Shown piece by piece: positions 1 through 64,000 of a stretch of 64,000 bases of DNA (positions are counted from its first letter, which is position 1; each line of letters begins with the position of its first letter). Under the pieces are notes generated by a model. It was given only the letters and a program-made list of their open reading frames with translations, did not search any database and had not been told where the DNA came from. Both the position numbers and the translations under genes were made by a program. Source of the stretch: Synergistaceae bacterium (GTDB lineage: Bacteria; Synergistota; Synergistia; Synergistales; Synergistaceae); contig JAIRWR010000029.1 in assembly GCA_031268885.1 (NCBI GenBank), positions 5,120 through 69,119 on the forward strand, in the 5' to 3' direction.

Positions 1-1384
1 CCAACACGCACGCGGCCAGGAGATATTCATTGGTCGGCCCGACCTTGTAGCCGAACGTCGCGCCCATGTTGTTCTGGATGACGCGAATCCCAGACGGAGG
101 AACTCCTATGCCCCGCGCTATCATGAGCTGATGCCGGTATACGCATATGCTCTTCGTCTGGAGGCAGATCCTGCCCTCCTCGTCGTAGTAACCGTACCCG
201 CAGTCCGTCTCCAGAGTCAGGTGAGGCTGGCGCGAACTGTAGAACTCGTCGTCTATCTTGTATGGCGCCGCGTCGATGAGATCCTTCGGGTCGGTCCCCT
301 TTTGAAATGGCCGCCTGTTGAAGGCGTTGCGGATTCCGTCGATTCCCTCAATTTCGTCATATACGGGTATCGCGTCGGGAGCCATCGCCTGATGGATGTC
401 GATCATCTCCTTCAGGGGTTCGACATCGACCTTGACCGCCTCAGCCGCGGCTCTCGCCTGGCGCTCCGTGTCAGCGCAGACCACAGCTACGCACTCGCCC
501 CACTGGCGGATCTTGTCCCCCTCGGGCACTATCATGCGGCGCTCCCAGCCGTCCGTAGTTGTCGTAGGGCTGCCGACCTGACCGCGGATTCTGTTCGTGC
601 CTCTGTTATCGGTCAGAGTCTTTGCTGTGACTATCTTGTAGACACCGGGCATCTTTTCCGCTTCCGAGGTGTCTATTCTCTTCACGACTGCGTGACGGTA
701 GCGGGTTACTACGGGAACGGCAAAGAGAGTGCCCTGTGGCATCTTGAGGTAATCGTCGTCACCGAAGTCGAACGTTCCGGTCACCTTGTATATCGCGCTC
801 GGGCGCGGGTAGCTGGTGTTCCACACCTGAGCGCCCGGCTCCATCCTTCGTAGAAGGCCTTGAAGGCTCTTCTTTCCGTTCAATACATCCGCCGCATCCA
901 TCACGGCGTCGGTTATCTGAATATATCCCGTGCACCGGCATGTCATAAAGTTCTTCTGAAACGCCTGCCTCACCTCTTCGCGAGTCGGGCTTGGATTGTG
1001 CTCCAGAAGATGTTTGGCTACCATGATGAAACCCGGCGTGCAGAAGCCGCACTGAATGGCCCCGTTCACCACAAACGCGACCTGAAGCGCGTGAGGCGCG
1101 GTAATCGTTCCGACTCCCTCTATAGTAAAGAGATTCGATTCCTCCGGCACATTTTTCCATCGAGTGACGCAGGAGCGGATGACCTTATCGTTTAAGATCA
1201 CATTACAAACACCGCACTGTCCGCAATTGCAGCCGCGCTTCGTTCCAGTCATACGCTGCTGTTCCCGGATCACCTCAAGCAGGGTGATCTCTGGATCCGC
1301 AACGACCCTCCTGGGAATGCCGTTGATGTAAATCCGCTTGACATGAAACTGCTTCTTATCCGATTTTTCTGTTTTTTCTGCCAT
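1..1384 (-). CDS. Mop-type molybdopterin aldehyde oxidoreductase / xanthine-dehydrogenase-family enzyme, N-terminal part (two [2Fe-2S] modules fused to the MoCo domain). The 3' end runs off the window.
   Basis: Absent from the ORF track because there is no stop inside the window. The reverse strand has GGGAGGAG about 9 nt before an ATG (complement of 1382-1384), then an open frame to position 1. It reads MAEKTEKSDKKQFHVKRIYINGIPRRVVADPEITLLEVIREQQRMTGTKRGCNCGQCGVCNV...IQCGFCTPGFIM...CRCTGY...YPRPSAIYKVTG...QPHLTLETD. It is collinear with Desulfovibrio gigas Mop as I remember it. Confidence 0.85.
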   Translation of the reverse strand, partial: MAEKTEKSDKKQFHVKRIYINGIPRRVVADPEITLLEVIREQQRMTGTKRGCNCGQCGVCNVILNDKVIRSCVTRWKNVPEESNLFTIEGVGTITAPHALQVAFVVNGAIQCGFCTPGFIMVAKHLLEHNPSPTREEVRQAFQKNFMTCRCTGYIQITDAVMDAADVLNGKKSLQGLLRRMEPGAQVWNTSYPRPSAIYKVTGTFDFGDDDYLKMPQGTLFAVPVVTRYRHAVVKRIDTSEAEKMPGVYKIVTAKTLTDNRGTNRIRGQVGSPTTTTDGWERRMIVPEGDKIRQWGECVAVVCADTERQARAAAEAVKVDVEPLKEMIDIHQAMAPDAIPVYDEIEGIDGIRNAFNRRPFQKGTDPKDLIDAAPYKIDDEFYSSRQPHLTLETDCGYGYYDEEGRICLQTKSICVYRHQLMIARGIGVPPSGIRVIQNNMGATFGYKVGPTNEYLLAACVL

Positions 1385-2247
1385 TCCAGCACACTCCTCC
1401 CTAAATCCAACCCTCGCCCGTCGCGAGGCTTGCGTATTGCGCCGAAAGTTTCTTCATAGGAAAAGACTTCGAGTCAATCAACCATAATGTATACGAGTCT
1501 CGCGGTGTCCGCAAGTAGTAAGCGCTCATCTTTTTAAAGGTGACACAATGTTGCACAAATTAGGCGCTAAATTCAATGCCGAAACCCGAATAACGCGCAT
1601 AGTTGTCATTTGCGCATGTTTCAAGGCATATAGATGAGTCTGTCTCCTCCGCGGCCTGTGTTCAAACAGGATTCGAGCTAGGAATCTTCGTTCGTCTCTG
1701 ACTTGTCCACGTGGGAGGAATTTTATAACGTCCTCTCGCTCCATGAGTTAATTTGGATAGTCATATTCTAAATTATCTCATAGCACTTGTGATGACTAGG
1801 GTTATACAATGGCGCTCATAGTTCCATTCCCGTATTTTGTGGATGTCGTCGATAGTAAAGTCCGCGCTTACTTCCGGCGCTGGAATATTATGTATTATCT
1901 TCAGTAGACACTAAATAATCAGCCTTCCGGTTCCGTCGCTACTGACAACAGTTTATCTTTCATTCTGGCACATTGGGAATGCCATGCGTGAAGCGTGGCC
2001 TTGGCAGTTTCGTTCATTGCAGGAGAAACAGGCTGCCACGCCGTAAGCCCGTATTGAGAATGATAGCAAGAGTTCAGGGCATTTGCTTTGAGCCCTTTTC
2101 ATTCTATGGAGCCAGGATTTGATGCCTATGCCGGACGCCAGTGAACACGCGCGAAATCAGAAGATTTCATGTATAATTTGACCAGTTTTCTTCAAATGGG
2201 TCCTGTCAGTCTGAAAAGGCTGATTTATTGTCAGCGGCCTGAGGAGT

Positions 2248-4086
2248 ATGTTGTTTGGAATTGAGGTGATTAGAATACGTGTTCTGTTGTTTTTCTTGGC
2301 AGCGTCGATCTCCATGCTCGTCGTGTCCGGCCCTGCTGACGCGTCGATCGAGGCGCGCGGCGCAATCCTGATGAACATCAAATCAGGAAGCGTGCTCTAC
2401 GTCCAGAGCGAGGACGTGAGGATCCCGCCGGCATCGTTGGCCAAGATCATGACTATGCACATTGCCGCGGACAGAATAGGCGCCGGACAAGCCTCCCTCG
2501 GTGACACAGTAAAAATCAGCGCCAGGGCGGCGAGACAACCGGGGGCGCGCATGGGCCTCGCCGCGGGAGAGGAGGTGCCGCTCGATGAACTCCTAAAGGG
2601 GGTCGCCGTAGCGTCCGGAAACGACGCGGCTGTGGCAGTGGCGGAACATCTATCTGGAACGGTCGAGAAGTTCGTGCGGGATATGAACGCCAAAGCGGCG
2701 GAGCTCGGGATGAAAAACACTGTCTACAGAAACCCGAACGGACTGCCAGCGGCGGCTCAGGTCACGACGGCGCGCGACATGCTGACGCTCTGCAGGAGCT
2801 ATATCGAAAATCATCCTGATGCCCTGCGGTATCACAACCTGCTGGAGATCACGTACCGGAACAAGACGACCACGAATAAAAATCCCCTGCTGCGCACTCA
2901 TCCTCTCGTTGACGGTCTGAAGACGGGCTGGATAAGGGCATCGAGGCACAACCTCGCGACGACCGCCCGCAGCGGCGACATAAGGCTGATCTCGATCGTC
3001 CTGAGCGCTCCTACGTCAACCGACCTCACGGATGGATCTGCCCGGCTGATCGACGCCGGATTCAGAACCGTCTGGAGCGGAGGGAGAATAAAGGTAAAAG
3101 AACAGCTTGAAGCGCCGCCGGGGACATACGCGGACATAGGTCCCGGCTCTCCCTTCAACGAGGAATCACGAAACCTGCCCGTAGAGTTGGACGACCTCTT
3201 GGAGATTGCCGATTCCTCTGCCGCGGCGGATGACGCCAGCCCCGGGAAATCCCTCGACGCCGCTGTCTCGGCAGAGACCGGAACCGATGGAGTAAGGAAT
3301 ATCGGAGCCGGCGGAGTAACTGAGGCTGTGGCCAGGCTGTGCGCGGAGTCGAACTATCATCTGAGCGACTCCGCAATCGAGCTCCTGCTGTCGCCCGACG
3401 ACGCCGACAAGGATGCGTCTGAGGAGACGCCGAATCTCCTGTCGGTATGCGCGAACCAAAGAACTACGATAGTGATGGTGGAAGTTGGACAGGATGTTCA
3501 CGTGACAGACGGCGGTCTGGACGACGCCATTCGCGAAGGGGTTCGGATGGGAAGCTTGAATCGTGACGAAAGTATGGAGTGGCTGGGCGAGGAGGACTTT
3601 GAAACGGACGATCCGCAGTACGCGGTCAACTACGACATAGTCCCAGGCGACAGACTGAGGATAAGGGTAATTCCAATCGGCTTTGAAATCGACAGAAGAT
3701 TCGACGTGAGATCATCTCCGAATAGTTTAGGCAGCGTCAGAAATTTCATAACCCAGACAGTGAAGAAGGCCATGCCGGGCCTCTGTCTCCCTATGACAGT
3801 CGGCGTCGGCATGGGCAGGACGATTGAGGAATCCTCACTCATGGCCAAACGGGCGATAACTCGCGGAATAAACGAGTATAACTACGACGAGAACTGGGCT
3901 CGATTGGAATCCGACCTGCTCTGGGCGATAAACGACGCGGGGGAGGACCTGCCGGGATTAGGCGACTTCGACGCCGCGCTTGCCGTCAACATAGAGACGC
4001 CGCGGATACGGACAAACATATCGAACATGGCGGTCGTAATATACATAAGCTGTCACGCGACGAACGACTTGGAGATCGTGCTGTAG
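2248..4086 (+). CDS. Serine-type D-Ala-D-Ala carboxypeptidase (PBP5/6 class) with a signal peptide, an acidic linker, and a C-terminal degenerate Fe-S hydro-lyase (class I fumarase / tartrate dehydratase alpha)-like domain.
   Basis: N-terminal hydrophobic leader. PBP motifs are SLAK (SxxK), SGND (SxN) and KTGW (KTG). The C-terminal ~260 aa are collinear with fumarase-alpha family blocks (VEVGQDVHV..GGLDDAIREGVR, IVPGDRLRIRV, VGVGMGRTIEESSLMAKRAI, ALAVNIET...SCHA). The start codon is uncertain because GGAG lies very close to the ATG. Confidence 0.8.
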   Translation: MLFGIEVIRIRVLLFFLAASISMLVVSGPADASIEARGAILMNIKSGSVLYVQSEDVRIPPASLAKIMTMHIAADRIGAGQASLGDTVKISARAARQPGARMGLAAGEEVPLDELLKGVAVASGNDAAVAVAEHLSGTVEKFVRDMNAKAAELGMKNTVYRNPNGLPAAAQVTTARDMLTLCRSYIENHPDALRYHNLLEITYRNKTTTNKNPLLRTHPLVDGLKTGWIRASRHNLATTARSGDIRLISIVLSAPTSTDLTDGSARLIDAGFRTVWSGGRIKVKEQLEAPPGTYADIGPGSPFNEESRNLPVELDDLLEIADSSAAADDASPGKSLDAAVSAETGTDGVRNIGAGGVTEAVARLCAESNYHLSDSAIELLLSPDDADKDASEETPNLLSVCANQRTTIVMVEVGQDVHVTDGGLDDAIREGVRMGSLNRDESMEWLGEEDFETDDPQYAVNYDIVPGDRLRIRVIPIGFEIDRRFDVRSSPNSLGSVRNFITQTVKKAMPGLCLPMTVGVGMGRTIEESSLMAKRAITRGINEYNYDENWARLESDLLWAINDAGEDLPGLGDFDAALAVNIETPRIRTNISNMAVVIYISCHATNDLEIVL

Positions 4087-4098
4087 CATCGGTGTCTC

Positions 4099-6567
4099 TC
4101 AAGTTCGGATTTCGCCGCCAAGCTGCTTTGACAAGCGTTTTTTTACGGCGGCCGCCGCGGCCTCAATCTCGTCCGACGTCAATGTTTTTTTGTCGGAGCC
4201 AATTACCAGACGGAGCGTTATCGACTTCTTGCCATCCGGTATCTGTCTGCCGCGGTACTCGTCGATAAAGGAGACCGAACGGACGAGGTCCGGCGCCACA
4301 CGTCTGCCGAGTGCCGCCGACTCCACGCTCTCCCACTTCACGGGTTCGCCGAACAGCATCGATATATCATACTCAACCTGCGGATATTCCGGCAGACGGG
4401 TGTACCTGTTCGTTCGGGACCTCAGTGGGACCAGCGATTCGACGTCGATGTCAAAGACAATTACGGCCGACTGTCTTATCCCGGCCAACATTGCCGACCG
4501 CTTCGAGAGCAGGGCCAGGGAGCCTATTACCGTCTCTTCGCCCAAACTCTCTCCGCCCAAGCTCGAAATGTTGAGCCAGACAGTCTCGTCCGCCCAGTGT
4601 GGCCTGTTCGTCTGAATGAAGGAGAGCGGTTCTACGTGTACGTATCTCTGGATTCCCTCGACCGTGCCCTTTGCGCGCCGGAACAGCCCGGCGACGCCGG
4701 CGTCCTTACTCACAAAGACGCCCGTCACGCGGCGGCGCTGTTCGGGCAGGAGTTCACGCTCGTCGTATGGAGCGGAAAAGTTACGGTCGAAAAATACCTG
4801 AGACAACTCGTAGATTGCGAACCCGTCCAGATGGCGAGCATTCCCCGAAGCGGCTTCGAGCAGGTTCGGAAGCAGCGAGGAGCGTATAAATCTTTCGTCC
4901 GGAGCCGGGGGGGTGGATATCTCAAGCATCCCCTCCCTGTCAGAGAATACCGCGTCGAGGTACTCGTCCCTGACCCACGGGTACGTAAAGACCTCCTGCA
5001 TACCGCAACGGTATGACAGATATTCGCGAAGCCCGCGCTCCGTGTCCATGTCCCGCTGATTTATCGAGCGCTCGAAGGTCGCCGTTATCCGCGTCGGCTC
5101 GAAGTTCTCGTAGCCGTGAAGCCTAGCGACTTCCTCCATTATGTCGTCAGGTATAGAGATATCGCCGGTGGATCTCCACGAGGGCGGCGACACCCTCAAG
5201 GTGTCCCCGGATATCTCAGACGAGAAACCGAGCCGGTCCAAAAACCTGTTTATTTCACTGTCATCCAGGCGCTTGCCCATGCGGCGCGCCAGCCATTCGA
5301 GAGAGACGTCGATCTGGATCCGCTCCAGAGGGCGAGGATAGTTGTCATAGCAGCCGGAGATATTCATATCTGGAAACTCGGACGCAAACACGCTGCAGGC
5401 CAGCTTCAGAGCCTGATCGGCCCGCTGAGGATCTATCCCCTTCTCGTAGCGCACTGACGCCTCCGTCCTAAGGTCGTGTTTCTGCGCCGTCTTCCTCAGT
5501 CCAATGGGCTCAAAGTTGGCTATCTCCAGTATTATACTGGTCGTGTCGTCCAAGATGGAGTCCTTGACGCCACCCATGATTCCGGCAAGAGCCACAGCCT
5601 CCCTGTCGTCGGCGATCACAAGGTCATCCGGCGAGAGACTGACCTCCTTCCCGTTCAGCAGGATGAGGCGTTCGCCGTCCCCTGCCTTTCGCACTGTTAT
5701 CCCGCCCTCTATGTTGCCCGAGTCGAAGGCATGCGTAGGCTGACCGACGGCGAGCATCACATAGTTCGTGACGTCGACCAGAGCGTTTATCGGGCGCATC
5801 CCCACCCGCCAGATACGGCTCTGGATGACGAACGACGACATCTTTGCCGCCGACACCCCGTCGATCTTTACCCCCAGGTATCTCGAACATCTGCCGGGAT
5901 CGTCTATCACGACCTTTATCCCTCCGACGCCGCTGGGCAAGCTGAACTCCGGAAGTTCCAGGAGCGGAACGTCGTACAGGGCCGACAGCTCTCGCGCGAT
6001 TCCGTAGTGTCCCCATAGGTCGGGACGATTGGTCAAAGATTTGTTGTCTATTTCGAGCAGCACATCTTCGAGCCCGAGTACCGCCGCGATGTCATCGCCA
6101 GGCCGCGCGTCGAAACCTGAGAGGTCCATGATCGTGGCCTCTTCCTTGAACGGGAATAGATCGAACAGCCCGATCTCCGATGACGCGCAGATCATCCCAT
6201 AGCTCTCCACACCGCGCAGCTTGGCGTTTTTTATCTCAACCAGGCCGCCCTCCCCGTGCCACCGGACAAACGCGCCGGGTTTTGCCACCGCCGTTTTCAT
6301 GCCGCTGTTCAAGTTCACGCCGCCGCATACGATCTCCTTTATCTCGCCGCCGCCGATGTCTGTGCGGCAGATCCTGAGCTTGTCGGCATTGGGGTGCGGA
6401 ACAATCTCCTCAATCACTCCGACGACGATGTTTTTAAATCTGTCGGAGAGGTTTTCCGCGCCCTCGACCTCCACCGTTGACATTGTGAGGTCGTACATCA
6501 GGCGCGAGACCTCCAGCCCATCCGGCAGTCTGACGTAATCCTTTATCCAGTCGAGCGATAATTTCAT
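4099..6567 (-). CDS. pheT: Phenylalanine--tRNA ligase beta subunit
   Basis: 822 aa. It has the MKLSLDWIKDYV N-terminus, tRNA-binding, B3/4 and B5 layout, and lies directly downstream of pheS. Confidence 0.95.
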   Translation of the reverse strand: MKLSLDWIKDYVRLPDGLEVSRLMYDLTMSTVEVEGAENLSDRFKNIVVGVIEEIVPHPNADKLRICRTDIGGGEIKEIVCGGVNLNSGMKTAVAKPGAFVRWHGEGGLVEIKNAKLRGVESYGMICASSEIGLFDLFPFKEEATIMDLSGFDARPGDDIAAVLGLEDVLLEIDNKSLTNRPDLWGHYGIARELSALYDVPLLELPEFSLPSGVGGIKVVIDDPGRCSRYLGVKIDGVSAAKMSSFVIQSRIWRVGMRPINALVDVTNYVMLAVGQPTHAFDSGNIEGGITVRKAGDGERLILLNGKEVSLSPDDLVIADDREAVALAGIMGGVKDSILDDTTSIILEIANFEPIGLRKTAQKHDLRTEASVRYEKGIDPQRADQALKLACSVFASEFPDMNISGCYDNYPRPLERIQIDVSLEWLARRMGKRLDDSEINRFLDRLGFSSEISGDTLRVSPPSWRSTGDISIPDDIMEEVARLHGYENFEPTRITATFERSINQRDMDTERGLREYLSYRCGMQEVFTYPWVRDEYLDAVFSDREGMLEISTPPAPDERFIRSSLLPNLLEAASGNARHLDGFAIYELSQVFFDRNFSAPYDERELLPEQRRRVTGVFVSKDAGVAGLFRRAKGTVEGIQRYVHVEPLSFIQTNRPHWADETVWLNISSLGGESLGEETVIGSLALLSKRSAMLAGIRQSAVIVFDIDVESLVPLRSRTNRYTRLPEYPQVEYDISMLFGEPVKWESVESAALGRRVAPDLVRSVSFIDEYRGRQIPDGKKSITLRLVIGSDKKTLTSDEIEAAAAAVKKRLSKQLGGEIRT

Positions 6568-6581
6568 CTTCCAGCCTCCCG

Positions 6582-7631
6582 CTATTTGAACTGACTCAGG
6601 AAACGCAGGTCCGCGCTGTGAAACAGCCTTACGTCGTCCACTCCGTAACGCATCATAACCAGCCTGTCAAGCCCGATATTGACGTAGAAGCCGGTGAACT
6701 CCGCCGGGTCGAGGCCTGACGCGGCAAGCACGTTCGGGTGCGGAGTGCCGCCAGGCATTATCTCGATCCATCCGACATGCTTGCATACGCCGCAGCCCGA
6801 GCCCCCGCATACCAGACAGCCCATATCGATCTCGAATCCCGGCTCAACAAAGGGGAAGAAGCCCACCCTCATGCGCACCGGGACATCACTTCCAAAGACC
6901 CTGTCGAGTACGCTCTTGACCATCACCTTACCGGCCGAGAATGGGAATTCCCTGTCCACTGTCAGCGCCTCGTACTGAAAGAACGCGCGTTCATGCCGCG
7001 CGTCGGTGGTTTCATTTCTGTAGACCCTGCCGGGGTAGACAAAGCGATAGGGAGGCTTGCGCGTCCGCATATAGCGAACGCTCGCCCCGGTAAGGTGAGG
7101 CCTCAGGCAGAGACGGTCCCCGCCTCTTCCCGAGTCGTGCCCCGCTATCCAGTACGTATCCATGCTCTCCCGAGCTGGGTGGTCCGGAGGGAAGTTCAAA
7201 TTGTCAAAAGCGTAGAGTTCGCTCGTTATCTCGTTCTCCTGAAATATTTCAAATCCGAGGGAGCGGAACGCGTCGTCGAGGTCGTAGCGCATCTGCGTTA
7301 TGGGGTGCAGCGCTCCGCCGTCTGGCGCGATGCCGGGGACGGTCAGGTCGAAGTCCGGCGGGACTGCCGAACCGGCCAGCTGAAGAGCCTCATCCCTCTC
7401 CTCCGCCAGTCTGGAGAGGTGATTCTTGAGCTCGTTCGCGATCGACCCGATCTCGGGCCTTTCAGAGACATCAAGCGATTGTATCTCCTTGAGGATATTG
7501 GTGAGCGCGCCCTTTCTGCCTATCAGGGAGGCTTTTACATTGTACAGCTCCGAGGTTGTGGAGGCCGACGCGATGCTGGCTTCGCCCTCCTCCCTCAGTC
7601 TCGCGAGTTTCTCCTTCAGCGCCGCGCTCAT
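6582..7631 (-). CDS. pheS: Phenylalanine--tRNA ligase alpha subunit
   Basis: 349 aa with class II aaRS motifs (FPPDHPARESMDTYWI, GFFPFVEPGFE). Sits in the rplT-pheS-pheT arrangement. Confidence 0.95.
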   Translation of the reverse strand: MSAALKEKLARLREEGEASIASASTTSELYNVKASLIGRKGALTNILKEIQSLDVSERPEIGSIANELKNHLSRLAEERDEALQLAGSAVPPDFDLTVPGIAPDGGALHPITQMRYDLDDAFRSLGFEIFQENEITSELYAFDNLNFPPDHPARESMDTYWIAGHDSGRGGDRLCLRPHLTGASVRYMRTRKPPYRFVYPGRVYRNETTDARHERAFFQYEALTVDREFPFSAGKVMVKSVLDRVFGSDVPVRMRVGFFPFVEPGFEIDMGCLVCGGSGCGVCKHVGWIEIMPGGTPHPNVLAASGLDPAEFTGFYVNIGLDRLVMMRYGVDDVRLFHSADLRFLSQFK

Positions 7632-7634
7632 CTA

Positions 7635-7991
7635 CTATACCGCCAAGGTCTCCCTGGCTTTGGAGATGAGCTGTGTGAACGCGGCGGCATCATGCACCGC
7701 CAGGTCCGCTAGCATCTTGCGGTTGAGCGTAACCCCAGCTCTCTTCAGTCCGTTCATAAAGACGCTGTATCGCATTCCGTTCGAACGAGCGGCGGCGTTT
7801 ATACGCATGATCCACAGCCTGCGAAAATCGCGCTTCTTGCGTTTTCTATCGTGATACATGCGGGTCAGGGACTTCAAATACGCCTCCCTCGCCCTGCGGT
7901 ATACGTTCTTCTTGCGTCCCCAGTAACCCTTGGTTATGGAGAAAAGTTTTTTTAGTTTTCTTCTGCTCGCGCTTGAACCCTTCACTCGCAT
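7635..7991 (-). CDS. rplT: 50S ribosomal protein L20
   Basis: 118 aa, MRVKGSSASRRKLKKLF...GYWGRKKNVYRRA...RDFRRLWIMRINAAAR. RBS AAGGAG upstream. Confidence 0.95.
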   Translation of the reverse strand: MRVKGSSASRRKLKKLFSITKGYWGRKKNVYRRAREAYLKSLTRMYHDRKRKKRDFRRLWIMRINAAARSNGMRYSVFMNGLKRAGVTLNRKMLADLAVHDAAAFTQLISKARETLAV

Positions 7992-8177
7992 CTCTGGTCA
8001 CTCCTTATGACTGGCCGTTAAAATTGATTGGCATGACACGTACAACAACAATGGGCGCTGTTCGAATTCACTGAGATATCGACAAACACCCCAAACCTGA
8101 CAGGCCACATAACCGCCAAGTCCGTAAAATTAAACCGGTTAGCTCATTTCTAAACGAAAATAACTGATTGAACAGAC

Positions 8178-8375
8178 TTACGCGTATGGAATCAGTTTTT
8201 TCACCCTCGCCTCGAAGGACGGGTTGACGATTCCCTTCTTACGCATGTTGCGCAGCCTTTTTTGTGCTTTGTTCACCAGTATATGGCGGCGTCCGCCCTT
8301 CTGGTAGGAGACGTGTCCTGATCCAGTCAGACTGAAACGTTTCTTTGTCGATGAGTGCGACTTCATCTTTGGCAT
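8178..8375 (-). CDS. rpmI: 50S ribosomal protein L35
   Basis: 65 aa, MPKMKSHSSTKKRF... Confidence 0.95.
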   Translation of the reverse strand: MPKMKSHSSTKKRFSLTGSGHVSYQKGGRRHILVNKAQKRLRNMRKKGIVNPSFEARVKKLIPYA

Positions 8376-8410
8376 GACATTTTCACCTCTTTATCGGCAT
8401 TTCTTTATTT

Positions 8411-9043
8411 TTATCCGGCATTATCCGCGTCTTCCGGGAGACGCTCATCCTGCTGAGCCGAATCGCCGCTCTCCTTGCCCGGTTTTGGTTTATCGGGTTT
8501 TGGAGACGGCTGGTTAGCGGACGGGCTAACCATCATCCTCATGTAAGCGCCTTCCATCCTCGGCTCCGTCTCGACTTTGCCCAACGGTTCGATATCGGCC
8601 TTCACCCGGTTCAGCACCTCGCGGCCTCTGTCGAGAAAGGTCATCTCCCTTCCCCTGAAGAAGACGGAGACCTTCACTCGATGGCCGTCCGTGAGAAAAC
8701 TCCTGATGGCCCTGACCTTGAAGTCGTAGTCGTGCTGGTCGATCTTTGGACGCATCTTTATCTCCTTGACGGTCTGATTCTTCTGCTTTTTGCGCGCGTC
8801 CTTGTCACGCTTCTGCTGTTGGAAGCGATACTTTCCGTAATCGAGTATCCTGCAGACAGGAGGATGCGCAAGCGGCGCGACCTCTACGAGATCCATCTCC
8901 CTCTCCTCCGCCAGCCTCAGCGCCTCAGACACCTGGACCACTCCCAGCTTGTTCCCCTGATCGTCGATCAGTAGAATCTCGCTTGCGCGGATCTCCGAGT
9001 TTACGCGCGGTTCGTCTTCTTTGTTGGTGTTGGTGTTGCTAAT
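8411..9043 (-). CDS. infC: Translation initiation factor IF-3, probably initiated at ATT (AUU).
   Basis: IF-3 N- and C-domains are present (EIRASEILLIDDQGNKLGV..., KEIKMRPKIDQHDYDFK...). The track ORF starts at TTG 9076. However, AGGAGGTGG lies inside its codons 7-9 and is followed after 9 nt by ATT at 9043, the classical infC non-canonical start. The protein has a low-complexity acidic/proline C-terminal tail. Confidence 0.85.
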   Translation of the reverse strand: MSNTNTNKEDEPRVNSEIRASEILLIDDQGNKLGVVQVSEALRLAEEREMDLVEVAPLAHPPVCRILDYGKYRFQQQKRDKDARKKQKNQTVKEIKMRPKIDQHDYDFKVRAIRSFLTDGHRVKVSVFFRGREMTFLDRGREVLNRVKADIEPLGKVETEPRMEGAYMRMMVSPSANQPSPKPDKPKPGKESGDSAQQDERLPEDADNAG

Positions 9044-9179
9044 GATTAACCACCTCCTGATGATTTGAAAGACCAAGAAGGCTGATTTTGATAGTCAAAG
9101 GCCTAAATGGTATGGATACCGTCTTGAAGATTCAATCAGCGCTCCCTTAATTCTTTTTCAGCAAGCGAGCTAGCCCGCG

Positions 9180-9344
9180 TAAAAGAACAAAAAACAAGAG
9201 AAAACAGCATAAAATGCGCCATTCTCTCTGGATTCATGTAGTTTCCCGTATTGACCCGCCAGCTTACCGCCAACAGGTGAGAGGCGCATTCCTCCGCTTA
9301 TTATTCAACTTCGCCAGTATATCATGTCTGGCTTCAAACGCAAA
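9180..9344 (-). promoter_or_regulatory. Candidate promoter plus structured leader/attenuator upstream of infC-rpmI-rplT (possible L20-responsive leader).
   Basis: On the reverse strand: TTTGCG (9339-9344), 17 nt, TATACT (9316-9321). This is followed by a long helix closed by AATGCGCC(TCTC)...(GAGA)GAATGGCGCATT (plus coordinates about 9213-9290). A U-rich tract follows (plus-strand A-rich 9181-9212). Confidence 0.35.
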
Positions 9345-9354
9345 TATAAAGTAT

Positions 9355-10293
9355 CTATTGATTGTTCCGCATCGGGTATAGTTGTGTTCCAGCTTGTGTT
9401 CCACAATACATTACGGTAGCGTAACTTGTGCCGGACTTGATTCTCCTTCCCAAAATATCCGAGGAGTCCATGTGTTCCAGGACGCTTCCCTCCCAGGAGT
9501 CCAGCTTCTTAAAGAGCATGAGCGCGAGCGCGGCAGCGCGGCGGGCATCCACGTCAAGCCCGCTCGTCTTGGTGAAACGAAGTTCCGTGAGTATCTCCAG
9601 CGTGCGCGCGTCTTCGGCCGCCATCTCCTCCGGCGTTTTATAGTGCGACAGATCCATGCTCAGGATGAGAATGTCACCCTCCCGGAACAGTTCCAGAATC
9701 CTGTTTCTCATTATGATCAGCCCTACGTCAGAAATGCTCGGATTCAGCAGCACCGGCACGACTGACGCATTCGGAAAATAACGGCCGATCAGGGGGATGT
9801 GCAGAGTGACTCCGTGCTCGCGGGCGAATATTCCAGCATTTGTCTCCACGATACCCAACGTCCCCAACGCGCTGCCGGCCTCCTCGTCGTATCTCACGGT
9901 CCCAAACGAAAGGTCCCAGTCGGCATCGCAGATTGCGGCCAAGTTCCCGACTCGTCCGAAATGATCGGGGGCGAACAGCCAGACCCGTTTCACGCCTGCT
10001 TGCCGAGATTCGGATGTCAGGCGTTCGTAAAATCTCACGATCATGGGGAGCGCGAGGTCGTGGTGCGGCACGATTCCGCCCAGAATACGAGCATGACTCC
10101 CTGCCTGTCGTGCCGAGGCAAGCGAATACCGCCCGACCGCGCGAGACACCTCACCCTCGAACGGCGAACGGAGCGCGAACGCGTCTCCGGCATCCGAGAG
10201 TAGTAATCCGGCGAATGCCATTATGAACAGAAACCGCGTACGCCGGACGCGCTCAGCGGGAATCGCGCCCCCTATGGCCTCATTATCTTTCAA
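9355..10293 (-). CDS. Memo / AmmeMemoRadiSam-system-protein-B-like protein with an N-terminal signal-like segment.
   Basis: Carries GGIVPHHDL, FAPDHFG, HGVTLHIPL and SMDLSHY blocks typical of the Memo family. The N-terminus RRTRFLFIMAFAGLLLSDAGDAFA looks like an export signal. It overlaps the upstream gene stop by 11 nt. Confidence 0.7.
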   Translation of the reverse strand: MKDNEAIGGAIPAERVRRTRFLFIMAFAGLLLSDAGDAFALRSPFEGEVSRAVGRYSLASARQAGSHARILGGIVPHHDLALPMIVRFYERLTSESRQAGVKRVWLFAPDHFGRVGNLAAICDADWDLSFGTVRYDEEAGSALGTLGIVETNAGIFAREHGVTLHIPLIGRYFPNASVVPVLLNPSISDVGLIIMRNRILELFREGDILILSMDLSHYKTPEEMAAEDARTLEILTELRFTKTSGLDVDARRAAALALMLFKKLDSWEGSVLEHMDSSDILGRRIKSGTSYATVMYCGTQAGTQLYPMRNNQ

Positions 10294-13093
10294 GTTCGCG
10301 ATACCAGGCCGGGCGGTATCTCTCCAACTCCTCGGCGCGGTCCTCGCAGTAAACTATCTCTTTCCACTCCTCGTCTGTCATCCTGCCCTCGGAGAGAGAA
10401 CGCTCGAACTCATAGTACGAGTAGATATATCCGCGCGTCAGGCGCGAACCGCCGGACTTGTCATTCACATAGGCATAAATTTTTCGCGGCGTCCCCGACG
10501 CGGCTTCAAGACAGGCGCCGCTAATTCCGTCTGTGGCAACGTCCGCGACAAGGGCCATCTTCACCTGCTCCCGCGCGTCGTCGCCATAAAATTCTCCTGT
10601 GCCGGGCAGAAGGATCTCACCGCGGAAACCGCGTGCTATCTCCTTTATCGCGGAGTAGTCCTCCCGGGTTATCTCCGCTCCATCAACCTCTTTTTTAGCT
10701 ATATCGCGAGCTTTTTTCAAGATATCCGAGAGATCGGTCAGTTTTTTTTCATAGTTGTCCATAGACTCGAAATAATCGTCTTCCGGCGCCGGGGGCTCCA
10801 TACCGTATTTTTTGATGAAATCCAATAATTCGCCAGTAGCCGCAAGCAACGCGTCAAAGGCTTTGGGGTCAGGCTCGACGTAACCTCTGGGTTGAGGCGG
10901 GGCGAAGCGTCCGGCGTAGAAGTCGCGGCCATCTCCCATCTCGGCCGCGCTCTGTTCCGCGTAGAGTATCGTATCGTGCTTGAGTTCCGCCCATGACGCC
11001 AGATAAGTGGATAGCTTCTTCCACTGCCACGCAGGGGCGTTATAAAAAAACTGCTTTGAACCTGAATCCTCGAAACCGGAACTGAAAACCGACAGCCACT
11101 TCGAGTAGACAGTGCGCTCGCCACTCAGATAAGCGGCCGCTTCGGACTTCAACGCTTCGAGGTTATCGCGGTAATTTTTAACATCGTAGTTTTTCCGGGC
11201 GTAAATGTCAGCCGCCGCCGAGCCCAAAACCGCCATAACATCCGTTCCCTCGGGAAGATTTCTCGGCAGTTCGTCGGTCCCGGTCCGAGGCGAGGCGAGC
11301 ATATTCATTACGTACGCGTCATACGTGAAACGTCTGCCGGAGATACGAAACACAGCGTCCCGATTCGCGAAATCGGAATCTTTCCTGTCAACACCGACGA
11401 CGCTCTGTATCATCGGCCCTCTTATCACAGCGGAGATCTCTTCAGCAAGAGAGAGAATTTTAGCCTTGTCGGACAGGTTTTTATAGCTCGCTGCGTGATC
11501 CGGTTCGCCGATATGCTTCCGCACGAGAGCGCGGAAAGCTTTAGAGTCCCCCGAGTTCGGAACTCCTACCAGGAAACCTATCGGTTCCTCGAACGATTCC
11601 CATCTTTCGCCCAGAGAATCCAGAATTAGAGATATGAGGGCGGCTGTCCTCACGTTTCCAATTATCGGCTTGCCGGACGAATCAAAGAGCGGCAGCTCCG
11701 CCGTGCCGATATAGCTCATGGCACGGAAGTAACACCCGAACTCCCGGATTAGCGTGTAGTGTCCGCGAGGTTTGAACATCGTGTAGTCGATTTTTTGTCC
11801 TGTAATCCTTGATTCTTCGATGCCCTCAGCCGTCATGACGCGGAGAAATTCTTCGGCGGCTGCCGGGGAGAGCCCGAATCTATCCGCGTGATCCGCTAGC
11901 GGCAACGCGGCTGCCATGCCCTCAAGAGCCATGGCACGACAAAATTCTTCGGCGGTTGACAGAGGGAACCCTGATTCATTCAGCAACAACGCGGCTGCCA
12001 TGTCCTCAGCCGCCACGACGCGGCGAAATTCTTCGGCGGCTGCCGGGTAGAACTCTGATTCATCCGCGTGATCCGCTAACAGCGACGCGGCTATAGCGAA
12101 CATGTTCCTGGCTGTCTCGTAAGAGGGGGTAATGCCTTCCGGAATGTCCGGCTTCGCTCTTTCGAGGCTGTCCATTGCCTCCTTCAGACAGATGCCGAGC
12201 GCGGGGGCGAGATACACGCGCTCAAGTTTTTGGAGCATGTGCTCGAAGATGAGGTGAAATGAGTGAAGAAATATGTCCGTCGTGATGAAATCGACCTCGT
12301 AATCGCCGGTTTCGCGATAGCTGTCAGCCATGTCGTCAACTGAGATATATTCCAGTATCACTGGACGCGAATCTATCGCGAATCCGTGTTTGGATATTCG
12401 CGCGATCATCTCGGACGGGACCTTCTCTGTGATTTTGCCGGCATCCCCTCCATCGCCTTTTCTCATCACTGCCGGTATCGATGCCGGATCGATCCGGCTG
12501 TTGTCCGGCTCGTATGATTCGAGAGAGATGAAGTCCCTCTTGTCTCCCCACGCGTAACGCGCGCCAACACCCCCGTCCCCGCTTCCGGGCACGGTGCCGA
12601 ATTCGAGCAGGAGCATCCCCTCGCGTTCGCCGGGCGAAGGCAGGACTTCTCCCTTTAAAAGGGAATATCCGTAGAAGGACAAGTCATACTTGTCCTCTCC
12701 CGGATAGAGGAGCAGTTGAGGGGAGTCTTTAAGCGACATGTAATATTTTGTCGCGGCGGGCTTGTATTCCGGAGATTTTTCGACTCCGGACGTTTCAACA
12801 TAGCCGAGCGCCGAACCGTCTTCCGGGGAGATCAGTTCGTTCCAGCCCTCAGTCGAGCACTCGCGCAGTTCCAGCCTGTTTCCGTAAACGACGACGCCCT
12901 GAACGCCCTCGTTCCAGAGCACCTCTCCGTCTCTGATTTCATACTTGGCGCCGGGCGACTCCATTATCGGCAGCACTTCCGCTACCACCGTGTAATACGC
13001 CGAGTCCGCGGCTAACGCGGCGCGTGGTAAAAACGCTGAGGCTGCCATAAGTAACAGAAATATGATCGCAGAGGAACGCGCGTAATTTCTCAC
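10283..13093 (-). CDS. Large exported protein, DUF3160-like, with an N-terminal SH3b-like region and internal tandem repeats.
   Basis: 936 aa with signal peptide MRNYARSSAIIFLLLMAASAFLPRAALA. The MFKPRGHYT motif is what I associate with DUF3160. The family call is from memory and needs an HMM check. Confidence 0.6.
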   Translation of the reverse strand: MRNYARSSAIIFLLLMAASAFLPRAALAADSAYYTVVAEVLPIMESPGAKYEIRDGEVLWNEGVQGVVVYGNRLELRECSTEGWNELISPEDGSALGYVETSGVEKSPEYKPAATKYYMSLKDSPQLLLYPGEDKYDLSFYGYSLLKGEVLPSPGEREGMLLLEFGTVPGSGDGGVGARYAWGDKRDFISLESYEPDNSRIDPASIPAVMRKGDGGDAGKITEKVPSEMIARISKHGFAIDSRPVILEYISVDDMADSYRETGDYEVDFITTDIFLHSFHLIFEHMLQKLERVYLAPALGICLKEAMDSLERAKPDIPEGITPSYETARNMFAIAASLLADHADESEFYPAAAEEFRRVVAAEDMAAALLLNESGFPLSTAEEFCRAMALEGMAAALPLADHADRFGLSPAAAEEFLRVMTAEGIEESRITGQKIDYTMFKPRGHYTLIREFGCYFRAMSYIGTAELPLFDSSGKPIIGNVRTAALISLILDSLGERWESFEEPIGFLVGVPNSGDSKAFRALVRKHIGEPDHAASYKNLSDKAKILSLAEEISAVIRGPMIQSVVGVDRKDSDFANRDAVFRISGRRFTYDAYVMNMLASPRTGTDELPRNLPEGTDVMAVLGSAAADIYARKNYDVKNYRDNLEALKSEAAAYLSGERTVYSKWLSVFSSGFEDSGSKQFFYNAPAWQWKKLSTYLASWAELKHDTILYAEQSAAEMGDGRDFYAGRFAPPQPRGYVEPDPKAFDALLAATGELLDFIKKYGMEPPAPEDDYFESMDNYEKKLTDLSDILKKARDIAKKEVDGAEITREDYSAIKEIARGFRGEILLPGTGEFYGDDAREQVKMALVADVATDGISGACLEAASGTPRKIYAYVNDKSGGSRLTRGYIYSYYEFERSLSEGRMTDEEWKEIVYCEDRAEELERYRPAWYRELER
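11822..12097. repeat. In-frame tandem repeat (96 + 84 + 96 bp) inside the DUF3160-like gene.
   Basis: Three consecutive units share GCCCTCAGCCG..CACGACGCGG.GAAATTCTTCGGCGGCTGCCGGG...GATCCGCTA.C.GCGACGCGGCTGCCAT. They encode repeats of ...AAAEEF(R/L/C)R(V/A)(V/M)..E(D/G)MAAAL... Confidence 0.85.
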
Positions 13094-13200
13094 TCATTCT
13101 TCACTTCCTCTCAAATAGTTTATTAAAGATATAGACGAAATACCCGGCGAAAACAATGGTACGCGGAATAACAGCACTCTCCTCTTGTCTCTTACGATAA

Positions 13201-13230
13201 GGGACTGTCCGCCTTTCGGCGGACAGTCCC
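13201..13230 (-). terminator. Strong hairpin downstream of the 13255..13689 gene.
   Basis: GGGACTGTCCGCC-TTTC-GGCGGACAGTCCC, a perfect 13-bp stem. There is no long U-tract, so the terminator function is inferred. Confidence 0.5.
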
Positions 13231-13254
13231 TCGGCAGACCGTCAAACGCGCGTG

Positions 13255-13689
13255 TTAGCGCGTCTTCGAATCGATGTTTACCGTGTTTCCGTTTATCTTG
13301 AAGAATTTGCCCTGCCATGTGGTATCATCATCAGGCTGAGCGTCGGAGCTATACGTGAACGTGTGACGGCTCACCCATCTTCTGATCTGCGCGTTCTTTT
13401 TCGCCGCCGAATCGTAATACTGATCCTTGTTGTACGCCGCGAAGTAAATTCCGCGCGATTCGTCGGCGTTCAACGTAATTGATGTTTCACCGTCCGGCGC
13501 CACGTGCCACCAGCCTTTCGTCACGAGCGCGCCGCTTGCCTTATCAACATACGTCAGGGTAATGCTCAGGCGCGTATTCACGCCGTTCACAATCCTTATC
13601 GTAGCCGCGCTCGCCTCAAACGCCGACACCATAATAAACACCGCGATGATCAGTATTGCTGCTTTCAAAGTTCCTCTCACTGTTTCCAC
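13255..13689 (-). CDS. Small secreted protein, DUF1036-like.
   Basis: Signal peptide ...KAAILIIAVFIMVSAFEASA, then IRIVNG...LTYVDKASGALVTKGWWHVAPDGE...IYFAAY, a pattern recalled from DUF1036. The exact start is uncertain (GTG/TTG options). Confidence 0.5.
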   Translation of the reverse strand: METVRGTLKAAILIIAVFIMVSAFEASAATIRIVNGVNTRLSITLTYVDKASGALVTKGWWHVAPDGETSITLNADESRGIYFAAYNKDQYYDSAAKKNAQIRRWVSRHTFTYSSDAQPDDDTTWQGKFFKINGNTVNIDSKTR

Positions 13690-13844
13690 GTCCTCTCAAT
13701 TATAGATAAATTACAAACGCTTCTGATAATTATACCCTATAAAACAGTCTATTTCCTCCTGTCGTTCCGCCGATTGTGGATCGCTAATTTACTCAGCCGG
13801 CGGAACCGGCGCGGTTATCTCTCTGTAGCCCACTCTAGTCTGAT

Positions 13845-14057
13845 TTACGGCTGCGGAGGGACGGGAACCGTCAGCTCGCGCTTTATGATTTTATTCTCGG
13901 CGTCGGCCCAGTCTTCCGGCGTTTTGACGTAATCCTCGGTGATGACGATATGTTCTCCGTCCTCCGAGATTCCGGTGAACCGGAAATTTTGTGTGTCAGA
14001 GGACTCCTTCAGGACAATGGTCTCATCGGCCGCCGAATCATACAGCACGGCGGACAT
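13845..14057 (-). CDS. Hypothetical small acidic protein (70 aa).
   Basis: An ORF on the same strand as its neighbours with protein-like composition. I recognise no family. Confidence 0.3.
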   Translation of the reverse strand: MSAVLYDSAADETIVLKESSDTQNFRFTGISEDGEHIVITEDYVKTPEDWADAENKIIKRELTVPVPPQP

Positions 14058-14145
14058 CCTCAGCCAATAAGGACGTTCGCGAGTTCGCCGGTCTCTTCGC
14101 GGGTATAATCTATCCGCGTGAAAACAAAACGCATTACGGGCTCTC

Positions 14146-16629
14146 CTAAAACGCGGTTTTCCTCAGTTCGGCGCGGGAGTGAACGTCTAATTTTTCGTAA
14201 ATAATTTTAGCGGTGGATCTTACAGTGTTCTCCGTAATAAAAAGTTTCTCAGCGATCTCCTTAGCCTGAAGCCCGTCTTTCATAAGCAGGGCGATCTCCC
14301 GCTGACGCTTGGTAAGGACGGGTTTTATCCCCGCGAGGGACGCTTGAATCTTATTTATCCCCGCGGCCTGCCGTTCGCACAGAGCGGTCAGTTCCCTCAT
14401 CTCCCCGCTGTAGACGCCGCCGAGCGATTTCAATAACGGCGCGATATACTGGGCGTGCTCCGCGAAGGGAAGATATACTCTGTCTGGCATGGCGAGCGCG
14501 AACGCCTCCTCAAAGCGGGCGCGGGCCGCGGACTGATCTCCGTCCGTGTAATGGGCCGCGGCAAGGAATATTCCATGATAAACCTGGGGCAGCAGGTAGT
14601 TCATCCTGCGGGCGACGTTCGTCACCGGTTCGGTGATGCCGTACAGTTCCGCGTGGCGGCCCTCGCGAAGCAGCATCATGCCGTGAAGCATGAGCGCGTA
14701 AGGCTGTCCGTCGGAGTAAACGGCCTTTCTTATGCTCTCTGTCTCGCGCAGCCAGGACGGGAGGTCGTCCGTGTTCCCCAGCAGCATGTCCGTCTGCGCG
14801 CGGCAGAGATCGCCTATGCGCAGTATCGAGGTCTGGCTGGATTCGTTCACGTCTTTTGCGATACTCTTCCGCGCAGCGCCGTATGCTCCGGCGTCGCCGC
14901 GCAGAATCGCGATACGCGCCAATATCAGCTCCGCGCATAGGCAGTTGCCTATCTGTCCCGCTTCGCGCGCCTCATAAATAGCTTTGTGACACAGTATCTC
15001 CGATACGCCGTCGTTGCCGCGGAACAGCCTGGCCTCCGCCCGCATCAGACATTCCCCGCCAGCTCCATGCCCGCCCGCCAGCGTCACATAATAAGGAAGA
15101 CAGTCATCCATGATATCGAGCGTTCTTTCCAACGCGCCGCTCTCTCTCCAATAGAGAAAAAAGACGGACGCCCCGCTCATTGTCCATGGCATGGACCCGC
15201 CGAAGATGACCGACCTCGGCGGGTCGGAGAGGCGTTTCAGGTAATCGTAGGACTTCCTGTGATACTCGCTCATCTTTGTGATATCGTTGAATTGGGTGAA
15301 GGAGACGAGCATCGAAAACTCGCCCATGATACGCGATAACTCGGCTTCCGGCAGATCATGAAGGCCGATGAGTCTCCGTATCAGCGCCACTACCTTGGAG
15401 AAATGCTCCTGCCTTCTGTCGCGGAAGAATTGATGTCCGAACGTGAGGAGAGCGATGGGGTGCTTCAATAGCGTCTCCTCTGGACATTCGTCGATCAGCC
15501 GCTCGAAAAAGTCTATCACGCTTATGTCCCTGAAATTGTAAAAATACCGCGTTGTAAAGGGCATCGAGAGTATTTTATCGTAGTCTTTGATGTCGCTGTA
15601 AAACCGTGTGGCGTCGAAATAATTATCGTCTGTCTCACAGGCCGCGCCAGCCCTACGGAACATCTCACGCCGGAAATCGTCTCCCGCGTGATCGAATCTC
15701 CTTCGAAGGTAATTTTGCAGGAGGCTGTGCATGTAATATACGCCCTTGTCTGGGATAAACGGAATAAAAACGTTGCGCTGCAGCAGGTCGTTTATTTTCG
15801 CTGTGTCCTGGAAGCCTCTTCGCATGACGGAAGCCTGCCGGGGCGAGAAGCTGTCGAAGAGTGACAGCGACAGCAGAAAGTCCCTCTCCTCATCCGACAG
15901 ACGGTTCCATATCGCGGTCTCGATGAGGTCATCCATGTTCTCCGACAGGGCAAGCGTTCCAGTCGCTTTGTAGTTCAGCATCTGAAGTTTTATCGCCGCT
16001 ATCCATCCCCCCGTGAGGCTATGAACTTTTTCCAGGTCTTCCGGCGAAATCTCGATACCAGCCAGCGCGAAATAACGCCCGACACTCTCTCTGTCAAATG
16101 AAAAATCACGTAGGCCGATGTTGTGAATATCGAGGGAGTGCCACGTTTTGTTTTGAGGAAGTCCCTGTGTAACGAAGACGACGTGGAGAGCGCGCGACGC
16201 GTGAAGCGAAAAGGCGTTGACGATATCGGCGGGAACCTCGCTTCTGACTAGCTGGTAATTGTCGATCACCAGAAACGAGTCGCGCTCGCATCTGCACTCT
16301 CGCATGATCGCGGCCACGTCAGCCATCGTCTCCCTACCTGGAAGCCCGATGCCACGCAGGTTTTCTGACGTAGCGCGGTCTATCTCCCCGAGGACGTCAC
16401 AGATGTTATTCCACGCCCTCACGGGAGATTCCCCAAGGCTCGTGTACCAGAAATCGCGCACGGAGGCGGACAGATTCTGGCGCAGGTATCCGCGAAGGGA
16501 AGTCGTTTTGCCGAAGCCGGAAGGCGCTTCTATCACCGTCAGCGGGTAGTCTTTTACCTTTGATACCTTCGATATAAGTCTTTTCGGAAAGTAAACGATA
16601 TCCTCGGCGTGCGCGATTTTTTTGGCCAT
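14146..16629 (-). CDS. MalT-type (large ATP-binding LuxR, STAND NTPase + TPR-like + C-terminal LuxR HTH) transcriptional regulator.
   Basis: Walker A EAPSGFGKTT. C-terminal LuxR HTH LTKRQREIALLMKDGLQAKEIAEKLFITENTVRSTAKIIYEKLDV. The preferred start is ATG at 16629 (MAKKIAH) behind GAGGAAAGGA, rather than the track start at 16728. Confidence 0.85.
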   Translation of the reverse strand: MAKKIAHAEDIVYFPKRLISKVSKVKDYPLTVIEAPSGFGKTTSLRGYLRQNLSASVRDFWYTSLGESPVRAWNNICDVLGEIDRATSENLRGIGLPGRETMADVAAIMRECRCERDSFLVIDNYQLVRSEVPADIVNAFSLHASRALHVVFVTQGLPQNKTWHSLDIHNIGLRDFSFDRESVGRYFALAGIEISPEDLEKVHSLTGGWIAAIKLQMLNYKATGTLALSENMDDLIETAIWNRLSDEERDFLLSLSLFDSFSPRQASVMRRGFQDTAKINDLLQRNVFIPFIPDKGVYYMHSLLQNYLRRRFDHAGDDFRREMFRRAGAACETDDNYFDATRFYSDIKDYDKILSMPFTTRYFYNFRDISVIDFFERLIDECPEETLLKHPIALLTFGHQFFRDRRQEHFSKVVALIRRLIGLHDLPEAELSRIMGEFSMLVSFTQFNDITKMSEYHRKSYDYLKRLSDPPRSVIFGGSMPWTMSGASVFFLYWRESGALERTLDIMDDCLPYYVTLAGGHGAGGECLMRAEARLFRGNDGVSEILCHKAIYEAREAGQIGNCLCAELILARIAILRGDAGAYGAARKSIAKDVNESSQTSILRIGDLCRAQTDMLLGNTDDLPSWLRETESIRKAVYSDGQPYALMLHGMMLLREGRHAELYGITEPVTNVARRMNYLLPQVYHGIFLAAAHYTDGDQSAARARFEEAFALAMPDRVYLPFAEHAQYIAPLLKSLGGVYSGEMRELTALCERQAAGINKIQASLAGIKPVLTKRQREIALLMKDGLQAKEIAEKLFITENTVRSTAKIIYEKLDVHSRAELRKTAF

Positions 16630-16791
16630 ATCCTGTCCTTTCCTCATCTCATCAATTCGCCGCGCTTCGTGTCGAAATCTATGTCGCCGCGTCCGACAGA
16701 AAACCGTGTTACTCAAAAGAGATAACACGGTTGCTTATTTTTTTCCAGGGACTAATGGTCCCGAATATTTTTTATCCTCGGATCGGTAAGG

Positions 16792-19335
16792 TCATGTCCG
16801 CGACCGCCAGTCAAATCCCGTTTCATCAAGAGACGCGGCGAGGTATGTACGGCCTCGGCGCCCTATTTTTCCGTAAATTACGGAAAGACAATTCTTGATG
16901 GTCTTTTCGGACAGGAATAGTTTTTTCCCTATCTCCTTGTTATGAAGCCTTTCCGCCGCGAGGCACGCGATTTTATACTCCCTCTCTGTCAGGCCGAAGG
17001 GAATGTGGGGATGCAACGCGTGCCAATAAGCGGAACGCCCAACTTCCAGGCGTTTTGCCAGCGCTCGGATCTCATCCGCCACAGAATCTCCGGAGTCAAT
17101 CCTCCCGCACTCTCGGAGGACGGGGGAGATCGTCTCGTAATGCTCGGCGAACGGCAGCAACAGCCGGTCGGGCAGAGCGATCGAGAGCGCGCTGGTAAGA
17201 GATGAGACTGCCGAACGGAGATCGCCTCTCCAGCAGTACGCGCAGGCACTGAGGATATGGCAGTAAACCTCGCCCATGACCAAGCGCGGCCTTTTGGAGA
17301 GTTCGAGAACCTCATTCACCGTGTCGAGCCATTTTTTCGCGGCTTCAACGTCTTTTCTAGAACCTTCCGGCACGGCGCGGAGCAGATATTTTCCGTATAA
17401 CGTAAGCGCGTAAGGCGCGGCGTGGATATGTTTCAAAAATTCTTCGCCCGCCCTTCCATTCTGTATCCACTCAACAGCCTTGCCCGGATTACCGAGGAGC
17501 AGCGCGACGCAGGAAACCGCCATCTCCGCCTCCTGCCGGTCAGATCTCTCTCCGTCACGCCGAGCGATGGCCGAATACCCGGATAGTGTTTCCATCATCT
17601 GGGCAACCTGTCCAACGTCACCGGAGAGGATTGCCGCTCTCGCCAGCAACAGACATGCCCCGATGCTAACGCTTCTCTGTCTTCGCTTCTCTGACTGGAC
17701 AAGCGCCTTGCGCGCCAACTTCACGGCCTCACGGGGATCGCCTCGGTTGAGGCGAGCCTCCGCTTCCATCAGAAAGTCGCCGCCGCTCCCGTGCCCCTCC
17801 GTTAGGGCGAAATAATACCCGCACCCTCTGTACATTTCGGATAGTTCTTCGTCAAGCTTCCCCGGCACTGAGTGGTACATGAAAAGCACGGAGGTGTTTC
17901 CGAACGTCCAGGGATCGTTCATCCGAATAAGCGACGGCCGCCCTCCTGTCAGTTCATGAGCGCGCTTCATCAGAGCCGCCATCTTCGAGATGTCGTTATA
18001 CTCCCCGAAGGACGACAGTAGGGTCAGCTCTCCGAAGAGACGGTTCTTATCGTCCGCCGCTATTTCGATGCCCTCTATAACGCGCTCAAATTCGGCGCAG
18101 GCTTCCTTGAATACATCGACGCGCCCTACGTCGAGCAAGTTGAAGGCGTGTTTCAGGAAGTGTATCGGATATCTCAATCTCACCTCCCGAGATGAATTTC
18201 GCACTATCCCAACGGTTATCTCCTCGTAAGTCATGCCCATGTTGGGGGAGACGTCGCGCCCCATAATATCCAGGGAGAGCGCGGCATCGTAATCGTGGCT
18301 CGCGCAGTAATACGCCACGGCATCCTCCGGATGCCCGCGGTTGATACGCCATTCGGCGGCGCGTCTCAGCGTTTCGGAGCGGAGATCAGGGATGAGTTCC
18401 AGTTCGGAGCGTATTATGCGGAGCAGGTAGTCGTGAGGCAGAAAGATGCCTTCATAGATGCTGTGCCGCATCAACGGTTCCTTGCCAGATATCTCCCGAA
18501 TTTCGTGGGGAAGGGGATCTCCCGGGCCGAGGCCGAGCGTGAAAGCGGCCTGTTCCATCGTATAGCTGTCAAAAGGCGAGATTCTAAGAAGAAAATTTTT
18601 CTGCGCGGCGGACAGCTTCCTCCATGAGTGACGTTTTTTTAAGTCGTCATTGGTAGCCTCGTTCATTCGGAGGAATTTTCCCGTTGAAAAATATTCGTTC
18701 ATCTCGAACAGGAGGTCCATCACGCAGCCTCCAGTGAACTCGCTCACGAGAGCGGCATCTCGCCCGTCGAGCTTGACGCCGCTCGCCGCGAAAAATTTAG
18801 CCGTATCGTCCGCATCCAAGGCAAGATCCTCGTAATCAAGCCAGCATACGCCGGGATAGCCGCGCAGTCTCAGGTCGTCGAAGTGCCGGGTCATAACGAC
18901 TACATGAAACCGCTCATCCCTTCTCCTCCAGAAATCCCCCCATGCATCCACACACGCGGCACGGGCGAGATTTTGGAAATCGTCGATGAAAAACCACGTT
19001 TCAGCCTCACAACTGACGCTTGACAAGATACGCGAGGCATCCCCTGATAAATTCTTGTCGGGCAGCCCGAGGGAACGTAGTTTTTCCCCGGCGTCCCCAA
19101 GATCGTTGACCACATCGCAGAACCGCCGCCATTCGGACGCTTGAGACTCGCCGCATAGACAGGTGTGCCATATTTTGCGCGCGTCGCGAGGTATTTTTTC
19201 GTTCCAAAGGCATTCACCGACTGTCGTCTTGCCGAAACCGGACAGGGCTGTGATTATGACGGTATGGGAGAAGCGCGCCTCATTGAGCCTGGAGATAAGC
19301 CGAGGGGAAAAGCATCTGATATTTTCACGCGGCAT
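16792..19335 (-). CDS. Second MalT-type LuxR-family regulator, paralogous to the downstream one.
   Basis: Walker A ALSGFGKTT. C-terminal LTEREYKIACLAAERLHNKEIGKKLFLSEKTIKNCLSVIYGKIG. Same length class and architecture as 14146..16629. Confidence 0.85.
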   Translation of the reverse strand: MPRENIRCFSPRLISRLNEARFSHTVIITALSGFGKTTVGECLWNEKIPRDARKIWHTCLCGESQASEWRRFCDVVNDLGDAGEKLRSLGLPDKNLSGDASRILSSVSCEAETWFFIDDFQNLARAACVDAWGDFWRRRDERFHVVVMTRHFDDLRLRGYPGVCWLDYEDLALDADDTAKFFAASGVKLDGRDAALVSEFTGGCVMDLLFEMNEYFSTGKFLRMNEATNDDLKKRHSWRKLSAAQKNFLLRISPFDSYTMEQAAFTLGLGPGDPLPHEIREISGKEPLMRHSIYEGIFLPHDYLLRIIRSELELIPDLRSETLRRAAEWRINRGHPEDAVAYYCASHDYDAALSLDIMGRDVSPNMGMTYEEITVGIVRNSSREVRLRYPIHFLKHAFNLLDVGRVDVFKEACAEFERVIEGIEIAADDKNRLFGELTLLSSFGEYNDISKMAALMKRAHELTGGRPSLIRMNDPWTFGNTSVLFMYHSVPGKLDEELSEMYRGCGYYFALTEGHGSGGDFLMEAEARLNRGDPREAVKLARKALVQSEKRRQRSVSIGACLLLARAAILSGDVGQVAQMMETLSGYSAIARRDGERSDRQEAEMAVSCVALLLGNPGKAVEWIQNGRAGEEFLKHIHAAPYALTLYGKYLLRAVPEGSRKDVEAAKKWLDTVNEVLELSKRPRLVMGEVYCHILSACAYCWRGDLRSAVSSLTSALSIALPDRLLLPFAEHYETISPVLRECGRIDSGDSVADEIRALAKRLEVGRSAYWHALHPHIPFGLTEREYKIACLAAERLHNKEIGKKLFLSEKTIKNCLSVIYGKIGRRGRTYLAASLDETGFDWRSRT

Positions 19336-19582
19336 AGCGTATCACTCCGCGCCGCACGATTTCGCGCGAATCCCAAAGGACTATATTAGACGCGTTTGGG
19401 TCCTCAAGAGCTCTCTTCAAGATTTTCTCTCCCTTGGCGTAGATCCCTTGGAAAAAATTATAGCTTATTCGTTCCGCTGTAAGATAGCTGGAGAGTTCAA
19501 AGTTCTAAAGCGCGGCATGATTTCGCTTCACATTAAAAAAAAGAAGCGGAGGCTTATGAAGAGATCGGATTTACCTGAGGAG

Positions 19583-19595
19583 GCAATAAACACCG
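19583..19595. repeat. Left copy of the 13-nt direct repeat GCAATAAACACCG at the boundary of the AT-richer segment.
   Basis: Identical 13-mer at 35628..35640. Both copies are intergenic and both are followed within 1-7 nt by ATCAG. Confidence 0.5.
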
Positions 19596-19630
19596 AAAAA
19601 AATCAGAGCCCCGCGCGATAGCGAGGCTCC
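19596..19630 (-). terminator. Intrinsic terminator after the 139-aa gene.
   Basis: The reverse strand reads GAGCCTCGC-TATCGC-GCGGGGCTC (9-bp stem with one G-U), then TGA and TTTTTTT. Confidence 0.7.
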
Positions 19631-19683
19631 AACTTTAACAGTTATAGATGGAAATATAGGGGACAGAGACGCTTATATCTCCT

Positions 19684-20103
19684 TTAATCTTCTTCGTCGT
19701 AGTAACTGTTCACTTCCCAGTCCACCCCAGCGCGGAGCCTAAAGCTTCCTTTACGGGCCTTGATTATAAAATCCTTTTTCTTGACGAATTCCTGCTCTTC
19801 CCGCTCGCCTCTAGCACTCTTCCAATCTCCTGATTCAAAGGCGCTGCCATCGACGAGCAGCCAAACATCTTTCGTCCGCTCGAACCAGCACCCTTCAAAG
19901 TTATGCTTGAACCACTGGGGTAGATCATCTGGGTTATTGGAGATGACATAGGGGTCACTCTGCGTACCCTTGCCAGTTATCGCCAATGCCACCGAGATAT
20001 TGGCCAGCAACAACGCTACTGCCACCAAAACTAACACGATTATTTTTTTCACTGCGCTACCTGCTTTCTGGAGCAATTCCCCAAATATATTTGGCTTCAC
20101 CAA
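19684..20103 (-). CDS. Hypothetical membrane-anchored or secreted protein (139 aa).
   Basis: Hydrophobic segment KKIIVLVLVAVALLLANISVALA followed by a soluble domain (SDPYVISNNPDDLPQWFKHNFEGCWFERTKDVW...). No family recognised. Start uncertain (TTG with a poor RBS). Confidence 0.5.
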   Translation of the reverse strand: MVKPNIFGELLQKAGSAVKKIIVLVLVAVALLLANISVALAITGKGTQSDPYVISNNPDDLPQWFKHNFEGCWFERTKDVWLLVDGSAFESGDWKSARGEREEQEFVKKKDFIIKARKGSFRLRAGVDWEVNSYYDEED

Positions 20104-20496
20104 AGAGGTGGAAAAGCCTAACTCTATATTAAAGAGCTAGATCTGCTTAGACTTAATGACGATCTCGCAAAATTGAGATGGATTAAGTGCTAAACTTAAT
20201 TATTTCACGTAGTATATCATATCATATAGCAAATATCAAGATTAAATGGGATATATAGGCAAAATACGCGGTTTTTTGGTCAGTAATAGCTTAAACTCGA
20301 CTTTGGAGTCCGCGTTAAGTTTCCGGATCTCAGGATCCGCAGGACAATATTGATGGAGATATTGTAGCTGTGGTCGAATATCGTGACGGTTTGCTGATCG
20401 ACAGCATCCGCCAGGCAAAAGCCCGATAATATGGGCGACAAATACCAGGCCACAGCAATACCCCTAGCAGCAAACGTCAGGTTCTACTCACACAAA

Positions 20497-22407
20497 TTAC
20501 CTTTGATCGCGCAATAATTCGAAGACTGTAGTTGTAGCATCATGTATCGCGTCGATTGCAAGAGAGGGTTTCTTTACGTCACCAATGCGTAAAGTCAAAC
20601 CACGGCATGTTTTTTCAAGTTCTTCCGCTGCTTTTTTGTCGATCCTCCGCCCTATACACACCACGGCACAGTCAAAACCATCAATAATCGTATTTTTTGA
20701 CCTATCTTTAGTATTAACGTATACCACGCGCGGTAAGTCTATTTCCTCTATTATAACATTTAAGCGAACATCGATATTTGTTTCGGCAATACGTTTTAAC
20801 ATAAAATAGCGTCTGCTCGGGACAAGGTCCGTCGCAATGTCATCCTTCATTTCAAACAAAACGATTTCTTTACCCATTGATGCCAAAAACTCCGCCGTTT
20901 CGCACCCTACCAGCCCACCCCCTATTATCGCTACCTTGCGTCCGCTTGGCGGGTTCGAAATAGCATCGTCTCCCGTCATGACTAAAGGGTTTTCCATGCC
21001 TTTGAATGGCGGCACAAAAGGCAAACTACCAGTAGCTATTATCAAGATATCAGGGTCAATCTCCTCTATCATTTTTGCGTCTACTGTCTTCCCACACTTT
21101 ATCTCCACGTTTAATTGGGCGAGACGTTCGACGCGGTAGCGAACCATGTGCCCCATGTTTGCTTTGAAGGGAGGCATTTTGGCTAAGCGTATCAAACCTC
21201 CGGGTTCGTCATATTTTTCGAAAACTAAAGGATTCAATCCTTTTTCAGCCAGAATCGTCGCGGCTTGTAGACCTGCGGGACCAGCCCCGACAATTACTAT
21301 TTTCTTCTGTTTCAGCAAGTCGGAAGCTTCCGGTATATTAAGTGTGTGGAGCCTCCCCAGAAATGGATTCTGGGTACATCTCACAACTTTTCTCAGCCCA
21401 GGAGAACCTGTCCTGCATCCTTGATTACATCCGATACAACGTAACGGCGGCCTTCGATCAACTCCGAGATATTTATTGACAAGCGCAGGGTCTGCCAAAA
21501 GTGCTCTGCCCATACCGACGAGATCCGCCATGCCTGTTTCTATCAAGTTGCCAGCTTGTTCGATACTGACTACACGCGCCAACCCGACTACCGGAATCGT
21601 CAAAACATCTTTTATCGCCTTCACCGCAGGCATGTTATATCCGTCGGGCATGTCCATTGGAGCACATTTATATGCTTCCGATTCTGTCATCCCAATAGAT
21701 ACTGATATACAATCCGCGCCAGCGGATTGAATTAATTTAGCTATCTCAATAGTCTCCGGAAGTTCACGTCCCCCTGGTGTCATTTCGTCACTGCTAATCT
21801 TGAATGAAATTGGAAAATCGGCGCCGCATGAATCTCGAATATTTCTGATAATGTCCAGCGATAATTTTGCCCGTTTCTCCGGACTCCCCCCGTACTCATC
21901 GGAGCGTCTGTTGCTCTTGGGCGACAGGAAATCGGCGATGTACTGCTCATGACATCCTTCTATCTCAACGCCATCAACTCCGCAATCCATCAGCCTTTTA
22001 GCGGCTAGTCCATAGTAATCGGTGAGTAGCGTCAAGATCTCATGGTTGAATTCACCAGGTGTTTTCAGCCTATTACCAGCATCGTCAAAGACTGGCGCCG
22101 GATGCAACTGACAAAAAAGGCGCGCGCCGTTTTTATGGGCTATTTCAGCAAGGTCTCCCCAGTCTTTTTTGCAGACGTCGTCGCCAATGTAGGGTCTGGC
22201 AGCAACTCCTCCTCCATGAGGATTACCTGGAATAATAGCTAGTCCAACACCGCCATCTGTGATACTCTTGAAGAACTCGCGAAAATCGTCGCTTACCGTT
22301 CCATCGTCATTACAAAAAAAAGTGCATATAGACGGGAAGACTATACGATTTTTAAGCGTAACTTTGCTTATATTTACGCGCGTTAAGGCCTTATTTTCAC
22401 TGCTCAT
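20497..22407 (-). CDS. Old-yellow-enzyme / 2,4-dienoyl-CoA-reductase (FadH)-type enoate reductase (FMN TIM barrel + 4Fe-4S + FAD/NAD(P) domain).
   Basis: OYE N-terminus (LKNRIVFPSI...), cluster motif CIGCNQGC, dinucleotide fold VIVGAGPAGLQAA. The preferred start MSSENK at 22407 overlaps the Dabb stop as ATGA. Confidence 0.85.
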   Translation of the reverse strand: MSSENKALTRVNISKVTLKNRIVFPSICTFFCNDDGTVSDDFREFFKSITDGGVGLAIIPGNPHGGGVAARPYIGDDVCKKDWGDLAEIAHKNGARLFCQLHPAPVFDDAGNRLKTPGEFNHEILTLLTDYYGLAAKRLMDCGVDGVEIEGCHEQYIADFLSPKSNRRSDEYGGSPEKRAKLSLDIIRNIRDSCGADFPISFKISSDEMTPGGRELPETIEIAKLIQSAGADCISVSIGMTESEAYKCAPMDMPDGYNMPAVKAIKDVLTIPVVGLARVVSIEQAGNLIETGMADLVGMGRALLADPALVNKYLGVDRRPPLRCIGCNQGCRTGSPGLRKVVRCTQNPFLGRLHTLNIPEASDLLKQKKIVIVGAGPAGLQAATILAEKGLNPLVFEKYDEPGGLIRLAKMPPFKANMGHMVRYRVERLAQLNVEIKCGKTVDAKMIEEIDPDILIIATGSLPFVPPFKGMENPLVMTGDDAISNPPSGRKVAIIGGGLVGCETAEFLASMGKEIVLFEMKDDIATDLVPSRRYFMLKRIAETNIDVRLNVIIEEIDLPRVVYVNTKDRSKNTIIDGFDCAVVCIGRRIDKKAAEELEKTCRGLTLRIGDVKKPSLAIDAIHDATTTVFELLRDQR

Positions 22408-22700
22408 ATTTCGTAGTCGGCCACTGCTCGTTCGCATGTTACAGATTTTACGTATTTCTGATTTTGTTTGTGCAGTGGATGATCTATATAGAAAGCTAAT
22501 GCGTCCTTATCCTTGAATCGTGAATTTAAACAGATGTCGAAGCCATTTGGATTGAAATTCTTTCCCACTTCCAGGTCAAGCAAGCCCTCTATTTTGCCCA
22601 CAAGCCCCTCCAGATTGTTTTTTATTATCTCTTTGTTTTCGTCTTTGGTATGTCCTTCCGCGAAATCTTTCAATTTCCACATGACTATATGCCTTAACAT
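22404..22700 (-). CDS. Dabb (stress-responsive alpha/beta barrel) family protein.
   Basis: MLRHIVMWKLKDFAEG...DALAFYIDHPLH. RBS AGAGAGGGGG lies before the ATG at 22700. Confidence 0.8.
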   Translation of the reverse strand: MLRHIVMWKLKDFAEGHTKDENKEIIKNNLEGLVGKIEGLLDLEVGKNFNPNGFDICLNSRFKDKDALAFYIDHPLHKQNQKYVKSVTCERAVADYEI

Positions 22701-22734
22701 GAAAATCCCCCTCTCTGTATTTATCACTTATAAG

Positions 22735-23598
22735 CTATGCCAATGGCAGAAGCTTATCATAGTTGCCAGACATCATTGCCTCAAGGTCTTTCAGTGAAAC
22801 ACCTAGCATATTAAGTGTGTACGCAAATGCGCGAATCGCCTCGTGGGGCATGCTTTTCCTCGGGTGCCCGCAGTCGCTGCCTATGATGAACCGCTCGCTG
22901 CCGAAGCGAGATACGGCTTCCGAGTACAAGTGAATATCTATTGGTTTTGGCAATGGATTTAGCGCGTTAGTGGAGAATTCTACAAAAGCTCCATTTTCAA
23001 CAGCTTCTTTGAGTTGTTCCATAGTAAAAGCGGGTGGCGTGAAAAATGGATGAGTGACCACTATTTTCTTTAAACCGACATCCTTAGCTACTTTAATAAG
23101 TTCTAGACTCTCATCAGGGGAGAGATGCCCAGTGCTTAGGATGGCGTCATACTGCAAAACAAGTTTGCAGATCACAGGGACCTCCGATTTTACCTTACCG
23201 GACTCGTCCAATATCGTGACAGGTTTAAAATCATATCCGTTAGCCGGATTGAACAGTCCAGGTTTCCCATCTAACATGACCTGATATGCCGAGTGGAATG
23301 TCGGCATCCATACTAATTTTGCGCCGAATTGCAGCGCGGCATCGACTGCGGCGGGGTTTATTCCTCCAGTCTGCATATTGAGTGTTATACCGCCGTAAAC
23401 CTTTATGCCCTCGACAGTTTTTTCAGTATGATAAGCTCTGCCCATAGTCGTATCCAGATGACATTTTATGCCTATCGCGCGCATTCCCGCATCCCTACAC
23501 GCTAACGCGACATCGACATCATCACCTACGCGTTCCCCCAGATCCGGACTCGAATGAATATGGAGATCACAAGCCCCTTTAACGGATATCTTTGGCAT
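22735..23598 (-). CDS. Amidohydrolase-superfamily (TIM-barrel, metal-dependent hydrolase-like) protein of unknown specificity.
   Basis: N-terminal DLHIHSSPD (HxH-type metal motif), later THPFF and GSDCGH blocks, RBS GAGGAG. Specific family not recognised. Confidence 0.6.
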   Translation of the reverse strand: MPKISVKGACDLHIHSSPDLGERVGDDVDVALACRDAGMRAIGIKCHLDTTMGRAYHTEKTVEGIKVYGGITLNMQTGGINPAAVDAALQFGAKLVWMPTFHSAYQVMLDGKPGLFNPANGYDFKPVTILDESGKVKSEVPVICKLVLQYDAILSTGHLSPDESLELIKVAKDVGLKKIVVTHPFFTPPAFTMEQLKEAVENGAFVEFSTNALNPLPKPIDIHLYSEAVSRFGSERFIIGSDCGHPRKSMPHEAIRAFAYTLNMLGVSLKDLEAMMSGNYDKLLPLA

Positions 23599-23651
23599 GA
23601 AATTTCACTCCTCACAGTTAAATACTTGATTATATTAAAATAATCACGAAT

Positions 23652-23758
23652 GATGTAAAAAAATTTTATCAGACCACATTGACTCTTGTAAAATTAGTGG
23701 ATAATATAAGTGCATATATGTATAAAAAATATTTATATTATGGGTGAAAATAATCATG
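23652..23758. repeat. Left arm of the inverted repeat flanking the LysR gene (107 bp).
   Basis: The reverse complement of 24715..24824 matches it. The only differences are one A in an A-run and a 14 vs 18 nt TA/TG-rich segment. The outer ~56 nt and inner 35 nt are identical. Confidence 0.95.
23663..23692 (-). promoter_or_regulatory. Outward-facing sigma70-like promoter in the left repeat arm, driving the amidohydrolase-Dabb-enoate reductase operon.
   Basis: The reverse strand reads TTTACA, 17 nt, ATAAAAT. The predicted +1 falls within a few nt of the repeat outer edge (23652). Confidence 0.5.
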
Positions 23759-24685
23759 CTGCTGAAGGACTTACGTTATGTAATGGACATATTTGAAACA
23801 AAAAATTTATCAAAGAGCGCAAGCCGTCTTTTCGTGACACAGCCTACGCTGACGCAATCTGTCAAAAGGCTTGAGGATTTTTTCTCGTCGAGGCTCTTCG
23901 AGAGAACTAAACACGGTATGGAACCAACTCCCGAGGGAATTCTGTTCATGGAGTACGCGTCGGATATAATAGCGCGTTGTGAAAAACTTAGAGAACGGAT
24001 GAAAAATGTTACACAGGGCGGGAAAGCATACTTGAAGGTTGGAACGGGGAAACTGTACGGAAAACATTTCATGCCGCTTTACATCAAGCCGTTCGGAGAA
24101 CGTCGGCCAGACATTGATATCGAATTCATTGAAGATCGTTCCGTGATTTTGGAATCAATGCTATTAAACGGCATCCTTGATATTGGCATCATACCAGCTC
24201 CCATAGAATCTAACATATTGATATCGCGGCCTCTTTTTTACGAGGAACTCTTCCTCGCTCTCCCCAGAGATCATAAGATGAATCTGCCCTATTATAACTA
24301 TACAGTTGCTGGAACCTTCCCTGAAATTGATCTGCACCTCCTCTCCGGTGAGATTTTCATAATTTCGAAGACGGGGTACAAATTACACGACCTTTTTACA
24401 AACATGTGTAAGATGATGGGCTTCAAACCACGAAGCACACTTGAAATCGAGAGCGTCGATACGATAATAAGCTTCGTAAGGAATAACAAAGGCATAGGGT
24501 TTGTACCCGATTCTTTCGCGAGGCGTGAGATGTGGGCGGAGAGCGTTAATTATTATCGTATAAAAAACGCGAACTGCAAACGGGCTTTTATGATAGTTCA
24601 TGCGGATGAGACAAAATTATCGCTTACCGCCGCCGAATTCGTGTCAGTTCTCTTTGAAATACAGGAAAAAATAGGATATAAATAA
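23756..24685 (+). CDS. LysR-family transcriptional regulator.
   Basis: N-terminal wHTH LKDLRYVMDIFETKNLSKSASRLFVTQPTLTQSVKRLE followed by a LysR substrate-binding domain. The start is ATG 23756 or GTG 23744; both lie inside the repeat arm. Confidence 0.9.
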   Translation: MLLKDLRYVMDIFETKNLSKSASRLFVTQPTLTQSVKRLEDFFSSRLFERTKHGMEPTPEGILFMEYASDIIARCEKLRERMKNVTQGGKAYLKVGTGKLYGKHFMPLYIKPFGERRPDIDIEFIEDRSVILESMLLNGILDIGIIPAPIESNILISRPLFYEELFLALPRDHKMNLPYYNYTVAGTFPEIDLHLLSGEIFIISKTGYKLHDLFTNMCKMMGFKPRSTLEIESVDTIISFVRNNKGIGFVPDSFARREMWAESVNYYRIKNANCKRAFMIVHADETKLSLTAAEFVSVLFEIQEKIGYK

Positions 24686-24714
24686 AAGAATCTCTCGACG
24701 TTGGTCCCGTGTAG

Positions 24715-24824
24715 CATGATTATTTTCACCCATAATATAAATATTTTTTATACATACATACATATATTTATATTATCCACTAATTTTACAAGAGTCAATG
24801 TGGTCTGATAAAATTTTTTACATC
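24715..24824. repeat. Right arm of the inverted repeat flanking the LysR gene (110 bp).
   Basis: See the left arm. It includes an inverted copy of the first LysR codons (CATGATTATTTTCAC). Confidence 0.95.
24785..24814 (+). promoter_or_regulatory. Outward-facing sigma70-like promoter in the right repeat arm, reading towards tctC.
   Basis: TTTACA (24785-24790), 17 nt, ATAAAAT (24808-24814). Sequence identical to the promoter in the left arm. Confidence 0.5.
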
Positions 24825-25023
24825 GGTTGAGCATATCTCTATTCTTGATGCCCTTATCAAATGTGACGAGGGAAAAGCTGAGCAAGCCCTCGAAAGATTA
24901 CTTTTTCTTCATTGCGTGAAGCGTTCCAAGGAGTGGCTTCATTGTTTTGAAGACATGAATCACTTTTCATGTGCGATCAAAAAAGGAGGGAGGGATCTAT
25001 TTGAGGAAAAATTGATCGACTAG
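24825..25023 (+). pseudogene. 5'-truncated remnant of a GntR-family (FCD C-terminal domain) regulator gene.
   Basis: The frame is open from the repeat edge to TAG 25021-25023 with no start codon. It reads VEHISILDALIKCDEGKAEQALERLLFLHCVKRSKEWL..., matching the EH..I..A....D...A.....H signature of FCD domain C-termini. Confidence 0.55.
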
Positions 25024-25133
25024 AAATACTGTTCTGCGCTGAAAAAGTGTCCAACTTTAGGTCCCGAATAGAACAAGGAATCAGTATTCGGCGACGGCAT
25101 GGCGACAATTTTCGACATAGAGGGGGAAGAGTT

Positions 25134-26096
25134 TTGAAAAAGGCGGTTTTGTTGATCGCGATAGCTTTTGTGTATTCTATACTTGGCGCGTCTGTATCTT
25201 TTGCTGCTGATTTCCCATCGAGAAAAATAGACATTATAGTTCCCTTCGGCCCCGGCAGCGGGACCGATACTACGATGAGAGCACTGGCGCCCTCGTTGCA
25301 AAAAGTACTCGGAGTTCCTGTCGTCGTTCAGAATATTGAGGGGAGCAGCGGACTTCGTGGTTTGGAGTACGCGTCCAAACAGCCCGCGGATGGCTATACG
25401 TTATTTCTGAACAACACCACGCATATATTGTTGGAGATGCAAAACCTCTCTCCCATAGCGCTTACCCAGAGCTTCGATCCGGTGGCTTGCGTGGTTCAGG
25501 ACTCGGTATTATTTACGGCGTCGGCGAATGGGCGCTTTAAGACCTGGAAGGATGTAGTCGCTTACGCTAAAGAAAATCCAGGCAAGGTCACAGTTTCCGG
25601 TTCTAGCCCCAGGGGAGTGGATGGCGTTTCTACACTCATGGTGGCCAAAGGAGCTGGAATAGAGGTTACATTCATCCCGTTCAACAGCGGCGCGGAGGCG
25701 ATGAGCGCCATCCTTGGCGGTCACGTCGACTTGGGAAATATGGGCCCGGCAGACGCTATGGAGATGATAAGAGGCGGCGAGATGAATGGTATTCTCGTAA
25801 CTTCCGAAAAGAGATTGGATATATTCCCAGACACCCCCACCACGTACGACGAGGGAATCAATGTGACAGCCGGAGCCTGGCGCGCGCTTGCCGTACCGAA
25901 AGGAACACCCCCTGAGGTAATCTCTAAACTTGAAAGCGCCATTAGAGAGGCGTATGACAGTCCGGAATTCCAGAAGTGGCTCAAGGATGTGACGTTGGAT
26001 CAACGTCCCGGCTGGAAAGATGCCAAGGGCCTCGGCGAACTCTGGCAGAGCGAGCTAATATACTTCAAGAAAGCTTTCGAAGAGATAGGATTGTAA
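25134..26096 (+). CDS. tctC: Tripartite tricarboxylate transporter substrate-binding protein (TctC / Bug family).
   Basis: Signal peptide LKKAVLLIAIAFVYSILGASVSFA. Bug-family blocks IDIIVPFGPGSGTDT and FIPFNSGAEA. The preferred start is TTG 25134 behind GAGGGGGA; the track start 25047 lacks an RBS. Confidence 0.85.
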   Translation: MKKAVLLIAIAFVYSILGASVSFAADFPSRKIDIIVPFGPGSGTDTTMRALAPSLQKVLGVPVVVQNIEGSSGLRGLEYASKQPADGYTLFLNNTTHILLEMQNLSPIALTQSFDPVACVVQDSVLFTASANGRFKTWKDVVAYAKENPGKVTVSGSSPRGVDGVSTLMVAKGAGIEVTFIPFNSGAEAMSAILGGHVDLGNMGPADAMEMIRGGEMNGILVTSEKRLDIFPDTPTTYDEGINVTAGAWRALAVPKGTPPEVISKLESAIREAYDSPEFQKWLKDVTLDQRPGWKDAKGLGELWQSELIYFKKAFEEIGL

Positions 26097-26127
26097 TTTT
26101 TCCGTAGACCTTAATTCCTCAAAGAAA

Positions 26128-26170
26128 GGCTCTTTCATCTAGGCGCTATACCGAGAAGAGAGGGCCTTTT
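26128..26170 (+). terminator. Imperfect hairpin plus TTTT between tctC and tctB (possible partial terminator/attenuator).
   Basis: GGCTCTTTC...GAAGAGAGGGCC stem with G-U pairs, then TTTT. This placement is typical for binding-protein over-expression relative to permease genes. Confidence 0.3.
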
Positions 26171-26199
26171 AAAATAAAAACTATCAAGGAGGTGCGGAA

Positions 26200-26700
26200 A
26201 TGGGTATAGAAATAATAGTGAACATAGTTTTCCTCTTGTTTTGCGTTTTTTGTTTCATACACGTCGGTGTTGGCGTTCAGCCTCTGGCCATACCCGGAGC
26301 CCTGAGTGGATCGGCATGGCCGAGAACGATTCTCGCTGGGCTTATAGTGGCGGTCACTCTGAATATTTACCTCACATATCGAAAAAACCATGCGCCTGGC
26401 GCGCCGCGAGAGATTCCGTTCAAAGAGTTCATGCCCCCGAAATTCATACTCTCCTTTGTCCTCATGTTGTTTTACGCGATAGGGATAAACTACCTGGGTT
26501 TCATCGTCAGTACGTTCATCTTTATCACCGCGTTTTCATATGTGATAGGGCTCAGGGAAAAAATCAAGATGATCTTTGGTGGCTTGGTAAGCACTGGAGT
26601 AATTTATATTGTCTTTCAGATCTTCCTCCAAGTGATGCTTCCGCGCGGAGTCGGTATTTTTCGCGAGATAAGCTTATGGCTAGAATTGTTAATACAGTGA
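26200..26700 (+). CDS. tctB: Tripartite tricarboxylate transporter small membrane subunit.
   Basis: 166 aa, four predicted hydrophobic helices, located between tctC and tctA. RBS AAGGAGGTG. Confidence 0.8.
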   Translation: MGIEIIVNIVFLLFCVFCFIHVGVGVQPLAIPGALSGSAWPRTILAGLIVAVTLNIYLTYRKNHAPGAPREIPFKEFMPPKFILSFVLMLFYAIGINYLGFIVSTFIFITAFSYVIGLREKIKMIFGGLVSTGVIYIVFQIFLQVMLPRGVGIFREISLWLELLIQ

Positions 26701-26710
26701 GGTGGCTGTC

Positions 26711-28216
26711 ATGAATCTTTTAGATTTGCTTGTCGCTGGCGCCAATGTAGTATTTACGCCCACCATATTGCTTTTTATATGTATCGGCAACGTAACAGGG
26801 GTAATCTTCGGGGCTCTGCCTGGGATCAGCGCGGCTATGGCTGTGGCGTTGATGGTTCCCTTTACCCTTACGCTCGACCCCATCGGTTCCATCGCTTTTC
26901 TCTCGGCTGTCTATTGTTCAGCGATAACGGGAGGCGGTATTCCAGCAATACTGTTCAAGATTCCCGGAACTCCATCAAGCGCCGTAACGACATTCGACGG
27001 TTTCCCTCTGGCACAAAGAGGACAGGCCGGCAAGGCGCTCTTATTAGTGCTGGTCTCCTCCGCTTTTGGCGGAATAGTCTCCGCTTTCGCCATGCTTCTC
27101 GTCTCGAGACAGCTTTCAAGTCTAGGGCTTCAATTCGGGCCGTCCGAACTCTTCGCGATAGCCTTCCTCGGCCTCAGCGTGCTGACGAGTATGGACGAAG
27201 ACAGAATGCTCAAAACAGTGATATCTGGTCTCACCGGATTGTTACTGGCAACTATAGCTATGGATCCTCTTGAAGGGACGCCGCGTTTAACGTTCGGTTT
27301 CGTGTATCTGCTGGGAGGCATACCGATGATTCCCATGATGGTCGGCATGTTCGCCGTATCGGAGGTTTTAAAGCAGGTCTGCAACCCCACGGAATTCGAC
27401 AAAATTGATGGCGGCTACCTGAAAGACTCTCCCATGAGGTTGTCTTTTTCCGAATGGTGGGGGCTCAAGTGGACTATGATCCGCTGTTCAGTTCTTGGGA
27501 CACTGGTCGGGATACTGCCCGGCGCGGGAGCAACCATTGCGTCGTTCCTGGGGTACGGTATGGAGATAAAACTCTCAAAACATCCGGAAGAGTTTGGAAA
27601 CGGTTCTCTAACAGGATTGTGCGCCTCAGAAACATCAAATAACGCCGCTACCGGAGGCTCGATGGTGCCATTGTTGTCCCTTGGCATACCAGGAGGTAAT
27701 TCGGCCGCGGTTATGGTAGCGGCATTAATGCTTCAGGGGGTTCAGGTAGGACCAATGCTCTTGAAAGCCCAGCCTACCTATCTTTCAAGTGTTTTCATAT
27801 CCATGATAGTCACCAACGTGATGATGGTCTTCATCTCGATAGCAGTGGCCAAGATGTTCTCTAAACTGATAAAAATTCCGTACTATTCACTGGGACCACT
27901 TATTATCCTGTTCGCAGCCGTGGGGAGCTACGCGGCACAGAACAATACAGGAGATGTGATGGTTACAATGTTAGCGGGCCTCGCTGGATATTTCATGGCT
28001 GAATTTAAATATTCTCCAGCTGCTCTCACGCTTGGTCTCGTCCTCGGTGATATATGCGAGAACAACCTAAGACGAGCGGTGATGATAGAACACGGCGACA
28101 TGCTGAACGTGTTCTCACGGCCCATAACAGCCACGTTGCTTGTCCTATGTGTGATATTCATTATCGTTCCTATAATAAGAAAACGGATGAGAGACAAACA
28201 CGCGCTGCTCTCCTGA
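26711..28216 (+). CDS. tctA: Tripartite tricarboxylate transporter large permease subunit.
   Basis: ~500 aa polytopic protein with GALPGISAAMAVAL and GILPGAGATIASF repeats typical of TctA. ATG 26711 lies behind GAGGTGG. Confidence 0.9.
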   Translation: MNLLDLLVAGANVVFTPTILLFICIGNVTGVIFGALPGISAAMAVALMVPFTLTLDPIGSIAFLSAVYCSAITGGGIPAILFKIPGTPSSAVTTFDGFPLAQRGQAGKALLLVLVSSAFGGIVSAFAMLLVSRQLSSLGLQFGPSELFAIAFLGLSVLTSMDEDRMLKTVISGLTGLLLATIAMDPLEGTPRLTFGFVYLLGGIPMIPMMVGMFAVSEVLKQVCNPTEFDKIDGGYLKDSPMRLSFSEWWGLKWTMIRCSVLGTLVGILPGAGATIASFLGYGMEIKLSKHPEEFGNGSLTGLCASETSNNAATGGSMVPLLSLGIPGGNSAAVMVAALMLQGVQVGPMLLKAQPTYLSSVFISMIVTNVMMVFISIAVAKMFSKLIKIPYYSLGPLIILFAAVGSYAAQNNTGDVMVTMLAGLAGYFMAEFKYSPAALTLGLVLGDICENNLRRAVMIEHGDMLNVFSRPITATLLVLCVIFIIVPIIRKRMRDKHALLS

Positions 28217-28249
28217 TCAAATTAAATTTTGAATAAATAATCATATTTA

Positions 28250-29662
28250 ATGAAGGAATGGTGTGTCTTGAATAAAACTGAAAATCCACTAAGGACTCTG
28301 GCGCAGTATATCGTTTCGATAAAAATCGAAGAGCTTCCGGCACAAGTAAAGCAAGCCGCTGTTCATTGTCTCGTTGACACGGTGGGAGCGGCGATCGGCG
28401 GGCTTGATTATGATGAGGTTCCAGAGGTGATAGAAACATTCCAAGCCTATTCAGGGCACTACTGCGAACGCGATCCCAGAGCTTCCGTATGGGGCACGCA
28501 TTTCAACACATCTGTCTTTCAAGCTTCCTTTTTAAACGGAATCCTGTCGCACGCACTTGAGTTAGACGATGTTCACACCGGCTCAAAAACTCATATCGGC
28601 GCTGTGGTAGCTCCCGCGGCTTGGTCTGTGGCAGAGGCGATAACAGCGTCGGGAGCGAATTTGATAGAAGCGTTGGTCGCGGGTTATGAAACGATGTCGA
28701 GAATAGGTCGTGGGTTTGGCGTATCTGATCACAGACTCAAGGGATGGCACGTGTCAGGTACGGCTGGAACGTTTGGAGCGGCCGCCGCCGCGGCCAAACT
28801 CCTTGGTTTAGACGCGGAAAGAACTTTAGCCGCTCTTGGCATGGCGGGAACACAATCGTCCGGTGTGTGGGCTTTTTTGGGAGACGGAGCAACCAGCAAA
28901 AAATTACACACTGGAAGATCCGCTGAAAACGGGGTCGTTGCCGCGTTCCTCGCTAAGGCTGGCATGACTGGCCCTGAGCATATTCTCGATTCCGAGGATG
29001 GCGGATTATACAGGACAATGTCTGGGTCGAGTGATTTGAGTGAAGTATCGCGAAAATTAGGGACTGTCTTCGAGATCCTGAACGTCGATAAGAAACCATA
29101 TTCCTGCTGTCGAAGCATGCACCCCGCGATAGATGCCATTCTGTCAGTTAAAAAAGAACTCGGCCTCCCTGCCAGTCAGATAAAAAAAGTTAAAATTAGA
29201 TCGTATGAAGTGGGCATTAAGCAGTGCGGGATCATAATGTATCCAGCAAATACCAGCGAATCCAAATTCTCAATGAGATTCGGCGTCGCAGTCGCTTATA
29301 TAGACGGCTTGGCGGGGAAGGAACAGTTCTCAACGGAGAGGATAAACGATCCTGAAGTACGCGCGCTAGCCGCTCGAGTCGATTATATCGCGGACAGCGA
29401 ATTTACCTCTCGTTATCCTAAAAATTGGGGTTGTTCTCTAGAAGTTACGATTGAAGATGGCTCCGTAATCAAAAAGGAAGTTCTTGATGCCTCTGGGAGC
29501 GTAGCAAATCCAATGACAGTGGAGCAGTTGAAAAAAAAGTTCAAATCACTTGTGTCTAGTTTCGTGGGGAACGAACGGTCGGAATTGATTTTAAAATCAC
29601 TTGAAAATATGGAGAATATTCCTGAAGTATCGGATATTTTGAGTCTTCATAGGGGGAAATGA
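28250..29662 (+). CDS. MmgE/PrpD-family protein (2-methylcitrate dehydratase-like).
   Basis: 470 aa. Family-typical blocks LELDDVH, GWH.SGTAGTFGAAAAAAKLLGL, GMAGTQSSG and KPY.CCR..HPAID. Confidence 0.85.
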   Translation: MKEWCVLNKTENPLRTLAQYIVSIKIEELPAQVKQAAVHCLVDTVGAAIGGLDYDEVPEVIETFQAYSGHYCERDPRASVWGTHFNTSVFQASFLNGILSHALELDDVHTGSKTHIGAVVAPAAWSVAEAITASGANLIEALVAGYETMSRIGRGFGVSDHRLKGWHVSGTAGTFGAAAAAAKLLGLDAERTLAALGMAGTQSSGVWAFLGDGATSKKLHTGRSAENGVVAAFLAKAGMTGPEHILDSEDGGLYRTMSGSSDLSEVSRKLGTVFEILNVDKKPYSCCRSMHPAIDAILSVKKELGLPASQIKKVKIRSYEVGIKQCGIIMYPANTSESKFSMRFGVAVAYIDGLAGKEQFSTERINDPEVRALAARVDYIADSEFTSRYPKNWGCSLEVTIEDGSVIKKEVLDASGSVANPMTVEQLKKKFKSLVSSFVGNERSELILKSLENMENIPEVSDILSLHRGK

Positions 29663-30948
29663 AATTGAATTACACTGAAATTGATTTCCCTGTCGGAAAG
29701 GGATTCGTCAGAGCGCATGTGCCGAATTTGATGGCAGTCGCGGCTCCAAAAAAAGTAAGAGGCGTACCCGACGAAAGAGCGGAGGTGAAAAGAGCGCTCA
29801 AAAATCCGATTGGAACTAGAATGCTCTCAGAAATCGCTCAAGGAAGGAAGAACGCAGCTATAGTGGTAAACGATATTACACGTCCCTATCCTGGCGCTCT
29901 TCTGGTCGATGAAATCGCTAACGAACTGACGCTAGCTGGTCTTAAGGACGAAGATATATTCCTTATCGTTGCTTACGGAACACATAGAGTGAACTCAGAT
30001 GATGAAATAAAAGGGATGTTCGGTGAGGAAATCACAACTCGCTTCCGCATAATTCACCATAAAGGCAGTGACGAAGATACCCTGATAACACTTGGAAAGA
30101 CCGAGCGAGGAATCCCTGTAACCGTAAACAGAGAATACCTTAACGCCGATGTCAAAATATTGACAGGATTGATAACTCCACATCATTCCGCTGGTTTTTC
30201 TGGCGGACGAAAGAGCGTTCTCCCTGGAATATCGGGACTGGAGACTCTTAAAATTCATCATTCATTTCCCTTTAGGCCGACACGTCCTTCTATGGGCTGG
30301 ATAAAGGACAACCCGTTTCACGAGGAGGCCCTTTCGGCCGCAAGGATGGCTGGCGTCGATTTCATAATCAACACTATTGATAATCCCAGCAGGGAGCTTG
30401 TAGCCGCAGTGGCCGGAGAATTGAATGACGCGCATATGGAAGGCGTAAGGATATGCAAAGATATATGGTCTTTTGAACTTCCATCAAAAGCAGATGTCGT
30501 GATAGTGAGTCCGGGAGGCTATCCCAGAGATTTCGACCTTCACCAATCCCAAAAAGCGTGTGCTTGCGCTGAACTGGCTTGTCGTGAAGGAGGAGAAATT
30601 ATTCTATGTGCCGAAGCGACAGACGGGCCGGGGAAATTTGCGAAATTACTAATGGATGCAAACGACCCGCAGGAAGTTATCGACAAATACGCCAGAGAAG
30701 GTTTTACAGCCGAGGTAACATCTAAAGCGTACATGTACGCCAGAGCAATGAAGAGCCATAAAATAGGCCTCGCGTGCAGCATGGTATCCGACGATACAGC
30801 GCGGAACATGTTCATGACTCCGTACAGGACAATAGATGATGGCATTAAAGACGCTATGGACATCTACGGAGAAACCGCGTCCTTTCTAGCAATTCCATAT
30901 GCGGCAGACATAATATTGACACACTCTGGGGAGGAGTCTCTTTTATGA
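29659..30948 (+). CDS. LarA-family (nickel-pincer-nucleotide dependent) 2-hydroxyacid racemase/epimerase homologue.
   Basis: VNDITRPYP, AYGTHR, TPHHSAGFSGGRKSVLPG and KIHHS blocks correspond to the catalytic His/His, the NPN-tethering Lys and the Ni-ligand His positions of lactate racemase as I recall them. The start overlaps the upstream stop as ATGA. Confidence 0.8.
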   Translation: MKLNYTEIDFPVGKGFVRAHVPNLMAVAAPKKVRGVPDERAEVKRALKNPIGTRMLSEIAQGRKNAAIVVNDITRPYPGALLVDEIANELTLAGLKDEDIFLIVAYGTHRVNSDDEIKGMFGEEITTRFRIIHHKGSDEDTLITLGKTERGIPVTVNREYLNADVKILTGLITPHHSAGFSGGRKSVLPGISGLETLKIHHSFPFRPTRPSMGWIKDNPFHEEALSAARMAGVDFIINTIDNPSRELVAAVAGELNDAHMEGVRICKDIWSFELPSKADVVIVSPGGYPRDFDLHQSQKACACAELACREGGEIILCAEATDGPGKFAKLLMDANDPQEVIDKYAREGFTAEVTSKAYMYARAMKSHKIGLACSMVSDDTARNMFMTPYRTIDDGIKDAMDIYGETASFLAIPYAADIILTHSGEESLL

Positions 30949-32087
30949 GAAAGTTCAGAGCGGTGTTCATGCGCGGTGGAACCAGTAAGGGGTTGATATT
31001 TCGAAGAGAGGACCTTCCGGAAGATCAGCGCGATTGGGATTCAATATTTCTTCAAGCAATGGGTAACCCAGATGTGAAACAGATCGACGGACTTGGCGGA
31101 ACAGTGTCCTCAAATAATAAAATCGTTGTGGTTTGGAGATCTGAAAAGGAAGGAGTCGATGTTGAATACCTTGTCGGTCAAGTCGTAGTTGGGAAAGATC
31201 AAGTCGATTACAAAGCAAATTGCGGAAACATGACCTCCGCGGTCGGTCCTTTCGCGCTTGACGAAGGGCTTGTCCAACCCAGCGGCGATCTGATGACGGT
31301 CAGGCTGTTCAACAAGAACACTGATAAAAAGATCGACGTCTCTTTTCCTCTGAGAGACGGAAGATTCGCGTTGGAAGGCAACTGTAAAATAGCCGGAATT
31401 GACGGAACCGCCGCGGAAATCAAAGTGAATTTCTTAGATCCGGCAGGCGCCAAAACAGGCTGCCTCCTGCCGACGGGAAAACAGCGTGAAATTCTCGACG
31501 TGCCTGGCGTGGGGAAAATAGATGTTTCAATTATAGATATTAGCGGTCCTTTCATCATGGTTAATGCTGACGACATTGGACTTGAAGGCATTGAGACCCC
31601 TGAAGAGATAAATAGCAATGCCGAAACATGTGAAAAGCTCGAAAAAATACGCGGTCTAGCCGCTTGTACCATAGGTATGGCGTGTGATATGGAAGACGCG
31701 TCCGCAAATTCACCGGCTTTGCCCAAAATAGGAGTGTGTTCCATTCCAAAGAGATATAAAGACCTGTCGGGTAGGACTGTAGACACAACCGAAATGGATT
31801 TATTGGTCAGAGTGATGTCGGTATTCAAATGCCATAAAGCGAGCCCTCTTACAGCCGCTTGCGCGATAGCTGGCATGGCTGTCATAGATGGAACGATACC
31901 GAACAGCCTGATGAAACGACAAGTTCCAGAGACTGGGGAGATACCCATTCGCATAGCGCATCCCAGCGGAGTCATGACAATGTATGCCGATCTCCAACTA
32001 AGCGGCGGAAAGCCCTTTATCGCTGGAGTCGCTGCACAGCGCACGTCAAGACGAATAATGGACGGAACAGTCTATATAAGGAAGTGA
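30945..32087 (+). CDS. PrpF-family isomerase (2-methylaconitate / aconitate cis-trans isomerase-like).
   Basis: MRKFRAVFMRGGTSKGLIF...QIDGLGG...ANCGNM. ATGA overlap with the LarA-like stop. Confidence 0.85.
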   Translation: MRKFRAVFMRGGTSKGLIFRREDLPEDQRDWDSIFLQAMGNPDVKQIDGLGGTVSSNNKIVVVWRSEKEGVDVEYLVGQVVVGKDQVDYKANCGNMTSAVGPFALDEGLVQPSGDLMTVRLFNKNTDKKIDVSFPLRDGRFALEGNCKIAGIDGTAAEIKVNFLDPAGAKTGCLLPTGKQREILDVPGVGKIDVSIIDISGPFIMVNADDIGLEGIETPEEINSNAETCEKLEKIRGLAACTIGMACDMEDASANSPALPKIGVCSIPKRYKDLSGRTVDTTEMDLLVRVMSVFKCHKASPLTAACAIAGMAVIDGTIPNSLMKRQVPETGEIPIRIAHPSGVMTMYADLQLSGGKPFIAGVAAQRTSRRIMDGTVYIRK

Positions 32088-32092
32088 CAGAT

Positions 32093-33265
32093 ATGAACGC
32101 ACAGATTGATAAAGCAGCCGAAGAATTCAGAAATCTACTTGAAACCGAATTCAAGAGAATTGGACTTATGAAAGAAACTCTGACTCCTATTAACCATGAA
32201 AATATGGATAAAATTGTCGTAGGAATAATTCCAGGAGACGGAATAGGCCCGCTAATCATGAGTCAAACAGAGCGAGTACTTCACGAACTCGCTGGCAGTG
32301 AGATATCGAACGGACGAATGGAGTTACGTCACATAGGAGGCCTCGATATAGAGAACCGAGCGGCTCTAAAACAATCCGTACCAGAAGATATCATGACCGA
32401 AATAAAAAAATGTCAGATTATACTAAAAGGTCCGATGACAACCCCTCGCCCTGGAGATCCGTGGCCCAATATGATAAGCGCTAATTCTCTGCTTCGCAGA
32501 GGATTGGACCTCTTTTGCAATATGCGCCCCGTATCAATGCCTGAAAAGGCAATAGACTGGACCTTCTTCAGGGAGAATATCGAAGGAGCTTACATATGGG
32601 GTAATAAAGGGATACAAGTTAACAGTGACTTAGCTGTCGACTTCGTGATAGAAACACGCCAAGGCAGTGAAAGGATAGCGCGCGCAGCCTTTGAATACGC
32701 TCGCAAAACTGGCAAACGATTCGTGACCGCGGTGACAAAAGCTAATATAGTAAAGCTAACCGACGGCAACTTCTTGAAAGTATGCCGCTCCGTCGCCTCC
32801 GAATATCCGGGGATAAATTACGATGAACGTCTCGTTGATATTGTGGCCGCTAAACTAGGGGATACAGAGTTCAATGAAAATTTACAAGTTTTCATACTAC
32901 CTAATCTTTATGGTGACATCATATCGGACATAGCAGCCGAAATGCAAGGCGGCGTTGGTTCTGCCGGAAGCGCGAACCTCGGCGCTAGATACGCTCTGTT
33001 CGAAGCGGTTCACGGAACCGCTCCTTTTCTCATGCAAAACAACCGAGGGGAATATGCCGATCCCAGCAGTCTATTACGCGCGCTATCCCTTATGTTATTA
33101 CACATTGGAATGCGGGATAAATCAAAGTTATTGGACAGAGCGCTCGATATATGCGGGAGAACGGAACGGAAGATTACAATTACGAGCAAGAGAGAAGATG
33201 CCTCGACCAAGGAATATACCGATTATATTCTTAGAACAATCGCGGAACTGAGGAGAAAAGACTGA
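32093..33265 (+). CDS. Isocitrate/isopropylmalate dehydrogenase-family oxidative decarboxylase, isocitrate-type.
   Basis: GIIPGDGIGP, LKGPMTTP....SANSLLRRGLDLFCNMRP (S-x-N as in isocitrate dehydrogenases), NLYGDIISD. The start ATG 32093 (MNAQIDK) is preferred because the track extension to 31859 overlaps prpF. Confidence 0.85.
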   Translation: MNAQIDKAAEEFRNLLETEFKRIGLMKETLTPINHENMDKIVVGIIPGDGIGPLIMSQTERVLHELAGSEISNGRMELRHIGGLDIENRAALKQSVPEDIMTEIKKCQIILKGPMTTPRPGDPWPNMISANSLLRRGLDLFCNMRPVSMPEKAIDWTFFRENIEGAYIWGNKGIQVNSDLAVDFVIETRQGSERIARAAFEYARKTGKRFVTAVTKANIVKLTDGNFLKVCRSVASEYPGINYDERLVDIVAAKLGDTEFNENLQVFILPNLYGDIISDIAAEMQGGVGSAGSANLGARYALFEAVHGTAPFLMQNNRGEYADPSSLLRALSLMLLHIGMRDKSKLLDRALDICGRTERKITITSKREDASTKEYTDYILRTIAELRRKD

Positions 33266-35571
33266 TGACGATAAGACTTTCGGCAGGTGGAACTTATCTC
33301 TGCCGCGGCACGATTCTCATACCAGACGACGAGGATGCCCAGGCCGTATTGAAACAGGAGACGGGCCGTATTATCTCCAGAGAGGAAGGACGGCGCGGCA
33401 CGATTGCTTACTCCATTCTCTCTTCACACAACATTGGCGACAATAAAAATTTAAGAATAAAATTCGATGCCATGTCGATGCACGATATCACTTCGGTTGG
33501 AGTCATACAAACTGCCAGAGCAAGCGGAATGAAAAATTTTCCGGTTCCGATGATCATGACGAACTGTCATAACAGCCTTTGCGCAGTGGGTGGAACTATA
33601 AATCAAGATGACCACGTCTTCGCGCTCTCCGCCGCGAAAAAATACGGGGGCGTATACGTCCCGCCGCATCTCGCCGTTATCCACTCGTACAATAGAGAGA
33701 TGCTGGCAGGCTGCGGAAAAATGATCCTGGCAACAGACAGCCATACGCGTTATGGAGCGCTTGGCGCTATGGCTGTCGGTGAAGGCGGCGGAGAGCTGGT
33801 TAAACAATTAATAGGTAAAACATATGACATTAGTTACCCCGAAGTGATAGCGATCTACCTGACCGGGAAACCTCAAAAGGGTGTCGGGCCACATGATGTC
33901 GCGCTATCTATAATAGGTGCGGTATTCGAAAAGGGTTATGTAAAAAACAAAGTGCTGGAGTTTATTGGAGAAGGGATAACAGAGCTGTCCGTAGATTTCA
34001 GAAACGGAATAGACGTCATGACAACGGAGACTGCTTGCTGGAGTTCAATATGGAAAACCGACAAAAAAATTAAAGATTTCTTAGAAATTCATGGACGTCC
34101 TTCAGAATATGCTGAACTATCTCCCGCTGAAGTCGCGTACTATGATGGAGTAGTCCACGTCAATCTTTCGGCGATAGAACCAAGCATCGCTATGCCGTTT
34201 CACCCGAGCAACGTATTTACAATACGGGAGTTTCGCAAAAACGCTGTTTCTATAATGGCTGAAGTGGAGGAAAGGGGACGCGGTCTGTCCGGTTCAAAAA
34301 CTGTGGATTTTAAACTGAGAAAGAAGGTTAAAAACAACGAAATTTTTGTCGATCAAGCCGTAGTATGTGGTTGCGCGGGGGGGACGTTCGACAATATAAC
34401 GGCTGTCGCGGATATTCTTGCCGGAAACACGACGGGGAACGGAGTCTTTTCCATGAGTATCTACCCAGGAAGCCAGCCAATATATATTGAACTCGTGAAA
34501 AACGGTACTATTGAAAGCCTCATGAAGAGCGGCGTGATAATACGGTCCGCGTTCTGCGGGCCCTGTTTTGGCGCTGGAGATACGCCAGCTAATGGGGAGT
34601 TTTCCATTCGTCACACGACGCGCAACTTTCCTAGCAGGGAAGGATCTAAGTCCGGTGAAGGTCAGTCGGCTTCGGTGGCATTGATGGATGCTAGATCCAT
34701 CGCGGCGACAGCTTTGAATGGCGGGATACTAACAGCCGCTGACGAGCTTGACGCGGACTACAGGACAGTGAGATTCTTCTTTGACGCTTCGATTTATAAC
34801 AGACGGGTATATGATGGAGTAGGAAAACCTGTCCCTGATACAGAACTTGTTTTGGGACCAAACATTAAAAGTTGGCCGGAGATATCATCGCTTACGGATG
34901 ATATACTACTTAAGGTCGTGAGCTATATAACAGATTCTGTTACTACCACTGATGAACTGTTGCCATCCGGCGAAACTTCGTCATTCCGCTCTAATCCGTT
35001 GAAACTGGCTGAATTTACCTTGGGCCGCAAGGATCCCGGGTACGTATCGCGCGCGAGGTCTATTAAGAAGATCGACGACGACAGGCGTTCGAACATAAAC
35101 CCCGCGGATAACATAGAACTTGCCGCTGTATACGAAAAAATCCGGCAGATACCAGGAAATGAAAAAAAATCCACAATGGAAATCGGCATAGGAAGCGTTA
35201 TATATGCCAATAAACCAGGAGACGGTTCGGCACGCGAACAAGCCGCTTCATGTCAGAAGCTGCTGGGAACTTTCGCGAACATCGCTCGCGAATACGCGAC
35301 TAAGAGGTATCGCTCAAATCTCATTAACTGGGGGATAATACCCTTCCTTACAGATGATGGCGCATCGCTTTGCCTTGGAAATTACGTTTATTTTCCATCA
35401 ATAAAGCAAGCTATATTGGAAAAAAGTGAAACGATAAGAGGTTTCGTGATAGAAGGTGAAAACGTCAGAGAGATAGAGGCGAGACTTGGCGAATTGACTG
35501 ATGAAGAACGTAAGATAATCGTGGATGGATGTCTTATTAATCACTACAGAGGTCAGATGCCTTCTCTCTGA
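33265..35571 (+). CDS. Aconitase-family hydratase (768 aa).
   Basis: ATDSHTRYGALGAMAVGEGGGE, CGPCFGAGD and RNFPSREGS blocks. The start overlaps the upstream stop (TGATG). Confidence 0.9.
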   Translation: MTIRLSAGGTYLCRGTILIPDDEDAQAVLKQETGRIISREEGRRGTIAYSILSSHNIGDNKNLRIKFDAMSMHDITSVGVIQTARASGMKNFPVPMIMTNCHNSLCAVGGTINQDDHVFALSAAKKYGGVYVPPHLAVIHSYNREMLAGCGKMILATDSHTRYGALGAMAVGEGGGELVKQLIGKTYDISYPEVIAIYLTGKPQKGVGPHDVALSIIGAVFEKGYVKNKVLEFIGEGITELSVDFRNGIDVMTTETACWSSIWKTDKKIKDFLEIHGRPSEYAELSPAEVAYYDGVVHVNLSAIEPSIAMPFHPSNVFTIREFRKNAVSIMAEVEERGRGLSGSKTVDFKLRKKVKNNEIFVDQAVVCGCAGGTFDNITAVADILAGNTTGNGVFSMSIYPGSQPIYIELVKNGTIESLMKSGVIIRSAFCGPCFGAGDTPANGEFSIRHTTRNFPSREGSKSGEGQSASVALMDARSIAATALNGGILTAADELDADYRTVRFFFDASIYNRRVYDGVGKPVPDTELVLGPNIKSWPEISSLTDDILLKVVSYITDSVTTTDELLPSGETSSFRSNPLKLAEFTLGRKDPGYVSRARSIKKIDDDRRSNINPADNIELAAVYEKIRQIPGNEKKSTMEIGIGSVIYANKPGDGSAREQAASCQKLLGTFANIAREYATKRYRSNLINWGIIPFLTDDGASLCLGNYVYFPSIKQAILEKSETIRGFVIEGENVREIEARLGELTDEERKIIVDGCLINHYRGQMPSL

Positions 35572-35627
35572 CGCCGGTCACAAAGCAGTGCGTTATGCCG
35601 CGCCTCAACGCGCGGAGTATAATGACC

Positions 35628-35640
35628 GCAATAAACACCG
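35628..35640. repeat. Right copy of the 13-nt direct repeat GCAATAAACACCG.
   Basis: Identical to 19583..19595. It lies in the intergenic region just after the aconitase gene, where base composition returns to GC-rich. Confidence 0.5.
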
Positions 35641-35730
35641 TATCAGCGATGAGTCTGTGGAGGAGCGAATCACCGCTTATACGGTAAAAATGTCGGGATC
35701 TCAAAAGTCCTATTTGAACCGCGCCTGATT

Positions 35731-36498
35731 TTATGTCATCAACCTATAGGCCAGAAGCCCGACGAACTCGCGCAGGGCGGTGCAGCAGTCCAGAAAAGCG
35801 CGCGCGCTCGCGCCAAAAGCTGAAGGAGTCAGACGGTCTCTCGTGGAACGCCAGCCGGACGGCCAGGCGACGAGTTCCACGTCCGGCATTATCCGGGCCG
35901 CCGTCCACATTGCGCGTTTCATGTGATACGCGGTCGTGGAGATCACCAGCCGCTCGAATCCCCTCATTTTGACGAGCTTCGAGACCTCTGTCATATTCTC
36001 CAGCGATGTCCGCGAACGTGTTTCCAGCAGAAGTTCCCCCTCAAAGTTCGCGCCGGCGGCAACCTTCCGGATCGCGTTCTCATAATCTACCGGATTGCCC
36101 TCGTCGTATCCGCCCGAATACATGAGCGGACATCCGAGAAATCGTGCCGCCCCGGTTCCTTCGACGAGCCGCTGAAACGACTGCTCCGCCAGTTCGACCT
36201 CCGCTTCGCCGCCGGGCATGGGATGTGTCCCTCCGCCAGCCAGAACGACGACCAGGGTGGACGTCCCATCCGCTGTCAGAGTAGGGCGCCCGGTCTCCAG
36301 ACGCGCCATCAAGAACTTCGCTGTTACCGGCATGAAGAGTACGTACATTATGACGATCACAGCTAAAAAAATGACCCCGCCCCGGCGAGACGCCCGTCGT
36401 CCACTCCTCATGCCCCAAAGCGAGAGAGGTATCAGAATCGCGAAAAAACACCCCGGCGGGGTCACCAGCGCACCCACTAATTTATACAGGAAAAACAC
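35731..36498 (-). CDS. YdcF/ElyC/SanA (DUF218) family protein.
   Basis: N-terminal TM segments, then VVVLAGG...YSGG...ISTTAYHMKRA blocks typical of DUF218. Confidence 0.75.
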   Translation of the reverse strand: MFFLYKLVGALVTPPGCFFAILIPLSLWGMRSGRRASRRGGVIFLAVIVIMYVLFMPVTAKFLMARLETGRPTLTADGTSTLVVVLAGGGTHPMPGGEAEVELAEQSFQRLVEGTGAARFLGCPLMYSGGYDEGNPVDYENAIRKVAAGANFEGELLLETRSRTSLENMTEVSKLVKMRGFERLVISTTAYHMKRAMWTAARIMPDVELVAWPSGWRSTRDRLTPSAFGASARAFLDCCTALREFVGLLAYRLMT

Positions 36499-36513
36499 AG
36501 CGGCAGACCTCCC

Positions 36514-36741
36514 TTACGACTCCTTTTCCATATCGGAACCCGCCCGTTCGTATTCCAGGCTCAAAGCCTCGGATGAATCGAAATACAGCATTTCTATAAG
36601 ACGCTCCCTGATAATATACCGTACCGCGACGGGTTTGTTAAACCGAAAATACAGATCTTCCTCCCTGTATACGCGCGGAAGATTGGCGTTAAGAGAACGT
36701 TTATATAACGGCCGGCCGTATCCCGCACACGGGACAGTCAT
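36514..36741 (-). CDS. Hypothetical small protein (75 aa).
   Basis: ORF on the same strand between moeB and ydcF, overlapping the moeB 3' end by ~40 nt. Composition is protein-like but no family is recognised and the start is unclear. Confidence 0.25.
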   Translation of the reverse strand: MTVPCAGYGRPLYKRSLNANLPRVYREEDLYFRFNKPVAVRYIIRERLIEMLYFDSSEALSLEYERAGSDMEKES

Positions 36742-37456
36742 CGGATAGACGGGGTATTTCGAGCGACTTGAACTCCGAGGTCAGCGCGTCGTAAACGAGT
36801 ATGCGTCCTGTGACAGGCCGGCCTATGCCGAGTATGAACTTTATGGCCTCCATAGCCTGAAGGCTGCCCATCACGCCGCATACAGCCCCGACTACGCCGC
36901 CTCGGCGATTCGAGGCGCCCTCCCCGGGTTCACCGAAGACGCATCTGCAACACGGCCCCTTGCCTGGGATGTACGTCATCATCTGTCCGCCGAAACTGCC
37001 GACTCCGGCAAAAGTGAAGGGCTTGCGCGCTGTTACGCACGCGTCGTTTATCAAGAATTTCGAAGAAAAGTTGTCAGTGCCGTCAAGGATAAAGTCATAC
37101 GGCGCAATGATATCCATGATGTTGTCTGGAGTCAGAAATTCATCGTGAATATCAACCCGCACGTCTGGGTTGAAATCCGTGAGAATCCTCGACGCCAATT
37201 CAGCTTTCTTGCCGCCCACATCGTCCGGCCCGTAGAGTATCTGTCTTTGGAGATTTGACAGCTCAACGGTGTCGCCGTCAGCTATACCGATCGTGCCAAT
37301 CCCAGCCGCGGCCAAGTAGAGAGCCGCTGGCGAACCGAGACCGCCAGCGCCAGCAACCAGCACCCGAGCGTCGAGCAACCGTCTCTGCCCCGCCGTCCCG
37401 ATCTTTTTTAGGACGATATGCCTGGAGTAGCGCTTCATGTCAACCTTGTCCAGCAA
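36701..37456 (-). CDS. moeB: MoeB/ThiF-family adenylyltransferase (molybdopterin-synthase activating enzyme-like).
   Basis: RYSRHIVL..IG..GQ..L, GAGGLGSPAALYLAAAGIG, C-terminal CxxC pairs (CCRC, CPVC). Confidence 0.8.
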   Translation of the reverse strand: MLDKVDMKRYSRHIVLKKIGTAGQRRLLDARVLVAGAGGLGSPAALYLAAAGIGTIGIADGDTVELSNLQRQILYGPDDVGGKKAELASRILTDFNPDVRVDIHDEFLTPDNIMDIIAPYDFILDGTDNFSSKFLINDACVTARKPFTFAGVGSFGGQMMTYIPGKGPCCRCVFGEPGEGASNRRGGVVGAVCGVMGSLQAMEAIKFILGIGRPVTGRILVYDALTSEFKSLEIPRLSDDCPVCGIRPAVI

Positions 37457-37459
37457 AAA

Positions 37460-38113
37460 TCACCCCTCTCTGTCTCTGAGGGCCTTCAAATAAAGCCGAA
37501 TCTCCCCCGATACGCTCTGCTCCGAGGGGTTTTTCAGCGTTTCGAGCATTCCTCGGACGCCGCCCGCCAGAAACGAGGCGACGAAATCCTTCATGGGCAG
37601 TTCATAACCGTCTATATAAACCCGCGCTGGCGAGCCGTACCTCTCAGTCATATCCGCTATGTCCGATACGAGCCGGTCTATATCTCCGGGGCCATATACA
37701 AGACCGCCATCGCCCGGCCCGTGCCGGTCGTAGACGGCGAACACGCCGACGCTCTCCGGTACATCCTCCCCATCCTTCACAACCCAGATTTTGGGCAGCC
37801 GCAGATACTTTCCACCCTCCAATATCACTACGTCGGCCCGCGGGAAGTATCTGCCAGCCAGATCCCGGACGTCGAGTTCACCGGCATGGCCGCATAAAGT
37901 TTCAAATCTCAACGACTCCTCCCCCCAAAGGAGGGACGGCACGCCAAGTTGGTTCGCGGCTCCTGAGTCCGTGTCCGGCGGGGACGCCACAGACTCCTGT
38001 GTACGCTTTATATAGCCGACGCTGAAGCCGCGCGTAGTTAACGCGCTTATCAGCGTTCGGCAGAGCGTGCTCTTGCCAGAGCCTTTGTAGCCTGAAACCG
38101 CTATCACGTTCAT
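37460..38113 (-). CDS. MobB-like P-loop protein with a C-terminal extension.
   Basis: MNVIAVSGYKGSGKSTLC Walker A and MobB-like first ~130 aa. About 85 extra C-terminal residues are of unknown function. Confidence 0.65.
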   Translation of the reverse strand: MNVIAVSGYKGSGKSTLCRTLISALTTRGFSVGYIKRTQESVASPPDTDSGAANQLGVPSLLWGEESLRFETLCGHAGELDVRDLAGRYFPRADVVILEGGKYLRLPKIWVVKDGEDVPESVGVFAVYDRHGPGDGGLVYGPGDIDRLVSDIADMTERYGSPARVYIDGYELPMKDFVASFLAGGVRGMLETLKNPSEQSVSGEIRLYLKALRDREG

Positions 38114-38131
38114 AAACCCAGCGCTCCCTCC

Positions 38132-40048
38132 CTACGGCAGCTCATACCCACCCATGTTAACGACAGACCTCCTCCACTCCCCGCTCTCGATGGCCTCGGT
38201 CAGCGCGCCTGCCGCCGGGTGATCGAAGAACCCCTCCGAGAACACGAGTTCGTAAGGTTCCGTCGCTATAGGGATAAAATACAGCCCCAGAGCTGCGGCG
38301 GCCGACGCGATCCCGAGAGTGGCGTCAGCCACACCCGAGGCAACCTTATTGGCAGCCTCCAGATGAGTAATCGATATCCTGTCGTAACCGAGAACGTCAG
38401 CCGCGCTCAGTCCATTGCGCTTGAGCATGTAATCCAGCAACACCCTCGTTCCCGCGCCCGGTTGGCGGTTTTCGAACATCACCTCGCCTGAGGCCAGAGC
38501 CGCAAAGCCGCGTATATCCTTTGGATTGCCGGGAGCGGTCATTATACCCTGCTCGCGGCGGAAGATCAGTCTGCGGCGCCAGTCTCTCCCCGCGGCAAAC
38601 CGCGCGATATAGCTGGTGTTATAGGTTCCGTCCGAGGTATCCAGAAGATGCGCGGCGGCCAGATGCGCCTCGCCGCGGCCAAGCGCCGCCAGGCCGCCCA
38701 TGCTGCCGACCGCCCTTATCGCGAAGTCGTATCCAAGCTCTCGCATAATGGGTACAAGGAGCCCAACCGCCGGGTCATCCGACCCCTGGAAGAGGATTCT
38801 CTTCGAAAAATCCACGCGCTTCGTAAGGCGCACAGAGGCCCGCGTCCCCTTTGGGCACTCCAGCGTCTCCTCCGGCAACATCACAATCCCATCGGCCTCC
38901 GCGAGCGCCCATAAGACGCTTGCCCCCGCGGTGAGAGGCCAGCACAGCATCTCTCCATTTACCGACGCGCACTTCACTCTCAGACACTCGGCGACACCCT
39001 GTGGCGATGAGTGCTGAATCATGAATGATGCTGAGAGAGTCTCCGTTGAAGCTACCGCCTCCGAAATATAATCTGTGGATATCGCTTCGCCGGAGAGCCG
39101 CTTTAGGATCGGATAGACAAGCAACCACAGCGTGACCGCGCAGGACATCGGAAAACCTGGGGAGACGATGACCGGAACGCCTTCCACGTTGGCGGCCATG
39201 GCTGGTCTGCCCGGTTTCATCCGCACATATCTGAACAGCATGCATCCCAAGTCAGAGAGTATGCCGGCTGAATGATCCCGACTCCCCTTCGCGGAACCAG
39301 CGCTCACCAGAACGAGATCGTAACCGCGCGCAGCCCGCAGCACCTCCTCCTTTATTATGCCGGGCTTGTCCGGCAGGATGGGAGCCACGTCCAACGAATA
39401 GCCCCACGATTTGAAGATCGCTTCGGCATAGAGGGAGTTGCTGTCCGCCACAAGACCGGCAGGTATATGCGCCCCGGAGAGCCATTCATCACCGGATACT
39501 ATCTCGTCTCCGGTCGGAATAAATAACGTTCTGGGCTTCGCTCGGACAGAGACCTCACTGACCCCGGCGCACAACATGAGGGAGACGAGAGCGCACGTCA
39601 CCCTCTCGCCGCGGCTAGCGAGCAGCTGCCCGTTCATCACATCCTCTCCGACCGCTCTGACGTTTTCGCCCTGAGTCAGGCTTCGGAAAATTCTCAATCG
39701 CGCAGCTTCGGCGCTATCGTCTGACAATGCCGGTCCGGCCGACGTGTCCTCCACCATCACGACGGAGTCATAGTCGCCTACCGGCATACCAGTGTTGACC
39801 CAGGAAAATTCCCCATGTCCGAGCACTACCGGCGTCGCGGGCGACGCGCCCGCCGTTGAGCGCGACTGTACCGCATAGCCATCCACAGCCGAAGCTGAGT
39901 AGTGAGGCACGTTTCTCTCGGAGTATACATCGCCGGCGAGCATAAAACCGAGCGCGTCGCGCGCTCTCATCCTCTGTTCTTTGATGCGAGGATGCGCGAA
40001 CTCGTCCAGAAGTATTTTCAGGGCCTCGCTCAGCGAACAGTGCTCCAT
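38132..40048 (-). CDS. MoeA (molybdopterin molybdenum/tungsten transferase) fused to a C-terminal periplasmic-binding-protein-like (oxyanion-binding type) domain.
   Basis: MoeA core (NVPHYSASAVDGYAV..., SAGSAKGSRDH) followed by a PBP-like domain (ILFQGSDDPAVGLL...). The start is ATG 40048, or a GTG near 40066-40075 overlapping the upstream stop. The track start 40303 overlaps the upstream gene and is rejected. Confidence 0.75.
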   Translation of the reverse strand: MEHCSLSEALKILLDEFAHPRIKEQRMRARDALGFMLAGDVYSERNVPHYSASAVDGYAVQSRSTAGASPATPVVLGHGEFSWVNTGMPVGDYDSVVMVEDTSAGPALSDDSAEAARLRIFRSLTQGENVRAVGEDVMNGQLLASRGERVTCALVSLMLCAGVSEVSVRAKPRTLFIPTGDEIVSGDEWLSGAHIPAGLVADSNSLYAEAIFKSWGYSLDVAPILPDKPGIIKEEVLRAARGYDLVLVSAGSAKGSRDHSAGILSDLGCMLFRYVRMKPGRPAMAANVEGVPVIVSPGFPMSCAVTLWLLVYPILKRLSGEAISTDYISEAVASTETLSASFMIQHSSPQGVAECLRVKCASVNGEMLCWPLTAGASVLWALAEADGIVMLPEETLECPKGTRASVRLTKRVDFSKRILFQGSDDPAVGLLVPIMRELGYDFAIRAVGSMGGLAALGRGEAHLAAAHLLDTSDGTYNTSYIARFAAGRDWRRRLIFRREQGIMTAPGNPKDIRGFAALASGEVMFENRQPGAGTRVLLDYMLKRNGLSAADVLGYDRISITHLEAANKVASGVADATLGIASAAAALGLYFIPIATEPYELVFSEGFFDHPAAGALTEAIESGEWRRSVVNMGGYELP

Positions 40049-40062
40049 GTAATCGGACGCCC

Positions 40063-41304
40063 TCACCACAGCCACACCTCCGCCAGTTCCCCCTTCCTTA
40101 GCGTCTCGGTGTCGGGCCTCAGCCTTATGAACCCGTCGGCATGTCTCATTGCGGACACATACCCCGACTTGGCCGCGAGAGGACAGACGCCATCCCTCCC
40201 TATCATGGCCGGTATGAACTCGTCGGGACCGGTGCGCCCCGGCACGTCCTCCGCGAGAGGAAATACGCAATACTTTCCAACGTCGCGTCCGCCCAATCCG
40301 CACATGGCGTTTATCAGGGGGAGCGCGACGAATATCGACGAGACCAGGCAGGAGAGTGGGTGGCCCGGAAGCCCTATGATCAGCTTTTTTCTCTCCTTTG
40401 ATCCGCCGATTAACGTGGGTTTGCCTGGAGTCATGTTAATGCCTCGCACCAGCGGTCCCGAGTCCGAGAACTCGTCAATCAGCCTGGCAGTCTGATCCCT
40501 TGCCCCGACTGACGAGCCCCCGGAGATCAGGACGACGTCGCGTTCGCGGATTGCCTTTCCCGCGAGGGTCCTGATCTCCTCCCAGCAATCAGACGCTATC
40601 CCATATGCTGTGGACAGCATTCCGTATCTCTTGAGGATAGATTTAACCGTGGAAGTGTTGGCATCCCTGATGGAACCGTTTTGAAGCCGAGGCGTCTCCG
40701 CGGGAACAATCTCATCCCCAGTGGAGATCACCCCTACGCGCATATCTATTACGCTGACAGATGTGATTCCAAACGAGGCGAGGAGCCCGGGCACGGCTCT
40801 GTCTATCATCTCGCCCTTGCGAAGCAGGATATCACCGCTCGCTATCTCCTCGGCAGCGCTCAACACATTCTCTCCCCGCCGCACAGGCGATCGGATTTCG
40901 ACCCAACCGCCGGAGAGCGACGTGTTTTCCGCCATCACTACGGAGTCGGCCCCATCCGGCAGCATCCCGCCCGTCGGTATGGATACTGTCTCGTCCATCG
41001 CAAGTCTAATCGACGGCGCCGAACCCATAGCTATCTCCCCTGTAAATTTTAAAAAAACCGGCGAGCTCGCCGAAGCTCCAGTGGTATTCAAGTGATTTAG
41101 CGCATATCCGTCGCGGATGCTACGCGTAAATGGAGGATACGGCTCCGGAGATGGCACATCGACCGAGGAGAGAGCGTAGAGCGCATCCACAACGCGCTCT
41201 ACGCGACTGGGCGCCTCCCACGGAAAACCAAGGCTATCGGTCACAAAATTCAGGCAATCTTCAATAGACCTTGCTTCTTTTACAAAACCGGACATTATGA
41301 ACAC
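40063..41304 (-). CDS. moeA: Molybdopterin molybdenum/tungsten transferase MoeA.
   Basis: 413 aa with RDGYAL, ISTGDEIV, LISGGSSVGARDQ and PGKPT blocks. Confidence 0.85.
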   Translation of the reverse strand: MFIMSGFVKEARSIEDCLNFVTDSLGFPWEAPSRVERVVDALYALSSVDVPSPEPYPPFTRSIRDGYALNHLNTTGASASSPVFLKFTGEIAMGSAPSIRLAMDETVSIPTGGMLPDGADSVVMAENTSLSGGWVEIRSPVRRGENVLSAAEEIASGDILLRKGEMIDRAVPGLLASFGITSVSVIDMRVGVISTGDEIVPAETPRLQNGSIRDANTSTVKSILKRYGMLSTAYGIASDCWEEIRTLAGKAIRERDVVLISGGSSVGARDQTARLIDEFSDSGPLVRGINMTPGKPTLIGGSKERKKLIIGLPGHPLSCLVSSIFVALPLINAMCGLGGRDVGKYCVFPLAEDVPGRTGPDEFIPAMIGRDGVCPLAAKSGYVSAMRHADGFIRLRPDTETLRKGELAEVWLW

Positions 41305-41576
41305 CTCAGGCTAAATCTCCCGACATTATATCAATCGTCCAACGGCGAGGGGTCGAACCGCTTCCACATCTCTCAACAGATTGATCGAATTATATCATCA
41401 GAATGTTTTCGCACAGGCTGGCGCATATTTTGACTGCTCCAGCGTTGGGCCATTAACGGTGAAGCATCTCTTTACGCGAGATTATCTTTCATAATGGCGA
41501 TCAATAGTATAATGTAAACATAGTTATCGGAGGGGGGTCGCGGATCCCCAACTATAAAATTCGGGAGGGTAAACTG

Positions 41577-43757
41577 GTGAATAAAATGAAGCTCTTGGCG
41601 GAGTGGGATTATACTCCGTCCGCGCCGCGTCTAGGATACACCAGAGAGACGCTGTACGTCGGGCTTGGCAATCGCGACGGCAGTTACAGGTTCGAAAAGC
41701 GTCCCGTGACTGACGACATGATCGACAAATTCATCGGAGGCCGTGGGTTTGGGCTCAAACTCTTATGGGACGCCGTGACGCCTGAGACCAAGTGGAACGA
41801 CCCCGAGAACGAAATAGTCATATCGGGGGGGCCGATCTGCGGCATAACACAGTATCCTGGCGCTGGAAAGTGTTACTCCGTCTTCCTGTCGCCGCTCACA
41901 GAGCAGACCTACAACAGCAACGCGGGCGGATACTTCGCGCCTCTGCTCAAATTCTCCGGGTTCGACGCGCTGGAACTTCAAGGCATGGCTGAGCGCGATG
42001 TGGTAGTTTTCATAGACGGGGACAATGGGCGCGTCGAAATACTGGAGTCGAACATAACGGATGACAAAAACGCTTATACCGTCACCGAACGCCTGCACGA
42101 GTATTTCGCGGCGGATGAAAAGGACAAGAAGAACATATCCGTCGTGTCGAGCGGACAGGCGGCAACCCACAGCCTCTGGGGCTGCATGAATTTCAGCTTC
42201 TACGACCAGAGGCGCAAGGTTGCCAGGCTTAAACAGGCTGGGCGCGGCGGAGGCGGAACGGTGCTGCGCGGCAAGGGAGCTCTGGCGCTTGTAGTCAAGA
42301 TGAGCCGCGTCACCGGGAACTCGACCGGCCCGGCGGACACCGACACCTTGAGCCGCGTCGGCGGCAAGGTACACAAGGAGATACGCGACTTTGACGACGT
42401 ACAGTGCAAGATGCGCACCATCGGCACGGCTCACCTGAACGAAATAATGAACGATTACGACCTGCTGCCAGTGAATAACTATAAATTCGGCCGGCACGAC
42501 GATATCGGCAGGATCCACTCCGAGGAATACAAGAAGCGTTTCGCTCAAGGGATGCCGGATGGATGCTGGTACGGCTGCTCACTCTCCTGCGCGAAAGCTA
42601 CGCCTCCGTTCAAGCTCGCAACCGGCCCTTGGAAGGGACGAGAAGTGATAGTAGACGGCCCGGAGTACGAGACGGCGGCAGGGCTCGGCTCGAACGTCGG
42701 CATATTCGACCCCGAGTGGACGATAGAGGCCAACTTCTACGCCGACCACTACGGAATAGACACCATCTCTCTCGGAACCGGGATCGCTTTCGTATGTGAG
42801 TGCTACGGGCTGGGGCTGATAACCAGGGAGAATACCGGGGGGTTGGAACTGAACTTCGGCAACAAGATCGACATCATGGAGCTGATCCATAGGATAGCCT
42901 TGGGGGCCGACGAGTTCTCGCGCATAGTGGCGCTCGGAACTCGCAGGATGAAGCGTCTGTTAGCCGAAAGGTACGGCGCTGACAGCAAGATCATGGAGGA
43001 TATAGCGATGGAAGGGCAGGGGCTGGAGGCTTCCGAATACCGCTGCCAGGAATCCATCGCGCAGTGGGGCGGATACTTCCTGACTCTCAAGGGACCGCAG
43101 CACGATGAGGCGTGGCTGATATTCATGGACATGGTAAACAAGCAGCTTCCAACGTTCGAGGACAAAGCGGAGGCGCTCTTCTACTTCCCAAACTTCCGCC
43201 TGTGGTTCTCGCTCGTCGGACTGTGCAAGCTCCCGTGGAATGACATAGAGCCCGAGGACAACCACGCTAAGTACAAGGGCATCGAGGCGGCGAAAGTGCC
43301 CGAGCACGTACAGAATTACGTCGACATATACAACGCCGTCACCGGCAAGAACGTGGTCAAGGAAGATTTGATCGCTATGTCGGAGAAGGTATACAATTTC
43401 GAGCGAATTTTTAACTTGCGAATGGGAAAGGGCACACGCTCGAATCATAACTGTCCGAACAGGGGACTTGGCCCGGTGTTCGAGGACGAGTGGATGGCCC
43501 GCCCGGATTACTTCGATGGCAAGCTGAAGGAGGCTGGAATCAAGCCGGAGGGCTTGAGTGTCAAGGAGAAGATAGAACGCCTCCAGACGCACCGCAGGGC
43601 ACAGTGGGAGCAGCTAGTTGACAAGGTGTACGCGAGGCGGGGATGGAACCGCAACGGCATCCCGACGCTAGATACAGTACGGCGGCTGGGCATAGACTAC
43701 CCAGACGTTGTGGAGTTGCTGGAGCGCAATCTCAAGCCGGAGGACGAATTCCAATGA
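41577..43757 (+). CDS. Aldehyde:ferredoxin oxidoreductase (AOR) family tungstopterin enzyme, long form (726 aa).
   Basis: AOR N-domain (GYTRETLYVGL..., FIGGRGFGLKLLW) and the large alpha-helical domains. GTG start lies 7 nt after GGGAGGG. It is longer than the ~600-aa archetype. Confidence 0.85.
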   Translation: MNKMKLLAEWDYTPSAPRLGYTRETLYVGLGNRDGSYRFEKRPVTDDMIDKFIGGRGFGLKLLWDAVTPETKWNDPENEIVISGGPICGITQYPGAGKCYSVFLSPLTEQTYNSNAGGYFAPLLKFSGFDALELQGMAERDVVVFIDGDNGRVEILESNITDDKNAYTVTERLHEYFAADEKDKKNISVVSSGQAATHSLWGCMNFSFYDQRRKVARLKQAGRGGGGTVLRGKGALALVVKMSRVTGNSTGPADTDTLSRVGGKVHKEIRDFDDVQCKMRTIGTAHLNEIMNDYDLLPVNNYKFGRHDDIGRIHSEEYKKRFAQGMPDGCWYGCSLSCAKATPPFKLATGPWKGREVIVDGPEYETAAGLGSNVGIFDPEWTIEANFYADHYGIDTISLGTGIAFVCECYGLGLITRENTGGLELNFGNKIDIMELIHRIALGADEFSRIVALGTRRMKRLLAERYGADSKIMEDIAMEGQGLEASEYRCQESIAQWGGYFLTLKGPQHDEAWLIFMDMVNKQLPTFEDKAEALFYFPNFRLWFSLVGLCKLPWNDIEPEDNHAKYKGIEAAKVPEHVQNYVDIYNAVTGKNVVKEDLIAMSEKVYNFERIFNLRMGKGTRSNHNCPNRGLGPVFEDEWMARPDYFDGKLKEAGIKPEGLSVKEKIERLQTHRRAQWEQLVDKVYARRGWNRNGIPTLDTVRRLGIDYPDVVELLERNLKPEDEFQ

Positions 43758-43954
43758 TAACGGTAAACGGCGACAGATTCGAATGGAAGGAGGGCTTGAC
43801 GGTTCAGGATATATTGGACGCGAAAAACTATACATTCAGAATGATATCGGTATGGATAAACGGAGAAGCCGTCCAGAACCGCGGCGACTACGCCTCCACG
43901 CTCGTCCCCGACAAGGGAGAGGTGGAGGTAATCCACATGATAAGCGGAGGGTGA
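43754..43954 (+). CDS. MoaD/ThiS-family small sulfur-carrier-like protein ending in Gly-Gly.
   Basis: 66 aa, MITVNGDRFEWKEGLTVQDILD...VIHMISGG-stop. The ATG overlaps the AOR stop (ATGA). It is embedded in a longer track ORF (43643..43954). Confidence 0.75.
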   Translation: MITVNGDRFEWKEGLTVQDILDAKNYTFRMISVWINGEAVQNRGDYASTLVPDKGEVEVIHMISGG

Positions 43955-44146
43955 AGGTTTCGGGGCTTTGTATGGCGTTAGAACGCGAAGAGCACGTGAA
44001 CGCGCGTTTGGACAGATATATCTCGCGGAGAGTGTTTCATATCCGGGAATCCTGGATTCATGACTCTCAAACCACAGATTGACGCGACCTTTTGGCGGTT
44101 CTATAATCATGAGTACAAAAATGTCGATATTTGGGGGGATCTGTTC

Positions 44147-44893
44147 ATGCCAGCAAAGAGTCACGTTCTATGGGATCAACTGAAGGATTTGAAGTCAAAA
44201 TACAGATGGGTGGACCTGACGCACACACTCAGCCCTGAGACGCCGCACTGGTACGGATTTCAACCCTTGGACGCCAAAAAATTGTTCGATTTCGACACGG
44301 CGCCGATGAAGGTGTTCGAATACACGGTGGCAGGACAGTACGGCACCCACGCCGACGTGCCGGGTCACTTCGATCCGAATGGCAGGCTGATGCACGAGAT
44401 CCGCGCGGACGAATTCGCGTACCCGCTGTGCGTCATTGACAGATCGGCGGCGGTTGCCTCCAATCATGATTACGCCCTCACAGAACAGGATGTGCTGGAT
44501 TGGGAGGCGGTCAACGGGGAGATCCCCGAAGGAGCGTTCGTCGCGTTTCGCAGTGACTGGTCCAAACGAAGCGCCGCCGAGTACGACAACAAGGACTCCG
44601 ACGGCAATGCCCACTATCCGGGCTGGGATCTGGATTGCGTCAAATGGCTGTGCGGCGCCCGCAAGGTCGGGGCCATCGGACACGAGACCTCGGACACCGA
44701 CCCGGCCAATCGTCAGGCGGAGATCGGATTCGCCGCCGAGGATTACATACTGCGTCAGGATAAACTCAACGTCGAGGTCATGTGCAATCTGGACCAGGTT
44801 CCACCGACAGGAGCGATAATTTTTGTGGTCTTTCCCAGACTGAAGGATGGCACTGGATTCCCGACCAGATGTTTTGCCATCTGCCCCAAATAA
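44147..44893 (+). CDS. Cyclase-family protein (kynurenine/aryl-formamidase-like).
   Basis: QYGTHADVPGHF (HxGTHxDxPxH motif). The preferred start MPAKSH lies behind GGGGGAT. Confidence 0.75.
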   Translation: MPAKSHVLWDQLKDLKSKYRWVDLTHTLSPETPHWYGFQPLDAKKLFDFDTAPMKVFEYTVAGQYGTHADVPGHFDPNGRLMHEIRADEFAYPLCVIDRSAAVASNHDYALTEQDVLDWEAVNGEIPEGAFVAFRSDWSKRSAAEYDNKDSDGNAHYPGWDLDCVKWLCGARKVGAIGHETSDTDPANRQAEIGFAAEDYILRQDKLNVEVMCNLDQVPPTGAIIFVVFPRLKDGTGFPTRCFAICPK

Positions 44894-45009
44894 ATAAATA
44901 TAGCGGTTGCCCCGCGCGACGCTAAATTGAGAAGAGCTTTTCGGCACAATACCGGCGGACGAGGCTGACACGCGCTTCGTTCGCCGTAAATCGAAGGGAG
45001 AGATTCGCA

Positions 45010-45606
45010 TTGGGCCTGCAATTTAATGAGCGGTTGTCACGTCTGCAAAAACCCGACAGAAGAGAGATGACAGACGAACAGTATGAGATATTCGACAAAA
45101 ATGCCGATACGATGGAGAGAAACTGTGGGGTCATCAACAACCTGTTCGGGGTTCTGCCGCTCAACGCCTCACAGTACATAAGTTTCCTCGACTTCAAAGC
45201 GTCGCTCTTCGACCCCGAGATCTGCTATCTCTCGAACATTGACAAGGAGATGATAGGGTTGGTTGTCTCCTCCGCCAACGGCTGTGCCTACTGCCTGACC
45301 ACCCACGGCGACATCTTGCGCGGTCTTACCGGCGACTCCGGATGGGTGGACAGCCTCTGCTATAACTACCGCACGGCAAAGCTGACAAAAAAACAGCGGG
45401 CGCTGTGCGATTACGCGTATTTTGTCACAGTTTATCCCCGTGAGATCGACGCCGACCAGGTCGAAGATCTTAGGGACGCTGGGTTTAACGATCATGAAAT
45501 CTTGGAAGCCGCCTTCGTCGCCGGATTTTTCAACTATACAAACCGCTGGGTAAGCACCATCGCCCCAAAGCCAAATCCCTTCCATTTCAACCATAACAGG
45601 GGGTGA
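45010..45606 (+). CDS. Carboxymuconolactone decarboxylase / AhpD-like peroxidase-related protein.
   Basis: CxxC in SSANGCAYCLTTHG. TTG start lies 7 nt after AAGGGAGAG. Confidence 0.7.
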   Translation: MGLQFNERLSRLQKPDRREMTDEQYEIFDKNADTMERNCGVINNLFGVLPLNASQYISFLDFKASLFDPEICYLSNIDKEMIGLVVSSANGCAYCLTTHGDILRGLTGDSGWVDSLCYNYRTAKLTKKQRALCDYAYFVTVYPREIDADQVEDLRDAGFNDHEILEAAFVAGFFNYTNRWVSTIAPKPNPFHFNHNRG

Positions 45607-45786
45607 GGCAAGAACCTGGCGGATGGCAGCATAACAAGCGCGTCAACCCGAATGATATACGCCCCCCAAGCCGAAGGCGGATTGGCATGACAGCGCGTGA
45701 CCCCGGCAAGACAAACTCCGCTATCGGGTTTATAATAATCCTCACTCGAACAGCAGGTCACATAATCCGGAAGGGAATGAAAAGAC

Positions 45787-46860
45787 ATGGAAATCCGCAT
45801 AGAGAAGACGCAGCATCCCAAGAAGAGACCGTCCGATGACGAAATCTTGAACATCCCGTTTGGGAAGGTATTTTCGGACCACATGTTTATGATGGACTAC
45901 AAAGAGGGCAAGGGGTGGCACAACGCAAGGATAGTGCCTTACGGCCCTCTGTCGCTCGAACCCTCGGCCTGCTGCCTGCATTACGGCCAGTTGATCTTCG
46001 AGGGGCTGAAGGCGTATAAAACGGCAGACGGAAGTATCGTCATGTTCCGACCCGACCAGAATATGGCGCGGATGAACAATAGCTGCGACCGCATGTGCAT
46101 CCCCCAGATCGACGAGAAAGAGGTCACAAAGGCCATCGCGAAACTCGTGGAGATCGAGGAGGCGTGGGTTCCGTCCGCTCCATCAACATCCCTTTACATC
46201 CGTCCTTTTATATTGGCGGACGAAGCTTTTTTGGGCATTCATCCTTCCGGATCATTTTTGTTCGTCGTCATCCTCTCTCCAGTCGGACCGTACTACAAAG
46301 GGGGTCTGGAGCCCGTCAAAATCTACGTGGAGACCAACTATGCCCGCGCGGTCAAGGGTGGCACGGGATTCGCGAAGTGCGCCGGCAATTACGCCGGTTC
46401 GCTCAAATCCCAGGCCGAAGCCGAGGAAAAAGGGTATTCCCAGGTTCTGTGGCTCGACGGGACCGAGCGCAAGTACATTGAAGAAGTCGGAGCGATGAAC
46501 GTATTTTTCGTCATAGACGACACTGTGGTGACTCCTGAACTCAACGGCAGCATCCTGTCGGGGATCACGCGCAAGTCGGTGATAGAAGTCGTTAAGAGCT
46601 GGAATATGCCCATCTCTGAACGGAGAATATCGATCGACGACCTGATTTGCGCTTATGAGTCCGGAAAGCTGCGGGAGGTTTTCGGCGCTGGTACGGCCGC
46701 GGTCATATCGCCGATAGGCGAACTGAAGTATAAAGATACCGTCATGTCCATCAACGGCGGGAAGATCGGCCAGATCTCGCAAAGACTGTATGATGAGATC
46801 ACTGGTATTCAAACCTGTACCAGAGAGGACAAGTTCGGCTGGATATACAAGGTAAAATAG
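45787..46860 (+). CDS. ilvE: Branched-chain amino acid aminotransferase.
   Basis: 357 aa, fold-type IV. Blocks YGQLIFEGLKAYK..DGSIVMFRP..N..RM and EEVGAMNVFFV. Confidence 0.9.
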   Translation: MEIRIEKTQHPKKRPSDDEILNIPFGKVFSDHMFMMDYKEGKGWHNARIVPYGPLSLEPSACCLHYGQLIFEGLKAYKTADGSIVMFRPDQNMARMNNSCDRMCIPQIDEKEVTKAIAKLVEIEEAWVPSAPSTSLYIRPFILADEAFLGIHPSGSFLFVVILSPVGPYYKGGLEPVKIYVETNYARAVKGGTGFAKCAGNYAGSLKSQAEAEEKGYSQVLWLDGTERKYIEEVGAMNVFFVIDDTVVTPELNGSILSGITRKSVIEVVKSWNMPISERRISIDDLICAYESGKLREVFGAGTAAVISPIGELKYKDTVMSINGGKIGQISQRLYDEITGIQTCTREDKFGWIYKVK

Positions 46861-46889
46861 CTCCAGCACTTTGAGAGGAGAGAGATATT

Positions 46890-48821
46890 ATGCGCGCGCT
46901 TGACGGATATGTCCGCGTGGCGGCAGCCACTCCGCCCATAAGAGTTGCCGACTGTGCTCGCAACGCGGAGCGAATCCTCTCCTCTATGAGGAGGGCCGCG
47001 GAGGATGGCGTCAGACTGCTGTGCCTTCCCGAACTCTGCGTCACGGGCTATACCTGTGGGGATCTGTTCTTGCAGGAGACCTTGCTTAAGAGCGCATGTG
47101 ACGCTCTGGCGTATCTTGTCCGGGAGAGCGCGGGGATCCCCTTGATCGCGGCGGCCGGCATACCTCTCGCGCACGGCGGGAAGCTGTTCAACACCGCGGC
47201 GATCTTCGGCTGCGGTAAGCTGCTCGGCTTTGTGCCAAAGACGCATATGCCAAACTATAACGAATTCTATGAACTCCGCCACTTCTCACCGGCCTTGAAG
47301 GATATGTTGTCAGTCAATTCCTGCGGCTGCGAGGTTCCGTTTGGGACGAGGTCCATCTTTCAATGCGATCGCGAACCGTCGTTCAAGTTTGCGGTGGAGA
47401 TATGCGAGGATCTCTGGGTGCCGGCCGCGCCAAGCTGTTTTCACGCTATGGCCGGCGCGGCAATCATATTAAACCTGTCGGCGAGCGACGAGACAATAGG
47501 CAAGGCGGCGTACAGGAGGACGCTTGCTGCCGGGCAGTCGGCAAGGCTTGTATGCGGCTATGTCTACGCCGATGCCGGGCACGGCGAGAGCAGCAGCGAC
47601 GTAGTGTTCGGCGGCCATAATTTTATCTGCGAGAACGGCGAAACGCTCTCCGAATCACCGCCGTTCGGGGATGGATGGGCCGCGGCTGAGATAGATCTGT
47701 TTTCAATAGAGCATGACCGCAGGCGCATTAATACGTGGAACAGAGACGAGAGTGGTTACTCCACGGTTCGCTTCTCCCTCGACGTCAGAACGAACTCCTT
47801 ACGCCGCAGAGTGGATCCTCACCCCTTTGTCCCCAGCGACGAGAACGAGAAGAACCTGCGCTGTGAGGCCATACTGGATATGCAGGCGGCCGGCGTCGGA
47901 AAGCGCGTTGAGCACACCGGCGCAAAAACCGCTGTCATCGGCATATCGGGCGGGCTGGACAGTTGCCTCGCCCTGCTTGTGACGGCGAGGGCGTTTGCTA
48001 AGCTCGGAAGGCCCATGTCCGACATCGTCGCGGTCACGATGCCGTGTTTTGGCACGACATCCAGGACCAAATCTAACGCGATCAGGCTTTGCGAGGCCAT
48101 AGGAATAAAATGCCGCGAAATTTGTATCACCGACTCGGTGAAGTTGCACTTGAGCGATATAGGCGCGTCCGAGGAGGCCCGTGACGTGGTATATGAAAAC
48201 GCTCAGGCGCGTATCAGGACGCTAGTGCTGATGAGCCTGGCGAACCAGTCCGGCGGCATAGTGGTCGGAACTGGCGACCTCTCGGAGCTAGCGCTTGGCT
48301 GGGCTACCTATAACGGCGACCACATGAGCATGTACGGAGTAAATGCCGGCGTTCCAAAGACCCTCGTCAGGCACATAGTGAGATACGTCGCCGAGGCGAC
48401 CCCTCCGCTCAGGGATGTCCTGGAGGATATCCTAGCCACCCCCGTGAGCCCGGAACTGCTGCCGCCCTCCGGTGACGACATCAGCCAGCAGACCGAGGAC
48501 ATCGTGGGGCCTTACGAGCTGCATGACTTCTTCCTGTACCACGCGGTCCGGTGGGGACGCCGTCCGGCGAGGGTATTCGCCATGTGCGAACTGGCCTTCG
48601 GTGACTCGTATCCGCCCAGCGTGATTTTGAAATGGCTTCGCGTATTCTACCGCAGATTCTTCGCGCAGCAGTTCAAGCGCAACTGCCTTCCCGACGGCCC
48701 AAAGATCGGTTCCGTCACGCTCTCACCACGCGGCGACTGGCGTATGCCCAGTGACGCCGACAGCTCGGCATGGATCAAGGAACTGGATGAGATAGAAATA
48801 GACGAAAGTCCGGAGGGATAA
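46890..48821 (+). CDS. nadE: Glutamine-dependent NAD+ synthetase (nitrilase domain + NAD synthetase domain).
   Basis: CN-hydrolase block EICEDLW, then the PP-loop GISGGLDS. Confidence 0.9.
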   Translation: MRALDGYVRVAAATPPIRVADCARNAERILSSMRRAAEDGVRLLCLPELCVTGYTCGDLFLQETLLKSACDALAYLVRESAGIPLIAAAGIPLAHGGKLFNTAAIFGCGKLLGFVPKTHMPNYNEFYELRHFSPALKDMLSVNSCGCEVPFGTRSIFQCDREPSFKFAVEICEDLWVPAAPSCFHAMAGAAIILNLSASDETIGKAAYRRTLAAGQSARLVCGYVYADAGHGESSSDVVFGGHNFICENGETLSESPPFGDGWAAAEIDLFSIEHDRRRINTWNRDESGYSTVRFSLDVRTNSLRRRVDPHPFVPSDENEKNLRCEAILDMQAAGVGKRVEHTGAKTAVIGISGGLDSCLALLVTARAFAKLGRPMSDIVAVTMPCFGTTSRTKSNAIRLCEAIGIKCREICITDSVKLHLSDIGASEEARDVVYENAQARIRTLVLMSLANQSGGIVVGTGDLSELALGWATYNGDHMSMYGVNAGVPKTLVRHIVRYVAEATPPLRDVLEDILATPVSPELLPPSGDDISQQTEDIVGPYELHDFFLYHAVRWGRRPARVFAMCELAFGDSYPPSVILKWLRVFYRRFFAQQFKRNCLPDGPKIGSVTLSPRGDWRMPSDADSSAWIKELDEIEIDESPEG

Positions 48822-48933
48822 GAACGATGCCGGACGCGCTAAGAGTTCGAGTTCCCATGCCGGGAAGCGCGTAAGAGCATGGAGTAGCGAGCGCTCGTTA
48901 CTACTTAGCGGCAATGATTGCCATAGACATTGC

Positions 48934-50091
48934 TTAGGATTCCTCATTATCGTTCACAGTTCCGATATGCGGAAGCGTGTCGAGTATTGACTGAAAGTAC
49001 TTTAACGTTTCAGGTACATCGATATTTTGTGGGCAAATTTTTTTACATTTCCCGCAATTGATACACGCGGATGGCCGTTTACTCGGTTTTAGCCCGTCAA
49101 CTATCATTCTCACTATGACAGAAGGTTCATAGCGGCAGTCGTTGTATAGCGCCAGCAGGTTGGGAATGTTCAACTCCTTTGGACAGTCCGGACAACAGTA
49201 CCGACAGGCAGTACAGGGGAGCATATCCGCAAGCCCCGCTATGATTTCTTCATATAGTTTTTTTTCACCGGCATTCAGTGGTTTTTCTTCGCGGAAAGTG
49301 TTGATGTTATCCCATACTTGCTCCATAGTCGTCATTCCGCTCAATGTCACGCTAATCCGCGGTAATGATTGAATCCACCTGAATGCCCACGCTGCCATGC
49401 TCTCATCAGGACGTTCCGCTTTGAGTTTTTTCTCGTTTTCGGCGGAGAACGACGCCAATTTGCCACCCCTGACAGGCTCCATTATCCAAACCGGAATGTT
49501 GCGCCCCATCAAGAATTCATACTTCTTTCTTGCGTCCTGCAAGAACCAGTCAAGCGCGTTGATTTCAAGTTGACAGAATTCCTTTTTATCGCCGTGGAGT
49601 TCCATAAATTTCAAAAAGGTTTCCATTCCGGCGTGACAAGAGAACCCGAAAAAACGAATACGTCCCGCATTTTTCTGTTCCAACAGATAGTCGATAATTC
49701 CCCACTTGGAGTTGAGATATGTCTTGATAGTGTTTTCGTTGACATTGTGTAACAGATAGAAGTCGAAGTATTCCACTCCACACTTATGAAGCTGCTCTTC
49801 AAATACATCAGCAGGATTCCACTCCGTTCGCGCTTCGTAACCTGGGAACTTGTCCGCCAGACACCATGTCTCACGTGGAAAACGCGCAAGTGATCTGCCG
49901 ATAAACCGCTCTGATTCTCCGCCATGATAGCCATAAGCGGTGTCGAAGTAATTCACGCCGTTCTCATAGGCATACGCTAACATCTTGTCCGCTTCAAATG
50001 TGTCAATCGCTCCATTTTCGAGCGTTGGCAGACGCATATTTCCGAAACCGAGCGCGGATAGTTTCAATCCTTGAAAGTTTTTATACAGCAC
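48934..50091 (-). CDS. Aldo/keto reductase with a C-terminal 4Fe-4S ferredoxin-like domain.
   Basis: YFDTAYGYHGGESERFIG. C-terminal CTACRYCCPDCP and CINCGKCKKICP. GTG start lies 6 nt after AAGGAGA. Confidence 0.85.
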   Translation of the reverse strand: MLYKNFQGLKLSALGFGNMRLPTLENGAIDTFEADKMLAYAYENGVNYFDTAYGYHGGESERFIGRSLARFPRETWCLADKFPGYEARTEWNPADVFEEQLHKCGVEYFDFYLLHNVNENTIKTYLNSKWGIIDYLLEQKNAGRIRFFGFSCHAGMETFLKFMELHGDKKEFCQLEINALDWFLQDARKKYEFLMGRNIPVWIMEPVRGGKLASFSAENEKKLKAERPDESMAAWAFRWIQSLPRISVTLSGMTTMEQVWDNINTFREEKPLNAGEKKLYEEIIAGLADMLPCTACRYCCPDCPKELNIPNLLALYNDCRYEPSVIVRMIVDGLKPSKRPSACINCGKCKKICPQNIDVPETLKYFQSILDTLPHIGTVNDNEES

Positions 50092-50129
50092 TCTGTGTCT
50101 CCTTTATAAAAAGTCCATCTTGGGCCGGT

Positions 50130-50804
50130 TCAGTTAATTGATTGCGGCATTAACGTACCTTCAATCGTTAAGATGCCATTGGAGTAGCCAACCATTAATA
50201 TTCCGTTATATTTACGGCTGGCATCGGTTTCAGCGGTATCTGGCCTCCATTGAATCTTACTCCAATCAATAGAGTTCCAATCTGTTGCTGTGCTGCCGGG
50301 CAGTATGTATTCCGGCTTTAGATTGACAGGAACAAGCGCGTTAGTTACGGTTATCCCTTCAGCCTTTGAAAAGGCGTTTCTAATATCAACTTGTTTTCTG
50401 TCATCAGTTCTAATTTGATACAATGTGCCATCCAGTATAAAACGGACAACAAGCTTTTGACCTTCTTCGAGTACCGTTAAATGGAAAAGATCCGTGTACC
50501 TTGTTGGACATATCGGAAATAACAACAACTGCCGAAGCCCAACTGGAATAGTATATCTTCTGGTTGTTGTTGAATCATACCGGACGGCGTCAAGCTCTCC
50601 GGTTGACCGTGCCTTGCTTGCGCCTGTTACCGCGTCTAAAGAATCTTGTATATTTATGTTGCCAGTTGACCAATTAAGATAATTTCCTGTCGGTTCTGTT
50701 CTAAGAACATTGTACCGAAAGTCAATGGAAACTTCTTGTGCCGCTGCTGAAAGATTGGCAACAAACACCAACACAATACCTATTAAAAATGATTTTTTCA
50801 TCAT
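50130..50804 (-). CDS. Secreted protein of unknown family carrying an ApbE-type flavinylation motif (DAVTGAS).
   Basis: Signal peptide MMKKSFLIGIVLVFVANLSAAA behind AAGGAGG. The motif SLDAVTGASKARS lies about 35 aa after the predicted cleavage site. Confidence 0.6.
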   Translation of the reverse strand: MMKKSFLIGIVLVFVANLSAAAQEVSIDFRYNVLRTEPTGNYLNWSTGNINIQDSLDAVTGASKARSTGELDAVRYDSTTTRRYTIPVGLRQLLLFPICPTRYTDLFHLTVLEEGQKLVVRFILDGTLYQIRTDDRKQVDIRNAFSKAEGITVTNALVPVNLKPEYILPGSTATDWNSIDWSKIQWRPDTAETDASRKYNGILMVGYSNGILTIEGTLMPQSIN

Positions 50805-50893
50805 TTTCTCCTCCTTAAAGTATTTATCCAAGTCCCGCAGTACGGCAGTGTGTGTCTACTCTTGTAATTCTTTGTCCTTCATTCTTCAAAACC

Positions 50894-51286
50894 CTACCAA
50901 ACCAATTTCTTTTCCACCTCTAAAACGGCGGTATCATAGTTCGCAATCTTGAAATCAAGTTTTCCCAGTATTCCTTGCAATTCCGCTATTCGTTCCGCCA
51001 GTCGGTCCCGTTGTTCCTTCAGGATCGTCTTCCGGTTTTTCTGCGTGTCATTCCCTTGCTTAAAAAGGTTCACATACTCAATCAATACTTCAATGGGAAT
51101 ATTCGCTATCCGCATACATTTAATAAATCCGACCCATTCTATATCCTTATCACTATAATCCCTTATGCCACTCTTGCCCCGTCTTACCGGCGGGATCAAC
51201 CCCACCCGTTCATAGTAGCGTAGGGTGTCTATTGATAATTCATACTTTTTGCTCACTTCGGCTATGGTCATCTTTTTTTTCTCCAA
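50894..51286 (-). CDS. MerR-family transcriptional regulator.
   Basis: MTIAEVSKKYELSIDTLRYYERVGLIPPVRR...RDYSDKDIEWVGFIKCMR plus a coiled-coil C-terminus. Confidence 0.9.
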   Translation of the reverse strand: MEKKKMTIAEVSKKYELSIDTLRYYERVGLIPPVRRGKSGIRDYSDKDIEWVGFIKCMRIANIPIEVLIEYVNLFKQGNDTQKNRKTILKEQRDRLAERIAELQGILGKLDFKIANYDTAVLEVEKKLVW

Positions 51287-51376
51287 AAAATCGTTTTATA
51301 CAAAGCTCCAGATTTCAGGACATTTTTTACCCTGCCGAGTATCGCCCAATGTTATGAACTATATTGGGTGATATAT

Positions 51377-51994
51377 CTACAGTTTTAGACCTCTTACCCA
51401 TGTTGTTACTCTTTCGGTTATTTGCCTATCGCTGGCGACGTTGTTAAAATTTATGCCGCCCCTTGGAAGCGCGTTCTTAGCTTGTGCCTCGATATCGCTT
51501 ACTGCGGCGCCTGGCCCGCCTTGAGCTGTCGAAAATGCCGCCATGGGTTTTCCTCCAAAATCTGTCTGATGGAGTAGCTCTGTTACCGGCAGTGATGATG
51601 AGCCCCACCATACCGGTGTCCCGACAAAGATGAAATCATAGGAAGCAATATCGATATTCAAATTTTTTATCGGTGGATAAGCTCCCTGTAGCTGCTGTTC
51701 TCTCGCCCATTGTATAAATTGAGGATACTCCATTTCTGGAAACGGTGTTGCCGGCTCCACTTTGACGATATCCGCGTCTGTCAGCTCCTGTATTATTTTA
51801 GCGACCTTCTCGGTATTGGCGTTTTCTGAGTAGGAATAGTACAGCACCAATACTCTCCCCAAATTACTCTGCTGCGCGCTCTGCCCGAATGAAAGAACGG
51901 CTGTGCAGAATAGCAGACCAAAAACCGCAATGCTCCCTACTATGATCTTTTTCATATTGTCCTCCTCCAACGGAAAATTTTTTTTGACGTACAT
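51377..51994 (-). CDS. Flavodoxin-family protein with an N-terminal signal peptide or anchor.
   Basis: VLVLYYSYSENANTEKVAK and FVGTPVWWGS flavodoxin blocks, preceded by MKKIIVGSIAVFGLLFCTAVLSFG. Both ATG 51994 (AGGAGG upstream) and ATG 51955 (GGAGGAGG upstream) are plausible starts. Confidence 0.8.
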   Translation of the reverse strand: MYVKKNFPLEEDNMKKIIVGSIAVFGLLFCTAVLSFGQSAQQSNLGRVLVLYYSYSENANTEKVAKIIQELTDADIVKVEPATPFPEMEYPQFIQWAREQQLQGAYPPIKNLNIDIASYDFIFVGTPVWWGSSSLPVTELLHQTDFGGKPMAAFSTAQGGPGAAVSDIEAQAKNALPRGGINFNNVASDRQITERVTTWVRGLKL

Positions 51995-52015
51995 ATGAAC
52001 CTCCTAATATTCTGA

Positions 52016-52046
52016 ACTGTACCGGCTGGAGTTAACTCCAGTCAAG
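52016..52046 (-). promoter_or_regulatory. MerR-type promoter with a long spacer containing a 16-bp palindrome, upstream of the flavodoxin-merR unit.
   Basis: The reverse strand reads (C)TTGACT, an 18-19 nt spacer, then TACAGT. The spacer contains the perfect palindrome CTGGAGTTAACTCCAG (52026-52041). Confidence 0.45.
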
Positions 52047-52257
52047 TACTTTTACAGAATTCTTGTGACGGCTGAAAAGACGTTCGCGGCCACTCATTGT
52101 CCGGCAATGGCGTTGTCAACCCGCCGTGCGTTTATTAAATCAATGTCACCGCAAAGGCGCGTCTCTCGATGCCAAGCGTCATTCCGCGGCGGCATCCTCT
52201 CCCAGGGTGTTTGGATGCTGGTGGTATGAGCCTCGCTCTTGTGATAGAATATTCACG

Positions 52258-53607
52258 ATGGGATTTATTTTCGGGGGGCATGGAGAAGTGAAAATCGTTT
52301 CGCAAAACGGACGCCTGACCTGGGGTGGGCTTGATGTAGTTCGTCTGGCGGAAGAGCACGGTACTCCTCTTTACGTCATGTCTGAGGACATGATTGTCGA
52401 TCGCATACGCCAAATTCGAGATCGTTTTTTGGACAGGCACGAGCGAACGAGGGCCGCCTACGCGAGCAAGGCGTTTCTCACCGGCGCGATGGCGTGCATC
52501 GTCAGGCGCGAAAACCTCTGGCTCGATGTCGTATCGGGCGGTGAGTTGCACACAGCGCTCCTCTCGAATTTTCCGATGGAAAGAGTCCTGTTTCATGGCA
52601 GCGCGAAGTCGAAGCCGGAGCTGACATACGCCGTCAAGCTTGGAGCAGGGCGCGTCGTAGTGGACAATATGACGGAGATGGAGAGGCTGTCGGACATAGC
52701 CCAATCAGAGGGTGTTTTGCAGAAAATACTGATCCGAGTATCCCCAGGAGTCGATTCACACACGCACAAATATATCCAGACCGGTGGGTTGGACAGCAAA
52801 TTCGGCATACCGCTTCGCGGGAACGGTCTCATAGAGGCCATAAGATTCGTCATGAACTCCGCCTCTCTCGAATTGGAGGGGTTTCACTTTCATATTGGTT
52901 CCCAGCTGAAAGACCCAGAGTCGCATGTACTAGCGGCAAAGGCCCTGGTCTCTCGCGTCGGTGAGCTTCGGACTGACGCCGGGTACTCTCCCAGGGAGAT
53001 TAACGTCGGCGGCGGATTCGCGGCGGCCTTCAGCCCCAGTGAAGAATCGGCTGAGATAGGGACATTTCTTGATCCGGTCATGAAAACGTTCGACGAATAC
53101 TTCGAAGCGGAGGGGATCGCGCGCCCCATCGTCTGCATAGAGCCTGGGCGTTGGATTGTATCGGAGGCCGGCATCACCCTCTACAGGGTGGAAAACGTCA
53201 AGGATATGCCGGGAACCGCCACATACGTCGCTGTAGACGGAGGTATGGCCGACAATCCGCGTCCGTCCCTGTACGGCGCCGAGTACTGCGCTTTTGTCGC
53301 GAACAAGATGGACGAGCCTGCCGGCGCGCCGGTGACGATAGTAGGACGCTGCTGCGAATCCGGAGATGTGATCGTGCGCGACGCGCGCTTGCCGATGTGC
53401 GAACGGGAAGATATCATAGCTGTTCTGTCGACAGGAGCTTACAACTATTCGATGGCAAGCCGTTATAATATGCTACCCCGCCCAGCGGTGCTGTTGATAT
53501 CGAACGGCATCGCCGATACGATAGTGCGCGGGGAGACGTGGGACGACCTTGCCAGGTACGACTTTATACCGGAGCGCCTGAGGGCCAGCGGGCAGGGCGC
53601 TTTTTGA
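52258..53607 (+). CDS. lysA: Diaminopimelate decarboxylase.
   Basis: GTPLYV, HFHIGSQ and CESGD blocks. The start MGFIFGG at 52258 is preferred over the track start 52126. Confidence 0.9.
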   Translation: MGFIFGGHGEVKIVSQNGRLTWGGLDVVRLAEEHGTPLYVMSEDMIVDRIRQIRDRFLDRHERTRAAYASKAFLTGAMACIVRRENLWLDVVSGGELHTALLSNFPMERVLFHGSAKSKPELTYAVKLGAGRVVVDNMTEMERLSDIAQSEGVLQKILIRVSPGVDSHTHKYIQTGGLDSKFGIPLRGNGLIEAIRFVMNSASLELEGFHFHIGSQLKDPESHVLAAKALVSRVGELRTDAGYSPREINVGGGFAAAFSPSEESAEIGTFLDPVMKTFDEYFEAEGIARPIVCIEPGRWIVSEAGITLYRVENVKDMPGTATYVAVDGGMADNPRPSLYGAEYCAFVANKMDEPAGAPVTIVGRCCESGDVIVRDARLPMCEREDIIAVLSTGAYNYSMASRYNMLPRPAVLLISNGIADTIVRGETWDDLARYDFIPERLRASGQGAF

Positions 53608-53608
53608 A

Positions 53609-55384
53609 ATGGGCGACGACGTAAGCGAGATCAAGTCGCGAATCGACATCGTCGAACTTATAGGGGACTACGTCCATCTGCGGAAAACAGGCTCGACTCA
53701 TTGGGGACTCTGCCCTTTTCACGGCGAAAAGACGCCATCCTTTGCCGTTTCCAGCGAGAGAGGAACATTTCACTGTTTTGGCTGCAACAAGGGCGGAAAT
53801 ATCTTCACATTTGTGATGGAGATGGAAGGATTGTCGTTTCGCGAGGCGCTGGAAACACTGGCTGCCCGTGCCGGAGTGCGGCTCTCGGGGGGGCGGCGCG
53901 CGAGTCAACGGGGAGTGGGCGAGAAAAAGGACGAAAGGGCCATACTGGAGGCCGCTTGCAAATTCTTCAGACAAGCACTGAAGGGACCGGGCGGTTCCGC
54001 GGCGATGGCCTACCTCTCCCGGCGTGGCGTCGGTGACAACGAGTGTAGCCTGTTTGAGCTTGGCTGGGCGCCGCAATCGTGGGATGGAATGTCGAAACAC
54101 CTGAGGTCGCTGGGGTATTCTATCGATGACGCTATATCATCAGGGCTTGCGGTTAGGGGAGAGAGAGGGACTTATGACAGGTTCCGCGGCAGAATTATCT
54201 TTCCAATTCGCGACAGGATGGCAAAAATTACGGGTTTTGGAGGGAGACTTATAGACGGAGAGGGCGCAAAGTATATAAACAGTCCTGAGTCCGCTCTGTT
54301 CAGCAAGAGGCACAACCTATACCTGATGCACGAGGCTAAAAAAAACATCAGGGAACGCGGACGAGTGATTCTGATGGAGGGCTATATGGACGCGATCAGG
54401 GCTCACCTCTCCGGCTTCACCGAGACGGTGGCATCGCTCGGAACCTCGCTCACGGACGAGCAGGCGAAGCTAATAAAGAGCATCGGCGACCTCTGTTACG
54501 TTGCGTATGACGCGGACGGAGCCGGACAGGAGGCGTCGATCAGGGGGATGTACATTCTCAACAGGCACGGTATAGAGGTCAAGGTCGTCGCCCTGCCGGA
54601 GGGCATGGATCCGGATGACATGCTCTCAAAGAGCGGTGGCGGCGAGAAGTTCGGCAGTCTTTTGGATTCCGCTATGCCGTTGCCGCTCTATCACGTACAC
54701 GCTCGCCGGCACGATCTCAATACGCCCGGGCGCGCTCTGAAGGCGCGCGAGGAAGTTTTCTCCAGCCTAGCGTCGCTGCCGTGGCTTGACGTAAGGAGTC
54801 ATATTCCTAAGATAGCCGTCGTCTTCGCCCTCAAGCAGCACGAGGTGGAAGACGAGATACAGAGTCACAAGAAGAGAGAGAGGGCGTCGTCTTACGATGA
54901 GGATATCAGCGGTCGATCGGATGTATTCATGGGTATGGGCGGGAGAACGGCATCGCAGAGGAATAAGGAGCTGGACCTGGAGTGCGCGTTCTGTAGCCTC
55001 ATCTGGAGCGACGAGGCGCTGAGGACGGAGCTGGCTTGTTCGATGGAGGGACCAGAACTGCTTCAGCTCTTTTCGGACGAAGCGACGTCGGGCGTTGTCG
55101 CCGCCCTCGTATCCGGAGAGAACCCCAATGAACTGGAGGAGAGATGGAGGCATATCGGCGAGCGAGATCTCCCAAGCCGCATAACGAGAGGAGATGCCGT
55201 GCTTGCCTGGGGAGAGCTGGGAGCGCGGCATATCGATAAGATAATCGATTCCCTGCGTGTGAATATGGCGCGCAGGCGGTACGAGACGCTGAAACCCCTC
55301 GTTCTGTCGGAGAGGGCGACGAGGAATGATATTGCCGAGTACCACAGATGGGCCAAGAAATTGAAGGGAGGAGGGGGATCATGA
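53609..55384 (+). CDS. dnaG: DNA primase.
   Basis: Zinc ribbon [11 protein letters not shown]...[11 protein letters not shown] and TOPRIM block [10 protein letters not shown]. Confidence 0.95.
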
Positions 55385-56634
55385 CGTCCGATCTGCTTGA
55401 TGAAGACGCGGAATCCAGCATCATCCGCGAGGAAAAGGCCGAGATGAACGATGTCATGGACGTTATAAACGAGGAGGACAAGATCGACGCGGAACACGGC
55501 GATCTGCCGATTCCTCCAGTTTCGCCTGTAGCCGGCGACCTGCCTGCCGAGGAGATGATGGACTATATAGACAGCATAAGGGATCTCCTGCACACCGGGA
55601 GGGAGAAGGGCTTCGTCACATACGAGGACATCGAGAAGAGGCTGCCGAAGGAGATACTCTCCACAGAGGTGCTCGACAACATCTATCTCAATATAATGGA
55701 GCTCGGCATCGACGTAGTGGATGAACCTAAGGACAAGGACGACCTGGAGGATGAGGCTATTCCTCTCATGCCAGGAAGCAAGGACGATTCAGTGCTCGAC
55801 GAACTGCCGCTGTCCGACCCGGTTCGTATGTATCTCCGCGAGATAGGCAAGATCTCGCTCCTCACGGCTGACGAGGAAGTGAGGCTGGCAAAAGGGGTGG
55901 AGGCCGGCGATTCGACGGCCAAGGCGCACCTGGTGGGAGCGAACCTGCGTCTTGTGGTCAGCATAGCCAAGAAGTATATCGGCCGCGGAATGCTGTTTCT
56001 TGACCTGATCCAGGAGGGAAACCTCGGGTTGATCCGGGCAGTGGAAAAATTCGACTATCAGAAGGGATTCAAATTCAGCACATACGCGACATGGTGGATA
56101 CGCCAGGCGATAACAAGGGCCATTGCGGATCAAGCCCGCACCATCCGTATACCTGTCCACATGGTGGAGACCATAAACAAGCTGATCCGGATCTCACGTC
56201 AGCTCGTACAGCGCCTCGGACGGGAGCCGACCGCCGAGGAGATAGCCGTTGAGATGGAGATATCATCCGAAAGGGTGGAGGAGATACAGCGTATTGCTCA
56301 GGAACCTGTGTCACTGGAGACCCCGATAGGAGAGGAAGAGGACAGTCAGCTCGGCGACTTCCTTGAGGACAAGGAGATGCCGAACCCGGAGGAGGTTGCA
56401 GCCAGCATGATACTCCGCGAACAGTTGGAGGAGATGCTGGCGGATTTGAGTGAGCGCGAAAGGGAGGTTTTGCGTCTGAGATTCGGCTTGGAGGACGGGC
56501 ACGCGCATACCCTGGAGGACGTGGGCAGGAGGTTCGGCGTAACGAGGGAGCGCATCCGCCAGATAGAGGCCAAGGCGCTGCGCAAACTTCGCCACCCCAG
56601 CAGAAGCAAAAGACTGAAGGATTTTCTCGATTAG
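55381..56634 (+). CDS. rpoD: RNA polymerase primary sigma factor.
   Basis: Regions 1.2-4 including [30 protein letters not shown] 55381 lies behind GGAGGAGGGGG and overlaps the dnaG stop (ATGA). Confidence 0.95.
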
Positions 56635-56646
56635 CGGCCGCGGTTC

Positions 56647-58605
<1,959 letters not shown>

Positions 58606-58715
58606 AGAACATTATGGCTGTTTAGTTGTCTTTGCGGTCTGTTTATTCCAAATGAAGCCGGGGGCATCTCCCGGCATGGTCAGCCTTACCAACGTTTTGG
58701 AAGGGGCCTTTGCGT

Positions 58716-59360
58716 ATGAAGGTTGCAGAACTTACAATCGAGCGATTGGTGCAGTATCGCCGTCTTCTCGAAACGCTGAAGGAGGAGGGGTATCGTGTTG
58801 TCTCCAGCCAGCAGATAGGCGACTTGCTCGGCATAAAAGCGAGTCAGGTCAGAAAGGATCTGTCGTATTTCGGCGAGATAGGAAAACGCGGTGTCGGATA
58901 CCATGTAGGGCGGCTGCGCGATCATATAGCCGAAATTCTGGCGTCTCCCAAAATATGGAGAATAGCACTGGCGGGAGTCGGTAATATGGGCACCGCGCTC
59001 CTCTCAAACCCGGCTTTCCACACGAAGAAGATACGTTTCGAGGCGCTTTTCGACGCGGACCAGCGTAAGATAGGCCGGGACATATCCGGAATTCACTGTT
59101 GGAACTACACCGACATTCCGTCCGTTATGGCATACAGAGGAATAGAGATCCTCATACTCGCCGTTCCGGCGAAGGCCGCTCAGAGTTGCGTGGATCTCGC
59201 CATATCGTCTGGGGTTTTGAGGGGGGTATTGGCGCTGACCCAAGGGCCTCTTGTTGTTCCGGACGAAATTTTTGTGGTCAGGGTCGATATCATGGCCGAA
59301 CTGGAGAAGCTCCTCTTCTTCCTGAAACAGCCGATATCGACCGGCTCGGTTGTCCCCTGA
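58716..59360 (+). CDS. rex: Redox-sensing transcriptional repressor Rex.
   Basis: RLVQYRRLLE...SSQQIGDLLGIKASQVRKDLSYFGEIGKRGVGY plus a Rossmann block (ALAGVGNMG). Confidence 0.9.
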   Translation: MKVAELTIERLVQYRRLLETLKEEGYRVVSSQQIGDLLGIKASQVRKDLSYFGEIGKRGVGYHVGRLRDHIAEILASPKIWRIALAGVGNMGTALLSNPAFHTKKIRFEALFDADQRKIGRDISGIHCWNYTDIPSVMAYRGIEILILAVPAKAAQSCVDLAISSGVLRGVLALTQGPLVVPDEIFVVRVDIMAELEKLLFFLKQPISTGSVVP

Positions 59361-59590
59361 CGCGGCATACTTCAGCGTGTGCGCCGCGAAAGGTTTTGGG
59401 AAAATATTACGGTATCGTGTGGTCTTTTGTTGAATTCATGATAAAATGTTCGTCGTTTGATCCCTTCGACGCCGCGCGCCGAAAAGACGCTTCTTTAAAA
59501 TATGTCAGCGCGGAAGCGTTTTTTCGCGCAGAGTTTCAGCAGTGACCACAGAGAAACGGGTTTTGTAAGAGCTAGAATGGAGGGGGTTTT

Positions 59591-60196
59591 TTGAACCGAC
59601 TGAGTGAATGGATAGCAAGCCTGCTGTTTCCGGGGGCGGCTATGGCCGCGGATGCGCCGGCGTCGGGGCAGCAGCAGGGAATCGTTAGCCTCGCGCTGCC
59701 CATAGTGCTATTTATAGGTATCTTCTACCTCATGATTTTCCGTCCTCAAAAGAAAAAGCAGCAGCAGCACGACAACATGGTAGCGTCGATAACGAGGGGC
59801 GATACGGTAATCAGCGCTGGCGGTTTCTTCGGGCGCGTCTGCGATGTCATGGATGATTCTTATATAATCGAAATAGCCGAGGGCGTAAGGGTCAGGATCC
59901 TCAAATCATCCATTTCGACCAAGAAGGACTCGGCGGATGGTTCGAAACTGTTCAAGCACAAGAGGAAGAAGAAGAGGCCGGAAGCTCAAAGCGGCGCACA
60001 GACCGAGAGTGAGACTTCAGTGCCAATCGCGATTGAGGATGGGATCACGGCCGAAGAGAGCGATGTTCTCTTCAAGGAACCTGACGAGGGTAGTAATGGT
60101 AGCGAGAATAATGAGCCGCACGTAGAGAATGAAGCTCCTGCTCCGTCAGGGGGAACCGACGCCGTCAGCGGAGAAGAACGCGAGAAAAACGATTAA
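59591..60196 (+). CDS. yajC: Preprotein translocase subunit YajC with a long acidic C-terminal extension.
   Basis: Core LPIVLFIGIFYLMIFRPQKKKQQQH...GDTVISAGGFFGRV. TTG start after GGAGGGGG. About 85 extra low-complexity residues. Confidence 0.8.
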   Translation: MNRLSEWIASLLFPGAAMAADAPASGQQQGIVSLALPIVLFIGIFYLMIFRPQKKKQQQHDNMVASITRGDTVISAGGFFGRVCDVMDDSYIIEIAEGVRVRILKSSISTKKDSADGSKLFKHKRKKKRPEAQSGAQTESETSVPIAIEDGITAEESDVLFKEPDEGSNGSENNEPHVENEAPAPSGGTDAVSGEEREKND

Positions 60197-60403
60197 ATTT
60201 ATATGACCTATATGACCGTCAAGGTGTCCCGATCAGCGGCCCGAGACAGATAACTTCCAACCTATCGCGCGAATCGGATCTCTCGCGTCTCTTTGTTTGG
60301 GTGGTGGTTTATGGTTGTCCCAGTCCGTCGCTGGTTTTGCTGAATCCTCGTCTCTTGATGGGAATTTGACAGTCATAATTATGCTTCAGGAGGCGTATGT
60401 ATT

Positions 60404-61786
60404 ATGCTGAAAAAAGACAAGGTGAGGATGGGCATTATAGTTCTCGTCATCGTTTTATCCGTGGCGGCGGTTTTCCCGATAAGCGGGCGGGTGAAGCTCG
60501 GGCTTGATTTGAAGGGGGGCGCGCATGTCGTTCTGCAGGCCAAATTGACTGAGGATATAAGCGTCGATGACGACATCATCGAACGGCTCATAGCGACCCT
60601 TCGCAATCGAATCGACCAGTACGGTATCGTTGAACCGATGATTCAGAGGGAGGGTTCCGACAGGGTGGCGATAGACCTTCCCGGTATAGAGGACCCGGAT
60701 GAGGCGCTCGAATTGATCGGCCGCACAGCGATGCTCGAGTTCCGCAGTGTTATTGGGATTGGACCCGAGAGCCCGCCGCCTGTTGAACGGAAAAATTATC
60801 CGAATGACGCCGAATACGATGAAGCGGTTAGACGATGGACAAACCTCAACGAAGCCGTAATGAGCAATATCGAAGCGTTTGAGGCGCGCGCAAACGGGAG
60901 CCCCGATGTGCTTGCGGCGAGGGGTGACAGCGGCGAAACATATCTCCTCGGCGAAGTGTATGTGTCAGGGCAGGACCTCATCGACGCCAGAGTTACGTAC
61001 GACGAGCTTCAGAAGCCGGCGGTGTCGCTCAGATTTAATAGTAATGGCGCTTCGGCGTTCGAGGCGGCGACCGGAGCCAACATCGACAAGCAGATCGCGA
61101 TCGTCTTAGACAACGTAGTCATATCCGCGCCGGTGGTAAGATCGCGTATCAGCGGAGGAGAAGCCCAGATATCGGGAAATTTCTCCTCAAGGGAAGCCGC
61201 CAATCTGGCCGTGATGCTGAGAGCGGGAGCGTTGCCGGTCGAAGTGGAGATGCTGGAAAACCGGTCTGTCGGACCGACTCTGGGGGAGGACTCCATACGG
61301 TCCGGCGTGCAATCCGGACTGATAGGGGCTGTGTTAGTCGCGTTTTTCATGCTGATATATTATGGAGTGCTTGGAATAGCGGCCGATATCGCGATGATCG
61401 TGGCCATGCTTCTGCTGTTGGCTATAATGATAGCTTTGCGGACAACATTGACGCTTCCTGGTATAGGCGGAATCGTGCTCACCATAGGTATGGCTGTCGA
61501 TGGGAACATACTTATATACGAACGAGTGAGGGAGGAGTTCCGCTCGGGCAAGACCATTCTCGCGGCTCTCGACTCCGGCTTCCGCAAGGCGCTTGTCGTC
61601 ATACTCGACTCTAATGTGACGACGCTTATTGCCGCCGCCGTGCTCTTCTACTTCGGCACGGGTCCTGTGCGGGGCTTTGCGGTTACGCTCAGCTTCGGGG
61701 TTGTGACCGGCATGTTTGGAAATATAGTTGTGACCCGCGCGATACTTGAGATCTTGCTTCGCTACCGCAAGAACATAGCCCTGTAA
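60404..61786 (+). CDS. secD: Protein translocase subunit SecD.
   Basis: LGLDLKGG, periplasmic domain and six-TM core. Lies upstream of secF. Confidence 0.93.
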   Translation: MLKKDKVRMGIIVLVIVLSVAAVFPISGRVKLGLDLKGGAHVVLQAKLTEDISVDDDIIERLIATLRNRIDQYGIVEPMIQREGSDRVAIDLPGIEDPDEALELIGRTAMLEFRSVIGIGPESPPPVERKNYPNDAEYDEAVRRWTNLNEAVMSNIEAFEARANGSPDVLAARGDSGETYLLGEVYVSGQDLIDARVTYDELQKPAVSLRFNSNGASAFEAATGANIDKQIAIVLDNVVISAPVVRSRISGGEAQISGNFSSREAANLAVMLRAGALPVEVEMLENRSVGPTLGEDSIRSGVQSGLIGAVLVAFFMLIYYGVLGIAADIAMIVAMLLLLAIMIALRTTLTLPGIGGIVLTIGMAVDGNILIYERVREEFRSGKTILAALDSGFRKALVVILDSNVTTLIAAAVLFYFGTGPVRGFAVTLSFGVVTGMFGNIVVTRAILEILLRYRKNIAL

Positions 61787-61803
61787 CGGAGGAATGAGTT
61801 TAT

Positions 61804-62688
61804 ATGGCTACTTTTGACGCTTCCAAGATTAAACTGCCATTTATGAAATACAGAATAGTGGTCTTGTGTATAAGCTCAGCGGCGGTTATCCTCAGCCTTG
61901 CGCTGCTTCTGACAAAGGGTGTGAACTTCAGCGTGGACTTTGCCGGCGGCGTAGCGATACAGTTGAGATTCGAGAACCCCACGGACGTCGGCTCGATACG
62001 GGAGACCCTATCCGAATCGGGTCTTAGCCAGGCGACGATCCAGGCGTACGATGACAGCAATATCTTGATTCGCTATCAGGACACCGGAGATGAAAATCAA
62101 AAAGAGATGATCCAACTCCTCGGCGAAAGACACGGCGGGGTCGAAATATCGCAGATTGACAACGTGGGCCCCATTGTCGGGAGGGAGCTTCGCAAACAAG
62201 CGTTCATCGCCGTTTCGTTATCGATTGCCGGAATACTCCTCTACATGGCCTTCCGCTTCAGCTTCCGCTTCGGGGTCGCGGCAGTCATAGCGCTGGTGCA
62301 CGACTCCGTCATAATGCTAGGCGTCTACAGCCTGACTGGGCGCGAGATATCCACGTCCTTTATAGCCGCGATACTGACGGTTATCGGCTACTCGCTCAAC
62401 GACTCCATTGTGGTTCTCGACAGGATCAGAGAGAACTGGAACCAGATTCGTTCCAAGGGCATAATTGATCTGGTCGACAGCTCTATCAACCAGACGCTTT
62501 CGCGAACTATAAACACCTCGCTGACAACGCTCCTTCCAGTATTCGCGATGTTCTTTCTCGGGGGCGAGGTCATCTCCAATCTGGCCTTTGCGTTTCTCAT
62601 TGGAATAGTTGTGGGGACATACAGTTCGATTTACATAGCCAGCTCAATCCTCGTCGAGTGGTATCTGCGGAAGCCGGTAAAGAACTGA
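61804..62688 (+). CDS. secF: Protein translocase subunit SecF.
   Basis: GVNFSVDFAGG...HDSVIMLGVYSL...SLNDSIVVLDRIRE. Confidence 0.93.
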   Translation: MATFDASKIKLPFMKYRIVVLCISSAAVILSLALLLTKGVNFSVDFAGGVAIQLRFENPTDVGSIRETLSESGLSQATIQAYDDSNILIRYQDTGDENQKEMIQLLGERHGGVEISQIDNVGPIVGRELRKQAFIAVSLSIAGILLYMAFRFSFRFGVAAVIALVHDSVIMLGVYSLTGREISTSFIAAILTVIGYSLNDSIVVLDRIRENWNQIRSKGIIDLVDSSINQTLSRTINTSLTTLLPVFAMFFLGGEVISNLAFAFLIGIVVGTYSSIYIASSILVEWYLRKPVKN

Positions 62689-62744
62689 GCGCGACAGATC
62701 TGCCTTATATATTTTCGAATAAATCTCTTACTAATGAGGAGGAT

Positions 62745-63965
62745 ATGAAGATGGCTGACGTCAATTGGGGTGATTTATTGTCGAAGACCGCGGCGGAGAT
62801 GAAACCATCTCCGATTCGCGAGTTGATGAAATATATTATAAAGCCGGGCGTTATCTCCTTTGCGGGGGGCAATCCCGATCCGTATATATTCCCGGTGCCA
62901 GAGTTCGCGTCCGGCGCGATAACTCTTGGACGGGACGGAATGGAGATAATGCAGTACGGCTCGACGGAGGGCTATACGCCGTTGCGTGATTTCATATCTA
63001 AATGGATGGCTCCTCGCATGGGTAGGGAGACAGAGCTGAACGAGATCGTAATCACGACAGGTTCTCAACAGGGGATGGATCTGCTCTGCGCGGCGCTTTT
63101 AAACCCTGGCGACGCCGTTATCGTAGAGGATCCGACTTATCCAGGCGCGATACATACCATGAGAAACCGCGGAGCGAAGTTTATTACTGTGCCCTGTGAC
63201 GCGGACGGCATAAAGACGGACATGCTTCCGGAGGTCATCGAGACCGCCATTAGAGCGGAAATACCGGTAAAGTTCATCTATTCGATCGTAAATTTTCAGA
63301 ATCCAAGCGGAGCCACGTTGAGCGCGTCCCGAAGGAAGGACCTGCTCGAGATAGCGGAGCGGTACAACCTGATAATACTCGAAGACGACCCATACGGACA
63401 CCTGCGTTATGAGGGAGAACACGAACCGACGATATTCTCCATGGACAATAGTGGCAGAGTGGTCTACGCCTGTTCGTTCTCCAAAATTCTCGCTCCAGGG
63501 GCGAGGGTCGCGTGGGTGGTTGGAGCTCCTGAAATAATAAGGCGCATGGTGATGATCAAACAGGGCACAGACCTATGCACAAGCGTGATAGCCCAGGCAC
63601 TGGTAAACCAATACTGCGCGGACGGATACATGGACAGCTTTCTGCCAAAGATAGTGACGCATTACTCTGGAAAGTGTAAGTCAATGGCTGACTCATTCAG
63701 AAGACATCTCCCGTCGGATGCGGAATACACGCCGCCAAAGGGCGGCTTTTTCTTCTGGGTGAGAATCCCTGGAATCGACTCTCAAAAGCTCTTCATGAAG
63801 GGGATAGAGAAAGGGGTCGCTTTTGTAAACGGTCCGGCTTTCTTCGCGAACGGCGGAGGTACGGATTGCTTCCGCACATGCTTCACATTCGCCCAGCCCG
63901 ACGAGATAGAGGAGGGCGCGAGACGCCTGGCCGAGGCTATAACCGATATCAGAGAAGAGCGCTGA
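62745..63965 (+). CDS. PLP-dependent aminotransferase, class I/II (2-aminoadipate/aromatic aminotransferase-like).
   Basis: PSPIRELMK, GSQQGMDL, EDDPYGHLRYEG and SFSKILAPGARV (PLP lysine) blocks. ATG 62745 lies behind GAGGAGG. Confidence 0.85.
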   Translation: MKMADVNWGDLLSKTAAEMKPSPIRELMKYIIKPGVISFAGGNPDPYIFPVPEFASGAITLGRDGMEIMQYGSTEGYTPLRDFISKWMAPRMGRETELNEIVITTGSQQGMDLLCAALLNPGDAVIVEDPTYPGAIHTMRNRGAKFITVPCDADGIKTDMLPEVIETAIRAEIPVKFIYSIVNFQNPSGATLSASRRKDLLEIAERYNLIILEDDPYGHLRYEGEHEPTIFSMDNSGRVVYACSFSKILAPGARVAWVVGAPEIIRRMVMIKQGTDLCTSVIAQALVNQYCADGYMDSFLPKIVTHYSGKCKSMADSFRRHLPSDAEYTPPKGGFFFWVRIPGIDSQKLFMKGIEKGVAFVNGPAFFANGGGTDCFRTCFTFAQPDEIEEGARRLAEAITDIREER

Positions 63966-64000
63966 GGACTGGAGAAGCAACTTCGGGTCACAGTAGACCG

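What the first reader, a model, noticed from the sequence alone, without database searches (positions are those of the whole stretch)
23652..24824. LysR gene enclosed by a near-perfect 107/110-bp inverted repeat that duplicates a complete promoter/operator module facing two operons
Segment 23652-23758 and the reverse complement of 24715-24824 are identical except for one A in an A-run and a 14 vs 18 nt TA/TG-rich stretch.

Each arm carries an outward-reading TTTACA-17-ATAAAAT promoter. Its predicted +1 falls almost exactly at the outer edge of the repeat. So the duplicated unit is the promoter plus upstream operator, without any 5' UTR.

The inner ends contain the LysR start region (GTGAAAATAATCATG). 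Consequently the right arm also points a copy of the putative lysR promoter and start antisense into the lysR 3' end.

The net architecture is one LysR regulator with identical divergent control regions on both sides. One drives the leftward amidohydrolase-Dabb-enoate reductase operon and the other drives the rightward tct-prpD-larA-prpF-icd-acn operon. This looks like regulon assembly by promoter duplication-inversion. A candidate imperfect dyad, ATTAGTGGATAAT, lies just upstream of the -35 in both arms.
Basis: seen in the sequence. Interest (0 to 1): 0.7.

Follow-up and report, generated by a model that had tools for sequence, protein, structure and literature searches.

The report
Duplicated LysR control region flanking lysR
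A LysR-type regulator gene in a Synergistaceae genome is bracketed by two near-identical, oppositely oriented copies of its own promoter/operator region. The second copy has overwritten most of an older regulator gene, and so probably places a neighbouring tricarboxylate-uptake and breakdown operon under the same regulator.

Summary
The inverted repeat is real. Arms 23652-23760 and 24713-24824 (109 and 112 nt) share 105 identical positions. All 3 substitutions and a 4-nt indel sit in one 13/17-nt spacer.

The left arm is the ancestral lysR/DUF6282 divergent control region. It aligns with the same intergenic region in five distant orthologous loci (LysR 53-67% identical), none of which has a second copy. 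Conserved elements are:
- face-to-face promoter hexamers;
- a T-N11-A dyad, TATAAA-N5-TTTATA, which changes on both halves to TATTAA-N5-TTAATA in two loci.

The right arm is a derived inverted copy. It ends about 3 nt past the predicted outward transcription start (about 24821). It abuts a frameshifted, roughly 42-codon tail of a regulator gene that is intact upstream of tctC in the closest relative. That tail matches the C-terminus of a GntR/FCD protein.

Best reading: duplication and inversion of a complete LysR-type control module replaced a GntR-type regulator. This couples tctCBA-prpD-larA-prpF-icd-acn to the DUF6282-Dabb-OYE operon.

- The main operator is probably the TATAAA dyad, not ATTAGTGGATAAT.
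- The two copies differ by 4 bp in site spacing.

Binding and transcription are untested. This is an instructive variant of a known architecture, of modest interest.

The parts
23652..23760 (.). Left arm (109 nt): the ancestral lysR/DUF6282 divergent control region, including the lysR ribosome-binding site, ATG and 2 more bases.
   Evidence: Aligns with the intergenic region of orthologous loci L001, L002/3, L031 and L032.
24713..24824 (.). Right arm (112 nt): the derived inverted copy of the control region.
   Evidence: 105 positions are identical to the left arm. Its 17-nt spacer differs from the 12-13 nt seen in the left arm and all orthologs.
23756..24685 (+). lysR coding sequence (309 aa).
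   Evidence: Pfam HTH_1 (9e-17) and LysR_substrate (1e-31). JGI annotates the same 309-aa product. Aligns over its full length with 6 homologs.
23679..23707 (+). Predicted lysR promoter: -35 TTGACT (23679-84), 17-nt spacer, -10 TAATAT (23702-07). Predicted start about 23714.
   Evidence: The hexamers and the 17-nt spacer are kept in all orthologous loci.
23663..23692 (-). Predicted outward promoter of the DUF6282-Dabb-OYE operon: -35 TTTACA (23692-87), -10 TGnTAAAAT (23668-63). Predicted start about 23656.
   Evidence: TGTAAA is invariant. A TATAAT-like hexamer lies 16-18 nt away in the orthologs.
24785..24814 (+). Duplicated outward promoter facing tctC: -35 TTTACA (24785-90), -10 TGnTAAAAT (24809-14). 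Predicted start about 24821.
   Evidence: Identical in sequence to the left copy.
23721..23737 (.). Candidate primary LysR site (recognition site): dyad TATAAA-N5-TTTATA, T-N11-A type. Centred about -73 from the outward start and at +8..+24 of the lysR promoter.
   Evidence: Only two matches in the window, with 0 expected. Conserved in orthologs. L031/L032 carry TATTAA-N5-TTAATA, a change on both halves.
24736..24752 (.). Right-arm copy of the dyad, centred about -77 from the predicted start at 24821.
23693..23705 (.). Candidate activation site overlapping the outward -35 and the lysR spacer/-10. The right-arm copy is at 24772-24784.
   Evidence: Partly conserved: A-T-x-A-x-x-x-G-x-T-A-A in alignment A4.
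23708..23720 (.). Variable spacer, 13 nt (ancestral length). Its right-arm counterpart is 24753-24769, 17 nt, containing (ATGT)3.
24770..24798 (-). Inward-facing copy of the lysR promoter, pointing antisense into the lysR 3' end. It is followed by the copied ribosome-binding site and start, and by a 43-codon ORF at 24598-24729(-).
24825..24950 (+). Frameshifted tail (about 42 codons, stop TGA 24948-50) of a displaced GntR/FCD-like regulator gene.
   Evidence: DNA alignment with L049. With the frameshift corrected, Smith-Waterman score 39 against 18.7±3.9 in shuffles (2 of 5000 reached it). The L049 tail against the L045 GntR/FCD C-terminus scores 50 against 21.7±3.5 (0 of 5000). No direct family hit.
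25134..35571 (+). Right-hand operon tctC (TTG 25134)-tctB-tctA-prpD-larA-like-prpF-icd-like-aconitase-like. About 313 nt of leader lies downstream of the predicted right-arm start.
   Evidence: Pfam and NCBIfam. The same gene order is seen in L028 and L045-47.
20497..23598 (-). Left-hand operon: DUF6282 (22735-23598), Dabb (22404-22727), OYE-type Fe-S flavin oxidoreductase (20497-22437).
   Evidence: The DUF6282-Dabb pair lies next to lysR in L001, L002 and L003.

Best explanation
**What it is.** A roughly 110-bp unit holding the whole lysR control region was copied in inverted orientation to a point 27 nt past the lysR stop codon. The unit contains:
- the autoregulated lysR promoter;
- a T-N11-A recognition dyad;
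- an activation-site region;
- the divergent target promoter up to about +4.

The copy overwrote all but the last 42 or so codons of a GntR/FCD-type regulator gene that used to precede tctC.

**How it likely works.** One LysR-type tetramer pool would bind the dyad and the -35-proximal site on both arms. With an inducer, probably a tricarboxylate or a pathway intermediate, it would activate two outward promoters:
- leftward into DUF6282-Dabb-OYE;
- rightward into tctCBA-prpD-larA-prpF-icd-acn.

Binding at +8..+24 of the lysR promoter would repress lysR itself, and also the inward-facing copy.

In relatives, DUF6282-Dabb and tctCBA sit in a single operon. The duplication achieves the same co-regulation across two transcription units.

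**Shown and inferred.** Shown: the repeat, its orthology to the ancestral control region, the conserved hexamers and dyad, the derived state of the right arm, and the truncated neighbouring gene. Inferred: LysR binding, activation, the inducer, and the activity of the right copy.
For: - **Repeat.** Arms share 105 identical positions over 109/112 nt, and chance expectation is 0.
- **Left arm is ancestral.** It aligns with the lysR/DUF6282 intergenic region of L001 (LysR 67% identical), L002/L003 (54%) and L031/L032 (55-56%). Invariant motifs are TTGA..TTGTAAAAT.A...G.TAA.ATA and TAT(A/T)AA-N5-TT(A/T)AT(A/T).
- **Operator candidate.** The dyad changes on both halves in L031/L032. It occurs only in the two arms within 64 kb.
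- **No second copy elsewhere.** None of the orthologous loci has one.
- **Right arm is derived.** The gap between the lysR -10 and the dyad is 13, 13, 12, 12, 13 and 13 nt in the left arm and orthologs, and 17 nt in the right arm.
- **Promoters.** The outward TTTACA-18-TGnTAAAAT sites are the top promoter-like sites in the region.
- **Displaced regulator.** Shown by the remnant's homology to the L049 tail and, through it, to a GntR/FCD C-terminus. The syntenic operon has a GntR/FCD neighbour in L045-47.
- **Functional link between the two sides.** DUF6282-Dabb-TctCBA are contiguous in L001, L002/3 and L027. L027 is the closest relative for the window's DUF6282 (84%), TctC (73%) and TctA (81%).
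- **No terminator-like site** between lysR and tctC.
- **General LysR-type architecture** (divergent target, T-N11-A recognition site, activation site near -35): PMC6449761.
Against: - There are no transcription or binding data.
- The right copy has 4 extra bp between the dyad and the promoter-proximal site, about 0.4 of a helical turn. By what is generally known of LysR-type activators, this could weaken or alter activation.
- The tct operon could instead be expressed by read-through from lysR, or from an unrecognised promoter in the 183-nt native leader.
- The structure rests on a single metagenome-assembled contig. The NCBI and JGI records are the same 73,703-nt contig.
- No close relative was available to show the state before the duplication: the next LysR is 67% identical, and both genome and metagenome scans were exhausted.
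- The remnant's GntR identity is indirect.
Confidence: 0.65

Rival explanations
1. Rearrangement scar without regulatory use. A larger tail-to-tail inverted duplication of lysR plus its promoter formed, and the second lysR copy was then deleted down to ATGCT. The right arm is what is left. The tct operon would be expressed mainly by read-through from lysR or from its own leader, and the right arm would add little or only constitutive transcription.
For: - The inner boundary falls 5 nt into the lysR coding sequence, as expected if a second gene copy was deleted.
- There is no terminator-like site between lysR and tctC.
- The altered 17-nt spacer may disable proper LysR phasing.
Against: - The outer boundary keeps the whole outward promoter to about +4, and every conserved element is intact.
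- Apart from the spacer, 96 of 96 positions are unchanged save one A.
- The displaced regulator means the operon needs some new control.
- Relatives co-transcribe DUF6282-Dabb with tctCBA, so coupling the two makes functional sense.
Confidence: 0.2
2. Invertible cassette. Homologous recombination between the arms flips lysR. This switches which operon receives lysR read-through, or, with a crossover in the outer 57 nt, swaps the 13- and 17-nt spacer variants between the two operons.
For: Near-perfect inverted arms of 57 and 41 identical nt flank a 952-nt segment. Because both arms carry the lysR start, the gene stays intact in either orientation.
Against: - No recombinase, invertase or transposase gene among the ORFs scanned between 8.4 and 43.7 kb.
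- In the surveyed literature, LysR-family genes are depleted among predicted programmed inversions (PMC9881135).
- Only one orientation is on record.
- The outward promoters are unaffected by flipping.
Confidence: 0.05
3. Assembly artefact: a mis-join or fold-back in a metagenome assembly.
For: The structure comes from one contig of one metagenome-assembled genome, and there is no independent assembly of the junctions.
Against: - The arms are not identical: 3 substitutions and two indels, so they are distinct physical copies.
- The arms are shorter than a typical read.
- The lysR 3' flank and the arm's inner end share no sequence that could drive a graph mis-join.
- Gene order and orientation on both sides are coherent with relatives.
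Confidence: 0.05
4. Mobile element: lysR carried between terminal inverted repeats of a transposon-like or MITE-like unit.
For: Terminal inverted repeats flank a single gene.
Against: - The left arm is orthologous to the ordinary intergenic region of relatives, with the same neighbours.
- There is no transposase.
- There is no direct repeat at the flanks (...CACGAAT | arm ... arm | CGGTTGA).
- There are no further copies in the window.
Confidence: 0.02

Closest known systems
Canonical LysR-type divergent control region (for example CatR/catBCA, ClcR/clcABD, BenM/benA, TfdR/tfdDII)
   Same: - The regulator gene is transcribed divergently from its target operon.
- A dyad of the T-N11-A type lies upstream (here centred about -73).
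- A second site overlaps the -35.
- The dyad lies just downstream of the regulator's own promoter, which fits autorepression (PMC6449761).
   Different: - The whole module is present twice, as an inverted pair bracketing the regulator gene.
- The AT-rich half-sites TATAAA/TTTATA are unlike the ATAC-N7-GTAT-type boxes of the characterised proteobacterial examples.
- The host is a Synergistaceae bacterium.
tfdR/tfdS on plasmid pJP4 (Cupriavidus pinatubonensis JMP134)
   Same: A LysR-type regulator and its control region were duplicated onto the opposite strand. As a result, several catabolic units (tfdDII..., tfdA) are served by the same regulator specificity (PMC11507517, PMC6449761).
   Different: - On pJP4 the whole regulator gene is kept in two copies.
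- Here only the roughly 110-bp control module (plus 5 nt of coding sequence) is duplicated, the two copies are about 950 bp apart, and the copy replaced a different-family regulator.
NodD and nod boxes in rhizobia (from general knowledge, not checked here)
   Same: One LysR-type regulator acts on several highly similar promoter/operator modules placed in front of different operons.
   Different: Nod boxes are dispersed, older and more diverged. They are not an inverted pair around the regulator gene, and they do not carry a copy of the regulator's own promoter and start codon.
Invertase-driven promoter switches (fimS-type, Bacteroides-type invertons)
   Same: Inverted repeats flank a short segment that contains promoter elements.
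   Different: - There is no recombinase gene nearby.
- The promoters lie in the arms rather than between them, so flipping would not turn either operon off.
- The arms are about 110 nt, whereas from general knowledge (not checked here) invertase-type switch repeats are much shorter.

Membership tests
LysR-type transcriptional regulator (protein) | N-terminal winged-helix HTH_1 domain plus a C-terminal LysR substrate-binding domain, about 300 aa. | tested here: met
   PF00126 at residues 3-61 (9e-17) and PF03466 at 92-299 (1e-31); 309 aa. No NCBIfam equivalog reaches its cut-off, so the subfamily is uncharacterised.
LysR-type divergent control region | The regulator gene is divergent from the target operon and shares an intergenic region with it. 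| tested here: met
   lysR (+) and DUF6282 (-) are 157 nt apart. The same arrangement is seen in L001, L002/3 and L032.
LysR-type divergent control region | A T-N11-A dyad about 55-80 bp upstream of the target start, and a second site near -35. | tested here: met
   TATAAA-N5-TTTATA is centred about -73 (left) and -77 (right). It is conserved in orthologs, with a two-sided change in L031/L032. Positions are relative to predicted starts, not mapped ones.
LysR-type divergent control region | The regulator binds the sites, activates the target with an inducer, and represses its own gene. | not testable with these tools
   Needs EMSA or footprinting and expression assays.
Programmed invertible element | A site-specific recombinase is encoded next to the repeats. 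| tested here: not met
   No recombinase, integrase or transposase domains among the ORFs scanned between 8.4 and 43.7 kb.
Programmed invertible element | Both orientations are present in the population. | not testable with these tools
   No reads are available, and only one assembly exists.
Transposable element / MITE | Terminal inverted repeats with flanking target-site duplication, a transposase or multiple dispersed copies. | tested here: not met
   No flanking direct repeat. Only two copies in 64 kb. The left arm is the orthologous intergenic region in relatives.
GntR/FCD regulator (the remnant at 24825-24950) | Detectable GntR HTH and/or FCD domain. | tested here: inconclusive
   - No Pfam, NCBIfam or PDB hit, and no significant hit among 1.84 billion representatives.
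- The frameshift-corrected tail matches the tail of the L049 upstream gene (2 of 5000 shuffles reached the score).
- That tail matches residues 202-228 of the L045 GntR/FCD protein (0 of 5000).

The most novel reading that the evidence does not exclude
The inverted pair may do more than supply a second promoter.

- **RNA duplex.** Any lysR transcript that reads into the right arm folds a perfect duplex of about 46 bp. The duplex joins its own 5' leader, ribosome-binding site and start codon to the arm's inner half.
- **Antisense transcription.** The inward copy of the lysR promoter fires antisense into lysR.
- **Possible combined role.** These two features could form a built-in post-transcriptional brake or processing site, with a double-strand-specific RNase separating lysR from tct mRNA. 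That would set the regulator-to-target ratio.
- **Possible inversion.** Occasional RecA-driven inversion could swap the 13- and 17-nt operator spacings between the two operons.
Probability: 0.1. Interest if true: 0.6.

Novelty: new variant of a known kind. Interest (0 to 1): 0.35.

Why it matters
This is a clean, datable snapshot of how a bacterial regulon can grow. The regulator was not duplicated and sites did not evolve one base at a time. Instead, a complete promoter-plus-operator module was copied onto the other side of the regulator gene and displaced a regulator of another family.

It also gives three things that can be tested:
- a predicted operator (TATAAA-N5-TTTATA) for an uncharacterised, rare LysR subfamily (7 homologs above 50% identity among 5.8 billion proteins);
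- a natural 4-bp spacing variant with which to test the phasing rules of LysR-type activation;
- a functional link between the unstudied DUF6282-Dabb pair and a tricarboxylate uptake and isomerisation pathway in Synergistaceae.

Tried and rejected
**Exact-sequence look-ups**
- The window's LysR (309 and 313 aa), DUF6282, P0001 and P0010 all returned nothing. The source contig is not indexed.

**Collection scans**
- Two genome-contig scans found no close LysR relative, only OxyR-like proteins at 28% identity or less.
- A degenerate arm pattern scanned against metagenome contigs found nothing.
- The LysR alignment scan of metagenome contigs added only L031 and L032.

**The remnant as a GntR gene**
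- The 66-67-residue open frame at 24820-25020 gave no Pfam or NCBIfam hit.
- The exhaustive search gave only two repetitive, meaningless hits.
- The PDB search gave only chance hits.
- There was no direct similarity to the L045 GntR.
- The single-frame reading was therefore dropped in favour of a frameshifted 42-codon tail, recognised through L049.

**Other ideas rejected**
- That the window's tctCBA is simply the ortholog of the tctCBA in the L001/L002 LysR operons. It is a different clade: 45/32/57-60% identity, against 72/51/84% between L001 and L002.
- Rfam families in 19000-26500: none.
- Mobile-element and invertase readings: see the rival explanations.
- DUF6282 in the paper library: no paper.
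Full report
**1. The observation**

The sequence at 23400-25100, the repeat finder and a pairwise alignment confirm an inverted pair.
- The arms are 23652-23760 (109 nt) and the reverse complement of 24713-24824 (112 nt).
- They have 105 identical positions, 3 substitutions, a 1-nt indel in the A-run near the outer edge, and a 4-nt indel.
- All three substitutions and the 4-nt indel fall in one stretch: 23708-23720 on the left and 24753-24769 on the right.
- This leaves 57 identical nt on the outer side (bar the one A) and 41 on the inner side.
- A 33-mer from the arm matches only these two places with up to 3 mismatches; shuffles give 0.
- Both boundaries are sharp. Outside them similarity drops to AT-rich background. 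No direct repeat flanks the unit.

**2. The genes**

*Between the arms*
- A 309-aa LysR-type regulator lies at ATG 23756-24685, with HTH_1 and LysR_substrate domains.
- JGI annotates the same 309-aa product. NCBI calls only the last 228 aa. The N-terminal domain is nevertheless intact and aligns with homologs.
- The contig belongs to a Synergistaceae metagenome-assembled genome.

*Leftward*
- DUF6282, a Dabb protein and an OYE-type Fe-S flavin oxidoreductase.

*Rightward*
- tctC (best start TTG 25134 behind GAGGGGG), tctB, tctA, then a PrpD-family protein, a LarA-like protein, a PrpF-family protein, an isocitrate/isopropylmalate-dehydrogenase-family protein and an aconitase-family hydratase.

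*Other checks*
- No recombinase or transposase gene was found among the ORFs scanned between 8.4 and 43.7 kb.
- No Rfam family matches 19000-26500.

**3. What the arm is**

The LysR subfamily is rare. Only seven proteins above 50% identity were found among 5.8 billion, and none in 185,579 species-representative genomes.

Five loci could be read: L001 (67% identical), L002/L003 (54%) and L031/L032 (55-56%).
- In L001, L002 and L003, lysR is divergent from DUF6282-Dabb-TctC-TctB-TctA(...).
- In L032, lysR is divergent from Ldh_2-RraA.
- None has an inverted repeat around lysR.

Their lysR-upstream regions align with the window's arm. A pattern match shows the same layout in every one:

| Element | Form |
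|---|---|
| lysR -35 | TTGA(C/T)(C/T) |
| Spacer | exactly 17 nt, containing the invariant TTGTAAAAT |
| lysR -10 | TAA(T/A)AT |
| Gap | 12-13 nt |
| Dyad | TAT(A/T)AA-N5-TT(A/T)AT(A/T) |

- The reverse complement of TGTAAA is the -35 (TTTACA) of the outward promoter. A TATAAT-like hexamer follows it 16-18 nt away in each locus.
- In the window this is TGnTAAAAT, the top-scoring promoter-like site on each arm.
- The dyad is of the T-N11-A type expected for LysR-type regulators (PMC6449761).
- It reads TATAAA/TTTATA in the window and in L002, and TATTAA/TTAATA in L031/L032. Both halves changed so that the symmetry is kept.
- It occurs only in the two arms within the 64-kb window.

With predicted starts at about 23656 (outward) and about 23714 (lysR):
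- the dyad is centred near -73 of the target promoter and at +8..+24 of the lysR promoter;

This is the textbook layout of recognition site, activation site and autorepression. Both readings are inferences from position and conservation.

**4. Which arm is the copy**

- The left arm has the ancestral neighbours (DUF6282-Dabb).
- It also has the ancestral 13-nt gap. The right arm has 17 nt, with an (ATGT)3 run.
- The right arm is therefore derived.
- The two modules are not quite 'identical'. Their only clustered difference shifts the dyad by 4 bp relative to the promoter.

**5. What the copy displaced**

The closest available relative of the right-hand operon is L049, a 1.4-kb contig whose TctC is 86% identical.
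- L049 carries the end of a co-directional upstream gene...GDVEKGEAILKNHLNMSFEAFLEVASLC*, about 206 nt before tctC.
- The window aligns with it at the DNA level.
- After allowing a frameshift near 24916, the window reads ...CDEGKAEQALERLLFLHC/EAFQGVASLF* and stops at the homologous TGA (24948-50).
- Smith-Waterman score is 39, against 18.7±3.9 in shuffles; 2 of 5000 shuffles reach it.
- The L049 tail in turn matches residues 202-228 of the GntR/FCD protein that neighbours the syntenic tctCBA-prpD-larA-prpF-prpF-acn-icd operon in L045-47. The score is 50 against 21.7±3.5, with 0 of 5000 shuffles reaching it.
- On its own the remnant hits no family, so its GntR/FCD identity is indirect.

The right arm begins exactly where this remnant is cut (24824/24825). 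The copy therefore removed the promoter and about 85% of the former regulator gene.

Regulators next to this operon type vary among relatives:
- GntR/FCD in L045;
- an unrelated LysR (21% identical) in L028;
- none recognisable in L048.

Regulator turnover at this position is therefore common.

**6. Why coupling the two sides makes sense**

- DUF6282-Dabb and tctCBA are contiguous in one operon in L001, L002/3 and L027.
- L027 is the closest relative of the window's DUF6282 (84%), Dabb (70%), TctC (73%) and TctA (81%).
- The window's tctCBA belongs to a different clade from the one in the L001/L002 LysR operons.
- In the window the two sets lie on opposite sides of lysR. The duplicated module would restore their co-regulation.

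**7. Mechanism proposed**

*Shown*
- The structure.
- The orthology of the module.
- The conserved elements.
- The polarity of the duplication.
- The truncated neighbour.

*Inferred*
- LysR binds the dyad and the -35-proximal site on both arms.
- It activates both outward promoters in response to an imported tricarboxylate or a pathway intermediate.
- It represses the lysR promoter and its inward-facing copy.

*Side effects that follow directly from the sequence*
- There is no terminator-like site between lysR and tctC, so lysR read-through can add to tct transcription.
- Such a transcript folds a duplex of about 46 bp that buries the lysR ribosome-binding site and start.
- The copied lysR promoter, ribosome-binding site and ATG open a 43-codon antisense ORF across the lysR 3' end.

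How the copy arose cannot be determined. One plausible route is a tail-to-tail inverted duplication of module plus lysR, followed by deletion of the second gene down to ATGCT. This is general knowledge of inversion-duplication remodelling and was not tested.

**8. Rivals**

| Rival | Weight | Main point |
|---|---|---|
| Non-functional scar, tct expressed by read-through | about 0.2 | The 4-bp spacing change is its best argument. |
| Recombination-driven invertible cassette | about 0.05 | No recombinase, and flipping leaves both outward promoters in place. |
| Assembly artefact | about 0.05 | The arms differ, are shorter than a read, and nothing would drive a mis-join. Only one assembly exists. 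|
| Mobile element | about 0.02 | The left arm is the ordinary orthologous intergenic region. |

**9. Comparison with what is known**

- The module is a standard LysR-type divergent control region (PMC6449761).
- The nearest documented precedent for duplication onto the opposite strand is tfdR/tfdS on pJP4, where the whole regulator gene was copied (PMC11507517).
- Nod boxes show one LysR-type regulator serving many similar modules (general knowledge).
- What is unusual here is fourfold: only the roughly 110-bp module was copied; the copies bracket the regulator gene as a near-perfect inverted pair; the copy ends within a few bases of the predicted start; and it displaced a regulator of a different family.
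- I found no description of this arrangement. DUF6282 does not appear in the paper library.

**10. Verdict**

It is corrected on the operator and on the claim that the copies are identical. Its function is untested. This is a new variant of a known kind. The interest is modest (0.35): a neat, testable example of regulon rewiring rather than a surprise.

Noticed in passing
window 23756-24685: NCBI's annotation (MDR1481459.1) calls this LysR as a 228-aa 'substrate-binding protein' starting at Met82. The full 309-aa ORF with an intact HTH_1 domain is present, and JGI annotates 309 aa. The AT-rich 5' part (GC about 0.36) may have misled start prediction.
   Followed up: partly
window 23654-23659 (-) and 24817-24822 (+): A second TTTACA sits at the very outer edge of each arm. 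Its -10 partner lies outside the repeat (TAATAT 23632-37 on the left, TATTCT 24840-45 on the right). A possible second promoter would therefore be split by the duplication boundary and would differ between the two sides.
   Followed up: no
window 24598-24729 (-): The right arm's copy of the lysR ribosome-binding site and start opens a 43-codon ORF (MKIIMLHGTNVERFF...) antisense to the lysR 3' end. It is probably a by-product of the duplication.
   Followed up: no
window 23714-24760 (+): A lysR transcript that reads into the right arm is predicted to form a perfect long-range duplex of about 46 bp. The duplex covers its own leader, ribosome-binding site and start codon.
   Followed up: partly
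L001 547-3350; L002 5522-9812; L027 2270-6702: DUF6282-Dabb-TctC-TctB-TctA is a recurrent gene string in metagenome contigs, with two different TctCBA clades. It is followed by Ldh_2-RraA or by oxaloacetate-decarboxylase-like genes. DUF6282 has no paper in the searchable library.
   Followed up: partly
L002 11148-11660: A 170-aa Phage_integrase-domain fragment lies directly downstream of the orthologous lysR in L002. Nothing comparable is in the window.
   Followed up: no
window 14146-16728 (-) and 16792-19335 (-): Two tandem regulators of about 850 aa each, with an AAA/STAND N-terminus, MalT-like TPR region and LuxR (GerE) C-terminus, lie just beyond the left-hand operon.
   Followed up: no
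window 31859-33265 (+): The listed icd-like ORF overlaps prpF by about 230 nt when read from its TTG start. The Iso_dh domain begins at residue 121, so the true start is probably near 32090-32200.
   Followed up: no
window 33265-35571 (+): The 'aconitase' scores 1214 bits, above the cut-off, against NCBIfam PRK11413 ('hydratase'). It matches that model rather than AcnA/AcnB, so it is probably not a housekeeping aconitase.
   Followed up: no

What the first reader, a model, noticed from the sequence alone, without database searches (positions are those of the whole stretch)
25134..35571. TctCBA + PrpD-like + LarA-like + PrpF-like + IDH-like + aconitase operon: candidate undescribed pathway for tricarboxylate isomers
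Eight same-strand genes are tightly packed. The last five are translationally coupled: ATGA at 29659-29662 and 30945-30948, TGATG at 33263-33267, and a 5-nt gap before 32093.

The content is unusual. PrpF next to an aconitase-family enzyme recalls the AcnD/PrpF pair of the alternative methylcitrate route, and a PrpD-family dehydratase is also present. However, there is no methylcitrate synthase (PrpC), no methylisocitrate lyase (PrpB) and no CoA ligase. Instead there is a TctABC importer for free tricarboxylates. There is also an IDH-family enzyme that keeps the isocitrate-type S-x-N motif, and a LarA-family racemase/epimerase with its catalytic residues intact.

One reading consistent with these genes is as follows. 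A non-canonical tricarboxylate is imported, for example trans-aconitate, an isocitrate diastereomer, or a hydroxycitrate, methylcitrate or homocitrate type compound. It is then dehydrated/rehydrated, geometrically isomerised and epimerised at the 2-hydroxyl. Finally it is oxidatively decarboxylated to 2-oxoglutarate or a homologue.

I am not aware of a characterised pathway with this gene set, or of a LarA homologue assigned to a tricarboxylate substrate.
Basis: partly seen in the sequence, partly recalled or inferred. Interest (0 to 1): 0.8.

Follow-up and report, generated by a model that had tools for sequence, protein, structure and literature searches.

The report
Undescribed tricarboxylate-isomer catabolic gene island
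A horizontally acquired gene island in a Synergistaceae genome encodes a carboxylate importer and five enzymes that most likely convert unusual isomers of aconitate/isocitrate into 2-oxoglutarate, and it includes a nickel-dependent epimerase of a type never yet linked to such substrates.

Summary
Eight same-strand genes, with the stated overlaps, encode TctCBA, an MmgE/PrpD-family protein, a LarA homologue, a PrpF-family isomerase, an IDH-family dehydrogenase and a YbhJ-type Fe-S hydro-lyase.

The unit is larger than reported. It is a sharp-edged low-GC island (about 19.3-35.7 kb) that also carries a LysR regulator and a divergent DUF6282-Dabb-OYE operon. A duplicated ~113-nt promoter region brackets lysR and precedes both operons.

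Comparative genomics shows two conserved modules:
- TTT transporter + PrpD-like + LarA-like.
- PrpF + IDH-like + YbhJ.

They recur in Synergistota, Lachnospiraceae-like contigs and Ilyobacter. Their partners there include bona fide NADP-isocitrate dehydrogenases, aconitate hydratases and citrate-lyase genes. Some LarA homologues are fused to an aconitase small subunit.

This supports a citrate-family (aconitate/isocitrate-isomer) funnel to 2-oxoglutarate, with LarA as a C2 epimerase. Two labels in the finding are over-specific:
- "PrpD dehydratase": the protein is closer to iminodisuccinate epimerase.
- "Tricarboxylate importer": the ligand is unknown.

I found no published pathway for this gene set. 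The substrate remains inferred.

The parts
19336..35730 (.). Low-GC island (GC 0.38-0.53) inserted between housekeeping genes (GC 0.54-0.60)
   Evidence: The composition profile shows sharp edges at ~19.3 kb and ~35.6 kb. The flanks encode pheST, infC and LuxR-type regulators on one side, and DUF218, Mo-cofactor genes, AOR, dnaG, rpoD, eno and secDF on the other. There is no tRNA, integrase or flanking direct repeat.
20497..22407 (-). OYE / 2,4-dienoyl-CoA-reductase-type Fe-S flavoenzyme (enoate-reductase-like); last gene of the divergent operon
   Evidence: Pfam Oxidored_FMN + Pyr_redox_2. Best NCBIfam hit is BaiCD, 392 bits against a cutoff of 825. The internal ATG at 22407 forms an ATGA overlap with the Dabb stop codon. 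OYE homologues also lie near LarA/PrpD-like genes in L006 and L008.
22404..22727 (-). Dabb (stress-responsive alpha/beta barrel) protein
   Evidence: Pfam PF07876, 86 bits. The DUF6282-Dabb pair is conserved in L094 and L095.
22735..23598 (-). DUF6282 protein: predicted metal-dependent amidohydrolase-superfamily hydrolase (lactonase- or amidase-like)
   Evidence: Pfam DUF6282, 219 bits. AlphaFold model pLDDT 95. Foldseek best matches are E. coli Php, phosphotriesterase-like lactonases and dihydroorotase, with TM ~0.6. Invariant residues: D10, H12, H14, K44, H157, H182, D241. It is in one operon with PrpD-like and LarA in [Clostridium] asparagiforme DSM 15981.
23652..23760 (.). Left arm of the ~113-nt inverted repeat: the divergent promoter region between DUF6282 and lysR, including the first 17 nt of lysR
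   Evidence: 92% mean column identity. Promoter-like hexamers TTTACA-18-TAAAAT with a TG motif.
23744..24685 (+). LysR-type transcriptional regulator
   Evidence: Pfam HTH_1 + LysR_substrate. LysR genes also flank related clusters in L086, L091, L094, L096, L018 and L099.
24713..24824 (.). Right arm of the inverted repeat: a copy of the DUF6282-ward promoter, here pointing towards tctC
25134..26096 (+). TctC-family periplasmic binding protein (TTT transporter)
   Evidence: Pfam TctC, 137 bits. Signal peptide. Orthologues at 55-67% identity in L086, L088, L091 and L092.
26200..26700 (+). TctB small membrane subunit
   Evidence: Pfam TctB.
26702..28216 (+). TctA large membrane subunit (the start is probably ATG 26711)
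   Evidence: Pfam TctA, 459 bits. Junction sequence. Orthologues at 68-82% identity.
28250..29662 (+). MmgE/PrpD-family enzyme, iminodisuccinate-epimerase-like. Candidate hydro-lyase or C3 epimerase acting on a substituted succinate
   Evidence: Pfam. PDB sequence search: IDS epimerase 191 bits, cis-aconitate decarboxylase 132, PrpD ~50. PrpD equivalogs score 49-81 bits against cutoffs of 458-950. Orthologues at 62-66% identity are always found with LarA-like.
29659..30948 (+). LarA-family nickel-pincer-nucleotide 2-hydroxyacid epimerase, in a clade distinct from the malate racemases
   Evidence: Pfam Lar_N + LarA_C. LarAH6 malate-racemase model scores 400 bits against a cutoff of 500. Mar2 6d6z scores 259 bits. 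Catalytic residues are invariant. The specificity position equivalent to W358 is S/A/G instead of H/Q. K356 and R362 are invariant.
30945..32087 (+). PrpF-family double-bond (cis-trans / delta) isomerase
   Evidence: Pfam PrpF, 383 bits. It falls below both equivalog cutoffs. PDB: Mii 3g7k 264 bits, PrpF 253, YbhH 187. The residues aligned to the Mii Lys and Cys are conserved.
32093..33265 (+). IDH-family beta-decarboxylating dehydrogenase of an uncharacterised subfamily
   Evidence: Pfam Iso_dh. All NCBIfam equivalogs score below cutoff; the best is an IDH model at 244 bits against 509. S-x-N and the catalytic residues are conserved. The subfamily is abundant in Firmicutes.
33265..35571 (+). 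YbhJ-type aconitase-family Fe-S hydro-lyase
   Evidence: NCBIfam PRK11413, 1214 bits against a cutoff of 641. AcnD model scores 71 bits against 1420. The three cluster cysteines and the Ser/Arg of the GSxRE motif align to mitochondrial aconitase.

Best explanation
This is a LysR-controlled, horizontally acquired catabolic island. It imports a citrate-family C6 carboxylate other than ordinary citrate or isocitrate and funnels it to 2-oxoglutarate. The most likely substrates are trans-aconitate and/or non-physiological isocitrate diastereomers, possibly delivered as a lactone.

Proposed steps:
1. The TctCBA transporter takes up the acid.
2. The PrpF-family enzyme moves or flips the double bond (trans- to cis-aconitate).
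3. The YbhJ-type Fe-S hydro-lyase and the iminodisuccinate-epimerase-like MmgE/PrpD protein interconvert enoate and hydroxy acid. The latter either hydrates or dehydrates an aconitate/isocitrate isomer, or inverts C3 through an enolate.
4. The LarA homologue inverts the C2 hydroxyl of the resulting 'wrong' isocitrate diastereomer through its nickel-pincer cofactor, giving (2R,3S)-isocitrate. Anti-hydration of trans-aconitate would give an erythro isomer that differs from natural isocitrate only at C2.
5. The IDH-family enzyme oxidatively decarboxylates it to 2-oxoglutarate.

The divergent DUF6282 (hydrolase) - Dabb - enoate-reductase operon shares the promoter/operator and probably handles a precursor or side branch, such as lactone opening or enoate reduction.

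Shown: gene families, intact catalytic residues, operon structure, conserved co-occurrence, modularity. Inferred: the substrate, the reaction of each enzyme and their order.
For: 1. Operon: tight same-strand packing, with translational coupling of the last five genes.

2. Conservation of the core. Orthologous TctCBA + PrpD-like + LarA-like (55-82% identity) occurs in L086, L088, L091 and L092. L091 adds an orthologous PrpF (66%) and YbhJ (63%), in a different gene order.

3. Specificity of the linkage. A PrpD-family neighbour is present in 13 of 23 distinct loci whose LarA is at least 40% identical, and in 0 of 65 loci with more distant LarAs (Fisher p = 1e-9).

4. Rosetta stone. Two LarA homologues of this clade (P0022, P0044) carry aconitase-family domains (PF06434, PF00694). 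P0022 has the aconitase small-subunit domain fused ahead of LarA and lies next to an aconitase large subunit and TctCBA.

5. Isocitrate end point.
- The dehydrogenase slot is filled by bona fide NADP-IDHs in L091 (PRK08299, 623 bits against a cutoff of 335) and L088 (TIGR00183, 626 against 567).
- S-x-N is invariant and the catalytic residues are conserved in the window's IDH subfamily.

6. Citrate-family context of PrpF-IDH-YbhJ.
- L098 has CitD-CitE-CitF-IDH(69%)-PrpF(51%)-YbhJ(64%).
- L096 has LysR-RraA-aconitate hydratase-IDH(62%)-YbhJ(49%).
- Ilyobacter polytropus has PrpF(52%)-IDH(58%)-YbhJ, divergent from HpcH-aconitate hydratase-2-hydroxyacid dehydrogenase-2-hydroxycarboxylate transporter.
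- PRK07229 aconitate hydratases accompany or replace YbhJ in L084 and L092.

7. LarA pocket. The lysine that binds the second carboxylate in malate racemases is kept. The H/Q is replaced by S/A/G in all 30 clade members, and an invariant Arg362 replaces Glu of Mar2. This is compatible with a malate that carries an extra acidic substituent (signature from PMC11770544).

8. Precedent. LysR + PrpF-superfamily aconitate isomerase + importer is a proven trans-aconitate assimilation system (PMC11495376).

9. Co-regulation. A ~113-nt promoter region is duplicated in inverted orientation in front of both operons. DUF6282 is co-operonic with PrpD-like and LarA in [Clostridium] asparagiforme.
Against: - No enzyme here or in any orthologous cluster has been assayed, so the substrate is inferred only from family, motifs and neighbours.
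- The route is partly redundant. PrpF + YbhJ + IDH alone would convert trans-aconitate to 2-oxoglutarate. Why PrpD-like + LarA are also needed is explained only by hypothesis.
- The LarA homologue's nearest characterised relatives are malate racemases. Related DUF6282-Dabb clusters (L094, L095) lead to oxaloacetate decarboxylase or aldolase-type enzymes, which fits C4 or other hydroxy acids.
- The IDH in L088 is followed by housekeeping genes and may be adjacent by chance.
- The 'CitDEF' genes in L098 could be a citramalate lyase.
- The PrpF protein is as close to 3-methylitaconate isomerase as to PrpF.
- No larBCE cofactor genes are in the window.
Confidence: 0.5

Rival explanations
1. C5 branched-dicarboxylate pathway (itaconate / citraconate / mesaconate / 3-methylmalate / methylsuccinate). 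PrpF-like isomerises itaconate to citraconate. YbhJ hydrates it to 3-methylmalate. LarA fixes C2. The IDH-like enzyme makes 2-oxobutyrate. PrpD-like acts as a methylsuccinate-isomerase-type enzyme, and the OYE enzyme reduces the enoate.
For: - The best solved relative of PrpF-like is 3-methylitaconate isomerase (264 bits).
- The MmgE/PrpD family includes methylsuccinate isomerase and cis-aconitate decarboxylase (PMC12290011).
- An enoate-reductase-like gene lies in the co-regulated operon and near PrpD/LarA homologues in L006 and L008.
- The citrate-lyase-like genes in L098 could be a citramalate lyase.
Against: - The IDH-like subfamily keeps the invariant Ser/Asn pair that recognises the gamma-carboxylate of isocitrate. 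A pocket for a methyl group would be expected to be hydrophobic.
- Bona fide NADP-IDHs fill the slot in L091 and L088.
- Bona fide aconitate hydratases are partners.
Confidence: 0.13
2. Hydroxycitrate (Garcinia / Hibiscus acid) catabolism. DUF6282 opens the lactone. LarA epimerises C2. PrpD-like dehydrates to the enol of oxalosuccinate. The IDH-like enzyme decarboxylates it to 2-oxoglutarate.
For: - DUF6282 has a lactonase/amidohydrolase-like fold and is co-regulated.
- DUF6282 is co-operonic with PrpD-like and LarA in [Clostridium] asparagiforme.
- Hydroxycitrate has the secondary 2-hydroxyl that LarA chemistry needs. IDH enzymes decarboxylate oxalosuccinate (established enzymology).
- No published catabolic genes were found.
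Against: - It gives no role to PrpF or to the YbhJ hydro-lyase, which are translationally coupled to LarA.
- The fold match is distant (12-15% identity, TM ~0.6).
- The proposal rests on chemical reasoning alone.
Confidence: 0.12
3. C4 dicarboxylate pathway. LarA is simply a malate (or tartrate) racemase, and the IDH-like enzyme is a D-malate or tartrate dehydrogenase. The hydro-lyases act on maleate, fumarate or tartrate-type acids.
For: - The closest characterised LarA relatives are malate racemases (Mar2 259 bits; LarAH6 model 400 bits). The L018 homologue scores 499.2 against a cutoff of 500.
- L095 combines a LarA with Ldh_2 and an RraA-like oxaloacetate decarboxylase/aldolase. L094 ends in an OadA-like protein.
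- The TTT ligand is unknown.
Against: - The malate-racemase cutoff is missed. The H/Q signature residue is replaced by S/A/G throughout the clade.
- The tartrate dehydrogenase models score far below the IDH models (141 against 244 bits).
- There are links to IDH, aconitate hydratase and citrate lyase.
- LarA is fused to an aconitase subunit.
Confidence: 0.1
4. A mosaic of two or more independent modules that merely ended up in one operon: TTT + PrpD-like + LarA for one substrate, and PrpF + IDH + YbhJ for another. There would be no single sequential pathway.
For: Each module occurs alone elsewhere: the core alone in L086, and the trio alone in L098, L096 and L099.
Against: - Translational coupling runs across the module boundary (LarA/PrpF ATGA overlap).
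- The same combination recurs in L091 and L092, and partly in L084, in other gene orders.
- There is only one transporter and one regulator.
Confidence: 0.1
5. A variant of the 2-methylcitrate cycle (AcnD/PrpF plus PrpD) for propionate-derived methylcitrate.
For: PrpD-, PrpF- and aconitase-family genes occur together.
Against: - The PrpD, PrpF and AcnD equivalog cutoffs are missed by wide margins (81 against 950, 294 against 441, 71 against 1420).
- None of the 31 largest window ORFs scanned with Pfam belongs to a prpB, prpC or CoA-ligase family.
- PrpD-like is closer to IDS epimerase.
Confidence: 0.03

Closest known systems
tarR-tarA-tarB trans-aconitate assimilation system of Bacillus velezensis (PMC11495376)
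   Same: A LysR regulator next to an operon with an importer and a PrpF-superfamily isomerase. The logic is to convert a non-TCA aconitate isomer into a TCA intermediate.
   Different: - Here the transporter is a TTT system, not TarB.
- Four further enzymes are present (PrpD-like, LarA, IDH-like, YbhJ).
- lysR is co-directional and bracketed by an inverted promoter repeat.
- Orthology of the PrpF protein to TarA was not tested.
AcnD/PrpF (and PrpD) branch of the 2-methylcitrate cycle (PMC5690661)
   Same: It pairs an aconitase-family dehydratase with a PrpF isomerase, and an MmgE/PrpD-family member is present.
   Different: - The aconitase is YbhJ-type, not AcnD.
- All three equivalog cutoffs are missed.
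- There is no PrpB, PrpC or PrpE.
- IDH and LarA are added.
E. coli ybhD-ybhH-ybhI-ybhJ cluster (uncharacterised; PMC9068703)
   Same: A YbhJ-family hydro-lyase (equivalog cutoff passed), a PrpF-family protein, a carboxylate transporter and a LysR regulator.
   Different: - E. coli uses a transporter that PMC9068703 describes as homologous to a 2-oxoglutarate/malate translocator, not a TTT system.
- E. coli has no IDH-like, LarA or PrpD-like gene.
- The window's PrpF protein is closer to Mii/PrpF than to YbhH.
- The function in E. coli is itself unknown.
LarAH6/Mar2 nickel-pincer malate racemase (PDB 6d6z; PMC7583248, PMC11770544)
   Same: The same superfamily, both catalytic histidines, the NPN-binding residues, and the lysine that binds the distal carboxylate.
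   Different: - It scores below the family cutoff.
- The H/Q specificity residue is replaced by S/A/G, and there is an extra invariant Arg.
- Its neighbours are PrpD-family and aconitase-family genes, not the malic enzyme listed for LarAH group 6.
Iminodisuccinate epimerase and methylsuccinate isomerase of the MmgE/PrpD family (PDB 2hp0; PMC12290011)
   Same: This is the best-scoring solved relative of the PrpD-like protein. The family chemistry is enolate formation on a substituted succinate.
   Different: The substrate and the reaction type (epimerase, hydro-lyase or decarboxylase) are untested here. The genomic context is different.
3-methylitaconate isomerase + dimethylmalate dehydratase of Eubacterium barkeri nicotinate fermentation (PDB 3g7k; the pathway is recalled from my own knowledge)
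   Same: A PrpF-family delta-isomerase is followed by an aconitase-family hydratase acting on a substituted maleate.
   Different: No mutase, lyase or other nicotinate-pathway genes are present. The IDH-like enzyme carries the isocitrate-type motif.

Membership tests
LarA superfamily (NPN-dependent 2-hydroxyacid racemase/epimerase) | Lar_N and LarA_C domains | tested here: met
   Pfam: 201.5 and 74.3 bits, both above cutoff.
LarA superfamily (NPN-dependent 2-hydroxyacid racemase/epimerase) | Two catalytic histidines (LarA1 H108, H174) and the NPN-binding R75, K184 and H200 | tested here: met
   H109, H175, R75, K185 and H201 are invariant in 30 clade members. Residue roles are from PMC11770544.
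LarA superfamily (NPN-dependent 2-hydroxyacid racemase/epimerase) | larB, larC and larE cofactor-synthesis genes in the same genome | not testable with these tools
   None among the 31 largest window ORFs scanned with Pfam. The rest of the MAG is not available.
Malate racemase (LarAH6/MAR2) | NCBIfam NF052593 score at or above 500 | tested here: not met
   399.7 bits.
Malate racemase (LarAH6/MAR2) | H/Q and K at the positions equivalent to LarA1 W358 and T359 | tested here: not met
   K356 is present and invariant. The first position is Ser in the window and S/A/G in all 30 clade members.
2-methylcitrate dehydratase PrpD | Equivalog model score above cutoff | tested here: not met
   80.6 against 950, 64.3 against 575, 49.2 against 458. 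PDB PrpD scores ~50 bits against 191 for IDS epimerase.
2-methylcitrate dehydratase PrpD | prpB, prpC and prpE in the neighbourhood | tested here: not met
   None of the 31 largest window ORFs scanned with Pfam belongs to these families.
MmgE/PrpD superfamily | MmgE_PrpD N- and C-terminal domains | tested here: met
   241.8 and 142.5 bits.
AcnD / PrpF pair | AcnD (TIGR02333) and PrpF (TIGR02334) equivalog cutoffs | tested here: not met
   71.1 against 1419.85 and 293.7 against 440.55.
YbhJ-family hydratase (PRK11413) | Equivalog cutoff passed, and aconitase-type [4Fe-4S] cysteines present | tested here: met
   1214.3 bits against 641. C370 and the CGPC motif align to the stretches of mitochondrial aconitase that carry the three cluster cysteines (C358, C421, C424 by my recollection of the numbering), and GSAREQ aligns to GSSREH.
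Isocitrate dehydrogenase | An NCBIfam IDH equivalog cutoff | tested here: not met
   The best is PRK09222, 244.3 bits against 509.
Isocitrate dehydrogenase | Ser-x-Asn gamma-carboxylate motif plus the Arg/Tyr/Lys/Asp catalytic set | tested here: met
   S129, N131, R135, R145, R160, Y167, K216, D275 and D279 are invariant, and the D249 column is at least 90% conserved. They align to two bona fide IDHs. Equivalence to E. coli S113/N115 rests on my knowledge of that enzyme.
Tripartite tricarboxylate transporter (TTT) | TctC, TctB and TctA components | tested here: met
   Pfam: 137, 57 and 459 bits.
Tripartite tricarboxylate transporter (TTT) | A tricarboxylate as the ligand | not testable with these tools
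   The nearest solved binding proteins include BugD, Bug27 and terephthalate-binding proteins. The best hit (25hk) has no ligand stated in the output.
Tar-type trans-aconitate assimilation system | LysR regulator + PrpF-superfamily aconitate isomerase + dedicated importer | tested here: inconclusive
   The LysR gene, a PrpF-family gene and an importer are present. The importer family differs, and similarity to TarA/TbrA could not be measured because no sequences were at hand.

The most novel reading that the evidence does not exclude
This LarA clade is a bacterial isocitrate (3-substituted malate) 2-epimerase. That would be the first nickel-pincer enzyme for a tricarboxylate, and it would supply a gene for the orphan activity 'isocitrate epimerase' (EC 5.1.2.6, recalled from memory). 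Together with an iminodisuccinate-epimerase-like MmgE/PrpD enzyme it would form a previously unknown two-step, aconitase-independent route from trans-aconitate (or from non-natural isocitrate diastereomers or their lactones) to (2R,3S)-isocitrate. The route would be spread by horizontal transfer among anaerobes of guts and digesters.
Probability: 0.25. Interest if true: 0.75.

Novelty: new variant of a known kind. Interest (0 to 1): 0.6.

Why it matters
- It would extend nickel-pincer (LarA) chemistry from mono- and dicarboxylic hydroxy acids to citrate-family acids.
- It would give first functions to the widespread YbhJ hydro-lyase family, which includes an E. coli y-gene.
- It would do the same for a large uncharacterised IDH-like subfamily common in gut Firmicutes, for a branch of the poorly understood MmgE/PrpD family, and for DUF6282.
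- It would show how anaerobes use plant-derived isomers such as trans-aconitate, which inhibits ordinary aconitase (PMC11495376).
- The hypothesis can be tested directly, because cultured carriers exist: [Clostridium] asparagiforme DSM 15981, Ilyobacter polytropus DSM 2926 and Paenibacillus validus NBRC 15382.

Tried and rejected
- Rfam scan of the whole window: no hit, so there is no known riboswitch in the ~310-nt tctC leader.
- tRNA scan and repeat search at the island borders: no tRNA, and no flanking direct repeats.
- PDB sequence search for DUF6282: only chance-level hits. This was resolved by a structure prediction and Foldseek instead.
- PDB search for TctC: gave no ligand assignment.
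- The Mar2 structure paper (PMC9388697) is not held. The specificity positions were taken from PMC11770544 instead.
- Literature searches returned nothing that describes this gene set. Terms covered LarA with isocitrate/citrate/PrpD/TTT, ybhJ/ybhH, hydroxycitrate catabolism, and isocitrate epimerase/alloisocitrate.
- The genome-contig scan did not contain the source MAG or close Synergistaceae relatives (best 57-60% identity). The closest contexts came from metagenome contig look-ups instead.
- The methylcitrate-cycle reading was considered and rejected on the equivalog cutoffs and the missing prpBCE genes.
- The reaction type of the PrpD-like protein was not pursued from active-site residues. 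The published residue sets do not discriminate between the activities.

Full report
**Observation**

- TTG start of tctC at 25134, behind a strong ribosome-binding site.
- ATGA overlaps at 29659 and 30945.
- A 5-nt gap before 32093.
- TGATG at 33263.

Pfam confirms TctC, TctB, TctA, MmgE/PrpD, LarA (Lar_N + LarA_C), PrpF and Iso_dh. NCBIfam places the last gene firmly in the YbhJ 'hydratase' family (PRK11413, 1214 bits against a cutoff of 641). Every other enzyme falls below all equivalog cutoffs:

| Model | Score (bits) | Cutoff (bits) |
|---|---|---|
| PrpD (three models) | 49-81 | 458-950 |
| PrpF | 294 | 441 |
| AcnD | 71 | 1420 |
| Best IDH model | 244 | 509 |
| LarAH6 malate racemase | 400 | 500 |

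So these are divergent members of known superfamilies, and none is a named enzyme.

**Anatomy beyond the given coordinates**

The cluster lies in a low-GC segment (0.38-0.53) with sharp edges at about 19.3 kb and 35.6 kb. The right edge coincides with the end of the last gene. The surrounding DNA has GC 0.54-0.60 and encodes housekeeping functions: pheST, infC, Mo-cofactor genes, AOR, dnaG, rpoD, eno and secDF. No tRNA, integrase or border repeats were found.

The island also holds a LysR gene (23744-24685) and a divergent operon on the minus strand:
- DUF6282 (22735-23598).
- A Dabb protein (22404-22727).
- An OYE / dienoyl-CoA-reductase-type Fe-S flavoenzyme (20497-22407). It is coupled to Dabb by an ATGA overlap.

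lysR is bracketed by a ~113-nt inverted repeat with arms at about 23652-23760 and 24713-24824, at 92% column identity.
- The left arm is the divergent DUF6282/lysR promoter region. It includes the first 17 nt of lysR.
- The right arm places the DUF6282-ward promoter-like site (TTTACA-18-TAAAAT with TG) in front of tctC.
- The simplest reading is that both operons share one operator/promoter and form one regulon.
- Recombination between the arms could also invert lysR. This was not tested.

**Individual proteins**

*LarA homologue.* Both catalytic histidines and the cofactor-binding residues are invariant. Its closest solved relative is the malate racemase Mar2 (259 bits).
- Published specificity positions say that malate racemases have H/Q and K at the positions equivalent to LarA1 W358 and T359 (PMC11770544).
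- This clade keeps the Lys (K356).
- All 30 aligned members have S/A/G in place of H/Q, plus an invariant Arg362 where Mar2 has Glu.
- This fits a malate-like substrate that carries an additional, probably acidic, substituent.

*'PrpD-like' protein.* It scores 191 bits to iminodisuccinate epimerase, 132 to cis-aconitate decarboxylase and ~50 to PrpD. The family includes dehydratases, decarboxylases, epimerases and a methylsuccinate isomerase, and all are thought to act through an enolate on a substituted succinate (PMC12290011). 'Dehydratase' is therefore not established.

*PrpF-like protein.* It is about equally close to 3-methylitaconate isomerase (264 bits) and PrpF (253 bits). The aligned Lys and Cys are conserved.

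*IDH-like protein.* It belongs to a large unnamed subfamily with many 60-74% identical relatives in Firmicutes. S129-x-N131 is invariant, the Arg/Tyr/Lys/Asp set is conserved, and all align to two bona fide IDHs.

*YbhJ-like protein.* It keeps the three cluster cysteines and the catalytic Ser/Arg motif.

*DUF6282.* It models with pLDDT 95 as an amidohydrolase-superfamily barrel. The best matches are Php, phosphotriesterase-like lactonases and dihydroorotase (TM ~0.6, 12-15% identity). It has an invariant HxH...H...H...D set. It is a metal-dependent hydrolase of unknown substrate.

**Comparative genomics**

The 100% LarA hit names a Synergistaceae MAG. Contexts of the closest LarA homologues were as follows.

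| Locus | Gene content |
|---|---|
| L086 | LysR, TctCBA, PrpD-like, LarA only |
| L088 | The same core followed by an IDH |
| L091 | LysR, PrpD-like, GntR / TctCBA-LarA-PrpF-YbhJ-PrpF-IDH |
| L092 | GntR / TctCBA-PrpD-like-LarA-PrpF-PrpF-aconitate hydratase |
| L084 | Ldh_2-HpcH-LarA-aconitate hydratase-TctCBA, opposite YbhJ-PrpD-like-CitF |

Orthologue identities are 55-82% (TTT), 62-66% (PrpD-like), 64-74% (LarA), 66% (PrpF) and 60-63% (YbhJ).

Further results:
- The IDHs of L091 and L088 pass the curated cutoffs of two different true-IDH families (623 against 335, and 626 against 567). This is non-orthologous displacement, and it points to isocitrate as the final intermediate. The L088 gene could nevertheless be a housekeeping neighbour.
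- Across 88 distinct loci, a PrpD-family neighbour accompanies LarA in 13 of 23 loci with at least 40% LarA identity, and in 0 of 65 with less (p = 1e-9). Aconitase-family neighbours are also enriched (p = 7e-4).
- Two homologues (P0022, P0044) carry aconitase-family domains. P0022 is a fusion of an aconitase small subunit with LarA and lies next to the large subunit and TctCBA.
- In [Clostridium] asparagiforme DSM 15981 the operon reads PrpD-like-LarA-TAXI/TRAP transporter-DUF6282, with a divergent LysR. DUF6282 therefore belongs to the system, and the transporter type is interchangeable.
- DUF6282-Dabb pairs also occur with TTT transporters and with oxaloacetate-decarboxylase or aldolase-type enzymes (L094, L095).

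The PrpF-IDH-like-YbhJ trio is a second conserved module:
- L098: GntR-CitD-CitE-CitF-IDH(69%)-PrpF(51%)-YbhJ(64%).
- L096/97, an Enterocloster-like contig whose IDH-like protein is indexed in 262 blocks of the collection: LysR-RraA-aconitate hydratase-IDH(62%)-YbhJ(49%).
- Ilyobacter polytropus DSM 2926: PrpF(52%)-IDH(58%)-YbhJ (frameshifted). It is divergent from HpcH-aconitate hydratase-2-hydroxyacid dehydrogenase-2-hydroxycarboxylate transporter.

**Mechanism**

The partners (true IDHs, aconitate hydratases, citrate-lyase genes, a 2-hydroxycarboxylate transporter), the invariant isocitrate-type motif and the LarA pocket together favour citrate-family C6 acids.

A chemically coherent scheme uses every enzyme:
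1. Import of trans-aconitate and/or non-natural isocitrate diastereomers.
2. PrpF-type isomerisation of the double bond.
3. Hydration and dehydration by YbhJ and by the PrpD-like enzyme. Alternatively the PrpD-like enzyme epimerises C3.
4. C2 inversion by LarA, giving (2R,3S)-isocitrate.
5. Oxidative decarboxylation to 2-oxoglutarate.

Anti-hydration of trans-aconitate would give an erythro isomer that differs from natural isocitrate only at C2. That would explain why the minimal conserved core is transporter + PrpD-like + LarA. This step is inference from stereochemistry and was not tested.

A proven precedent for the front end exists: the LysR/PrpF-superfamily/importer trans-aconitate system of Bacillus velezensis (PMC11495376).

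I put about 0.5 on the general statement and about 0.25 on the specific LarA = isocitrate 2-epimerase reading.

The rivals are set out in the rival-explanations section with their tests:
- C5 branched dicarboxylates.
- Hydroxycitrate and its lactones.
- C4 malate or tartrate.
- A mere mosaic of modules.
- A methylcitrate-cycle variant.

**Comparison with what is known, and novelty**

The closest known systems are:
- The Tar trans-aconitate system.
- The AcnD/PrpF branch of the methylcitrate cycle.
- The uncharacterised E. coli ybhDHIJ cluster (PMC9068703).
- The LarAH6/Mar2 malate racemases.
- IDS epimerase and methylsuccinate isomerase.

Membership in the PrpD, AcnD, PrpF, malate-racemase and IDH equivalog families was tested and not met. 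Membership in YbhJ, TTT, and the LarA and MmgE/PrpD superfamilies was met.

The two survey papers on LarA homologues never mention citrate, aconitate, tricarboxylates or PrpD. The supplementary context table of the 2020 paper lists TTT genes only for a group associated with altronate dehydratase, and it has no PrpD COG. Searches on ybhJ, hydroxycitrate catabolism and isocitrate epimerase found no description of this gene set. The library is limited to open-access papers, so absence there is not proof.

I rate this a new variant of a known kind: an organic-acid catabolic operon built from known superfamilies, in a combination and with a predicted substrate class that have not been described.

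**Verdict**

Interest is 0.6.

Noticed in passing
window 23652-23760 and 24713-24824: A ~113-nt inverted repeat (92% column identity) brackets lysR. It duplicates the divergent promoter region, including the first 17 nt of lysR, in front of tctC. It could be a shared operator for two operons, or it could allow lysR to invert by recombination.
   Followed up: partly
window ~19336-35730: A low-GC island with sharp edges lies inside a housekeeping region. It has no tRNA, integrase or border repeats. The related core cluster in L088 is also low-GC relative to its flanks (0.43 against 0.55), which suggests a mobile module.
   Followed up: partly
window 22735-23598 (-); also L018, L094, L095: DUF6282 gives a confident amidohydrolase-superfamily model (pLDDT 95) with distant matches to Php and phosphotriesterase-like lactonases. 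It is nearly always followed by a Dabb protein and sits with TTT or TRAP transporters. Its function is unknown.
   Followed up: partly
L001 10001-11806 (protein P0022); protein P0044: Natural fusions of an aconitase small-subunit (swivel) domain to a LarA homologue. In L001 the fusion lies next to an aconitase large subunit, a NicX-like gene and TctCBA.
   Followed up: partly
L096/L097; proteins P0313 and P0331: The IDH-like subfamily is very common in gut metagenome contigs (P0313 is indexed in 262 blocks of the collection). It sits in a LysR-RraA-aconitate hydratase-IDH-like-YbhJ operon in Enterocloster-like genomes. Sources name it only 'isocitrate/isopropylmalate family dehydrogenase'.
   Followed up: partly
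L099 12387-14514 (Ilyobacter polytropus DSM 2926 pILYOP01): The YbhJ homologue downstream of PrpF-IDH-like matches in two reading frames that meet near 12630, and it is missing from the gene table. It is probably frameshifted or a pseudogene in this strain.
   Followed up: no
window 14146-16728 (-) and 16792-19335 (-): Two tandem ~850-aa open reading frames at the left border of the island. The second carries a C-terminal LuxR/GerE HTH domain (Pfam). By eye both look like MalT-type regulators with an N-terminal NTPase-like motif. Their targets are unknown.
   Followed up: no
window 2248-4086 (+): One ORF combines a D-Ala-D-Ala carboxypeptidase (Peptidase_S11) domain with a class-I fumarate hydratase domain (residues 399-607). 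It is either an unusual fusion or two genes read through.
   Followed up: no
window ~50000-52000: A second low-GC stretch (0.43). It holds a 233-aa ORF with no Pfam hit and a flavodoxin-like gene, both on the minus strand.
   Followed up: no
window 36701-43757: MoeB/ThiF-like, MobB-like and two MoeA-type genes (one fused to a PBP-like domain) lie next to an aldehyde:ferredoxin oxidoreductase. This looks like a tungsten/molybdenum cofactor and AOR locus just downstream of the island. The MoeB and MobB labels are from reading the translations only.
   Followed up: no
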